A DNA stretch of 64,000 bases from NCBI RefSeq assembly GCF_039654945.1, contig NW_027361819.1, positions 2,728,001 through 2,792,000 of the forward strand, read 5' to 3'. Of the stretch, positions 1 through 64,000 are shown piece after piece. The notes under the pieces are model-generated. The model searched no databases and was not told the DNA's origin. It saw only the letters and a program-made list of their open reading frames with translations. The translations under genes and the position numbers were made by a program. This DNA comes from Dendrobates tinctorius. Its lineage: Eukaryota. Each line of letters starts with the position of its first letter. Within the stretch, counting starts at the first letter, position 1.

Positions 1-1612
1 GCGCTACTGAGAAGGCCGCTCCCACCCCGAGAAGAGCGTCCGCGCTACTGAGGCCGCTCCCACCCCGAGAAGAGCGTCCGTACTACTGAGGAGGCCGCTC
101 CCACCCCGAGAAGAGCATCCGCGCTACTGAGGAGGCCGCTCCCACCCCGAGAAGAGCATCCGCGCTACTGAGGAGGCCGCTCCCACCCCGAGAAGAGCGT
201 CCGCGCTACTGAGGAGGCCGCTCCCACCCCCAGTAGAGCACGCGCCCTACTGAGGAGGCCGCTCCCACCCCGAGAAGAGCTTCCGCGCTACTGAGGAGGC
301 CGCTCCCACCCCGAGAAGAGCGTCCGCCCTACTGAGGAGGCCGCTCCCACCCCGAGAAGAGCGTCCGCGCTACTGAGGAGGCCGCTCCCACCCCGAGAAG
401 AGCGTCCGCGCTACTGAGGAGGCCGCTCCCACCCCCAGTAGAGCACGCGCCCTACTGAGGAGGCCGCTCCCACCCCCAGTAGAGCACGCGCCCTACTGAG
501 GAGGCCGCTCCCACCCCGAGAAGAGCGTCCGCGCTACTGAGGAGGCCGCTCCCACCCCGAGAAGAGCGTCCGCGCTACTGAGGAGGCCGCTCCCACCCCC
601 AGTAGAGCATGCGCCCTACTGAGGAGGCCACTCCCACCCCCAGTAGAGCATGCGCCCTACTGAGGAGGCCGCTCCCACCCCAGTAGAGCACGCGCCCTAC
701 TGAGGAGGCCGCTCCCACCCCCAGTAGAGCACGCGCCCTACTGAGGAGGCCGCTCCCACCCCCAGTAGAGCACGCGCCCTACTGAGGAGGCCGCTCCCAC
801 CCCCAGTAGAGCACGCGCCCTACTGAGGAGGCCGCTCCCACCCCCAGTAGAGCACGCGCCCTACTGAGGAGGCCGCTCCCACCCCCAGTAGAGCACGCGC
901 CCTACTGAGGAGGCCGCTCCCACCCCCAGTAGAGCACGCGCCCTACTGAGGAGGCCGCTCCCACCCCCAGTAGAGCACGCGCCCTACTGAGGAGGCCGCT
1001 CCCACCCCGAGAAGAGCGTCCGCGCTACTGAGGAGGCCGCTCCCACCCCGAGAAGAGCGTCCGCGCTACGGAGGAGGCCGCTCCCACCCCGAGAAGAGCG
1101 TCCGCGCTACTGAGGAGGCCGCTCCCACCCCGAGAAGAGCGTCCGCTCTACTGAGGAGGCCGCTCCCACCCCGAGAAGAGCGTCCGCGCTACTGAGGAGA
1201 CCGCTCCCACCCTGAGAAGAGCGTCCGCGCTACTGAGGAGACCGCTCCCACCCCGAGAAGAGCTTCCGCACTACTGAGGAGGCCGCTCCCACCCCCAGTA
1301 GAGCACGCGCCCTACTGAGGAGGCCGCTCCCACCCCAAGAAGAGCGTCCGCCCTACTGAGGAGGCCGCTCCCACCCCAAGAAGAGCGTCCGCGCTACTGA
1401 GGAGGCCGCTCCCACCCCGAGAAGAGCGTCCGCGCTACTGAGGAGGCCGCTCCCACCCCGAGAAGAGCGTCCGCGCTACTGAGGAGGCCGCTCCCACCCC
1501 GAGAAGAGCGTCCGCTCTACTGAGGAGGCCGCTCCCACCCCGAGAAGAGCGTCCGCGCTACTGAGGAGACCGCTCCCACCCCGAGAAGAGCGTCCGCACT
1601 ACTGAGGCCGCC
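1..1612. repeat. 41-bp GC-rich minisatellite (GCGCTACTGAGGAGGCCGCTCCCACCCCGAGAAGAGCGTCC and a ...CCCCCAGTAGAGCACGC variant)
   Basis: Direct 41-bp periodicity (units at 121, 162...); two unit variants occur in blocks; runs off the left edge of the window. Confidence 0.95.
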
Positions 1613-1861
1613 TCACACCTCCCATGGTATGTGCTCACGGCAGCCAATCAGCAGACATCTCAGCTGCACTAGAGAAATTAAACCTGACTGTGGTTGGTTG
1701 TTATGTGTAGCCAATCAGATCTCTGCAAAATAGAAAGTGAAGAGCTGGTTGCTATGGCTGCATCGTCCATCTTTGAGGCCTCACGGCAGGTCGTTATAAC
1801 CGGTCCTGGAGGCTGAGGAGGCCGGGGATGTTCTATACGGCCCGAGGTATCCTCCACTAGG

Positions 1862-2846
1862 TACACGGCTCAGCAGTCAGTATCACACAGGAGAGGATTA
1901 GATACACGGCTTAGCAGTCAGTATCACACAGGAGAGGATTAGATACACGGCTCAGCAGTCAGTATCACACAGGATAGGATTAGATACACTGCTCAGCAGT
2001 CAGTATCACACAGGATAGGATTTGATACACGGCTCAGCAGTCAGTATCACACAGGATAGGATTTGATACACGGCTCAGCAGTCAGTATCACACAGGATAG
2101 GATTAGATACACGGCTCAGCAGTCAGTATCACACAGGATAGGATTAGATACACGGCTCAGCAGTCAGTATCACACAGGATAGGATTAGATACACGGCTCA
2201 GCAGTCAGTATCACACAGGATAGGATTAGATACACGGCTCAGCAGTCAGTATCACACAGGATAGGATTTGATACACGGCTCAGCAGTCAGTATCACACAG
2301 GATAGGATTTGATACACGGCTCAGCAGTCAGTATCACACAGGATAGGATTAGATACACGGCTCAGCAGTCAGTATCACGCAGGACAGGATTAGATACACG
2401 GCTCAGCAGTCAGTATCACGCAGGATAGGATTAGATACACGGCTCAGCAGTCAGTATCACGCAGGACAGGATTAGATACATGGCTCAGCAGTCAGTATCA
2501 CTCAGGACAGGATTAGATACACGGCTCAGCAGACAGTATCACACAGGAGAGGATTAGATACACGGCTCAGCAGTCAGTATCACGCAGGACAGGATTAGAT
2601 ACACAGCTCAGAAGACAGTATCACAGGAGAGGATTAGATACAGGGCTCAGCAGTCAGTATCACGCAGGACAGGATTAGATACACGGCTCAGCAGTCAGTA
2701 TCACGCAGGACAGGATTAGATGCACAGCTCAGCAGTCAGTATCACGCAGGACAGGATTAGATACACGGCTCAGCAGTCAGTATCACACAGGACAGGATTA
2801 GATGCACAGCTCAGCAGTCAGTATCACACAGGACAGGATTAGATAC
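1862..2846. repeat. 41-bp tandem repeat (GATACACGGCTCAGCAGTCAGTATCACACAGGATAGGATTA)
   Basis: About 24 near-identical units; TACACGG recurs at 1862, 1903... Confidence 0.95.
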
Positions 2847-3865
2847 GCTGACATTCTGTAACAATATGTGGTGGAGTTTGTGGTATCGCAGGAGAGGCTT
2901 AGATACTTCAGCACGGTACCCGCTGGACATGACGTAGGGCTGGTAGCTGCAGGACTTGCAGTTGGGGGTCCGGCCTCCCAGTCCCTGGTCACTGCCCAAA
3001 CAGGTTGTGGTCCTGGGCGGCTGCAGGTATGTACCTGCCTGGAATGTGTACAGGTGTGTCAGTGTGGAATTAACCTCATAGCTGCCAGGACGGCTCATTG
3101 CAGTCGGGGATTGCATTCCCTTCTCTGGGGACCTGGTTTTGTCATGCCAGGGGCAGCACCTGCACCCCCCTCCTGATCAGGGACCGCCGCTCGTCACAAA
3201 CTGCTGATTGTCGGCTTCTATCTGCTGAGCTGCAGCATTCCCTTCCAATCCACATAGCAGGTAGAAAGAGGGCGCAGCTGTGGGCACGGTGCCAGGTATC
3301 CATAGTGTGCCAGGGGAGAACACGACTGTGCCCGTATTCTGCCCGCAGGACCCACTACTCTGCCAGGCGAGAAGATCCATCAGTCAGCGGCAGGTGTGGA
3401 GACTGTGCCAAACCGAGGGGCAAGGACTGTGCCAGAACAGGAGGAGCGGCTGTGTGCCAGGTGAGGGGCAGAGTATTATCTGAGCTGGCAATGTGACGGG
3501 TACATTGGTCTGGGAGACAAACCGAGAAGGACCAAGCCCCCTGTAGCTCCCGGGAGGACAGACGGTGTGCCAGGAGCAGGACATGACCAGGTAGGTGCCC
3601 TGTGCCCAGGGATAGGCAAGAAAAGCCTGTGCCCGAGGAAGAGCTGGCATTATGTAGCAGGGCAGGAATAGGTGGTATGGATCAGGGCATGGCTGCATGT
3701 AAAGATATCAGATGCAAATAGTAATCCTGTGCCAGGATAGCCAGGCATGGAGTGAACCGGGTGAAGGGTAGAAGCTGTCCCGTGGCAGTAAAGCAGTGAA
3801 TGCCCCATGGATCAAGAGGGGAACTGGAATCAGAAAAGTAGAGAATGCCGTCCGGCTGTGATGGA

Positions 3866-4560
3866 TGATAATAATCTTTATTTCTATGGCGCCAACATAT
3901 TCCGCAGCGCTTTACAGTTTAACAGTTCTAACCATAAGTCATAAGTAACAACGTTAACAATACAATCAGCCGCCCCTGCTGGTGAGAGCTTACACTCTAC
4001 AATGAGGTGGGGGAGATACAGAGGACAGGGGTGTATATACAATGAAGGTCCAGCCATCCTGAGGGAGTGAGGGATGGATGGAGATAGTGAATGGGCGACA
4101 CACGCACACTTACACATAGAATGACTGTGATTAGTGAACGTGATAAGCCGCTCTGAACAGATGTGTTTTGAGGGAGCGCCTAATACTGTGCAAATTGTGG
4201 ATAATCCTGATGTCTTGGGGTAGAGCATTCCAGAGGATTGGCGCAGCACGGGAGAAGTCTTGAAGTCGGGAGTAGGAGGCACGGATTAGTGCAGAGGTTA
4301 GTCGAAAGTCGTTTGCAGAGCGCAGCGGTCGGTTAGGCCGATGGACAGAAATGAGGGAGGAGGTGTAGGGGGGTGCCGCACTGTGGAGAGCTTTGTGGGT
4401 GAGATCAAGTACTTTGAATTGGATCCTATAATGAACGGGCAGCCAATGTAAGGACTGGCGAAGAGCGGACGCGTCCGAGTACTGATTAGCCAGGGCTGCT
4501 GCATTAAGTATGGACTGGAGAGGGGAGAGTCGAGTGCCGGGGAGGCCAATTAATAGAGCG
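3866..4560 (-). mobile_element. Degenerate L2-clade LINE 3' fragment
   Basis: Minus strand encodes decayed L2 ORF2 C-terminus (DFSRAAPILWNALP-like); the 3' tail resembles the better-preserved L2 copies at 26.1-27.1 kb and 44.9-46.0 kb. Confidence 0.75.
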
Positions 4561-4679
4561 CCCTAATAGTGGAAGAAAAGCTGATGATACCCCTGATGTG
4601 GAGGATACCCAGCAGAGCAGTGACTGCTTATAGCATGATGATAACCTGTGTCAGTAGAGGGTACTTTGTGGTACTAAAG

Positions 4680-5116
4680 GATAACCTGTGGCAGTAGAAC
4701 AGAGGATACTCTGTAGCAGTAGAATAGAGGATACCCTGTGGCAGTAGAATAGAGGATACCCAGTGGCAGTAGAATAGAGGATACTCTGTGGCAGTAGAAT
4801 AGAGGATACTCTGTGGCAGTAGAATAGAGGATACCCAGTGGCAGTAGAATAGAGGATACCCAGTGGCAGTAGAATAGAGGATACCCAGTGGCAGTAGAAT
4901 AGAGGATACCCAGTGGCAGTAGAATAGAGGATACCCTGTGGCAGTAGAATAGAGGATACCCTGTGGCAGTAGAATAGAGGATACCCTGTGGCAGTAGAAT
5001 AGAGGATACCCAGTGGCAGTAGAATAGAGGATACCCTGTGGAAGTTGAATAGAGGATACTCTGGCAGTAGAATAGAGGATACCCTATGGCAGTAGAATAG
5101 AGGATACCCTGTGGCA
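4680..5116. repeat. 25-bp minisatellite (GGCAGTAGAATAGAGGATACCCTGT)
   Basis: Direct periodicity, about 17 units, ending ~200 bp upstream of the first coding exon of gdpd3. Confidence 0.93.
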
Positions 5117-5339
5117 GCATATTCCGCTGTACAGCAGACATATTACGAGCAGCCATTAATCCTGGGCACTGAGCAGAGATTTTCCGGGCAGTGCCCATGG
5201 CAGACACAGTGAGGAGGTGGCTGCTGTAGTAAAGGAGCATCACTCCTCCCATCCTCTGTGTCCTTCACATCCTGCATCTGGATGATGACTCTCGGGGCTC
5301 TTCTCCTCAGGTCCTGCTGCTGGGCCCCATCTCCTCATC

Positions 5340-8300
5340 ATGGTGCGCTCCTTATATTACCTGGTGCCAGTCCTGGGGGGCTACGCTGCCACCTCCTATT
5401 ACTTACTGAAGAATCCCCACATCTTGCAGAAGAGGAAGAGACTGGCCTTCCACTGCCGCCATATCTCCCACCGTGGGGGTAAGTCATGTCCCTGTGGTGC
5501 CCAGACCACCCGGCACCCCAACATGTAACCCTTTATTATAGGAGGGATGGGCGCCCACCCTATATTTAGCAGTGTCACTAACACTGGTCAATTTCTGGGC
5601 AAGTTAGGTGACAACCACTGGCGCTGTAATAACACCTGCTGCTGAGGTTGTCAGACACCTTTAACATGCTTCAGAAAAGAAAACGCTGGTCAGGAGTCTG
5701 GGAAAGCTGGGCTGATGTTCACAATGACCTGATTATAATATGCCCCCTGTCCTCCAGGAGCCGGAGAGAAGATTGAAAACACCATGGAAGCATTTGATAA
5801 GTAAGTGGGGGGCAGCATTGTTTTGTGGGAGGGCAACGTTGATCTATGAGGAGCAGCATTGATCTGTAGGGGGCAGCATTGATCTGTGGGGAGCAGTGTT
5901 GATCTGTAGGGAGAGAATTGATCTGTGGGTGGCAGCATTGAACTGTAGGGGGTAGCGTTGATCTGTGGAGAGCAGCGTTGATCTGTGGGTGGGGGATTGA
6001 TCTTTAGGGGGCAGCATTGATCTGTGAGGCCAGTGTTGATCTATGAGGGGCAGCCTTGATCTGTGGGTGGCAGCGTTGATCTGTGGGGCCAGCGTTGATC
6101 TGTGGAGAGCATCGTTGATCTGTAGGTGGAGAATTGATATGTGGGGGACAGCGTTGATCTCTGGAGGGCAGTGTTGATCTCAGGGGCGGGGAATCTGTAA
6201 GGGGCAGCACTGATCTGTGAGCGGGATTAATCTGTGCTGGACAGCGTTGATCTCTGCGGGGCAGCGTTGATCTGTGGGGCAGCGTTGATCTCTGTGGGGC
6301 AGCGTTGATCTGTGGAGGGGAATTGTTGATCTGCGGGGCAGCATTGATCTCTGCGGGGCAGTGTTGATCTGTGGAGGGGAAGTGTTGATCTGTGGGGGCA
6401 GCGTTGATTTGTGGGGAGCAGCGTTGATTTGTGGGGAGCAGCGTTGATTTGTGGGGAGCAGCGTTGATCTGTGGGGCATCGTTGATCTGTGTGGGGTAGC
6501 GTTGATCTGTGTGGGGCAGCGTTGATCTGTGGAGGGGAAGTGTTGATCTGTGCGAGGCAGCATTGATTTGTGGAGGGGAAGTGTTGATCTGTTGGGGCAG
6601 CGTTGATTTGTGGGGAGCAGCGTTGATCTGAGAGGCGGGGAATTGATCTGTGGGGCAGCGTTGATCCCTGCGGGGCAGCGTTGATCTGTGTGGGGCAGCG
6701 TTGATCTGTGGAGGGGAAGTGTTGATCTGTGCGAGGCAGCATTGATTTGTGGAGGGGAAGTGTTGATCTGTGGGGGCAGCGTTGATTTGTGGGGAGCAGC
6801 GTTGATCTGAGAGGCGGGGAATTGATCTGTGGGGCAGCGTTGATCTCTGCGGGGTAGCGTTGATCTGTGGAGGGGAATTGTTGATCTCTGCGGGGCAGCT
6901 TTGATCTGTGTGGGGCAGCGTTGATCTGTGCGAGGCAGCATTGATTTGTGGAGGGGAAGTGTTGATCTGTGGGGGCAGTGTTGATTTGTGGGGAGCAGCG
7001 TTGATCTGAGGGGCGGGGAATTGATCTGCAGGGCAGTGTTGATCCGTGCGGGGCAGCATTGATCTGTGGAGGGGAAGTGTTGATCTGTCTGGGGGGGGGG
7101 GCAGTGTTGTTGTAATTCCAATACCTACTGGACAACCCCTTTAAGTGTTCCTTTTCTTACAGCGCGGTCACCCATCACACTGACCTCCTGGAGTTGGACT
7201 GTCACATGACTAAAGACGGATGCGTTGTGGTGTCACATGATGGCAATTTATTACGGCAAACAGGACACGATGTGAACATAAAGGATGTGACATACGAGGT
7301 AACGGCAGTGACGTGTGTGGATAGAGATATACACACAGTGTAATAAGACGTTCTGAAGGTCTCAGCTTTTTTCCATTTCAATATCCCTGCTGACCTCTCA
7401 CTATCACAGCTGAGGGTTTGTTACACTGTATCTAATCATGTGCAGGATGAACATCTCTGGTGTCCAGAGCGGCGGCCGTGTACTTTATGTGTGTTTTCTG
7501 CCCCAGGAGCTGCCGCCTTATCAGGAACATCTGGAGGTCACCTTCTTCCCAGGTAGGCTGGAGTCGAGGATCGGGTAACCTTCAGGGTGTTGGAGAACTA
7601 TAAGTCCCAGCTTTCCCTCTGACGTTTGTGTCCCAGGTCACATCTCGTCAGGTACAGACCACAGTATCCCTCTGCTGGAGGAGGTCTTCAAGAGATACCC
7701 GGATAAACCCATCAATGTGGAGATCAAGGAGGACAGCGATGACCTTATAAGAAAGGTAACTACTGCTGGGGGTGGGCAGTGCCGCCATGTGCCCCCATGT
7801 ACCGGCCATTTGCTCCCCATGTACTCTCCACTTTCTCCACATGTATCCGCTGCGTGCCCCCCTATGTACCCGTCGTTTTCCCCATGTACCCGCAATTTAC
7901 TCCCTATGTACACGCTGCATGCCCCCATGTACCCGCTGTGTGCCCCCATGTACCCAATTTATGCCCCCATGTACTTACCATGTGCCTGCTGTGTGTCCCC
8001 CATATACACGCTGCATACTCCCATGTACCTGCTGTTTGCCCCATGTACTCACTGTGTGCCCCCCATGTATGTGCCATTTGCCCCGTGTACCCGCTGTTTG
8101 CCCCATGTGCCCGCAGACAGTAATCTCATCATTATATGCAGGTGTCTGAGCTTGTGAAGAAATACCAGCGCATGGAGAGAACCATCTGGGCCAGCACCAG
8201 CGACAAGGTCATGAAGAAATGTCGGAAGGCGGTACGACTACTCTCCTCAGTGATTATTACTACTATCTCATCATCCTCTTGCATTATCCCATAGACTGAC

Positions 8301-11300
8301 ACTACCTCTGACTATTACACTCCCATCCTGCGCTCTACATCTTCTTCATGCTCCTTCTAGTATTACTCCATCCTCCTCCTCAGTACTCAGTTGGTCAGAC
8401 CTCATCTGGAATATTGTGTCCAGTTTTGGGCACCACATTTTAAAAAAGACATCAACAAACTGGAGCAAGTTCAGAAAAGAGCGACCAGAATGGTGACCGG
8501 TCTGCAAACCCTGTCTTATGAGGAAAGGTTGCAGGATTTGGGAATGTTTAGTTTGCAAAAGAGAAGACTGAGAGGAGACTTAATTGCTGTCTACAACTAT
8601 CTAAAGGGCTGTCACATTGTAGAAGGATCAACTTTATTCTCATTTGCACAAGGAAAGACTAGAAGCAATGGGATGAAACTGAATGGGAGGAGACACAGAT
8701 TAGATATTAGAAAAAACTTTTTGACAGTTAGAGTGATCAATGAGTGGAACAGGCTGCCACGAGAAGTGGTGAGTTCTCCTTCAATGGAAGTCTTCAAACA
8801 GAGGCTGGACAGACATCTGACTGGGATGATTTAGCGAATCCTGCTTTGAGCAGGGGGTTGGACCAGATGGCCCAGGAGGTCCCTTCCAACTCTACGATTC
8901 TATGATTCTATGATACTATCCTATCATCTTTTCTAATCATCCTTTCGTCTATTGCTACTACCCCATCACTCTCCTAGTCACCCCTCCTTGGTACTACTAC
9001 TCTCATCCTCCCACCACTTCATCTGACTGTACAATGCCGCCGGTGTCACCTCTCATTCTCCTGGGACCACCACTGATGCTTCCTCATCATTTTCCCTCAG
9101 AACCCAGAGATGCCGTTCATGTTCACCCCCCGCCGGGGCGTCATCCTCCTCCTCCTCTATTACACGGGGCTGTTGCCGTTCGTGGATTTGCCAGAGTCAG
9201 TGGTGGAGACGTACATGCCGTCCCTTATAAACAGGTCAGACTGTGGTATATACAGAGTGCAGGGGGTCTTTGCCGTATTCAGGAGGCGGGGGCTCAGCTC
9301 TATACAGAGTGCAGGGGGGTCTCGGCCATATACAGGGTGTGGGTGGGAGCTCAGCCCTATACAGGGTGCAGAGGGGTCTCGGCCATATACAGGGTGTCGG
9401 TGGGGTCTCGGCCCTATACAGTGTGCAGGGGGTCTTCGCTGTATTCAGGGGGAGGGGGCTCGGCCATATATAGGGTGCAGGGGGTCTCTGCTGTATACAG
9501 GGTGTAGGTGGGGTCTCAGCCCTATACAGGGTGCAGGGGTCTCAGCCGTAAACAGGGTGCAGGGGTTCTCGGCCGTATACAGGGTGTGCAGGGGATCGGC
9601 CATAGACAGGGTGCAGGGGTCTCTGCCGTATACAGGGCGTAGGCAGGGGCTCGGACATATACAGGGTGCAGGGGGTGTCTCTGCTGTATACAGGGCATAG
9701 GCAGGGGCTCGGACATATACAGGGTGCAGGGGGTGTCTCTGCCGTATACAGGGCATAGGCAGGGGCTCGGACATATACAGGGTGCAGGGGGTGTCTCTGC
9801 CGTATACAGGGCATAGGCAGGGGCTCGGACATATACAGGGTGCAGGGGGTGTCTCTGCCGTATACAGGGCATAGGCAGGGGCTCAAACATATACAGGGTG
9901 CAGGGGGTGTCTCTGCCGTATACAGGGCATAGGCAGAGGCTCGAACATATACAGGGTGCAGGGGGTGTCTCTGCCGTATACAGGGCATAGGCAGGGGCTC
10001 GAACATATACAGGGTGCAGGGGGTGTCTCTGCCGTATACAGGGCATAGGCAGGGGCTCTGACATATACAGGGTGCAGGGTGTGGGCTCGGCCCTATACAG
10101 GGTGCAAGGGTTCTCGCCCGTATACAGAGTGTGGGCGGGGGCTCGCCCGTATATACGGTGCAGGGGAATCTCAGCTGAATATAGGCTGCAGGGAGTCTCG
10201 TTTGTATACATGGTGTGCGTGGGGGCTCGGCCCTATACAGGGTGCAGGGGGTCTCGGGTGTATATAGAGTGAAGGGGAATCTCAGCTGAATATAGGCTGC
10301 AGGGGTCTCGTTCATATACGTGGTGTGCGTGGGGGCTCGACCCTATACAGGGTGCAGGGGGGCTCGGCCCTATACAGGGTGTGAGTGGGGGCTTGGCTGT
10401 ATTCAGGGCTCTCACCTCTTCTCTCTCTATAGGACGTATTTTCCCAGTCACTCTCTGATGAGGAGCCGCTTTCTGGTTTATCTCCAGGACAAGTAAGTTC
10501 TTCCCTGTCTCACTTCTTCCAGGGAAACTCCACATTGCACAGTACAGCACGTCATGGGTTAAAGGGAATCTGTCACCCCTGGAGGATTTTGAGCTATTAC
10601 TATGCGCATGCAGGTAATAGAATGGTTAAACCAGTGTTACCTGTCTGCCTCATACCTGCGGTGTAGAGCTTGAGAAATGCAGGTATAATGTCATACAGGA
10701 GCTTCTCACTAAGCGAGAAGATCATCAGAAAGTGAATTTATTTCCATTTTTCAATACAGACAGTGCCTCTCCTCTATTCTATAGAGTCATTACACACAGA
10801 GTGATCTATGTCACGGGTTTATTTCTGGTAATGTTGATGATTACGGCTTACAGCCAATGAGAACCCAAAAGTCATTATCTCAGGAAATTAGAATAATTAA
10901 CAATAAACCCCTGTAAAGGCTCCTAAGTGTTTATAAAGGTCCCTTAAGGTTCTGTCACACTTAGCGATGCACCAGCGATCCCGGCCAGTGATATGACGTG
11001 GTCAGGATCGCTGGTGCATCGCTAAGTAGTCGCTAGTGAGCTGCCACACAGGCAGATCTCACCAGCGACATCGCAGGGGTCTGGGGTCGCTACTTACCTG
11101 TCAGACGAGGCGATCCTGACATCCTCCTGCCCGCGTCCACGCGTCGCTTGTCAGCGCCACAGGAAGCCCAGCAGGAAGTGCCCGACGAGAAACGGCCCAG
11201 GACGTTCTCGCGCGATCAGCGATAACCAGCGGGGGAGCCGGTCGGAGGTAAATATCAGACATAGCGATATTGCTTAGTGTGACAGGCCCTTTAGTCTTTT

Positions 11301-13280
11301 TCAGTAGCTCCACAATCTTGGGGAAGACTGCTGACCTGACAGATGTCCAGAAGGCCATCACTGACACCCTCCAAAATCATGGGGAAGACTGCTGACCTGA
11401 CAGATGTCCAGAAGGCCATCACTGACACCCTCCACAATCATGGGGAAGACTGCTGACCTGACAGATGTCCAGAAGGCAGTCACTGATGCACTCCGCAAGG
11501 AGGAGAAGCCACAAAAGGTCATTGCTAAAGACGCCGGCTGTTCACAGAGTGCTGTATCCGAGAATATTAATGGGAAGTGGAGTGGAAGGAAAAAGTGTGG
11601 TAGAAAAAGGTGCACAAGTCACCGGGAAAACCGCAGCCTGGAAAGGATTGTTAAGAAAAGGCCATTCAGTAATGTGGGGGAGATTCACAAGGAGCGGACT
11701 GCTGCTGGAGTCATTGCTTCACACCACAAACAGACGTCTCCAGGACATGGGCTACAAGTGTCACATTCCTTGTGTCAGCCACTCATGACCAATAGACAAC
11801 GCCAGAAGCATCTTACCTGGGCCAAGGAGAAGAACCGGACTGTGGTCAGTGGTCCCAGAGTCTGGAGGAAGAGTGGAGAGGCCACAATCCAAGCTGCTGG
11901 AGGTCTAGTGTGAAGTCTCCACCATCAGTGATGGTTTGGGGAGCCATGTCATCTGCGGGTGTAGGTCCACTGTGTTTTATCAAGACCAAAGTCAGCGCAG
12001 CCGTCTACCATGACATGTTAGAGCTCTTCATGCTTCCCTCTGCTGACAAGCTTTATGGAGATGGAAATGTCATTCTCCAGCAGGACTTGGCCCCTGTCCA
12101 CACTGCCAAAAGTACCAATACCTGGTGTAAAGACAACAGTATCACTGGGCTGATTGCCAGCAAACTCACCTGACCATAACCCCATAGAAAATCTATGGAG
12201 TATTGTCAAGAGGAAGATGAGAGACAACTGATCCAACAATGCAGACGAGCTGAAGGCTGCTATCAAAGCGACCTGGGCTTCCATAACCCCTCAGCAGTGC
12301 CACAGGCTGATCGCCTCCATGCCACGCCGCATTGATGCAGTAATTGATGCACATGGAGCCCGACCAAGTATTGAGCGCATTTACTGATCACACATTTCAG
12401 ATTTTACAATCATTTTTCAGGCTTGTGTTATAAAGTATTCTAATTTCCTGAGATAATGACTTTTGGGTTCTCATTGGCTGTAAGCCATAATCATCAACAT
12501 TACCAGAAATAAACCGTGAGATAGATCACTCTGTGTGTAATGACTCTATAGAATAGAGGAGAGGCACTGTCTGTATTGAAGAACTGAAATAAATTCACTT
12601 TTAGATGATATTCTCATTTAGAGAGAAGCTCCTGTATGTGTCTGAGACCCCGCACTATAATATTATATTACGTCACACCCTGCGCCCCTTATGTGATGTC
12701 ACCGGTTATAATGACACCATTCGTTTTTCTTACAGACTGATAATGAGGAAAAGTCTATTCCAGCACCTCCAGGCCAGAGGCATCCAGGTACCCGAGCCGT
12801 GTGACACCCGACCCAATCATATGGCATATGTGATAGTCTGCAGACGTCTTATGATGGGTGGGACAGTCTGCAGCGGTCAAATAATGGGTGTGATAGTCTT
12901 CAGTGGTCAGTTAATGGGTATGATAGGCTGCAGACATCTTATGACGGGTAGGACAGTCTGCAGTGGTCAGATAATGGATGTGATAGTCTGCAGCAGTCAT
13001 ATGATGGGTCTGATGGTCTGCAGCGGTCATATGATGGGTGTGAGACTCTGCATACCTACTCTTGTGTCCTCTGTTTCGCCCCCTACAGGTTTACCTATGG
13101 GTACTGAACCAGGACTCTGATTTCCGGCGAGCCTTGGACTGTGGGGTCACCGGGGTTATGACGGATTACCCCTCCAAGCTTCGCACCTTCCTGCAGGAAT
13201 ATGATGGGGAGCAGAGGACTCGGGGGGCAGAGGCCCCGGCCGCCTCGTCAGGAGGGGAGCAGCAGAGGACGCACATGTGA
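5340..13280 (+). CDS. gdpd3: Glycerophosphodiester phosphodiesterase domain-containing protein 3 (lysophospholipase D, GDPD1/3 family), 10 coding exons, 336 aa
   Basis: Exons 5340-5478, 5758-5800, 7163-7298, 7507-7552, 7637-7755, 8142-8231, 9101-9234, 10433-10492, 12736-12787, 13089-13280; all GT-AG, phases consistent, total 1011 nt. Motifs ISHRGGAGEKIENT, LLELDCHMTKDG-VVSHD, INVEIK, VYLWVLN, GVMTDYPSKL. gdpd3 rather than gdpd1 is inferred from synteny with tbx6/ppp4c. Confidence 0.93.
5808..7110. repeat. G-rich ~19-21-bp imperfect minisatellite (GCAGCGTTGATCTGTGGGG) in gdpd3 intron 2
   Basis: TTGATC core repeated dozens of times; explains the long minus-strand PQINAAP ORFs. Confidence 0.92.
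7782..8115. repeat. ~22-bp imperfect minisatellite (CCCCCATGTACCCGCTGTGTG) in gdpd3 intron 5
   Basis: CCCCATGTA core repeated about 14 times. Confidence 0.85.
8385..8914 (+). mobile_element. 5'-truncated CR1 LINE 3' end
   Basis: ORF 8391-8834 reads VRPHLEYCVQFWAP...EWNRLPREVV (CR1 ORF2 C-terminus); ends in the CR1-type (ATTCTATG)n tail at ~8897-8914. Confidence 0.93.
9245..10405. repeat. ~30-bp (59-bp dimer) G-rich minisatellite (TATACAGGGTGCAGGGGGTGTCTCTGCCG...) in gdpd3 intron 7
   Basis: TATACAGGG core repeated throughout; homogeneous dimer block at ~9620-10070. Confidence 0.92.
10696..12634 (+). mobile_element. Tc1-like DNA transposon (defective) in gdpd3 intron 8
   Basis: TA|CAGGAGCTTCTC ... 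GAGAAGCTCCTG|TA termini with ~200-bp inverted repeats; frameshifted transposase pieces (MGKTADLT..., VMVWGAMS, QQDLAPVH). Confidence 0.93.
10947..11290. mobile_element. Harbinger/PIF-like MITE nested in the Tc1
   Basis: Imperfect TIRs AGGTTCTGTCACACTTAGCGAT / ATTGCTTAGTGTGACAGGCCCT flanked by a TTA duplication (10944-10946, 11291-11293). Confidence 0.75.
12831..13045. repeat. 30-bp tandem repeat (TGATAGTCTGCAGCGGTCATATGATGGGTG) in gdpd3 intron 9
   Basis: About 7 imperfect units at 30-bp spacing. Confidence 0.85.
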
Positions 13281-13296
13281 CTTATGTAACGATGTA

Positions 13297-13311
13297 AATA
13301 AAGGCTTTATT
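13297..13311. terminator. Back-to-back poly(A) signals: AATAAA on + (13297-13302, gdpd3) and AATAAA on - (13311-13306, Tbx6-related gene)
   Basis: Sequence AATAAAG-G-CTTTATT, 17 nt after the gdpd3 stop and ~270 nt after the minus-strand T-box gene stop. Actual usage is inferred. Confidence 0.7.
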
Positions 13312-13582
13312 ATACAGTATTGTACAGCTCGTGGGGCGGCGGCGGCCATCATACATGTCAGACACCGAGACCCCAGAGGCGGCTCACCTCTGCGGTGGGA
13401 GAAAGTCTGTAGAGCATCCCCCGGCCTCTCTGCTGCAGAACATCTTCCGCTTCACCCCCTCGTGACTGTCTCGGACATTATCATCCTCAGCAGTCTGCTC
13501 TGCCAGTCACTCGGCTCCGCTCGGGCCGGGCACCATAATCCTCTGTGCTGCTGTGCAGGGCCCCCAGAATGTGCCTGTGCCA

Positions 13583-16500
13583 TCACACGCCCCCGGAGGT
13601 GGTATGAGGGGGCAGATACCAGGGCGGCGTGCACACCTGATGCAGGAGGGGGGCATGCAGGGTAGAAAAGGGGTAAGTCAGCCTGACTCGCGGAAAGGTC
13701 CAGGAGCCCATAAAATAGGGGGCAACGGGAGGCAAATTGGAGGCCGAGGGAGGAAACGGGGCCAAAGCGGAAGGAGGTGGATGAGCCAATCTGTAAATGA
13801 AGAGGAGCGGTCAGATAGCGGCACGGCAGGCAGGACACGTCGCGTGCAGAGACAACGACCTTACCTGTGACCTGCGGGGCAGGCGCGGGGACTGTAGGCT
13901 GTCACTGACAGCGCAGAGGGGGCTGCCCACATCGGTCTCTGTGTTACGGGGTCCCACTGCACAAGGCAGTCTGTCCTGTGTGCTCGCTCCTCTCTCTCCT
14001 CTGTAGCTTCCCTGTGTGTTATGTCTCTGCCCTTGGCCAGGCTTGGGATGTCTCTGGGACTCTCTTTTCCAGGTGTCTGTCTCTTTTCTCCTTTCTCATC
14101 TCTCTTTTCTGTAACTTCCCTTCTCTCCTCTTCCTCTGCTCCTCTCCTTTCTGCTGATACAAGATGTCTCTCCACGTTCTCATCTACCGGACTCTCCACC
14201 CTGCTGTCTCTCTGAGAGGTTGTCAGCTCCGTTGCGCTCGCTTTATGTCTCTTAATAACTGGAAAAAGATAAAAAAACATAATCGGCGTATATTATATGT
14301 AGCCAAGCGTCCCCTGCAATATTGGGGTTCAACTAAGCTGTAAAGGGCATATATCCACACCCTTACTGATTGTTTCCAATAGACAGAATAGTGAGTGCAG
14401 CTCTGGAGTATAATACAGCATGTAACTCAGGATCTGTAATGTAATGTATGTACACAGTGACTGCACCAGTAGAATAGTGAGTGCAGCTCTGGAGTATAAT
14501 ACAGGAGGTAACTCAGGATCAGTAATGTAATGTATGTACACAGTGACTGCACCAGCAGAATAGTGAGTGCAGCTCTGGAGTATAATACAGGAGGTAACTC
14601 AGGATCAGTAATGTAATGTATGTACACAGTGACTGCACCAGCAGAATAGTGAGTGCAGCTCTGGGGTATAATACAGGATGTAACTCAGGATCAGTAATGT
14701 AATGTATGTACACAGTGACTGCACCAGCAGAATAGTGAGTGCAGCTCTGGAGTATAATACAGCATGTAACTCAGGATCTGTAATGTAATGTATGTACACA
14801 GTGACTGCACCAGCAGAATAGTGAGTGCAGCTCTGGAGTATAATACAGGAGGTAACTCAGGATCAGTAATGTAATGTATGTACACAGTGACTGCACCAGT
14901 AGAATAGTGAGTGCAGCTCTGGGGTATAATACAGGAGGTAACTCAGGATCAGTAATGTAATGTATGTACACAGTGACTGCACCAGCAGAATAGTGAGTGC
15001 AGCTCTGGGATATAATACAGGATGTAACTCAGGATCAGTAATGTAATGTATGTAGACAGTGACTGCACCAGCAGAATAGTGAGCGCAGCTCTGGGATATA
15101 ATACAGGATGTAACTCAGGATCAGTAATGTATGTACACAGTTACTGCACCAGCAGAAGAGTGAGTGCAGCTCTGGAGTATAATACAGGATGTAACTCAGG
15201 ATCAGTAATGTAATGTATGTACACAGTGACTGCACCAGCAGAATAGTGAGTGCAGCTCTGGGGTATAATACAGGATGTAACTCAGGATCAGTAATGTAAT
15301 GTATGTACACAGTGACTGCACCAGCAGAATAATGAGTGCAGCTCTGGAGTATAATACAGGATGTAACTCAGGATCAGTAATGTAGTGTATGTACACAGTG
15401 ACTGCACCAGCAGAATAGTGAGTGCAGCTCTGGGGTATAATACAGGATGTAGCTCAGAATCAGTAATATATGTACTGTGAGAATCATGTGGGAATAGTGG
15501 ATGAGGGCAGGTATATCTCGCCCAGATTCCTTTCCTATGTGGCCTAGTCTGGTCAGTATCGCACCTGCTTGCTAATGAATAATGGGAGGTGGATATAAAA
15601 GGATGCCCGGTGGTTGTGTGAGTGTCTCAGCCTGGGAACACAGAGAGCCTGTCTGTGTGAGAGACACACGTGAGTGAGAGCAGTGCCCACTGCAACTGTG
15701 GTTTGGCTGGACGGGAGAAGCCCGCCAGTTGGTAGTTAGGTTGTACCTTGTTTAGTTAGTGCCGGACAGGCAAGGATTTGTTTTATGTTTTATTTCCTTT
15801 TTGCATTGCTTTCACTATTAATAAACCTGACCCAGGGTCAGTTACACCTGAATCCCAGCTCTGCGCCTGAGTTTCACGCACATGACCTTTGACCCCAGCA
15901 AAGCCGATCCCGGAGTGTTTTATCACAGTACACAGTGACTGCACCAGCAGAATAGTGAGTGCAGCTCTGGAGTATAATACAGGATGTAGCTCAGAATCAG
16001 TAATGTATGTACACAGTGACTGCACCAGCAGAATAGTGAGTGCAGCTCTGGGGTATAATACAGGATGTAACTCAGGAACAGTAATGTAATGTATATACAC
16101 AGTGACTGCACCAGCAGAATAGTGAGTGCAGCTCTGGAGTATAATACAGGATGTAGCTCAGAATCAGTAATGTATGTACACAGTGACTGCACCAGCAGAA
16201 TAGTGAGTGCAGCTCTGGGGTATAATACAGGATGTAACTCAGGAACAGTAATGTAATGTATGTACACAGTGACTGCACCAGCAGAATAGTGAGTGCAGCT
16301 CTGGAGTATAATACAGGATGTAGCTCAGAATCAGTAATGTATGTACACAGTGACTGCACCAGCAGAATAGTGAGTGCAGCTCTGGGGTATAATACAGGAT
16401 GTAACTCAGGATCAGTAATGTGATGTATGTACACAGTGACTGCACCAGCAGAATAGTGAGTGCAGCTCTGGGGTATAATACAGGATATAACTCAGGATCA

Positions 16501-19500
16501 GTAATGTAATGTACGTACACAGTGACTGCACCAGCAGAATAGTGAGTGCAGCTCTGGGATATAATACAGGATGTAACTCAGGATCAGTAATGTAATGTAT
16601 GTACACAGTGACTGCACCAGCAGAATAGTGAGTGCAGCTCTGGGGTATAATACAGGATGTAACTCAGGATCAGTAATGTATGTACACAGTGACTGCACCA
16701 GTAGAATAGTGAGTGCAGCTCTGGGGTATAATACAGGATGTAACTCAGGATCAGTAATGTATGTACACAGTGACTGCACCAGTAGAATAGTGAGTGCAGC
16801 TCTGGGGTATAATACAGGAGGTAACTCCGGATCAGTAATGTAATGTATGTACACAGTGACTGCACCAGCAGAATAGTGAATGCAGCTCTGGAGTATAATA
16901 CAGGATGTAACTCAGGATCAGTAATGTAATGTATGTACACAGTGACTGCACCAGCAGAATAGTGAGTGCAGCTCTGGAGTATAATACAGGATGTAGCTCA
17001 GAATCAGTAATGTATGTACACAGTGACTGCACCAGCAGAATAGTGAGTGCAGCTCTGGGGTATAATACAGGATGTAACTCAGGAACAGTAATGTAATGTA
17101 TATACACAGTGACTGCACCAGCAGAATAGTGAGTGCAGCTCTGGAGTATAATACAGGATGTAGCTCAGAATCAGTAATGTATGTACACAGTGACTGCACC
17201 AGCAGAATAGTGAGTGCAGCTCTGGAGTATAATACAGGATGTAGCTCAGAATCAGTAATGTATGTACACAGTGACTGCACCAGCAGAATAGTGAGTGCAG
17301 CTCTGGGGTATAATACAGGATGTAACTCAGGAACAGTAATGTAATGTATATACACAGTGACTGCACCAGCAGAATAGTGAGTACAGCTCTGGAGTATAAT
17401 ACAGGATGTAGCTCAGAATCAGTAATGTAATGTATGTACACCGTGACTGCACCAGCAGAATAGTGAGTGCAGCTCTGGAGTATAATACAGGATGTAGCTC
17501 AGAATCAGTAATGTATGTACACAGTGACTACACTAGCAGAATAGTGAGTGCAGCTGTGAAGTTTGTACGGTAATACAGGATGTGACTTAGCATGAGTTTT
17601 AAGTTTAAAAAAAGGGAAGTATGTTGTAATGTGCGGACATTTAGTGCAGATGATACCGTGCTCTCGGACTGACCTGGGGACCCATCTCCATCCAGTCCCG
17701 GTCTGTGGTGCCTCTTTCTTGGATTGCTGCTAAAATATAGATTTATTTTTACTGTTATGTTTTATAACGTTTCTCCTTAATAAGCGATTCCTCAATCTAA
17801 TCATTATAGGGGCAGTCACATTAGGGGTCAGACACCACCCAGAGACTGATATTTTTGGGGGGCCAGTCTGTTTCACCTTATTCTGCCAGTAGGGGGCGAT
17901 ACTTACTTTTCCTGCTGACTCTTGAAATATTTAATTCCTTTTGCAAATGGATTTTCTTCTATTTTCAGCAAGGAGAGCTGCAGAGAGGAAGAATGGGTGA
18001 GAGGAGGAGCCAGTGGTAGTGGAAGGAGACAGTGACAGAGGGAGGAGCCATGAAACATACATTTTATAGGGAGCCCAATGCTCTTAAAGGGTTTATTCCC
18101 ATTGTAATGAACGGGTGTTACCAAATAGTAAATACAAACAATTTTGCAATTTACAGCTTATTAAAATTTCCAGCCGTTCTGGAGATATGAACACTTTAGT
18201 TTATACCTCGCTACTATGGAGACGACCACCGATTGTGCACAAGCTCTTTTATATTGAGCTTGTAAGTGCTGCTTTAAAGCTGGCCAGCATTGCTGGAGTG
18301 AGTTGTTACCTCCTATTCTCGGCAAGCTTCAGCACAGTGCATACAAGCTTTATAGCAGCGGTGGTCGGTCACCTAGGCAACAAACTGTAAACAAAAAGAA
18401 AAGTGTTAATATCTCATGAATGGCTGCAGATTTTAACAAACAGTAAATTGCAAAAGTGCTTGGTTTAACAAGAACTATCTGACAATATCCGTCTATGGAG
18501 ACACAAATAATGTCTTAAAGGGGGTGTCCATACACAAGCAATGAACCCTACTGACCTTGGGATTCTGGTAGCTGGTGACCGCTATGAAGGACGTCTCCGG
18601 GAAAGAGATGGAGGAGGCTGGCCGGGCATGGGGTCCATTATTGGAGGTGGGGATGATGTATAATCGCAGGTAGTAACGGTGCATGGACTGCAGGACGATC
18701 TGAGCAGAAAGTATCATTAGAGATCATGAGGGTACAAGGATCGTCCTGGTAGGGGGCTCCCTGCCACCACAATAATTCTCAATTTTTCATGATTGTACGA
18801 CACTAGGTGGCGCCACCCTCGTAGGTTCTATGGACACATCTCCGCCATACCTGTCCTCCCTGGGTCAGGGTATTGTTGGTCAGTCGGATCCTGTTGAAGC
18901 AGATGGGTCTCTCCATCCATCGGTGACCTGGGGCCGGGGATTCGGGGTGGAGGTAGAGACGGGTGGGGGGTCCTGGCTCTGCCCTGCCACTCATGCTCCA
19001 GGTCCGGTCACGCCACTTGTAGCGGTTCTCACCGTCAGGGACGGCCTGGACACAGAGACAGTAGAGACCGTGCGGGTCCAGGCCGGACAAAGAGACAGAA
19101 AACTCTGGGAACATCCGCCTGTGGGCACAAGAAGGACAGTCAGACTCATCCCCCGAACTGGGAGGCTTCACCCCACGGGTTCCTGTCAGATGCAGAGTGA
19201 CAGCAATTGTTGGCCGCCATTACTGTGGGTTGTAGTGAGTGCGGCCCACATACTGGGGTTCTGGCATTCTGTTCATGAACCAGGAGGCTCAGGATGAACA
19301 TCACACACTTACCGCCCATTTTTGGTCAGTATCATTTCTGTCCCCACGGCATTAAACTTCTCCCATAATTCCCTGTTTTCCAATTGGGCAGAGATTTGTG
19401 GAGCGGTGGCGGCTGGCGACCCGGGAGGAGAGCAGTATGGCGGAGAGAGATAGTATCCAGCGGGATGAGGGAACTTCGTGCCTGAATGAAGCAGAAGGGA

Positions 19501-21591
19501 CGTCCGATGTCACTAATGGCGTCGCCCGAAACACCCGGCTAAATATTCACACAAGGGGAAAGTGACCTGAGGTTACCGCAATTCACACTCCGCTGCCATG
19601 TCTGCCCAGGAATCTACCAGCCCAGAGCTGCGCACTACAACTCCCAGCATAGCACACCTGTCAGGCGTTGTAGTGACAGCTGGACAGAAGACACCTGCGG
19701 ACAGCCGGGAGGGAACACATATGGCGGCTTTACAGCTTCTCAAATGATTCACAAAATCCCAAGCCAACACTAAGTAGACCCCACACTACAAGGCGGAGGG
19801 GCAGAGAATTGTATTTGTCACAAAATCTCATTTTCATCCATCGCTGTGATACAGATCAGCCCTGACCAAAAAGAAGATGTTGCCCCTAGCAACCAATCAC
19901 AGAGCGGCTATCATTCTGTAAACAGCTCTGGTGAAATGAAAGCTATGCTGTGATTGGTCACGAAGGACAGCTCCGCGTTTAGTCAGTTTTCATGAGTTAG
20001 GCCCAAAAGATGTCTGCCCTGACGTCTGAGGTAAAGAAGTATATACACAGGGCATACAGTATATATACAGACTATGCCACATTCTGTGTTATCTGTGGTG
20101 TTACTTAGGACTGCAGGTGACATCTACTCCATTATCTGTACTCAGAGAGTTATCACTGTGTTATCTGTGGTGTTACATAGGACTGCAGGTGACATCTACT
20201 ACATTATCTGTACTCAGAGAGTTATCACTGTGTTATCTGTGGTGTTACATAGGACTGCAGGTGACATCTACTACATTATCTGTACTCACAGAGCTATCAC
20301 TGTATTATCTGTGGTGTTACATAGGACTGCAGGTGACATCTACTACCTTATCTGTACTCAGAGAGTTATCACTGTGTTATCTGTGGTGTTGCATAGGACT
20401 GCAGGTGACATCTACTACATTATCTGTACTCAGAGAGTTATCACTGTGTTATCTGTGGTGTTACATAGGACTGCAGGTGACATCTACTACATTATCTGTA
20501 CTCAGAGAGTTATCACTGTGTTATCTGTGGTGTTACATAGGACTGCAGGTGACATCTACTACATTATCTGTACTCAGAGAGTTATCACTGTGTTATCTGT
20601 GGTGTTACATAGGACTGCAGGTGACATCTACTACATTATCTGTACTCACAGAGCTATCACTGTATTATCTGTGGTGTTACATAGGACTGCAGGTGACATC
20701 TACTACCTTATCTGCACTCAGAGAGTTATCACTGTGTCATCTGTGGTGTTGCATAGGACTGCAGGTGACATCTACTACATTATCTGTACTCAGGCATTTA
20801 TCATTGTGTTATCTGTAATGTTACATAGGACTGCAGGTGACATCTGCTACATTATCTGTACTCAGTAATAAATCACTGTGTTATCTGTGGTGTTACATAG
20901 GACTGCAGGTGACATCTACTACACTATCTGTACTCAGTAATAAATCACTGTTATCTGTGGTGTTACATAGGACTGCAGGTGACATCTACTACACTATCTG
21001 TACTCAGTAATAAATCACTGTTATCTGTGGTGTTACATAGGACTGCAGGTGACATCTACTACATTATCTGTACTCACAGAGCTATCACTGTATTATCTGT
21101 GGTGTTACATAGGACTGCAGGTGACATCTACTACCTTATCTGCACTCAGAGAGTTATCACTGTGTCATCTGTGGTGTTGCATAGGACTGCAGGTGACATC
21201 TACTACATTATCTGTACTCAGGCATTTATCATTGTGTTATCTGTAATGTTACATAGGACTGCAGGTGACATCTGCTACATTATCTGTACTCAGTAATAAA
21301 TCACTGTGTTATCTGTGGTGTTACATAGGACTGCAGGTGACATCTACTACACTATCTGTACTCAGTAATAAATCACTGTTATCTGTGGTGTTACATAGGA
21401 CTGCAGGTGACATCTACTACACTATCTGTACTCGGTGATCAGAGAACGCCTCCATACAGTTCTCTCGTGCCACTCCCTATACACACACAGCGCACACATA
21501 TACCGTGACGGTGTCCGGGGTACTCACCCATGTCTCTCCTGAGTTGGGGTGGGGTGGGCAGGCAGCAGCCCAGTATTCCAGTTGAGTGCAT
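13583..21591 (-). CDS. tbx6r: Divergent Tbx6-related T-box transcription factor (probable tbx6r), 8 coding exons, ~457 aa
   Basis: Exons (minus) 21591-21528, 19481-19313, 19118-18851, 18699-18556, 17977-17907, 17729-17674, 14258-13865, 13790-13583; all GT-AG, phases consistent, 1374 nt with no internal stop. T-box: [28 protein letters not shown]...RYKW...SGRAEP...LTNNTL...SMHRY...[14 protein letters not shown]...NPFAKG. T-box exons are secure; first and last exons less so. Symbol is by analogy to the Xenopus Tbx6-related gene. Confidence 0.85.
14383..17585. repeat. 86-bp (81-bp variant) dispersed satellite array in intron 6 of the Tbx6-related gene
   Basis: Unit AGAATAGTGAGTGCAGCTCTGGAGTATAATACAGGATGTAACTCAGGATCAGTAATGTAATGTATGTACACAGTGACTGCACCAGC; interrupted by a solo LTR. 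Confidence 0.96.
15476..15927 (+). mobile_element. Solo LTR (452 bp, Gypsy-like)
   Basis: TGTGA...TCACA termini, 4-bp target duplication GTAC (15472-75, 15928-31), internal TATAAAA (~15594) and AATAAA (15820-25). Confidence 0.88.
18085..18517. mobile_element. Degenerate palindromic MITE (TTAA-flanked, Kolobok/T2-like)
   Basis: Long imperfect inverted arms (TTTTGCAATTTAC / GTAAATTGCAAAA; GACCACCG / CGGTGGTC); starts TTAAAGGG. Confidence 0.6.
20083..21433. repeat. 72-bp satellite (TTATCTGTGGTGTTACATAGGACTGCAGGTGACATCTACTACATTATCTGTACTCAGAGAGTTATCACTGTG) in intron 1 of the Tbx6-related gene
   Basis: 72-bp period (20161 to 20521 = 5 units), about 19 units. Confidence 0.95.
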
Positions 21592-21626
21592 GATGTGATC
21601 TGACACCCAGGACCTGGGGGGAGAGC

Positions 21627-21632
21627 TTTATA
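21627..21632 (-). promoter_or_regulatory. Candidate TATA box of the Tbx6-related gene
   Basis: TATAAA on minus strand ~36 nt upstream of the ATG at 21591; a T-box half-site (TAACACCT) lies at 21868-21875. Confidence 0.45.
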
Positions 21633-22539
21633 CAGTGGGAGGAGAGACCCCATACTCAGAAGGGGCCAGCCAGAATCCCATCATTGCCTCATTCCACACA
21701 GTAGAGCGCTAGCTCCTATGACAAGATCCTGATGTCGCACCCTGGAGCCCCCACCTATTATAAATGTGCGGGTCATTAGTGCATCATTGTGACCCCGCAA
21801 ATGGGGGGCAGTCTGTACACAGGGTAATTCTATGTTTAGATTCACCTAATCTCCATCATTACTCAATTAACACCTTGTTGCCCGCCCCCTTATAATTCTA
21901 CGACCCCTCCCCAGCTGTTGTCACCACATCTGCTATGAGGGGCTCCTTGTGTCTGCACTGATACATCCACTATCCTAGAAGTTCCACTGTCACACAAAAG
22001 GTTTAGACGTTCTATTTTTTGGATTGGGCTGGTGGGGGGGACAGTGACGACCAGTTTACCGGGAACAATGAGATCATGAGAAGGTTTATTCAACATGGCT
22101 GGACCACTAAGTGGTCATCAGAAGGTCAATGATGTCCTAAGGGACAGAGTTGGTCACCATCACAATGGACCACTAGGGACTATATGGATCTTATTAGACT
22201 ACCAGGGACTGTATGGGACCGCCAGAATTGTAGACTTTCTCACTGGGCCACAATAGGAAACTATTTCACTAGTCCACCAGGGACTATTTAGAAATACCAT
22301 CTTAGTGGACCACCAGGGACTGTATCGGACTAGTAGAATTTAGAGACTATCTCACTGGGTCAACGGGAGCTGGGTATTATCTCAGTGGATCAACACAATG
22401 ATAGATTAGCATTAGGAGTGGATTGGATCCCCATACAAAAATTAGATAGTCTATGGGTAAGGATAAGATGGTTTATCAGCAGGTCAGTAGGCGTTAATAG
22501 ATCACCAGGGAGTAGATGAAGCTCACTCATCTGTGGTCA

Positions 22540-23830
22540 TAGGGTCACAGTCTGGGCATTTTAGGGCTATGTTCTGTGCTGGTCATGGAAGCATAGTCAG
22601 AGCTGGTCACTGAGCTGTGGTCATTGAAGAATGGTCTGGGTATCTTCAGGCTATGGTCACTGAGCTGTGGTCATGAAGACATGGTTTGGGTATCTAACGA
22701 CTATGGAAAGGGCTGGCCAAAAGGCAGTGGTCATGGAATCATTATCTGGGGATCAGGGCATTTGGTGCTATGGTCAGGGATGGTTATTGTGCTGTGGTCA
22801 TGGGGGTATGAAATATGTGTCATGTGGTAAAAATCAGGGATGGTCACCGTTTTGTTGCTAAGGAGGCATGTTCTTGGCATTTGTGGGCTATAATTAGGGC
22901 TGGTCACTGAGCTGTGATCATGGAGGCATGGTCTGGGCACCTTGGTGTATGAGTGATGGTCACTGAGCTGTGGTCATGGAGGTATGGTCTGAGCACCTTG
23001 GTCTATCAGTGATGGTCACTGAGCTGTGGTCATGGAGGTATGGTCTGAGCACCTTGGTCTATCAGTGATGGTCACTGAGCTGTGGTCATGGAGGCATGGT
23101 CTGAGCACCTTGGTGTATGAGTGATGGTCACTGAGCAGTGGTCATGGAGGCATGGTCTAGGCACCATGGTCTATCAGGGATGGTCACTGAGCTGTAATCT
23201 TAAAGGCATGGTCTGGGCACCTTGGTCTATCAGGGATGGTCACTGTGCTGTTCTTAAGGAAGTATGTTCTGGGCATTTGTGAGCTATAATTAGGGCTGGT
23301 CACTGAGCTGTGGTCATGGAGGCATGGTCTGGGCACCTTGGAGTATGAGTGATGGTCACTGAGCTGTGGTCATGGAGGCATGGTCTGGGCACCTTGGTGT
23401 ATGAGTGATGGTCACTGAGCTGTGGTCATGGAGGCATGGTCTGAGCAACTTGGTCTATCAGGGATGGTCACTGAGCTGTAATCTTAAAGGCATGGTCTGG
23501 GCACCTTGGTCTATCAGGGATGGTCACTGTGCTGTTCTTAAGGAAGTATGTTCTGGGCATTTGTGGGCTATAATTAGGGCTGGTCACTGAGCTGTTGTCA
23601 TGGAGGCATGGTCTGGTCACCTTGATCTATCCGGGCTGGTCACTAAGCTGTGGTCATGCAGGCATGGCCTGGGCACCTTGATCTATCAGGGCTGGTCACT
23701 GAGCTGTGGTCATTAAGGCATGGCCTGGGCACCTTGATCTATCAGGGCTGGTCACTGAGCTGTGGTCATGGAGGCATGGTCTATCAGGGCTGGTCACTGA
23801 GCTGTGGTCATGGAGGCATGGTCTGAGTTA
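22540..23830. repeat. 56-bp minisatellite (GGTCACTGAGCTGTGGTCATGGAGGCATGGTCTGGGCACCTTGGTCTATCAGGGAT)
   Basis: GGTCACT at 22958, 23014...; more degenerate toward the left edge. Confidence 0.9.
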
Positions 23831-24519
23831 CTTTGGGAAATGGTCAGGACTCATTTCTCCATGGACAACCCTGTTGTAAATGTTTGAAAAACATAAGCAT
23901 CTGTTACTATTGTTTAGCTGAACCATTGGATCATACCAAGTATGAACATGGAGGGCAACTGGGCGCTACAATCCCAATTGTATGTTATTTATAGTCATGT
24001 ATGGTGCCTTTTTGCATCCTCTATTATTATATATTTACCTCCTTCCCCTGAGGTGATGTCTTGTGAACGTCCCTCAGCAGGCCCCATAAATACTTGAATG
24101 TGCACTCCTGCAGCCTGTGTCAATAGAAGTGCTGCCATTTGCTCAGATCTCTTGGTGTTCTATCTCCCTGGCTTCCTCTCTGTGTTTTACTTTCTCTCTC
24201 CCTCCTATTTTCCCTGCCTGTGATCAGAGCATGCTCTCCCCTGGGATGTTGCTGGGTGCGCTTGGTCCTTTAATCTGCATCACACTCTATGTGTCATATT
24301 CTGCACCTGCCCAGCAAGTGTGGGAATGTCAAGTGTCCCATCCCAGCAGCAGAGATGCCACCAGCTACTCCCCTCCTGAGTCCTCTGATCTCTAATTTAC
24401 AGTATGTCCTTCCCAACCCTCACCAGAGAGCCCAGCAAAGCACCAGGCTGAGGGTTATTCTATAATGTAAAGCTCTACACAGAATCTGGTCCATTATATA
24501 CTGTACTATGTAGATCTTG

Positions 24520-25580
24520 CTACGGTCCATGATGTAATGTTTTAGGTAGCACCTGATATGGCCCATAATGTAATGTTCTAGGTAGAACTAGGTATGGTCC
24601 ATGATGTGATATTCTAGGTACCACCTGATATGGCCCATGATATAATGTTCTAGGTCGAACCTGATATGGTCCATGATGTAATGTTCTAGGTAGAACATGA
24701 TATGGCCCATGATATAATGTTCTAGGTAGAACTTGATATGGTCCATGATTTAATCTTCTAGGTAGCACCTGATATGGCTTATGATGTGATATTCTAGATG
24801 GAACCTGATATGGCCCATGATATAATGTTCTAGGTCGCACCTGATATGGACCATGATGTAATGTTCTAGGTAGAACCTGATATGGACCATGATGTAATCT
24901 TCTAGGTAGCACCTGATATGGCTTATGATGTGATATTCTAGATGGAACCTGATATGGCCATGATGTAATGTTCTAGGCAGAACCTAATATGGTCAACGAT
25001 TTAAAATCTAGGTAGAACCTGATATGGCCCATGATGTTATGGTCTAGGTAGAACCTGATATGGCCCATGATGTTATGGTCTAGGTAGAACCTGATATGGC
25101 CCATGATGTTATGGTTTAGGTAGAACCTGATATGGCCCATGATGCGATATTCTAGGTGGAACCTGATATTGTCAATTATGTGATGTTGTAGGTAGAAACT
25201 GATATGGCTTATGATGTGATATTCTAGATGGAACCTGATATGGTCCATGATGTAATGTTCTATGTAGCACCTGATATTGTCTGTAATATAATGTTATAAG
25301 TAGAACCTGATATGGTCCATGATGTTATGGTCTAGGTATAACCTGGTATGTTTCATGAAATATTCTAGGTAGAACCTGTTATGGTTTGTGATGTAATGTT
25401 CTAGGTAGAACTAGGCATAGTCCATGACGTGGTGTTTCAAGTAGAACATATGTAATGTTCTAGGTAGAACCTGCTATGGTCTACAATGTGATATTCTAGG
25501 TAGAACGTGTTATGGTCCATGGTGTAATGTTCTAGGTAGAATATGGTTTAGTCCATGATGTTATTCTCTACATAGAACTT
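24520..25580. repeat. 36-bp minisatellite (ATGGTCCATGATGTAATGTTCTAGGTAGAACCTGAT)
   Basis: 36-bp period; gives the 12-aa repeat ORFs. Confidence 0.92.
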
Positions 25581-26062
25581 TTGATGAGAACCCTCCAGTC
25601 CATCCACAGGTCATAGTGCAATGTTCTGTACTGAACCGTTCAGCGTTTCTCCCACAGTTTTCAGGTGGAATCAGAGCAATGTTCTACATAAGAAAATCTA
25701 AGGATCTTACATTAACCACCAGAATACACGGACTTGCTCAGCAGAGAACCAGTGATGGTCTAGCCTGGTATCTAGGCAGTATCGGAAAGGAGATGTCTCA
25801 GAACCAAATGTGAAAATGTAATGCTCTTCGTAAATCCAGACATAATCACACCATGGTGCTATGTTACTGAAGCCAACGATAGAATTTCTCAGAATCTTCC
25901 TGGACAATCCTGTGTTCTGGCTCATGACGTAAGATTTTACCTAGTAGCAAATTAAGAATCTTCCACAATTTTCTGGAGTCGTGGTCTCCTACATGTGGAC
26001 TTTCAGATCTACACCTTCATCATGTACGGACAGCTACAGATTAGAGATTGCTGCTCTAGAGC

Positions 26063-27060
26063 TTATTATTATTATTATTTATTGTTATAGCGCCATTTAT
26101 TCCATGGCGCTTTACATGTGAGGGGGGTATACATAAAAACAAGTACAATAATCTTAAACAATACAAGTCATAACTGGTACAGGAGGAGAGAGGACCCTGC
26201 CCGCGAGGGCTCACAATCTTCAAGGGATGGGTGAGGATACAGTAGGCGAGGGTAGAGCTGGTCGTGCAGCGGTTTGGTCGATCGGTGGTTACTGCAGGTT
26301 ATAGGCTTGTCGGAAGAGGTGGGTCTTCAGGCTCTTTTTGAAGGTTTCGATGGTAGGTGAGAGTCTGATATGTTGTGGTAGAGAGTTCCAGAGTAGGGGT
26401 GATGCGCGAGAGAAATCTTGTATGCGATTGTGGGAAGAGGAGATAAGAGGGGAGTAGAGAAGGAGATCTTGTGAGGATCGGAGGTTGCGTGCAGGAAAGT
26501 ACCGGGAGACGAGGTCACAGATGTATGGAGGAGACAAGTTGTGGATGGCTTTGTATGTCATGGTTAGGGTTTTGTAATGGAGTCTCTGGGCAATTGGGAG
26601 CCAGTGAAGGGATTGACAGAGGGGAGAAGCTGGGGAATAGCGGGGGGACAGGTGGATTAGTCGGGCAGCAGAGTTTAGAATAGATTGGAGGGGTGCGAGA
26701 GTGTTTGAGGGGAGGCCGCAGAGCATGAGGTTGCAGTAGTCAAGGCGAGAGATGATGAGGGCATGGACTAGGGTTTTTGCAGATTCTTGGGTGAGGAATG
26801 AACGGATGCGTGAAATATTTTTGAGTTGAAGTCGGCAGGAAGTGGAAAGGGTTTGGATATGTGGTTTGAAGGAGAGATCAGCATCAAGGATTACTCCGAG
26901 GCAGCGAGCTTGTGGGACTGGGGAGAGTGGGCAGTCATTTACTGTAATTGATAGGTTCGTAGGGGGGGTCACGTGAGATGGGGGAAAGATGATGAATTCT
27001 GTTTTGTCCATGTTGAGTTTCAGATATCTAGTGGAGAAGAAGGATGAAATAGTGGACAGA
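26063..27060 (-). mobile_element. 5'-truncated L2 LINE 3' end
   Basis: ORF 26289-27011 (LNMDKTEFII...[10 protein letters not shown]...LHWLPIAQR...DFSRASPLLWNSLP...FKKSLKTHLF) is L2 ORF2 C-terminus; 3' tail with (TAA)n. Confidence 0.93.
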
Positions 27061-28071
27061 CTTCACTTCATGTGGAAAGAAAGGGTCTGCAGACCCTCAA
27101 CCTAAGGGTCTCATAATGTAAAACACTCAACAATGGATCTGTCATATCCTAATCAACCACTGGAGGCGCAGTATATGTTGTCCATAAAGTAAGGATTACA
27201 GTCAGCTGTAGAGATAAATATCATAATGTACAAGAAAGTGATGTAGGAAAAAGGAACCGTCCCTCATATTATAATGGGGGAGTGAGAGTGTCCATAAGCA
27301 TGCTAACAAATTCCACAGAAAAAGCCAGCAGAATAGTGAGTGCAGCTCTGGAGTATAATACAGGAGGTAACTCAGGATCAGTAATGTATGTACACAGTGA
27401 CTGCACCAGCAGAAAAGTGAGTGCAGCTTTGGAGTATAATACAGGAGGTAACTCAGGATCAGTAATGTAATGTATGTACACAGTGACTGCACCAGCAGAA
27501 TAGTGAGTGCAGCTCTGGGGTATAATACAGGAGGTAACTCAGGATCAGTAATGTAATGTATACAGTGTCTACACCAGCAGAATAGTGAGTGCAGCTCTGG
27601 AGTATAATACAGGATGTAACTCAGGATCAGTAATGTAATGTATGTACACAGTGACTGCACCAGCAGAATAGTGAGTGCAGCTCTGGAGTATAATACAGGA
27701 TGTAACTCAGGATCAGTAATGTAATGAATGTACTCAGTTACTGGACCAGCAGAATAGTGAGTGCAGCTCTGGAGTATAATACAGGATGTAACTCAGGATC
27801 AGTAATGTAATGTATGTACACAGTGACTGCACCAGCAGAATAGTGAGTGCAGCTCTGGAGTATAATACAGGATGTAACTCAGGATCAGTAATGTAATGTA
27901 TGTACACAGTGACTGGACCAGCAGAATAGTGAGTGCAGCTCTGGGGTATAATACAGGATGTAACTCAGGATCAGTAATGTAATGTATGTACACAGTGACT
28001 GCACCAGCAGAATAGTGAGTGCAGCTCTGGAGTATAAAACAGGAGGTAACTCAGGATCAGTAATGTATGTA

Positions 28072-29641
28072 CAGACCAAAAGTTTGGACACACCTTCTCA
28101 TTCAAAGAGTTTTCTTAATTGTCATGACTATGAAAATTGTAGATTCACTCTGAAGGCATCAAAACTATGAATTAACACATTTGGAATTATATAATTAACA
28201 AAAAAGTGTGAGACAACTGAAAATATGTCATATTCTAAGTTCTTCAAAGTAGCCACCTTTTGCTTTGACTACTGCTTTGCACACTCTTGGCATTCTCTTG
28301 ATGAGCTTCAAGAGGTTGTCACCGGAAATGGTTTTCACTTCACAGGCGTGCCCTGTCAGGTTTCTTGCCTTATAAATGGGGTTGGGACCATCAGTTATTT
28401 TGTGCAGAAGTCTGGTGGATACACAGCTGATAGTCCTACTGAATAGACTGTTAGAATTTGTATTATGGCAAGAAAAAAGCAGCTGAGTAAAGAAAAACGA
28501 GTGGCCATCATTACTTTAAGAAATGAAGGTCAGTCAGTCCGAAAAATTGGGAAAACTTTTAAAGTGTCCCCAAGTGCATTGGCAAAAACCGTCAAGCGCT
28601 ACAAAGAATCTGGCTCACATGAGGACAGCCCCAGGAAAGGAAGACGAAGAGTCACCTCTGCTGCGGAGGATAAGTTCATCCGAGTCACCAGCCTCAGAAA
28701 TCGCAGGTTAACAGCAGCTCAGATTAGAGACCAGGTCAATGCCACACAGAGTTCTAGCAGCAGACACATCTCTACAACAACTGTTAAGAGGAGACTTTGT
28801 GCAGCAGGCCTTCATGGTAAAATAGCTGCTAGGAAACCACTGCTAAGGACAGGCAACAAGCAGAAGAGACTTGTTTGGGCTAAAGAACACAATGAATGGA
28901 CATTAGACCAGTGGAAATCTGTGCTTTGGTCTGATGAGTCCAAATTTGAGATCTTTGGTTCCAACCACGTCTTTGCGCGACGCAGAAAAGGTGAATGGAT
29001 GGACTCTACATGCCTGGTTCCCACCGTGAAGCATGGAGGAGGAGGTGTGATGGTGTGGGGGGGGCTTTGCTGGTGACACTATTGGGGATTTATTCAAAAT
29101 TGAAGGCATGCTGAACCAGTATGGCTACCACAGCATCTTGCAGCGCCTTGCTTTTCCATCCTTTATTTTTCAGCAGGACAATGACCCCAAACACACCTCC
29201 AGGCTGTGTAAGGGCTATCTGACCAAGGAGAGTGATGGGTGCTACGCCAGATGACCTGGCCTCCACAGTCACCAGACCTGAACCCTATCGATATGGTTTG
29301 GGATGAGCTGGACCGCAGAGTGAAGGCAAAAGGGCCAACAAGGGCTAAGCATCTCTGGGAACTCCTTCAAGACTGTTGGAAGACTATTTCCGGTGACTAC
29401 CTCTTGAAGCTCATCAAGAGAATGCCAAGAGTGTGCAAAGCAGTAATCAAAGCAAAAGGTGGCTACTCTGAAGAACCTAGAATATAAGACATATTTTCAG
29501 TTGTTTCACACTTTTTGGTAATTATATAATTCCACATGTGTTAATTCATAGTTTTGATGCCTTCAGAGTGAATCTACAATTTTCATAGTCATGAAAATAA
29601 AGAAAACTCTTTGAATGAGGTGTGTCCAAACTTTTGGTCTG
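28072..29641 (+). mobile_element. Near full-length Tc1-like transposon (frameshifted transposase 28465-29487)
   Basis: TA|CAGACCAAAAGTTTGGACACACC ... GGTGTGTCCAAACTTTTGGTCTG|TA, long inverted repeats; motifs WSDESKFE, VKHGGG-VMVWG, QDNDPKH, WPPQSPDLNPI. Confidence 0.96.
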
Positions 29642-30431
29642 TACTCTATGTACACAGTGACTGGACTAGCAATGTAATGTATGTACACAGTGACTACACC
29701 AGCAGAACAGTGAGTGCAGCTCTGGAGTATAATACAGGATGTAACTCAGGATCAGTAATGCAATGTATGTACACAGTGACTGCACCAGCAGAATAGTGAG
29801 TGCAGCTCTGGAGTATAATACAGGATGTAACTCAGGATCAGTAATGTAATGTATGTACACAGTGATTGCACCAGCAGAATAGTGAGTGCAGCTCTGGGGT
29901 ATAATACAGGATGTAACTCAGGATCAGTAATGTAATGTATGTACACAGTGACTGCACCAGCAGAATAGTGAGTGCAGCTCTGGAGTATAATACAGGATGT
30001 AACTCAGGATCAGTAATGTAATGTATGTACACAGTGACTGCACCAGCAGAATAGTGAGTGCAGCTCTGGAGTATAATACAGGATGTAACTCAGGATCAGT
30101 AATGTAATGTATGTACACAGTGACTGCACCAGCAGAATAGTGAGTGCAGCTCTGGTGTATAATACAGGATGTAACTCAGGATCAGTAATGTAATGTATGT
30201 ACACAGTGACTGCACCAGCAGAATAGTGAGAGCAGCTCTGGAGTATAATACAGGATGTAACTCAGGATCAGTAATGTAATGTATGTACACAGTGACTGCA
30301 CCAGCAGAATAGTGAGAGCAGCTCTGGAGTATAATACAGGATGTAACTCAGGATCAGTAATGTAATGTATGTACACAGTGACTGCACCAGCAGAATAGTG
30401 AGTGCAGCTCTGGGGTATAATACAGGATGTA

Positions 30432-32057
<1,626 letters not shown>

Positions 32058-32395
32058 TAACTCAGGATCAGTAATGTATGTACACAGTGACTGCACCAGC
32101 AGAATAGTGAGTGCAGCTCTGGAGAATAACACAGGATGTAACTCAGGATCAGTAATGTCATGTATGTACACAGTGACTGCACCAGCAGAATAGTGAGTGC
32201 AGCTCTGGAGAATAATGCAGGATGTAACTCAGGATCAGTAATGTCATGTATGTACACAGTGAATGGACCAGCAGTATAGTGAGTGCAGCTCTGGGGTATA
32301 ATACAGGAGGTAACTCAGGATCAGTAATGTATGTACACAGTGACTGCACCAGCAGAACTGCAACTCTGGAGTATAATACAGGATGTAACTCAGAA

Positions 32396-33376
<981 letters not shown>

Positions 33377-33907
33377 TAATATATGTACACAGTGAATGCA
33401 CCAGAAGAATTCTGAGTGCTGCTCTGGAGCAGGAGCATAACAAAAGGTCTGCTGCAGTGCCTCACCATGCTCAGCAATTCTCCTCTATAAAGGTGCAGCT
33501 ATGATCAGTGACTCCATCTTTGCTGCGTTGTCTATTGAAATTTCAGGAACTCATATCTGCCTCATGTCTTGTCACAGACATAGGTCACTGCTATTTTTTT
33601 CCACCATGCTTTACACTTCAGCTCTACTTTATTAGAACACAATTTTGTCATTACGCGTAGCTGTTTTGGCCATTTGCATGTAAGGTGAAAAGGTCTGAAA
33701 CCTACCTTATGTCGTTCAGGGGCTGGAGCAGCTGCTCTGTACGTCCCTTATACTTTACACTTCAGCTCCAATTGTCTACTGTACCTTAGGGGCTGAAAAC
33801 CATTACATAAAGTTTGTAGCTCCTTCCCCTCCTTGAAGACGCTGTAGGCTACAGACTTATTACAAATGACAGCGCTGTGAGAGGCCTCATATTATTAGTG
33901 CCGGTCA

Positions 33908-34055
33908 GGCCATGTTCACACGGTCAGTATTTTACATCAGTAGTTGCAGCCAAAACCAGGAGGGTGATAAATACAGAAGTGGTGCCGTGATTCTATCACC
34001 CTCCTGGTTTTGGCTACAAATACTGATGTAAAATACTGACCGTGTGAATGTGGCC
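33908..34055. mobile_element. 148-bp fold-back MITE (Harbinger-like)
   Basis: Almost entirely palindromic (GGCCATGTTCACACGGTCAGTATTT ... AAATACTGACCGTGTGAATGTGGCC) with 3-bp TCA duplication. Confidence 0.88.
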
Positions 34056-34068
34056 TCAGGGCGCAGTA

Positions 34069-35358
34069 CGAGGGGCGATCCAAAAGTAATGATAATCAAT
34101 AATAAACAATGAATATAGTCAAAAATTTTTTTTTATTTTTCTACATAGTCTCCTAACAAGTCTATACATTTAGTCCATCTCTTTTCTAAACTTAGAATTC
34201 CCTTCGAAAAAATTCTTGATCTTGACCCTCAAAAAACTCCCCAACAGCGGTTATCACGTCGCTATTGTCAAATTTCTTGCCCCGAAGGTGTTCCTTGAGC
34301 CGAGGAAAGTGAAAGAAGTCACTGGGGGGCTAGATCTGGTGAATAGGGGGGGTGTTCCACCAGTTCAAAGCCCGCTTCTTGAATGGTAGCCATGGCAACT
34401 GCAGCTTTGTGAGCCGGTGCGTTATCTTGGTGAAACAGCACTCCAGCCCGCAGTTTGCCGCGCCTTTTCTCCTTGATAGCCTCCCGCAATCTTATTTGTT
34501 CTGCGTAGTAGGAGCCCGTAATAGTGGCTCCCTTCTCCAAATAGTCCACCATAATAATTCCTTCAGCGTCCCAAAAAACGGGACGCCATAACCTTCCCTG
34601 CTGAGCTTGACACTTTGAATTTCTTCGGCGTCGGTTCGTCGGCTCGTTTCCATGTCATCGATTGTTTAGTTTCGGGAACAAAGTGGTGGATCCAGGTCTC
34701 ATCCATGGTCAAAAAACGTGACAAAAAAATTCTCCTTGTCTGCTTGGAACTTTTCGAGATTTGCTATTGAAATGTCAACTCGTTTCTTCTTTTGCTCGTC
34801 GGCTAACATTTTTGGCACCCAACGCGCGGAGACCTTTCTCATATGCAATTCTTTTGCAAGGATTCTTTGAATACTGCCATATGAGATCCCAGTGACCTCA
34901 GCTACATGCCTGATAGTCACTCTTCGATCTGCCAACACAACTTCTTCAACTTTTTTCATGTTTTCTTCATTGAGGGACGTGGATGGGCGTCCTTCGCGAT
35001 GTTCATCTTCCGTCGATGTTCTTCCCAGCTTAAATTCCTTGGCCCAGCGTGCAACTGTGGAATATGGAGGAGAAGAGTCCCCCAATGTTTCCACCAAGTT
35101 GCTGTGTATGTCTTTGGTAGACATTTTTTTCCAAGCAGAGGTATTTGATGACAGCTCTGAGCTCGTTTTTTTCCCATTTTGATGTTCACTCCTTGGCAGT
35201 TCATATTCAAATGAATGTAGCTCCCGGGAATCGTGGCCTAGTTAAGTGATTTTTTTGTTCCTGGACTAGTGGGTACCTAAGAGAGAAGAAAACATTTTAT
35301 TTTAATTTCTGTGTGCAATAGAAATAACCGATTATCATTACTTTTGGATCGCCCCTCG
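34069..35358 (-). mobile_element. Full-length (1290 bp) mariner transposon, irritans-like, frameshifted transposase
   Basis: Perfect 29-bp TIR CGAGGGGCGATCCAAAAGTAATGATAATC flanked by TA; motifs WVPKML, HQDNAPAH, HPPYSPDLAP, ending GDYVEK*. Confidence 0.95.
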
Positions 35359-35723
35359 TATATGTTGGCGCTACCCACTCTGATCACTGAATAAATAAGT
35401 CTTGTATTCATCCAGGATTTTCTCACAAGCACTGGATATTCCCGGGAGATGGGGCTGCTGTGTGTGGGCTGAATACCACGGTCCAGCCAACAGGTGGCAC
35501 CCTACCAGTACTCCCCGCTCACCGTCCGGGCACTTCTCACATAATTAGTGTCTTTATATTGTATTAGTGCTAATTACTTTATGTTATTACCGTGACACCC
35601 GGAGACATCACACTCGCTCCATACACTGGCCGGGGTGTGCCAAGCTGTCACGCAGTGACGCCTATGTCACCCATCATGTACACTGTAAGACTGAAAGGTG
35701 TATGAGGAGGGTTGCTTTTATTT

Positions 35724-36452
35724 AGGTATTATACCCCAGAGCTGCACTCACTATTCTGCTGGTGCAGTCACTGTGTGCATACATTACATTACTGATCCTG
35801 AGTTACATCCTGTATTATACTCCAGAGCTGCACTCACTATTCTGCCGGTGCAGTCACTGTGTACATACATTACATTACTGATCCTGAGTTACATCCTGTA
35901 TTATACTCCAGAGCTGCACTCACTATTCTGCCGGTGCAGTCACTGTGTACATACATTACATTACTGATCCTGAGTTACATCCTGTATTATACTCCAGAGC
36001 TGCACTCACTATTCTGCCGGTGCAGTCACTGTGTACATACATTACATTACTGATTCTGAGTTACACCCTGTATTATACCCCAGAGCTGCACTCACTATCC
36101 TGCTGGTGCAGTCACTGTGTACATACATTACATTACTGATCCTGAGTTACATCCTGTATTATACTCCAGAGCTGCACTCACAATCCTGCTGGTGCAGTCA
36201 CTGTGTACATACATTACATTACTGATCCTGAGTTACATCCTGTATTATACTCCAGAGCTGCACTCACTATTCTGCTGGTGCAGTCACTGTGTACATACAT
36301 TACATTACTGATCCTGAGTTACATCCTGTATTATACTCCAGAGCTGCACTCACTATTCTGCTGGTGCAGTCACTGTGTACATACATTACATTACTGATCC
36401 TGAGTTACATCCTGTATTATACCCCAGAGCTGCACTCACTATTCTGCTGGTG
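35724..36452. repeat. 86-bp satellite array, opposite orientation
   Basis: Reverse complement of the 14.4/27.3-kb unit, about 8.5 copies. Confidence 0.95.
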
Positions 36453-36583
36453 GAGCCTGCGATGAGACAGGTGGTGGATTTCAGATGACTAATAGACATC
36501 ACATTCCCTGATTTTGCTGGGAGATACATAGCAGGTAAAGTTTTAGGCAGGTGTTGAAAAATGCCTCAGAATAAGAAGCTTAA

Positions 36584-36904
36584 GGCTATGTACCCACGTA
36601 TGCAGAAAATCTCTGCATGAAAACCGGACTCCTTCCCAGAAAACGCGCGTTTTTTCCGTGTGTTTTCCGTGCAAAAACCACGCGGTTTTTATGCTTTTTT
36701 TTCCACGCATCTTCAGTCTCATAGAAAATAGCTAGGTACGTGGACTTTTCCACAAAATTAATGAGCATGCTACAGTTTTTACCGCGGTAAAAAACGCATC
36801 AATGAGCACAAAAAGTGCGGAATTCATTGAAATGAATCAGATGCTTTTTGTATGCGATTTTGAAGCGTTTTTACCGGGAAAACCGCTTACGTGAGCACAC
36901 AGCC
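36584..36904. mobile_element. Degenerate Harbinger-like MITE
   Basis: GGCTATGTACCCACGT ... ACGTGAGCACACAGCC imperfect TIRs similar to the 52442-52761 MITE. Confidence 0.65.
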
Positions 36905-38019
36905 TTGAAAATCAAAAAGTTTATTTTTATCGATTAACTAAATGGAAAATGAGTGAAGAAAAGTTGAATGTAAATCCCGTCAATAATTGTCCTTTCATCT
37001 CCTCTCGGTCACTCGTACAGTCAGGGATTTTTAGAATTGTACACATTTATACGAAAATGAGTATTGATTGTAAGTCAAAAGCAGCCGAGCACCGTGCCGC
37101 AGAGTGCGACGCCCCCCGGAGCCAGAAGGGACCACTACCATTAATCACATCATGTACTTTGTGGAGAATAGCAATACAAATAGACATAAAACACAAAGTA
37201 ACACAATAACACACTCCTCCTGTGTGAGGGGCGGCAGGACACACACCCAGCACACACAAATCCTACATACGTAATACACATGCAGGTGAGCTAACAAATA
37301 GTGTTGTCCCAAAGGAATTAAGCACTTATCACCAGACAACCATGTATATGTCATAATATAAAATGTGATTGTCCTGAATCATAGTGCTGGTGCCTACAAT
37401 ACAAATGTCCACTGTTGCTCACAGTCCATTATTTAGCTAGTAGTGTATAAGCAGCACAATGCTGTCAATGTTGATATATGCAGGGACCCTGCTGATAAAA
37501 CTTATAAGTAATGTATAGTGATCCGGTCTGCCCACCATCCTCTGCCCCGACGCGCGTTCCGTCCAACACTTCCTCTGTGGGGGAGGAGGGACGCAGGTCC
37601 TTTTAAAGTGATGCAATGCCAATGAGAAGTTGTACGGCGCAGTTATGCGAGTCAGGCAGATTGCCGGGAGCATGATGCGGCGCACTGTGCTGTGGGTCCA
37701 CCCCAAGGTAAACACTGGAGGTTTTATCTTGTTATTTTGTATTGTATGTATTTTGCTATTCTTAATAAAGTACATCATATGATTTATTTATGGCAGTGGT
37801 CACTTCTACTAGGCGGATCGTCCAATGCGGCACAGCGGTAGGATCTCCCCCTTTTGTTTCAAATGAGTATTGAGTATTTTTATTCTGTAAAGGGTAATAT
37901 AGTATTTAAGATGATGTTGTCGGAGTAGTGGAAACAACGGTAACAGAAACAGCTGCGTATGAAACCTAAAACTGGGCGAGGACCAGCCAAACTGTGCCAC
38001 AAAGGTGAGGTTGTTGAAA

Positions 38020-39040
38020 ACCATTTCATGTCACAGAGAATACACCATAGGAAGATTGAACACAGCTACAAGACAAAAGGTAGTTCTACTGCATCAGCAA
38101 GGTGTCACCCAGGGAAAGATGCTAATTATGCAAATTGTCTCTTCAGAGAGGAAGAGGACTAGAACTCTAGTGCCACCTATTGGCAGTAACAATCCTAGAA
38201 GTCAATGTTGACCTTTTAACAAGCCTTGTTACATGACTTGGGATAAAAGTCAAGCCAGAATCTCAATTTGCAGACACTGTTTTGGAGTACCAGGGAAAGA
38301 TGTGACAAAAGTCTGGGGGGACGTCTAGATTCAAGATGTGCTATCCAAGTTCTATGGAAGCACCAAGAAATGGGCATCATTGAGGACCATAGACACAGTG
38401 GTCAGGCCAAAGAAACTTAGCACAGCAGATGAAGAAACCATTGTGATTACTCCACTTAAAATATCAGATGTTCAGCAGTGCCATCAACTCACAACTGGGA
38501 CCAGCTGCATCCATCTTGTGTTCGGAGAAGTTTGGCCAGAAGTCATCTTCATGGAAGAGTTACAGCCGAACCCCAAACCTTCTACATGGAAACAAGTGAC
38601 TCAACTCTGCACAAAAACTGAGGATCCGGGGTGCAGATAATGTCAGCAGGACTGAGGAGTACACTATGAAATATTCAGCTGGAACAGAAGCAGACTATTT
38701 CCAGAGGGCCGGAGAGCGGCACAATAATGAGGGTCTGCAGGAGCAGTGACACCCAATGGAGGGTCCTACAGGTTTGTGGCTGCATTTCAGCAGATGGAGC
38801 TGTGGATTTGGTCAGGATTAATGGTGTCCTCAATGCTGAGAAATACAGGCAGACACCGACCCATCATGTAATATGATCAGACAGCCGTCTGATTAGCTCC
38901 AAATTTATTCTGCAGCCGGACAACAACCCCCAATATACAGCCAATATCACTAATATCGAGGAGTCCTGGGGGTAATGACCCGGCCCCTCAGAGCCCTGAT
39001 CTCCCATCATCCCGTCTGTCTGGGATCACATGAAGAGACA
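38020..39040 (+). mobile_element. Old, highly degenerate Tc1-like transposase remnant with an inserted short repeat (~38115-38285)
   Basis: Decayed Tc1 motifs (GRPKKLS, GCISADGAVDLVRINGVLNAEKY, QPDNNP, PQSPDL). Confidence 0.7.
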
Positions 39041-39414
39041 GATTCAGTTCACTGCCCTGTATCTAAATATCCGGGATCAGGGGGTCTTGCTGGCCCCCCG
39101 GACAGTGCCCCCTTTTAGGAGAATGTTTTTCTAATGTGCTATCTCCACCTGTTCCATGGGGGATTCGTCCTTTCTCCCTGGTGGGCAGGTGGAGGTTTGT
39201 CCTTCCAGGTCCCCATGTGACTGCACATGGTGTGGGAGTGAGGGGTTAATGGCGGTCAAGTTTGCACCTATCTGTGAAATTAGTACAAAGAAGCAGCTCT
39301 GCGTCTGCAGCCCCATGTCACCTCCTTATGAGGGACATCTGCGAAGACCTGTTATTGTAAGGGGTGATGGTCGCGAGCCCCTACTAATATGCAACATAGA
39401 ATTCTGCTATTGAG

Positions 39415-42400
39415 GGCTACTACCCCCATTGTGTGATATCACTGAGCACAACAACCACCATTGTGTGATATCACTGAGCACAACAACCACCATCGTGTGA
39501 TATCACTGAGCACAACCACCATCGTGTGATATCACTGAGCACTACTACCCCCATCATGTGATATCACTGAGCACTACTACCCCCATCATGTGATATCACT
39601 GAGCACAACAACCACCATCGTGTGATATCACTGAGCACAACAACCACCATCGTGTGACATCACTGAGCACAACAACCACCATCGTGTGATATCACTGAGC
39701 ACTACTACCCCCATCGTGTGACATCACTGAGCACTACTACCCCCATCGTGTGATACCACTGAGCACTACTACCACCATCGTGTGACATCACTGAGCACTA
39801 CTACCACCATCGTGTGACATCACTGAGCACTACTACCACCATCGTGTGACATCACTGAGCACTACTACCCCCATCGTGTGACATCACTGAGCACTACTAC
39901 CACAATCGTGTGACATCACTGAGCACTACTACCCCCATCATGTGAAATCACTGAGCACTACTACCCCCATCGTGTGATATCACTGAGCACAACAACCACC
40001 ATCGTGTGACATCACTGAGTACTACTACCCCCATCGTGTGACATCACTGAGCACTACTACCCCCATCGTGTGACATCACTGAGCACTACTACCCCCATCG
40101 TGTGATATCACTGAGCACAACAACCACCATCATGTGATATCACTGAGCACAACCACCATTGTGTGATATCACTGAGCACTACTACCCCCATCATGTGATA
40201 TCACTGAGCACTACTACCCCCATCATGTGATATCACTGAGCACAACAACCACCATCGTGTGACATCACTGAGCACTACTACCCCATCGTGTGATATCACT
40301 GAGCACAACAACCACCATCGTGTGATATCACTGAGCACTACTACCCCATCGTGTGATATCACTGAGCACTACTACCACCATCGTGTGACATCACTGAGTA
40401 CTACTACCCCCATCGTGTGACATCACTGAGCACTACTACCACCATCGTGTGACATCACTGAGCACTACTACCACCATCGTGTGACATCACTGAGCACTAC
40501 TACCCCCATCGTGTGACATCACTGAGCACTACTACCACAATCGTGTGACATCACTGAGTACTACCACCCCCATCGTGTGACATCACTGAGCACTACTACC
40601 CCCATCGTGTGAAATCACTGAGCACTACTACCCCCATCGTGTGATATCACTGAGCACAACAACCACCATCGTGTGATATCACTGAGCACTACCACCCCCA
40701 TCGTGTGACATCACTGAGTACTACCACCCCCATCGTGTGAAATCACTGAGCACTACTACCCCCATCGTGTGATATCACTGAGCACTACTACCCCCATCGT
40801 GTGATATCACTGAGCACTAGTACCACCATCGTGTGACATCACTGAGCACTACTACCCCCATCGTGTGATATCACTGAGCACAACCACCATCGTGTGACAT
40901 CACTGAGCACTACTACCCCCATCGTGTGATATCACTGAGCACTACTACCACCATCGTGTGACATCACTGAGCACTACTACCACCATCGTGTGACATCACT
41001 GAGCACTACTACCACCATCGTGTGACATCACTGAGCACTACTACCACCATCGTGTGACATTACTGAGCACTACTACCCCCATCATGTGATATCACTGAGC
41101 ACAACAACCACCATCGCGTGACATCACTGAGCACTACTACCACCATCGTGTGATATCACTGAGCACTACTACCACCATCGTGTGACATCACTGAGCACTA
41201 CTACCCCCATCGTGTGATATCACTGGGCACTACTACCCCCATCATGTGATATCACTGAGCACTACTACCTCCATCATGTGATATCACTGAGCACTACTAC
41301 CTCCATCGCGTGACATCACTGAGCACTACTACCCCCAGCGTGTGACATCACTGAGCACTACTACCCCCATCATGTGACATCACTGAGCACTACTACCCCC
41401 AGCGTGTGACATCACTGAGCACTACTACCCCCAGCGTGTGACATCACTGAGCACAACAACCACCATCGCGTGACATCACTGAGCACAACAACCACCATCG
41501 CGTGACATCACTGAGCACTACTACCTCCATCATGTGATATCACTGAGCACTACTACCTCCATCATGTGATATCACTGAGCACAACCACCATTGCGTGACA
41601 TCACTGAGCACTACTACCTCCATCATGTGATATCACTGAGCACTACTACCCCCATCATGTGATATCACTGAGCACAACAACCACCATCGTGACATCACTG
41701 AGCACTACTACCCCCATCGTGTGACATCACTGAGCACTACTACCCCCATCATGTGACATCACTGAGCACTACTACCCCCAGCGTGTGACATCACTGAGCA
41801 CTACTACCCCCAGCGTGTGACATCACTGAGCACAACAACCACCATCGCGTGACATCACTGAGCACAACAACCACCATCGCGTGACATCACTGAGCACTAC
41901 TACCTCCATCATGTGATATCACTGAGCACTACTACCTCCATCATGTGATATCACTGAGCACTACCTCCATCATGTGATATCACTGAGCACTACTACCACC
42001 ATCGCGTGACATCACTGAGCACTACTACCCCCAGCGTGTGATATCACTGAGCACTACTACCACCATCGTGTGATATCACTGAGGACTACTACCCCCATCA
42101 TGTGAAATCACTGAGCACTACTACCCCCATCGTGTGAAATCACTGAGCACTACTACCCCCATCGTGTGAAATCACTGAGGACTACTACCCCATCGTGTGA
42201 TATCACTGAGGACTACTACCCCATCGTGTGATATCACTGAGCACTACTACCCCAATAATGTGATATCACTGAGCACTACTACCACCAGTGTGATATCACT
42301 GAGCACTACTACCACCACCATCGTGTGATATCACTGAGCACAACCACCATCGTGTGACATCACTGAGCACAACCACCATCGCGTGACATCACTGAGCACC

Positions 42401-42545
42401 ACAACCCCCATCGTGTGATATCACTGAGCACCACTACCCCCAACGTGACATATCACTGAGCACTACTACCACCAGCGTGTGACATCACTGAGCACTACTA
42501 CCTCCATCATGTGATATCACTGAGGTCTACCACCATATACACTGA
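39415..42545. repeat. 32-bp minisatellite (CACTACTACCCCCATCGTGTGATATCACTGAG), ~95 copies, just upstream of tbx6
   Basis: 32-bp period (39541, 39573...); ends ~470 bp before the tbx6 ATG. Confidence 0.96.
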
Positions 42546-43016
42546 GCTTCTTCTGTATCTAGTCCTTTCATGCGTGATACTGTATCAGAGCCTTGTCTAT
42601 GTGATATATGACATCCCCATGTATCAGACATGTAGTAAAGGCATCGTCTTCTCTTCCATGTGGTGGGACCTTCTATGGAAGGACAGATCTGCTCATTACA
42701 ACCTTCTTGCTTCTTCCTCCTCCTTCTTTCCCTGAATTCTGCATTTCCTGACAACTGGTCAAACTGAGGCACAGGACGGCCATAAAGACCCTTAATAAAG
42801 TTTAATTCAGTTCTAATGTGTGAAGAGACCTCCTCCTGCTGCCCCCTCTCACCTAGCAGGAGGGTCCCACATCAAAAGGTGCAGGGCGGACTTTAAGGAA
42901 GAGTCAATGTGTTATCTTCACCCCAGTGACTGGCCCCATCATCACAAGGACCTTCTCCTCTTCAGCCTCACTTCTTGTAGGATCTTCATGAAGCTCATAC
43001 TCTGATCTTACACACC

Positions 43017-46000
43017 ATGTATCACACAGACATATTCCAGCAATACGGACCGCCCTATGCTGTGAGACCACCAACCTACCCATCAGCCAGTGGACACCAT
43101 GAACCCTACAGGTACCCAGGTACGTAAGACTATGCTTGGTTGGGTAGATGTTGGAGGCATCTCTTGAGGTTCCTTGTGTCATCATGTCCAGGAGAGATCT
43201 ATAATTGATCATGTGTCCTGCATTTTGTATCATACGTTCATATCGCAGTAGATATCAGGTGAGCTTCTGAAGGGCAAAGGAAAGTCTTTGGACCCCATGA
43301 TACCTCATCTATAGATCTAATGTCAACCTCTATGTTTCATTAGAAGCAAAAATTGTGTTCAGTCCAATTCCTCCTGAATCAGATCACCAGTTTTACAACC
43401 TTGGGATGGAACACATTCCACCCTCTCTAGAAATGCTTTTTGGTCCAACAACTTGTGGCTCTGATACATTTGAATGTTGATCTCCTGACATAAATGGTGG
43501 TTTTGGTGACTCCTAAGCTTCTAATGTGGTTCTGTGCAAGTCCAATTTATTTCTAAGGTTCTGGACTAATGTATCCGAGATTGTGTTTATGTTCGTTACA
43601 AGTTCTGATGTCCTGCTTTTTTTTTTTTTTTCTGTAACTGTGACTTCAGGATAGTATTGAGGTTCTGGAAGTCTAGACTGTTTTGGTCCAGCAGAGTAGA
43701 GGCATTCTGGTCTTCTGGTGATTGTGTAGGTCCAATACAATCATGAATTTCTGAGGTTTCGTGATCTTTGACGGTCCAGCATGACAATGAATGTCTAGTA
43801 TAGTTGTGGTTCTGCTGGCCATGGTTCTGCAAGTCCAGTGCTCTTAGGATTTTATGTGTCCAGTATAGTGATGTTTCTAGAGTCATGGGGCTATGCAGGT
43901 CCAGTCTAGAAATAAGGTTCAAGTTTAATCTCAGATTTATTGGTCCAGCATGGCAATAAGTTTCTCGGTTCTCGTGGGATACAGTATTGTGGTGTTTCTG
44001 GTGGCCTGGTGACTCTGCAAGTTCAGGGTAGCAGTGAGGTTCTGGTGGATCCACAACTTTATGGATCATGTACAATGATGGTGCTGCTGTCCTGGGACTA
44101 TGCAATCTTGATTTGGAGGTTCTAGAGCAGTGTTTCCCAAACTCCAGTCCTCACGGCCCCCAACCTGTCATGTTTTCAGGATTTCCTTAGTATTTCACAG
44201 GTGATGGAAGTATCAACAAGGCATCAGGAATTCTCTCATGTGTAACACTATGGAAATCCTGAAAACGACCTGTTGGGGTCCGCGAGGACTGGAGTTTGGG
44301 AACCACTGTTCTAGAGTTTCCCCAACGACATGTTAGTCCAGTATTTTCCTGGGGTCCAATAGAATGGTGGTTCTATTGGCCTTGGGTCTCTTCCAACCCA
44401 AGGCTATTCTAATACTTTTAGGTTTTTATGGGTCCAGTTTCAGTATAGTTCTGATCATCCTCACTTCCTGAGGTATACTGTACATTCTGAGGTTCTGGCC
44501 ACAAATTCTCCATTAATTGAGGTTTCCAGTATTTGTGTTGCATGTCCTGAGGACATGTCTTGTGGGTGCTGGTATTTATTGAAGATCTGGTCCAAGCTTC
44601 TGTTGATCTGACATTGTCGGTTCCCGTGATATTCTGGACATCTGGTCTACCTTAGATTTATATGGGAACAGGAGGAGCTGTCCCATCTCGTTACCATTAC
44701 CCTCTGCAGGGGTCCAATTAGCAGGACATGGCGGCCATTTAGCACTTACTTGTCAAGCAGAGCAGCTTGTGAGTGACCTGAAGCCACTGAGGCGGATGCA
44801 GCCGGACCACTAGACCTAACACTCTACATTTTCCCCTAAAATACAAAAAGCCCCAGTAACCGGCTCATCCATCTACACCTTTGGCCTGGGACAGCTCATA
44901 GAATCCCACGATTTGCAGTATCACTTCTACGCCGATGACACGCAGATCTACCTATCTGGACCTTACCTCACCTATAGACCAAAATCCCACAATGTCTGTC
45001 TGCTATTTCATCTTTCTTTTCTGCTCGCTTTCTTAAACTGAACATAGACAAAACAGAATTCATCATCTTGCCCCCATCTCACTCTACCCCTCCACCAGAC
45101 CTATCCATCAATGTCAATGGCTGCTTTCTTTCCCCAGTCCCCCACGCTCGGTGCCTTGGGGTGATCCTCGACTCTGCCCTCTCTTTCAAACCACATATCC
45201 AAGCCCTCCCCTCCTCCTGCAGCCTCAAACTCAAAAATATTTCCCGGATCTGCATGTTCTTTGACTATGAAACCACAAAAACACTAGTGCACGCTCTTAT
45301 CTCCCGCCTCGACTACTGCAACCTCCTACTCTCTGGCCTCCCCTCTAGCACCACTCCAGTCCATCCTACGCTCTGCTGCCCGACTAATCCACCTGTCTCC
45401 CTGCTATTCCCCAGCCTCCCCCCTAGGCCAGGCCCTTCACTGGCTTCCTATTACCCAGAGGCTCCAGTTCAAAACCCTAACTATGACATAGAAAGCCATC
45501 CACAACCTGTCTCCCCCCATACATCTGTGACATGGTCTCCGGGGACCAACCCGCACCCAACCTTCGATCATCTCAAGATCTCCTTCTCTACTCCCCCTTA
45601 TCTCTTCTTCCCACAACCGCATACAAGACTTCTCCCGTGCTTCCCCCATACGCTGGCACTCTGCCGCAACACATCAGACTCTCACCAACAACGGAAACCA
45701 TCAAGAAGAACCTGAAGACCCACCTGTTCCGACAAGCCTACAGCCTGCAATGACCCTCGGTCTACTGAACCACCGCAGGACCTGCTCTACCCTCTCCTAC
45801 TGTATCTTCTCCCATCCCTGTAGACTGTGAGCCCTCGCAGGCAGGGTCCCCTCTCCTCCTGTACTTGTGTGTCCCTAGTCTTACACATGTTTATTGTACT
45901 TGTCTATATTTCCCCTTTTTTCATTTGTAAAGCGCCATGGAATAAATGGCGCTATATAAATGCATAATAATCCAGGTCCTTAAACGATAATTCAGCCCTC

Positions 46001-49000
46001 TTGTGAAACAATGTGTCTCCCGAACATTAGTGGACATCCCCAGGACAGGTGTGGGGGATATTACCATTCCGTTACATTTACTGCTTCCTTCCCTACAGAA
46101 CTTGAGATTCCGACCAGTCAGCGATATGACAGCCTCTTTACTGCACTGGATACCTCACAAAGGATTCTTGGAGCTGCCCCCCTCACACCCCTCTCCTTGC
46201 CCCCAGGTCCCGCCCTGGGATTTGGCCAGCCGCAGCCCCCATGTGAGGCACCCCAACTTCCCGGGGATGTAAAGATGACCCTGGAAAACCGAGATCTCTG
46301 GAAAGAGTTCCACACCATAGGAACCGAAATGATCATCACAAAGTCTGGGAGGTGAGGAAAATAGGAAGGGTGGTGCGAACAAGGGATGTGCAAGAGGATC
46401 ATGCCAAAACAAGTCAGGGGGCTTTACTAGGATATCCCAAAAACCCTTTACAGCAGATGGAAGGATTGCACCATCCCCCTCCCCCCCAAAAAAACTCAGT
46501 CTCCTTATCCTCCATGTTTCTTCATCTTGTCCATTGTATCATTCACCGTGTTTCTTTATCCTCTCCTCATCTTCCATCTTGTCTATCTCTTGATATTGTC
46601 CCTGATTTCACCTCATCCTCCATCTAGTCCCTTTCCTCATCCTCCTTCATCTTCTCCTTTTCCTCCATCCAGCTTCTTGTCCTTGATGTTCTTACTTTCC
46701 ATATTCTCCATCATCCTTCAGTCTCTCCTCATCCTCCATCCGATCCCTTTTCTCAGTCTTCTTCTTGTCCTTCTCCACATACTTCATCTTCTCGTTTCTC
46801 ATTAATCTACCTTCATCCTTCCCCTACCCTCAACATCTACCTTCGTCTCCCTCCCCTCATCCACCATCTTGTCCCTCTCTTTGTCCTCACCATCTCCCCA
46901 ATCTTCTTTTATCTTGTCACCCTTTTCTCTCCATCTATTGCCATCTTCCTTCATCTTGTTTTTTAATCATTCTTTCCTTCTCCTGTTCCTCCATCTTGTG
47001 CTACTCATTATCCTTTATCTTGTCCTTCTCCTCATGCTTCATCCTTTTTTTTTTTTATTCTCCATCTACCTTCATCCTCCATCTTATTCCATGCCTCATA
47101 CTCCGTCTTCTTGTCCTTGTCCTCATGCTCCATCTTCCTACATTTCGTCCCTCTTACCCCCGATCTTTTTTCCCCACCCATCTTCTCCTTCACCCCATCC
47201 TCCATTTTTCTTCATCTTTCGTCACTTGTAGGAGGATGTTTCCTCAGTGTAAAGTTAGCATCACCGGCCTTGATCCAGATGGTAAATACGTCCTTCTTGC
47301 TGACATCGTCCCGGTGGACAATTCCCGATACAAGTGGCAGGAAGATCACTGGGAGCCAAGCGGAAGAGCCGAACCGAGGTTACCCGAGAGAGTCTACATC
47401 CACCCCGATTCTCCAGCACCTGGATCCCACTGGATGAAGCAGCCAATCTCCTTCCACAAGATAAAGCTCACCAACAATACACTGGACCAGATGGGTCATG
47501 TGAGTAGAAGACATGGCAGCTGTCGGTGTAGTCTCCAGTATGACCATCACCAGTCCACCCATCATGGGAGGATTACTTTTACAATCTTTTTACCCCACAG
47601 ATTATCCTGCACTCCATGCATCGGTACCAGCCCCGCTTCCATATTGTCCGAGCCCAGGATGTATTTAGCCGCAGATGGGGTGGCTGCTCCTCCTTCACTT
47701 TTCCAGAGACCATGTTCCTGACTGTGACTGCGTACCAGAATGAGAAGGTCGGTAAAAGAAGGGTTATATGCCATAGAGTGCGATCGTCGTCAGGACCTTA
47801 AGTGGGAATCATGATGTAATATCTTATCCCTCGCAGATAACACAGCTGAAGATCCAGACAAATCCGTTTGCAAAAGGTTTCCGAGAGGATGGACTCAAAA
47901 ATAAGAGGTGGGGGGAATATATATGGTGGCGGGAGAGGGTATTTTCAGGTAAAGAGCCATGTATCCATGAGACAGGAGCGATGGACCAGAAACACAAGTC
48001 GAGGCTTATGGCATGTAGACCAGAGATTATGGAGCAATCTTATTGTTTACAGAGCAAAGGTAAAGCGTCGGGTGGTTTTGAGTCCAGTTCACACACTACT
48101 CAACAGTGAGATTGCAAAACCAGGAAGGAAAGTTTGTGAATTGACGGCAATCAGAGGACAGAGACATTACTGATCTGCAAATGATGAAAAATGGAAACTC
48201 TCACAACCTCTGGCCTTCTTCCTTCTGGAATCTGAGCCACGTGTGGAAATCCCAGCATTTCCAGCCTCAGGTGCTATTGCCGAGGTCATTAATTGCATCT
48301 GAGGAAGGTTCTGCTGCTGAATGCACTTAAGGCAAATCATCAAAATCCGCTGCTGGCAGCTCCTGTGTAATCACCGACCAATGACGTGCCAGATGTGCTC
48401 TATGGGAGACAAGTCTGGAGACGCTGCAGCCACGGGAGCAGGATTAGGCCATGCAGGTGGCTCATAGTACGAGGAACATGCAGTTTGAGGTTATGTGGAA
48501 AATGGCACCTGGGACACTTTGATTTGACGGTGGAACCAGTGCCACAGCCATTTCTCCAAGGTAACACAGCTGGTAGTGCATCAGGAGTGAAGATTAGAGG
48601 GGTTCGGCCACAGGAAGTTATGTCACCCCCTCACCATAACCTCGGGAGTAGAACCAGAGTGACGTTCCCTCGTGAAGGACTCTTTATGGTGTTGTCCACT
48701 TGGTCTCCAGCTCTCACTGCATCCAGGACAGAAGCAGGACTCATCGCTGAGGAAAGACTTCTGTGCTGGCCTCCACTGCCATGTTGCTCTGCACCAATGT
48801 GGCCTTTGAGAACGGTGGGACATCTTTGGTTGGCGATTATCCAAGAACTGCCGGCAGCGGATCCGGGTGATGTGCCCAAATGTGTTCAGTTGCAGAACCT
48901 TCCTCAGACGACCATTAATGACCTCAATAGCAGGCGAGGACGGACAGATGTTGTGAAAGTTTTGTTTCCAACATTTACAGATCAGCGATGTCTCTGTCCT

Positions 49001-50243
49001 ATGATTTCCTTTGGTCCACCATTTTTCTTTTGTGTGTTATAATGTCCATGTTGAGGAGGGTAGATGATCTTTTCCTTGCAGGGATCGATCGGTTCGAATA
49101 AAGAGGAAAATGACAACGACAAAGCAGAAGGAGGAGGAGCAGGAGCTGTATCCGCCAGGTAGGTGATCTTGTTTGTGAATTCTCAGGTTACTGCTTCTAG
49201 GTGGCGCTGTTGCTCGGTGAGGCAACATGGCGGTCTGGGTCCATTATTCACTCTTTTATTCCCTCCCTTCCCAGCAGCCGAGTGTAAGAGGCCGCTGTAT
49301 TCAGGACCCTGTGACTCCACCCTGGATATAGGTGGGGGTCTCGCTCTACCGCTCCCCAGTCCAGATTGTTCTTTCCATCCTATTACACCGCCAAACCCAA
49401 CTACACCTTCAACCGATGCAGCAAACCCCTCCCCTCTCACCATCACAGCCAATCAGGAGCAAGCCGACAGCCTGGAGATGGACCCCCAAGCTACTGACAA
49501 CTTCTTACGGTCAGAGAGTGAGGTCTACCCCGAGATGCCACCCGGTCAAGATGGCAACATATACACATGGTGGGTACAGAATGCAAAATAGCCTTTATAA
49601 GCAGTCTGCTGCCGTTTTAGGTTCACAGCTCCGATGCATACTAATACTAGAAGTCATACTCCTTCCCATCCATTTCCTACACTTCATTAATACACATTTG
49701 GCAGGAAGATCAGACGAGACATGGATTTTGTTCACAGTCTGCTACGATGGAGACCTATAGATGGGATTGGGAGCTGTATACACAAAAAACGGCAGACCTT
49801 ATACTTATGGTTTTTTTTTTGCTAAATGCATTTGAACAATTAAAAAACAAAAACTCGTTACCGGAGTTGCGTCAGTCGGTAATACGATCAGTGTCTTCTC
49901 TGTTGACAGCCAAAGTGCACCCCAAGCTTCGGGGGTCAGTCGGACGTCCACCATCCAGCGCTTCATCGCCACGTTCCAAGCCCCTCAGGAAGCCCCTATG
50001 ATTTACGACAGCCAATCAGACTACAGGATTTACGGGCAGGACATGGCCTGTGCAGGGGACTACGGAGCCACCTCCTGCGCCATCCCCCCACCAGGGCGAG
50101 AGGAGGAAGGGGCCATCAGAGGTTACCTGAAGAGCTCTGACCTGCGCTTCCAGCATTTCCTTCCCAACTCAGGAGCTAAACTTGGACTGCAGTTCTCCGG
50201 GCCCCAGATTCAGCGCCTGTACTCTGGGGGCGGATGGATGTGA
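43017..50243 (+). CDS. tbx6: T-box transcription factor TBX6, 8 coding exons, ~515 aa
   Basis: Exons 43017-43119, 46099-46351, 47232-47499, 47601-47747, 47837-47907, 49082-49158, 49275-49569 (tandem acceptor, alt. 49278), 49910-50243; total 1548 nt. [11 protein letters not shown]-terminus, canonical T-box ([15 protein letters not shown]...[17 protein letters not shown]), Tbx6-type GPCDSTL motif; tail-to-tail with ppp4c as in mammals. Confidence 0.95.
44128..44308. mobile_element. 181-bp hAT (Charlie-like) MITE in tbx6 intron
   Basis: TIRs CAGTGTTTCCCAAACTCCAGTCCTC / GAGGACTGGAGTTTGGGAACCACTG with perfect 8-bp duplication TTCTAGAG. Confidence 0.92.
44865..45970 (+). mobile_element. 5'-truncated, frameshifted L2 LINE in tbx6 intron
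   Basis: [11 protein letters not shown] motif, [18 protein letters not shown]; same family and tail as the 26-27 kb copy. Confidence 0.92.
46500..47225 (+). repeat. Pyrimidine-rich low-complexity tract in tbx6 intron
   Basis: ~720 bp dominated by C/T (CATC/CTT motifs), almost no G. Confidence 0.85.
48190..48960 (-). mobile_element. Degenerate Tc1-like remnant in tbx6 intron
   Basis: Minus-strand decayed motifs ([28 protein letters not shown]-like). Confidence 0.65.
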
Positions 50244-50300
50244 TCGGACAACCTACAGAATGCAGACTCCCAAACGACAGGTGGAGAAGGTCTGGTGCGT

Positions 50301-50465
50301 CAGTCACATCCAGAGCTGCATTCACAAGGCTGCTTGGGTGCCTGTTAGCGCTCACTGCTGCCACCTCCTGGTACAGAGTGGTGCATTGTGGAAGATGAAG
50401 CAGCTTCATTTAGTGAATTTATGGTTTGTAGACAGAGCGGTGAATGCAGCTTTGGATGTGATCGG
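50301..50465. mobile_element. Small MITE-like inverted repeat in the tbx6 3' UTR
   Basis: Arms TCACATCCAGAGCTGCATTCAC (~50304-50325) and GTGAATGCAGCTTTGGATGTGA (~50440-50461); no clear target duplication. Confidence 0.65.
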
Positions 50466-50800
50466 AGCACAGGCCACGTGACCTGTAGCTTTTGCCCGTA
50501 ATCTGCTGTATAGAATATATTTTTGATAAACTTTTTGTAGTGGAGAAGTCGCATTTTGTGGCCCCTGAGGCCCCATAATTCACAGCCAAGATCAGAGCTG
50601 GCGCGTTAGAAGATGAGAGTCCGGCAGTCACACAGAAGGGTCTCAGCACTGGGGGGAGGGATGTGACAATAGAGAAGGCTGATAACGGGGAGCAGCCGCC
50701 TCCATTCACCCGTGGGCCCAGGACTGACTTTCCCGCAGGCTCAGCAGTTTCTCTCATATTTTATTTATCAGATTTTTGGATTTAATTTTCTTTGTTTTAC

Positions 50801-50806
50801 ATTAAA
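50801..50806 (+). terminator. Candidate tbx6 poly(A) signal ATTAAA
   Basis: Follows a U-rich stretch and precedes GT-rich sequence, ~560 nt after the stop. Confidence 0.45.
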
Positions 50807-51472
50807 ATGAGATGTTACCCCGTGTGTCATGTTTAATGCAGGAGGTAAACACGATGGCCGCCTCCACGTGAGGGTCCCGGCCGTCAAATCTACTCTAATA
50901 CCCATGAAAAGGGATAATGAAAGGGCCGGGTATGCAGGTTTATAAACGCTGGGAGTCGTAGGCTCCTAGCTCAGATGGTAACATTAAACCCCGCAGTGCT
51001 GCACTCCTTTGGATCCTCCTGGAGCCGCCATCTGTCTCCCCTCTCCTCTCATCCCAGTGTCTAGTTTCACACCCACACATCCTCCCTGTTGGACCCCCAT
51101 TTCACAGGAAGATGTAAACTACCCATCCTCACACCTCTCTGGGACGGTCCCAAACTGGGGAGGGGGATACTGCATGCAACAGATAGAGCCCATAGGTAGT
51201 AGCCATGTAAATGGAGTCTAAGGAGTTAATAGGAGCAATATACAAGTGGAGGAACTATTCTCATGCCAAACCTATGGACCTGGTGTGCCTGACAAACACC
51301 ACTAAAGATCCTGGGTGCTAGAGACACACAGCCTAATAACAAGGTCAGTGCAGGAATCAGTCCCCTACAGATTACATATGGCTCCTACATACAGCCACCG
51401 CTAGCTGGAGGTGTCACCGCCGCGCCACCTACACGGGGAGATCAGGAACCTGGGTGCAACAATTGGAAGATG

Positions 51473-51486
51473 CTGCCACCTAGTGG
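51473..51486 (-). promoter_or_regulatory. CTCF motif (CCACTAGGTGGCAG)
   Basis: Exact match to the CCACNAGGTGGCAG consensus, between tbx6 and ppp4c; binding not shown. Confidence 0.6.
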
Positions 51487-52074
51487 TCAAAAAGGAAAAT
51501 GCCACAGTAAGTCTAGGCAATGGAGACAAGCAGCCACCGAGTCTGCTGCTGATGAGAAGACAGGATTCAGTTCCTCCTGTAATCTACTCGCTCGCCGCGC
51601 TGAGATCCTAGCATTAATCTACAACATGAGAATGTGTTCTGTCATCTCCCAGGATAATGTTCCATTTACACACCAGTTTCCACATATCTGCTTTCTCCAA
51701 AGGGAAGAATTCATACTTAGATAAGAGACCAAAAAAAAAAAAAAAAAAAAAAAAGCAGAATGACCTGTCCCCACTCACACTGCTGAGGGTTTGCTACACT
51801 GTACCCAGTGTAGTCTGTGAGACCAACAGCATTACATGCAGAATGATACAAAGAAAACTTAAAAGGGGCTGTCCACTACTTCACAACCTCCTATACATTT
51901 ATACATGTCCGTAGTGCACAGAATATAACGGGGGGAAAAGTATACCGACCTCTCAGCCCGGCTCTGCCCACCTGCTCCCAACAAGAGCAGAGCAGCGGCC
52001 GGACCGGAGGGGAGAACGGCGAGAACCAGATTACCCAGTGAGACGAGATATTCATCGAAGTCACCGATAATGTT

Positions 52075-52872
52075 ATAATCCAGAGCTGCACTCACTGTGT
52101 ACATACATTACTTATCCTGTATTATACCCCAGAGCTGCACTCACTATTCTGCTGGTGCAGTCACTGTGTACATACATTACTTATCCTGTATTATACCCCA
52201 GAGCTGCACTCACTATTCTGCTGGTGGAGTCACTGTGTACATACATTACTGATCCTGAGTTACTTCCTGTATTATACTCCAGAGCTACACTCACTATTCT
52301 GCTGGTGCAGTCACTGTGTTCATACATTACATTACTGATCCTGAGTTACCTCCTGTATTATACTCCACAGCTGCACTCACTATTCTGCTGGTGCAGTCAC
52401 TGTGTACATACATTACTGATCCTGCGTTACATCCTGTATTAGGCTATGTGCACACGTTGCGGATTCCGCTGCGGGTTTTTCCGTGCGGAAACGAAGGTAA
52501 AACCGCAGGTAAAGTGACCTGCGGTTTCACACCTCTACTATGGTAAAGGTATGAAACCGCTGCGGAATCCGCACAAACAATTGACATGCTGCGGTTTGTA
52601 AACCGCAGCAAAACCACGCAGAAAAATCCACCGTCAGCACAGCGTTTTTGAAACCCCATAGGGTTTCATTGTACTGTACATGGTCAGTGGAACTGCTGCG
52701 TTTCCGCAGGGCCAAAACCGCTGCGGAAACGCAGCAGAATCCGCAACGTGTGCACATAGCCTTATACCCCAGAGCTGCACTCACTATTCTGCTGGTGCAG
52801 TCACTGTGTACATACTACATAATGTAATGCATCTCCACCAGCAGAACAGTGAGTGCAGCTCTGGAGTCACTG
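52075..52872. repeat. Short 86-bp satellite array closed by an inverted partial unit
   Basis: Same unit; inverted segment CACCAGCAGAACAGTGAGTGCAGCTCTGGAG at ~52836-52867. Confidence 0.9.
52442..52761. mobile_element. 320-bp Harbinger-like MITE inserted in satellite
   Basis: Perfect TIR GGCTATGTGCACACGTTGCGGATTC with TTA duplication; the satellite unit resumes in register afterwards. Confidence 0.92.
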
Positions 52873-52942
52873 CACAGCTTCCAGCATACGGTACAGATCA
52901 CAGCAAGCCTTTAGGTTTCCATTTTTTTAATCTTTTTCTTGT

Positions 52943-52948
52943 TTTATT
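52943..52948 (-). terminator. Candidate ppp4c poly(A) signal AATAAA
   Basis: TTTATT on + strand ~900 nt past the ppp4c stop, at the end of a U-rich 3' UTR. Confidence 0.6.
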
Positions 52949-53854
52949 AGCAGACGTCTGTGGCTTTATCTACCAAAAAGTAAAATTAAAAATAAAAACC
53001 TGACTGATATATGTGTACGATAACCGGGGAGCGATGGGGGTCACATGGAAAGAATAAATTACAAAACAGGGATGAGGTGGGACCCCTGGAGAAAGCAGAA
53101 ACCCTGGGAGCAGTGGGGACTCCTCTGCCCTCAGGACAGCACATGAAGAGGATGAGGAGGGTGAACACTGTGGCTTGAGAAAACCGCAATATGGCAACGT
53201 GTGGGGGACGGCGCACATCTGTCTCAGTCCTGCTGGGACCTAGGCCCAGGGTCTGCTGCACTAAGGCACTCCAAACTATCATCATCACCCCAGCAGGGAA
53301 AGACCACCACAGCCCAATACAGGGGGCACTGGGAGAGGAATGACTGGATTTGGGATTTTAGGAATTCATAAAAATTGAGGGAAAAAAAAAAAATTTCTAA
53401 AAAGGATTTTGGTTTCCTTGCATAACACTGCCCGGGCACCCGTCCCTCCCCCACCCCAGTGAAAGTCTTGAGAAAAGCCCTTTTCCTGAGAGACACAGCA
53501 CGATTGCTCCCAAACTACAGAGCATTGCTCCTCTATACCCCACCCACAAAAAAAACAACAAAAAACACAGGAACAGTTGTCGAGTGCCCCCCTGAAATGT
53601 TAAAAAAAAAACAAAAAAAAAAAACAAAAAAAACAGTGCACCCTCGAGTCAGACGCTTCCCTCCCCCGACTCAGCACATTAACCCTAGTAAGACTTAACA
53701 AGGAGAGGAGAGGCAAAGTCTGCAGGCTTCTCGATCCCCCGCACCGTGTGACAATCCCACCGTCAATGAAGGGGGAGATGGGAGAAGAGGCCTTTGTAGA
53801 AGTTCGAGACACCGGGAGGAAATAGTGGAGAGGACCTGGCACAGAGGGGGCAGG

Positions 53855-55632
53855 TCACAGGAAGTAGTCGGCAACAGGTTTCTTGGAGGGAATGCCTCTG
53901 GTTTCTTGCGGAGCGGCTTCAAAAATTATGAATTCCTTCTGTAAATGATCATCCAGCTCCAGGATGGCGGCGACATTTCCACATCTAATGGGGGCAAGAC
54001 AGAGGTGAGAGGGGGCCGCACTGGGACCTTTCAGTCCGGGTTGTGCACACAGAGCAGTACGGACCTGTAACAGTAGTTTGGCGCAGACCACACAGTCAGG
54101 ACCGCCTCGTTGAAGTGCCACTTGTAGCCCTCCATGACCAGCTGGTGCGCGCGGCAGATCATGTCGATGTTGTTTGCTGCATTGAACTGGGCCACGACAT
54201 CGCTGCCGAAAAGATAACCTGCCCCCCGAGGGCTGACTCCCCAACCGGTGGTATCTGAAGGGGATCATACATCAGGCTCATCAGAGTGCTCTGACAGAGC
54301 TCAGGGTGCAAGGACGGGCAGTGATGGACTTACCTTCTGGATCTGACCACAGCAGGTCACACATGGGGCCGTCGTGAGGGACTTCTTGTTTGCGGTCGAT
54401 AGTTCGGATCTGGTCCAGGGTCTGTATCGATGGCGAGAGACCACCGTGTACACAGAAGATCTGGGAGGAGATGGTAATCAACAGGGAGAAAAAGATGCTC
54501 TGATGTATTCCCTCTACAGCAGGGCACCCCGAGATCCCCAGAATCGGCAGGGGTCTTAGCCGTTGTCTTCTCCTTCAGCAGTCACGCAATACATGACTCC
54601 CCCACCCCACACGATAAGACCCTGAACTCTCACCTTGCCATCAATAATGGCCGACAGGCTGAGATAGTCGAAGATTTCTGTGCAGTACCGCCATACAGTC
54701 ACCGAACCATACTTGCGCAGACACTCGTCGTAAAAACCATAGACTTGTGTGATCTGTCGACTTTCATGGTTCCCGCGGATGAGTGTGATCCGGTCAGGGT
54801 AGCGGACCTGCACAGACAAGGAGCCATCATTACTGAGCGACATACAGAGGTAATGGGGGACGCAAAGCTGCGGGGACATAAACAGGTCAGCAGACGAGAG
54901 CGACAGGCAGCCCCGGCGACACCGCTGAGAGGTCACTGCATATTACAGTCACCCTGAAGCCGCTCCTGTCCTGCTCTCCCACCACCTATCAAAAGTTTCT
55001 TAAAACTCTACACGCAGGAGTCAAGAAGTTTCCGGGTCCAAGTCATACTAATCCATTCCTCACCTTTAGCGCCAGGAGGAGAAGGAATGTTTCAACGCTA
55101 TAGAAGCCGCGGTCGACGAAGTCTCCCATGAACAGGTAGTTTGTTTCTGGGACGTCGCCCCCGACCTAAAAGCAGAAGGATTGAGAGATCAGATCACATC
55201 CCCTGCCCCGTCATACAGGGAAGCAGCCGCGCCACAGGACTCACCCTGAACAGCTCCTTCAGGTCGTAGAACTGGCCGTGGATGTCGCCGCAGACCTGAG
55301 GAGACAAGCATCTGACTGGTCAGTACCCGCTGCCGGCACCTGACGTCAGCAAACAGGTTACATCACCCCTTACCGTGACAGGGGAGTCCACCCGCTGGAC
55401 ATTGCTCTCTTCCACCAGAATCTCCCTGTAAGAGAAGAGATGAGATATTACTGGGCATGTCACCCTCTGCCCCGTCACTAGCTGCACGTCACCACACCAT
55501 CCTTCACCCCGTTCCTGGCCGTGCCCGGACTCACCGCGCCTTGGCACAAAGGGCTTTGACTTCGCTTTCCTTGATGAGCTCACAGCGTCTCAGCTGTTCA
55601 ATTTGCCGGTCGAGGTCGCTAATTTCGGTCAT
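53855..55632 (-). CDS. ppp4c: Serine/threonine-protein phosphatase 4 catalytic subunit, 8 coding exons, 307 aa
   Basis: Exons (minus) 55632-55535, 55425-55374, 55295-55245, 55165-55064, 54807-54634, 54460-54334, 54254-54065, 53984-53855 = 924 nt. [38 protein letters not shown]-terminal KKPVADYFL. Confidence 0.98.
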
Positions 55633-57109
55633 GGCTTCGCCTTACAGACCGTCTGAGGGGAAAGACTGAGGACAATCAGTACAGCCGGTACCGTGGAATC
55701 CACGGTGCATTACTAGGAGCCACAGACAGGACAGGAAATGTGCGAGGAGCAGTAAGTCAGCGGATAATCGCCGTTCACACAGTCTGCTCCAGGAACATAA
55801 GCCGTCACATGGCCGGATGACGACTGCACACAACGGCGCGGATGGACTAATCCAAGCACCCGCAGCATGTCACATCAAGAAGGGTACACAGCACAAGTGC
55901 ACAGGACTGGGGGGAGGGGGTCTCGCTACAACCCAGAGAGGCAAAACCAAGACCCCAACGTGCAGCCTGGTCTCTGCCTTCAGAGTCACCTAATGGTTGA
56001 TCGCCCCCATGTCAGCTCCTCTGGGCACAGTCCTGCTCTCTGTACCTAATATTATAGCGGCGAAGCCCCTATCATGTCAGCGCGGCCCCCTAGACAAGAG
56101 CACAAGACTGAAATAAGTTAGCTGGACTTTAAGTGGGGAAATAATTTAGACGCCCCTCCAGTAATGAAGCCGTCAGGTGCAGACCAAACATCAAAGACCC
56201 TGACATTCTTAAAGGCAAGAGGCATCATGAGGAAATCCCCAGCCGTGAAGATAGTCTCCTCGCCATTGACCGGGAGAAGCGGCCTCATGTTTCGTCAGCT
56301 GCGATCTGAGAACATCCCCTGCAGCAAAGTATTTGGGGTATGTAAATCCTAAAAATCTCCATGGCAACAGGTTACAGCGGACGCCAGGACTCCCATATAA
56401 TGAATGTCAGCAAAACCCTTCTCCCTCCGGTCATTGCTGCCCAACATGGAAAGAACCGCAGTGAAGACTGACACACTGGCTGGAGAGGGGTGTACAAACT
56501 TCTATTTCTCATTCATACATTATAAATGAGACCTGATAGAAGCCCCTGCAGAAGTGACGGTGCAGACAGAGGACCCCTAAGATCACCGACACTCCAGACA
56601 CCAGCAGGAACCTGAGCCGCCGTCATCCGGTCACAGTCCTGGAGCAGAGCTCAGGCCGACCAAAGTGCAAGAGCCAACGCAGCACGAGACACCCACCACC
56701 CCCGGGGCAAGAGCCCGCCGTCCGCAGATCCCCCGAATCTTTACATGTGTTTATTGGGGGGTAAATCTACCACTAATCTACAAAACAGCAAGAGACGCGG
56801 GAATGCAGATCACATTCTGCCCAGGGCTGTATACTGGGGTCCGCCTGTATACTGGGGTCAGCATCCACAGGGGAGGAGTACATGTACAGCGGACTGTCAC
56901 ATCCACATCTGTAGACCGCCACATACAGGTGAGGGGGCATCATCACACAGCCCTGCATCTCCTCTGTGCTGCCCCCTATGGACAGGATACGTAAGGGCTC
57001 TACATCTCTATAAGGGACCTCCACATCCTATAGAGAGGGGCCGCACACAGACAGTGGGGGCAACACTCCGCATACATGTCTACAGGGGGGGGCTGTCTGC
57101 ACAGCGACA

Positions 57110-60100
57110 CAGGAGCTGTATACACACATATAAGGGTGCTATAGAGGGGGGCAGCGCTGTATATACTGCTGTAGGAGGCCTCCCTGTATATACACACATA
57201 TAAGGGCGCTAAAGAGGGGGGCAGCGCTGTATATACTACTATAGGAGGCCTCCCTGTATATACACACATATAAGGGCGCTAAAGAGGGGGGCAGCGCTGT
57301 ATATACTGCTGTAGGAGACCTCCCTGTATATACACACACATAAGGGCGCTAAAGAGGGGGGCAGCGCTGTATATACTACTATAGGAGGCCTCCCTGTATA
57401 TACACACATATAAGGGCGCTAAAGAGGGGGGCAGCGCTGTATATACTACTATAGGAGGCCTCCCTGTATATACACATAAGGGCACTATAGAGGGGGCAGT
57501 GCTGTATATACTGCTGTAGGAGACCTCCCTGTATATACACACATAAGGGCGCTAAAGAGGGGGGCAGCGCTGTATATACTACTATAGGAGGCCTCTCCAT
57601 ATATACACATAAGGGCACTATAGAGGGGGCAGTGCTGTATATACTGCTGTAGGAGACCTCCCTGTATATACACACATAAGGGCACTATAGAGGGGGCAGC
57701 GCTGTATATACTGCTGTAGGAGACCTCCCTGTATATACACACATAAGGGCACTATAGAGGGGGGCAGCGCTGTATATACTGCTGTAGGAGACCTCCCTGT
57801 ATATACACACATAAGGGCACTATAGAGGGGGCAGCGCTGTATATACTGCTGTAGGAGACCTCCCTGTATATACACACATAAGGGCACTATAGAGGGGGCA
57901 GCGCTGTATATACTGCTGTAGGAGACCTCCCTGTATATACACACATATAAGGGCACTATAGGGGGTCAGTGCTGTATATACTGCTGTAGGAGGCCTCCCT
58001 GTATATACACACATATAAGGACCCTATAGAGGGGTCAGTGCTGTATATTCTGCTGTAGGAGACCTCCCTGTATATACACACATATAAGGACCTTATAGAG
58101 GGGTCAGTGCTGTATATTCTGCTGTAGGAGGCCTCCCTGTATATACACACATATAAGGACCCTATAGAGGGGTCAGTGCTGTATATTCTGCTGTAGGAGG
58201 CCTCCCTGTATATACACACATATAAGGGCCCTATAGAGGGGGGCAGTGCTGTATAAACTCCTGTAGGAGGCCTCCCTGTATATACACACATATAAGGGCC
58301 CTATAGAGGGGTCAGTGCTGTATATTCTGCTGTAGGAGGCCTCCCTGTATATACACACATATAAGGGCACTATAGAGGGGGCAGCGCTGTATATACTGCT
58401 GTAGGAGGCCTCCCTGTATATACACACATATAAGGGCCCTATAGAGGGGTCAGTGCTGTATATACTGCTGTAGGAGGCCTCCCTGTATATACACACATAT
58501 AAGGACCCTATAGAGGGGTCAGTGCTGTATATTCTGCTGTAGGAGACCTCCCTGTATATACACACATATAAGGACCTTATAGAGGGGTCAGTGCTGTATA
58601 TTCTGCTGTAGGAGGCCTCCCTGTATATACACACATATAAGGGCCCTATAGAGGGGGGCAGTGCTGTATAAACTCCTGTAGGAGGCCTCCCTGTATATAC
58701 ACACATATAAGGGCCCTATAGAGGGGTCAGTGCTGTATATTCTGCTGTAGGAGGCCTCCCTGTATATACACACATATAAGGGCACTATAGAGGGGGCAGC
58801 GCTGTATATACTGCTGTAGGAGGCCTCCCTGTATATACACACATATAAGGGCCCTATAGAGGGGTCAGTGCTGTATATACTGCTGTAGGAGGCCTCCCTG
58901 TATATACACACATATAAGGACCCTATAGAGGGGTCAGTGCTGTATATTCTGCTGTAGGAGACCTCCCTGTATATACACACATATAAGGACCTTATAGAGG
59001 GGTCAGTGCTGTATATTCTGCTGTAGGAGGCCTCCCTGTATATACACACATATAAGGACCCTATAGAGGGGTCAGTGCTGTATATTCTGCTGTAGGAGGC
59101 CTCCCTGTATATACACACATATAAGGGCCCTATAGAGGGGGGCAGTGCTGTATATACTCCTGTAGGAGGCCTCCCTGTATATACACACATATAAGGGCCC
59201 TATAGAGGGGTCAGTGCTGTATATTCTGCTGTAGGAGGCCTCCCTGTATATACACACATATAAGGGCACTATAGAGGGGGCAGCGCTGTATATACTGCTG
59301 TAGGAGGCCTCCCTGTATATACACACATATAAGGGCCCTATAGAGGGGTCAGTGCTGTATATACTGCTGTAGGAGGCCTCCCTGTATATACACACATATA
59401 AGGGCCCTATAGAGGGGGCAGTGCTGTATATTCTGCTGTAGGAGGCCTCCCTGTATATACACACATATAAGGGCCCTATATAGGGGGCAGTGCTGTATAT
59501 ACTGCTGTAGGAGGCCTCCCTGTACACACATATATAAGGGCCCTATAGAGGGGGCAGTGCTGTATATACTCCTGTAGGAGGCCTCCCTGTACACACATAT
59601 ATAAGGGCCCTATAGAGGGGGCAGTGCTGTATATACTCCTGTAGGAGGCCTCCCTGTACACACATATATAAGGGCCCTATAGAGGGGGCAGTGCTGTATA
59701 TTCTGCTGTAGGAGGCCTCCCTGTATATACACACATATAAGGGCCCTATAGAGGGGGACAGTGCTGTATATACTCCTGTAGGAGGCCTCCCTGTACACAC
59801 ATATATAAGGGCCCTATAGAGGGGGCAGTGCTGTATATTCTGCTGTAGGAGGCCTCCCTGTATATACACACATATAAGGGCCCTATAGAGGGGGCAGTGC
59901 TGTATATACTGCTGTAGGAGGCCTCCCTGTATATACACACATATAAGGGCCCTATAGAGGGGGCAGTGCTGTATATACTGCTGTAGGAGGCCTCCCTGTA
60001 TATACACACATATAAGGGCCCTATAGAGGGGGCAGTGCTGTATATACTGCTGTAGGAGGCCTCCCTGTATATACACACATATAAGGGCCCTATAGAGGGG

Positions 60101-62822
60101 GCAGTGCTGTATATTCTGCTGTAGGAGGCCTCCCTGTATATACACACATATAAGGGCCCTATAGAGGGGGCAGCGCTGTATATACTGCTGTAGGAGGCCT
60201 CCCTGTATATACACACATATAAGGGCACTATAGAGGGGGCAGTGCTGTATATACTGCTGTAGGAGGCCTCCCTGTATATACACACATATAAGGGCCCTAT
60301 AGAGGGGGCAGTGCTGTATATACTGCTGTAGGAGGCCTCCCTGTATATACACACATATAAGGGCCCTATAGAGGGGGCAGTGCTGTATATACTGCTGTAG
60401 GAGGCCTCCCTGTACACACATATATAAGGGCCCTATAGAGGGGGCAGTGCTGTATATACTCCTGTAGGAGGCCTCCCTGTACACACATATATAAGGGCCC
60501 TATAGAGGGGGCAGTGCTGTATATACTCCTGTAGGAGGCCTCCCTGTATATACACATATAAGGGCCCTATATAGGGGTCAGTGCTGTATATACTGCTGTA
60601 GGAGGCCTCCCTGTATACACACATATAAGGGCCCTATAGAGGGGGCAGTGCTGTATATACTGCTGTAGGAGGCCTCCCTGTATACACACATATAAGGGCC
60701 CTATAGAGGGGGCAGTGCTGTATATACTGCTGTAGGAGGCCTCCCTGTATACACATATATAAGGGCCCTGTAGAGGGGGCAGTGCTGTATATACTGCTGT
60801 AGGAGGCCTCCCTGTACACACATATATAAGGGCCCTATAGAGGGGGCAGTGCTGTATATTCTGCTGTAGGAGGCCTCCCTGTATATACACACATATAAGG
60901 GCCCTATAGAGGGGGCAGTGCTGTATATACTGCTGTAGGAGGCCTCCCTGTATATACACACATATAAGGGCCCTATAGAGGGGGCAGTGCTGTATATACT
61001 GCTGTAGGAGGCCTCCCTGTATATACACACATATAAGGGCCCTATAGAGGGGGCAGTGCTGTATATACTGCTGTAGGAGGCCTCCCTGTATATACACACA
61101 TATAAGGGCCCTATAGAGGGGGCAGTGCTGTATATTCTGCTGTAGGAGGCCTCCCTGTATATACACACATATAAGGGCCCTATAGAGGGGGCAGCGCTGT
61201 ATATACTGCTGTAGGAGGCCTCCCTGTATATACACACATATAAGGGCACTATAGAGGGGGCAGTGCTGTATATACTGCTGTAGGAGGCCTCCCTGTATAT
61301 ACACACATATAAGGGCCCTATAGAGGGGGCAGTGCTGTATATACTGCTGTAGGAGGCCTCCCTGTATATACACACATATAAGGGCCCTATAGAGGGGGCA
61401 GTGCTGTATATACTGCTGTAGGAGGCCTCCCTGTACACACATATATAAGGGCCCTATAGAGGGGGCAGTGCTGTATATACTCCTGTAGGAGGCCTCCCTG
61501 TACACACATATATAAGGGCCCTATAGAGGGGGCAGTGCTGTATATTCTGCTGTAGGAGGCCTCCCTGTATATACACACATATAAGGGCCCTATAGAGGGG
61601 GCAGTGCTGTATATACTGCTGTAGGAGGCCTCCCTGTATATACACACATATAAGGGCCCTATAGAGGGGGCAGTGCTGTATATACTGCTGTAGGAGGCCT
61701 CCCTGTATATACACACATATAAGGGCCCTATAGAGGGGGCAGTGCTGTATATACTGCTGTAGGAGGCCTCCCTGTATATACACACATATAAGGGCCCTAT
61801 AGAGGGGGCAGTGCTGTATATTCTGCTGTAGGAGGCCTCCCTGTATATACACACATATAAGGGCCCTATAGAGGGGGCAGCGCTGTATATACTGCTGTAG
61901 GAGGCCTCCCTGTATATACACACATATAAGGGCACTATAGAGGGGGCAGTGCTGTATATACTGCTGTAGGAGGCCTCCCTGTATATACACACATATAAGG
62001 GCCCTATAGAGGGGGCAGTGCTGTATATACTGCTGTAGGAGGCCTCCCTGTATATACACACATATAAGGGCCCTATAGAGGGGGCAGTGCTGTATATACT
62101 GCTGTAGGAGGCCTCCCTGTACACACATATATAAGGGCCCTATAGAGGGGGCAGTGCTGTATATACTCCTGTAGGAGGCCTCCCTGTACACACATATATA
62201 AGGGCCCTATAGAGGGGGCAGTGCTGTATATACTGCTGTAGGAGGCCTCCCTGTATATACACATATAAGGGCCCTATATAGGGGTCAGTGCTGTATATAC
62301 TGCTGTAGGAGGCCTCCCTGTATACACACATATAAGGGCCCTATAGAGGGGGCAGTGCTGTATATACTGCTGTAGGAGGCCTCCCTGTACACACATATAT
62401 AAGGGCCCTATAGAGGGGGCAGTGCTGTATATACTCCTGTAGGAGGCCTCCCTGTACACACATATATAAGGGCCCTATAGAGGGGGCAGTGCTGTATATA
62501 CCACTGTAGGAGGCCTCCCTGTACACACATATATAAGGGCCCTATAGAGGGGGCAGTGCTGTATATTCTGCTGTAGGAGGCCTCCCTGTATATACACACA
62601 TATAAGGGCCCTATAGAGGGGGCAGTGCTGTATATACTGCTGTAGGAGGCCTCCCTGTATATACACACATATAAGGGCCCTATAGAGGGGGCAGTGCTGT
62701 ATATACTCCTGTAGGAGGCCTCCCTGTATATACACATATAAGGGCACTATAGAGGGGGCAGTGCTGTATATACTGCTGTAGGAGGCCTCCCTGTATATAC
62801 ACACATATAAGGGCCCTATAAA
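57110..62822. repeat. 5.7-kb 67-70-bp satellite (GCTGTATATACTGCTGTAGGAGGCCTCCCTGTATATACACACATATAAGGGCCCTATAGAGGGGGCAGT) in ppp4c intron 1
   Basis: About 80 units with multi-unit block duplications. Confidence 0.96.
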
Positions 62823-63011
62823 CAACTATTGGGGGCCGCCTCCGTACACAGGAAACATATAAAGGGTCCTATGGAGGGCGGGACACAAGTCTACAGGACC
62901 CCACACACCGGCGCGGTACACAGGGGTCGCACACCCGTCGCCCCTCACACACAGGCGCGGGCGGTACCGGCCGCTGTAGCGGAGCCCGAGCAGGCAGTGT
63001 GGCGGCCTCAC

Positions 63012-63200
63012 CTGCCGCTGAGTCCGGTGCAGCTCAGGCGGTGACAGCTCTCCCTGCTCCGGTGTCTCCCGCTTCCTCCTCCACACACCGAGAGCGAAGC
63101 CTCGCGACAGGATGACGTCACCTCCGCGTCGCCGGCTCCTCCTCCTCGTGCAGCCCTGCCTGGCAACCGGTCGTGACGCGCGCAAGGCGGGAAATCGTCA
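63012..63200 (-). promoter_or_regulatory. Probable ppp4c non-coding first exon and CpG-rich core promoter
   Basis: Minus-strand donor CAG|GTGAGG at 63012/63011; CpG-rich; full CRE TGACGTCA 63113-63120; E2F-like GGCGGGAAA ~63186-63194; matching acceptor before coding exon at 55652. Confidence 0.7.
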
Positions 63201-63417
63201 CTATTGAATTCCGAAACTTTATTGACCTTCTCGTGTCATCAACAAACACAGGCCTCAGGCCTGAGTGACAGGAAGGCGCCACATGTCAGAACAGCAAAAC
63301 TCGGGGTGGGGAGAGGGGACTTGTAGTTCTACACTCTAGTAATCCCCCTCGACGTCAGAAGTAACATTGTTCTGTCCCCCATATTGTAAAATCAGTGCGG
63401 GGAGATACAAAAGAAAG

Positions 63418-63522
63418 CGACCAATCCCAGTTCAGTTTTACTCCATAGCAACCAATCCCAGTTCAGTTTTACTCCATAGCAACCAATCCCAGTTCAGTTT
63501 TACTCCGTAGCAGCCAATCACA
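63418..63522. repeat. 31-bp x3 repeat giving four evenly spaced CCAAT boxes
   Basis: CCAAT at 63421, 63452, 63483, 63514. Confidence 0.85.
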
Positions 63523-64000
63523 GTGCAGCTTTTCTGCATAGTAACTGAAGGTGAGCGGACCCCTGGATGTTCAGGTTCGGCCGAACAGTTACAAAAACTT
63601 CGGGTTCACGTACCGGAACAGACCCGGACCCCGTACGCTTGAACGGGGGGCCCAAACATCCAGTGTTTGCCATGTTGTCATGTACATGACACCGCAGCTT
63701 CTGATCAGCGGTGATGTGATCCCTGCCCGTCAGAGCCGCGGTTCCCACGCTGTCAGAAGACAGAGCGCTCAGCTGTGACCGGAGGTGTAGAGTTTACCTC
63801 CAGTCACTGGTGTCAGCGGATGGGACTGCCGCTCGCATCATCCGACACCTGCTGCAGCCGCTAACTACAGTGACGGGAGGATTCAGCCAACGACTGCGCT
63901 GTAAATAAATAACAAGCGGCGTGGAGCCCGCCATCTTTCACAATCAGTCTAAAGCAGACAGCTGGGGGCCGGTGTTCTCAGGCTGGTAAGGGGCCATGGA

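Follow-up and report, generated by a model that had tools for sequence, protein, structure and literature searches.

The 64,000-nucleotide stretch of Dendrobates tinctorius DNA analysed here (the window) holds, besides tbx6, a second T-box reading frame lying inverted next to it, and this raises the question of what kind of locus it is: a working gene with known relatives, a decaying duplicate of tbx6, or, going by its names in the databases, a gene of some other T-box group. We conclude, with a probability of roughly 0.93, that the locus is the D. tinctorius orthologue of tbx6r, a diverged inverted paralogue situated between tbx6 and a gdpd3-like gene. The gene is real, with an intact frame, signs of selection, and splicing, but its kind is already known, and the initial annotation, which had proposed a strongly diverged Tbx6-like gene that was “possibly not new,” was correct in that it belongs to a published gene family.

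On the minus strand (13583-21591), tbx6r comprises 8 exons totaling 1374 nt (i.e., 457 codons and a stop), with AG/GT at each intron junction and compatible phases (Table 1). All 8 exons are open, as first annotated, and from the end of exon 2 through exon 8 the translation agrees exactly, across every junction, with the RefSeq protein XP_073403427.1 of D. tinctorius. Exons 2, 3, and 4 span positions 2-164 of the 182 in the Pfam T-box profile (PF00907) and exon 5 supplies the NPFAKG end, which makes the T-domain complete; the solved structures of TBX5, TBX3, and T match exon 3 (E 1e-24 to 1e-19). A Pfam search of the 457-residue product found no second domain besides the T-box. The product is a T-box transcription factor built of a conserved short N-terminal exon, the T-domain, a charged stretch that varies, and a tail rich in Pro. 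The small first exon has 15 of its 21 residues identical at the corresponding place in the Engystomops locus, and its motif (M[HN]S..CL..RR[DE]MG) also heads X. laevis Tbx6r and the Dendropsophus, Nanorana, Spea, and X. tropicalis proteins. Upstream of it, the TATA-region block TCTCCTCCC.CTGTATAAAGC and the stretch on to the ATG are conserved in Engystomops, and when the intergenic DNA was compared, conservation close to the gene was confined to one block, the promoter-proximal segment 21592-21933. Long “ORFs” within the intron 6 minisatellite were rejected as repeat artefacts.

Table 1. Features of the tbx6r locus and its neighbours, in positions of the window.
Feature	Position	Strand	Basis and remarks
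GDPD-domain gene (gdpd3-like), tail to tail with tbx6r	5336..13280	+	tblastx to Engystomops GDPD gene
tbx6r exon 8: Pro-rich tail	13583..13790	-	208 nt including TGA at 13583-13585; RefSeq protein identical
tbx6r exon 7: E/R/K-rich variable stretch, then conserved WDP.TQRP.W ... YSP..CP.GH block	13865..14258	-	394 nt; RefSeq protein identical
86-bp minisatellite occupying intron 6	14384..17562		37 copies; Tandem Repeats Finder
tbx6r exon 6: basic linker (PRKRHHRP...)	17674..17729	-	56 nt; RefSeq protein identical
tbx6r exon 5: T-domain end, departing from the usual sequence there	17907..17977	-	71 nt; RefSeq protein identical
tbx6r exon 4: T-domain, Pro-to-Leu in YQPR	18556..18699	-	144 nt; Pfam T-box E 9.9e-11; RefSeq protein identical
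tbx6r exon 3: T-domain core	18851..19118	-	268 nt; Pfam T-box E 5.3e-24; residues 9-97 of XP_073403427.1
tbx6r exon 2: Pro-rich N-terminal part, then T-domain start (...TKNG)	19313..19481	-	169 nt; AG/GT, phases; Pfam T-box E 4.5e-6
72-bp tandem array occupying most of intron 1	20084..21433		18.8 copies; Tandem Repeats Finder
tbx6r exon 1, coding part: 21 codons and 1 base (G of split codon)	21528..21591	-	64 nt; ATG at 21591; donor GTGAGT; phase compatible
TATAAA box, candidate core promoter of tbx6r	21627..21632	-	read from sequence, ~36-41 nt 5' of ATG
tbx6, head to head with tbx6r	42716..50290	+	tblastn, exon reading, tblastx to Engystomops tbx6 region
ppp4c-like phosphatase gene, downstream of tbx6	53814..55675	-	tblastx to Engystomops Metallophos gene

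Orthology to Xenopus tbx6r is carried by the T-domain and by the region C-terminal to it, together with the exon-1 motif and the gene order. In a maximum-likelihood tree of 71 T-domains, the D. tinctorius protein and 19 other frog proteins form one clade (support 100/99, starred in the tree like the other clade supports given below), apart from Tbx6, Tbx16/VegT, and MGA. One of its members is P0184; the 90% cluster of this protein contains both NP_001090543.1 (“T-box 6 related L homeolog”) and BAF37265.1 (“Xtbx6r”). The D. tinctorius T-domain is 81% identical to that of X. laevis Tbx6r, compared with 52-54% to Tbx6. When the C-terminal regions of 11 neobatrachian proteins (D. tinctorius first) were compared as a profile with those of 3 pipid Tbx6r proteins in hhalign, they matched at 99.5% (E 4.6e-23) over 203 colinear columns. 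Within this match fall the end of exon 7, which also aligns pairwise with X. laevis Tbx6r at E 0.009, and exon 8, which is homologous to the pipid tail. As pairwise BLASTP of exons 1 and 8 against X. laevis Tbx6r was not significant (pairwise E 2.8 in the C-terminal region), the link of these two exons to the X. laevis protein runs through intermediate frogs. Orthologues of tbx6r occur in ~25 frog species, from pipids to dendrobatids; the gene is old, as the initial annotation supposed, and not lineage-specific.

The comparison with tbx6 itself likewise bears out that reading. In the window, tbx6 has a conserved 5' block at 42716-42926 (93% identical), T-box exons on the plus strand at 46070-46351, 47232-47499, 47601-47747, and 47837-47907, and later exons to ~50290. 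The T-box exons of the two genes mirror one another in size (268/144/71 nt in tbx6r vs. 268/147/71 nt in tbx6) and have the same phases, and RYKW, SGRAEP, SPAPG, and LTNNTL are present in both; RYKW and LTNNTL are common to Tbx6, Tbx16, and MGA and absent from the TBX4/5/20/omb rows. Adding up the exons gives a T-domain identity of 15/23 + 1/1 + 50/89 + 22/49 + 9/16, i.e., 97/178 or 54%, against 97/179 by the earlier hand alignment. Beyond the T-box the termini are unrelated: exons 1, 6, 7, and 8 and the N-terminal part of exon 2 returned only a 10-residue chance match (E 0.087) in the tbx6 region. Some 21 kb separate the tbx6r ATG from the conserved 5' end of tbx6, and the last exon of the gdpd3-like gene ends ~300 bp from the tbx6r stop. 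The same order (gdpd, tbx6r, tbx6, the last two head to head) is found in Hymenochirus, where they lie 10.5 kb apart, and in Engystomops, which has ppp4c too; in both, the gdpd neighbour carries the Pfam GDPD domain.

Within the T-domain, Tbx6r departs at five positions from a residue that each of the 46 other sampled T-domains keeps: P to L in YQPR, IT to LS, and GFR to GIK. All five altered motifs occur in the D. tinctorius protein and in 41 of 41 clade proteins, and in none of 334 other proteins (253 of which have NPFAKGFR). Because these otherwise invariant positions have changed, DNA binding by Tbx6r may differ from that by Tbx6.

The changed positions also bear on the age of the gene. 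The tree unites the frog Tbx6r clade with proteins from Protopterus, Pleurodeles, and three caecilians (support 100/100), and these proteins have all five changes. RefSeq accessions of the Tbx6r-type and TBX6 genes are consecutive in the lungfish, a caecilian, and a salamander, from which the two genes apparently adjoin one another in the lungfish, the salamander, and the caecilians. A local inverted duplication of tbx6 would have produced tbx6r, and the occurrence of this T-domain type, apparently beside tbx6, in these lineages would date the event before the lungfish–tetrapod split. Tbx6r is thus probably an ancient tandem inverted tbx6 paralogue, present in the lungfish–tetrapod ancestor, kept in the lungfish, caecilians, salamanders, and frogs, and lost in amniotes. 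For the frog C-terminal region, no counterpart was detected in the non-frog proteins (hhalign 0.5%), so that the effector part of this old gene may have been built anew in frogs.

Of the “old local inverted duplication” first proposed, the age and the inverted position beside tbx6 stand, while we infer the parent copy, tbx6, from a single argument, namely that position. Approximately unbiased (AU) tests reject neither tbx6 nor tbx16 as parent (p 0.39 and 0.40). It is accordingly conceivable, though improbable, that a true tbx6r orthologue was not born from tbx6 in place, and is instead a copy from tbx16 or from a whole-genome-duplication paralogue that came to lie beside tbx6 later: the AU tests do not separate tbx6 and tbx16 as parents, the free tree puts the Tbx6r clade outside Tbx6, as sister to Tbx6, Tbx16, and MGA together, and no nucleotide or non-T-box similarity to tbx6 is left. 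Against such a history stand the immediate adjacency to tbx6 in the D. tinctorius window and, from gene coordinates, in two further frog lineages (Hymenochirus and Engystomops), the consecutive accessions in lungfish, caecilian, and salamander, the exon sizes and phases equal to those of tbx6, and the expression of Xenopus Tbx6r, which resembles that of Tbx6 and not Tbx16 (PMC2877776).

The RefSeq names point elsewhere. XP_073403427.1 is named “MAX gene-associated protein-like” and begins at the internal Met of MILTKNG in exon 2, i.e., without exon 1 and most of exon 2, and its orthologues are called VegT-like, TBX6L-like, TBX6-like, or uncharacterized. Taken at their word, these names would make the locus an MGA-like, VegT/Tbx16-like, or TBX6L-like gene, a reading to which the AU test lends something, as union with Tbx16/VegT/TBX6L is not rejected (p 0.40), but which we consider very unlikely. 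In the tree, one clade (100/98) unites the frog VegT-like proteins with TBX6L of caecilians, birds, and turtles and with fish tbx16, a second (100/100) consists of fish TBX6L, and the MGA row is on its own; the D. tinctorius protein belongs to none of them. Its T-domain is 51% identical to VegT-like and 50% to MGA, about as much as to TBX5 (51%), and its place in the genome is next to tbx6 rather than at vegt or mga. Identity with MGA was further rejected on the length of 457 codons, three introns inside the T-box (that of MGA has no introns; PMC2877776), and the single Pfam domain, and identity with VegT/Tbx16/TBX6L on the altered YQPR and GFR residues, even with the deep union left standing by the AU test. 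The gene behind XP_073403427.1 is tbx6r under a wrong name and with its start missing, and the suspicion of poor annotation was well founded. For the D. tinctorius genome, the result is a correction of RefSeq name and gene model; across ~25 frog genomes, the orthologues go by five or more different misleading names, which will bring errors into orthology tables and into the single-cell annotation of frog embryos.

That tbx6r is maintained is evident from Nei-Gojobori comparisons between D. tinctorius and Engystomops, in which dN/dS is 0.098 for the T-domain exons (2-5), 0.066 for exon 3, 0.39 for exons 6-8 (exon 7, 0.35; exon 8, 0.31), and 0.26 overall, at dS 0.64; against Hymenochirus, the T-domain gives pN 0.125 and pS 0.76. 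Purifying selection thus acts on the whole of tbx6r and most strongly on the T-domain, in keeping with the initial proposal that selection had kept the gene. On transcription, a 400-nt public contig from run X3, whose RNA nature is only guessed, matches up to 17674 and continues directly into the first bases of exon 7; at least this junction is used there, thin as the RNA support is. Of the words of exons 7 and 8, 0.79 occur in run X1 and 0.74 in run X2, close to the maximum of 0.84 for a spliced copy; contigs of the T-box exons were absent from RNA-like runs, under a filter that tends to drop such contigs. That the locus is a duplicate in decay (a pseudogene derived from tbx6, or a model on paper only), as the very divergent T-domain with its five changed positions, the repeat-filled introns 1 and 6, the sparse RNA evidence, and the truncated, oddly named RefSeq model might suggest, is largely refuted and scarcely credible beside eight open exons with intact splice sites, the dN/dS values, intact orthologues from pipids to dendrobatids, the exon 6-7 junction in a contig, and the conserved TATA box and exon 1.

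What tbx6r does in D. tinctorius we infer wholly from Xenopus (PMC2877776). By this analogy, Tbx6r would bind T-box sites via its T-domain and act via its own C-terminal region, would share with tbx6 its expression in the paraxial mesoderm and the tailbud, would be required for paraxial and intermediate mesoderm and neural crest, and would induce FGF8 and anterior neural markers, not mesoderm. In Xenopus, tbx6r is co-expressed with Tbx6, but its inductive activity is neural rather than mesodermal, and the C-terminal region of the protein sets inductive specificity (PMC2877776). The evo-devo point is possibly the weightier one. These data suggest an old sarcopterygian gene lost in amniotes, with fixed changes at elsewhere-invariant T-domain residues and a frog-specific effector region. 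Its ancestral role and its dispensability in amniotes become testable in lungfish, salamander, and caecilian material.

Among known systems, the closest is Xenopus Tbx6r, or Xtbx6r (Yabe et al., 2006; Callery, Thomsen and Smith, 2010, PMC2877776). The X. laevis gene was described with 8 coding exons, 53% T-domain identity to Tbx6 (53% in our alignment too), and no homology to it outside (Callery et al., 2010, PMC2877776). The D. tinctorius gene is alike in its 8 coding exons, its length (457 vs. 449 residues), its ~53-54% T-domain identity to its own Tbx6 with nothing common outside, its N-terminal exon motif, its homologous C-terminal region, and its place beside tbx6 (as in the pipid Hymenochirus), and differs in a charged middle part and tail that have diverged until barely visible to pairwise BLAST. 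With Tbx6, both the neighbour and vertebrate TBX6, it shares RYKW, LTNNTL, T-box exon sizes and phases, and adjacent inverted position, and differs in the 54% T-domain identity, unrelated termini, and five altered invariant positions. MGA has a T-domain of the same Tbx6/16 subfamily, but the sampled MGA-type protein has ~2900 residues, and MGA has a bHLH-Zip region besides the T-domain. VegT, Tbx16, amniote TBX6L, and fish tbx6l, which lend their names to many tbx6r orthologues in RefSeq, belong to the same broad subfamily, but are supported separate clades at other loci that keep the canonical YQPR, ITKLKI, and GFR. In the 2010 description, Tbx6r was regarded as new to Xenopus or to amphibians and as an example of a T-box gene that arose late in one lineage (PMC2877776), and the literature searched yielded no report of Tbx6r outside Xenopus. 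The same T-domain type extends through caecilians and a salamander to a lungfish, and tbx6r therefore seems older than that.

Six-frame reading and tblastn place two T-box loci in the window, at ~17.9-19.5 kb (minus strand) and ~46-48 kb (plus strand), and the first of these is the D. tinctorius tbx6r, a known kind of gene that is misnamed and truncated in RefSeq. Its eight exons (e1-e8) total 1374 nt (457 codons plus TGA), with AG/GT at every intron and phases that are all compatible. Exon 3 matches the solved TBX5, TBX3, and T domains (E 1e-24 to 1e-19), and when searched against a library of 1.84 billion proteins it returned four proteins at 81-93% identity, every one from a frog; a word search using the best of these found orthologues in some 25 frog species. 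The initial annotation had judged the gene old, possibly not new, and likely poorly annotated, and each of these judgments holds for what proves to be a published kind of gene. Specifically, the RefSeq protein XP_073403427.1 (D. tinctorius) is the exact translation of e3-e8 plus the last seven codons of e2, its pieces joining at exactly the predicted exon boundaries, so tbx6r was already present in RefSeq—under the label "MAX gene-associated protein-like" and with a model that takes the internal Met in MILTKNG as its start. The e1 missing from that model is supported by Engystomops pustulosus (CM082090.1; L003), where 15/21 residues are identical at the corresponding site and the TATAAA box, the context of the ATG, and the GTGAGT donor are kept, and by an N-terminal motif with which the proteins of Dendropsophus, Nanorana, Spea, and Xenopus also begin. 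For the Engystomops orthologue itself, RefSeq (XP_071978093.1, "partial") places the first exon ~45 kb upstream, and its model covers the entire tbx6 gene (L003 10001-61981); the position of the true exon 1 (MHSTGIVGYCLPSAPDPRRDM) is L003 55705-55767.

Table. Features of the tbx6r-tbx6 region (window coordinates).
Feature	Position	Strand	Evidence or remark
gdpd-like	up to 13280	+	
tbx6r e8	13790-13583	-	splice sites
tbx6r e7	14258-13865	-	splice sites
86-bp minisatellite	14384-17562		fills tbx6r intron 6
tbx6r e6	17729-17674	-	splice sites
tbx6r e5	17977-17907	-	splice sites
tbx6r e4	18699-18556	-	splice sites; Pfam T-box
tbx6r e3	19118-18851	-	splice sites; Pfam T-box
tbx6r e2	19481-19313	-	splice sites; Pfam T-box
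72-bp tandem array			fills tbx6r intron 1
tbx6r e1	21591-21528	-	splice sites
repeats and transposons	~21 kb between tbx6r and tbx6		
tbx6	from ~42.7 kb	+	
ppp4c-like	53814-55675	-	beyond tbx6

The proposed likeness to Xenopus Tbx6r is confirmed by phylogeny, identity, and the C-terminal region. Maximum-likelihood analysis of 71 T-domains (LG+C20; support as ultrafast bootstrap/SH-aLRT) placed the window protein and 19 other frog proteins in one clade (100/99), separate from those of Tbx6 (98/99), VegT/Tbx16/TBX6L (100/98), and fish TBX6L (100/100). This frog clade includes the X. laevis Tbx6r row (P0184), whose 90% cluster contains NP_001090543.1 ("T-box 6 related L homeolog") and BAF37265.1 ("Xtbx6r"). 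For the tree and the profiles, the RefSeq protein (P0174) was used in place of the joined 457-residue model. The window T-domain is 81% identical to that of X. laevis Tbx6r vs. 52-54% to those of Tbx6. Pairwise BLASTP against X. laevis Tbx6r barely registers similarity beyond the T-domain and gave no significant hit for e1 or e8; profiles were therefore compared instead, and the C-terminal profile of 11 neobatrachians (window protein first) aligned end to end with that of three pipid Tbx6r proteins (99.5%, E 4.6e-23).

Comparison with the neighboring tbx6 reproduced the initial annotation almost to the residue. The T-box exons mirror one another in size (268/147/71 nt in tbx6 vs. 268/144/71 nt in tbx6r) and in phase, the T-domains are identical at 97 of 178 columns (54%, summed exon by exon; ~54% had been claimed), and the remaining tbx6r exons have no match within the tbx6 region, in keeping with the unrelated termini described. 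The head-to-head arrangement recurs in both other frogs compared: in Hymenochirus boettgeri (JAACNH010000298.1; L001, L002), tbx6r (194649-209417, minus) and TBX6 (219905-223487, plus) are separated by 10.5 kb, with a GDPD gene tail to tail with tbx6r, and Engystomops has ppp4c, tbx6, tbx6r, and GDPD in succession, with strands as in the window. The ppp4c-like gene is very compact (~1.9 kb, ~300 codons, short introns), and likewise so in Engystomops. Hymenochirus carries an additional diverged, inverted tbx6-like copy between tbx6r and tbx6 (L002 4519-8237, minus; 46-73% to its own TBX6; L002 holds 7216 N) and a T-box-like piece within the tbx6r gene range (L001 18558-19102), which represent either a lineage-specific duplication or an assembly artefact; the D. 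tinctorius window holds no third tbx6-like copy.

Selection on the gene, as the initial annotation had proposed, is evident from dN/dS (Nei-Gojobori; codon alignments per exon, counts pooled). Engystomops was taken for this comparison because synonymous sites are saturated against Hymenochirus (pS 0.76, with pN 0.125 in the T-domain). The ratio is 0.26 overall (dS 0.64), 0.098 for e2-e5, 0.066 for e3, 0.35 for e7, and 0.31 for e8. Expression is also indicated. Two public runs, whose RNA nature is guessed, carry 0.79 and 0.74 of the sampled e7-e8 words, near the 0.84 maximum for a copy without the 74-bp intron. When contigs were placed on 17600-20080, a stretch picked to skip the two long tandem arrays, a 400-nt contig from X3 (a public sequencing run, its RNA nature likewise guessed) matched e6 to its last base (17674) and then ran on into the first 30 nt of e7, in reverse complement, so that intron 6 (3.4 kb) is absent, precisely as the gene model predicts. 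Among the predicted junctions, this e6-e7 junction, in a single contig, is the one recovered. The RNA-like runs gave no contigs on e2-e5, just the e6-e7 junction and repeat-derived pieces; the empty exons carry no weight, as contigs resembling conserved genes are filtered out.

Repeats and transposons occupy the ~21 kb between the two genes. The 86-bp family has at least five further sites, in both orientations (27325-28071, 29671-30431, 32056-32393, 35726-36452, and 52079-52540); long "ORFs" within tandem arrays, in several frames for this family, are repeat artefacts. Tc1/mariner-type transposase ORFs, mostly broken (11404-12173, 28465-29487, 30770-31838, 32414-33079, and 34319-35124), occupy the gdpd-tbx6r and tbx6r-tbx6 intervals, and two reverse-transcriptase-like fragments (26289-27011, minus; 44978-45712, plus) belong to one family. 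A 32-bp array (~98 copies, 39417-42524) lies immediately upstream of a conserved tbx6 5' block (42716-42926). A 36-bp minisatellite (24487-25541) lies ~3 kb upstream of tbx6r, and a related array of ~9 kb occupies the corresponding place between the Engystomops genes (L003 about 43800-53000); this array may be positionally conserved or may be a satellite common in hyloid frogs. Non-coding conservation with Engystomops in the tbx6r-tbx6 interval comprises only two promoter-proximal blocks and this shared satellite.

Outside frogs, proteins of three caecilians, Pleurodeles, and the lungfish Protopterus group with the frog clade (100/100 in the 71-T-domain tree). All 25 rows of this tbx6r-type clade share replacements at positions invariant in the 46 other rows: the P of YQPR has become L, the I and T of ITxLKI have become L (M in lungfish) and S, and the F and R of GFR have become I and K. 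The residues concerned map to 18556-18699 and 17907-17977, at the T-domain end, and the changed motifs are present in 41/41 clade proteins and 0/334 others compared. We take the five to be the equivalents of TBX5 P181, I222, T223, F236, and R237 (numbering via G80 in AGRRMFP); R237 is a Holt-Oram mutation site. The library search with e3 and the word search with its best match returned no such protein from amniotes, ray-finned fish, or coelacanth, and profile comparison detected no counterpart of the frog C-terminal region in the caecilian, salamander, or lungfish members. RefSeq accessions of the Tbx6r-type protein and TBX6 are consecutive in lungfish, Geotrypetes, and Pleurodeles, the two lie on one chromosome in Protopterus and Pleurodeles, the species with contig data, and in GenBank the Pleurodeles genes carry locus tags 003739 and 003742. 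Judged from accession order and shared chromosomes rather than from measured distances, the Tbx6r-type gene probably adjoins tbx6 outside frogs as well.

The parent of tbx6r is a separate question, and one on which sequence does not tell tbx6 from the Tbx16 group. The tbx6r-type clade has a long stem (0.44) and falls outside Tbx6 in the free tree; constraining it to join Tbx6 lowers the log-likelihood by 1.5 units (AU p 0.39), and constraining it to join the Tbx16 group lowers it by 1.9 (AU p 0.40). The authors who described the Xenopus gene likewise could not name its parent from sequence (Callery et al., 2010; PMC2877776). A local inverted duplication of tbx6 is the probable origin, argued from the position beside tbx6, the exon sizes and phases that the two genes have in common, and their co-expression in Xenopus.

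It is the apparent older age of the Tbx6r family, more than the locus itself, that deserves follow-up. The searchable literature describes Tbx6r for Xenopus alone. The published protein has 449 residues from 8 coding exons, with a T-domain 53% identical to that of Tbx6 and no similarity outside it (Callery et al., 2010; PMC2877776), and in the present alignment X. laevis Tbx6r and Tbx6 share the same 53% T-domain identity.
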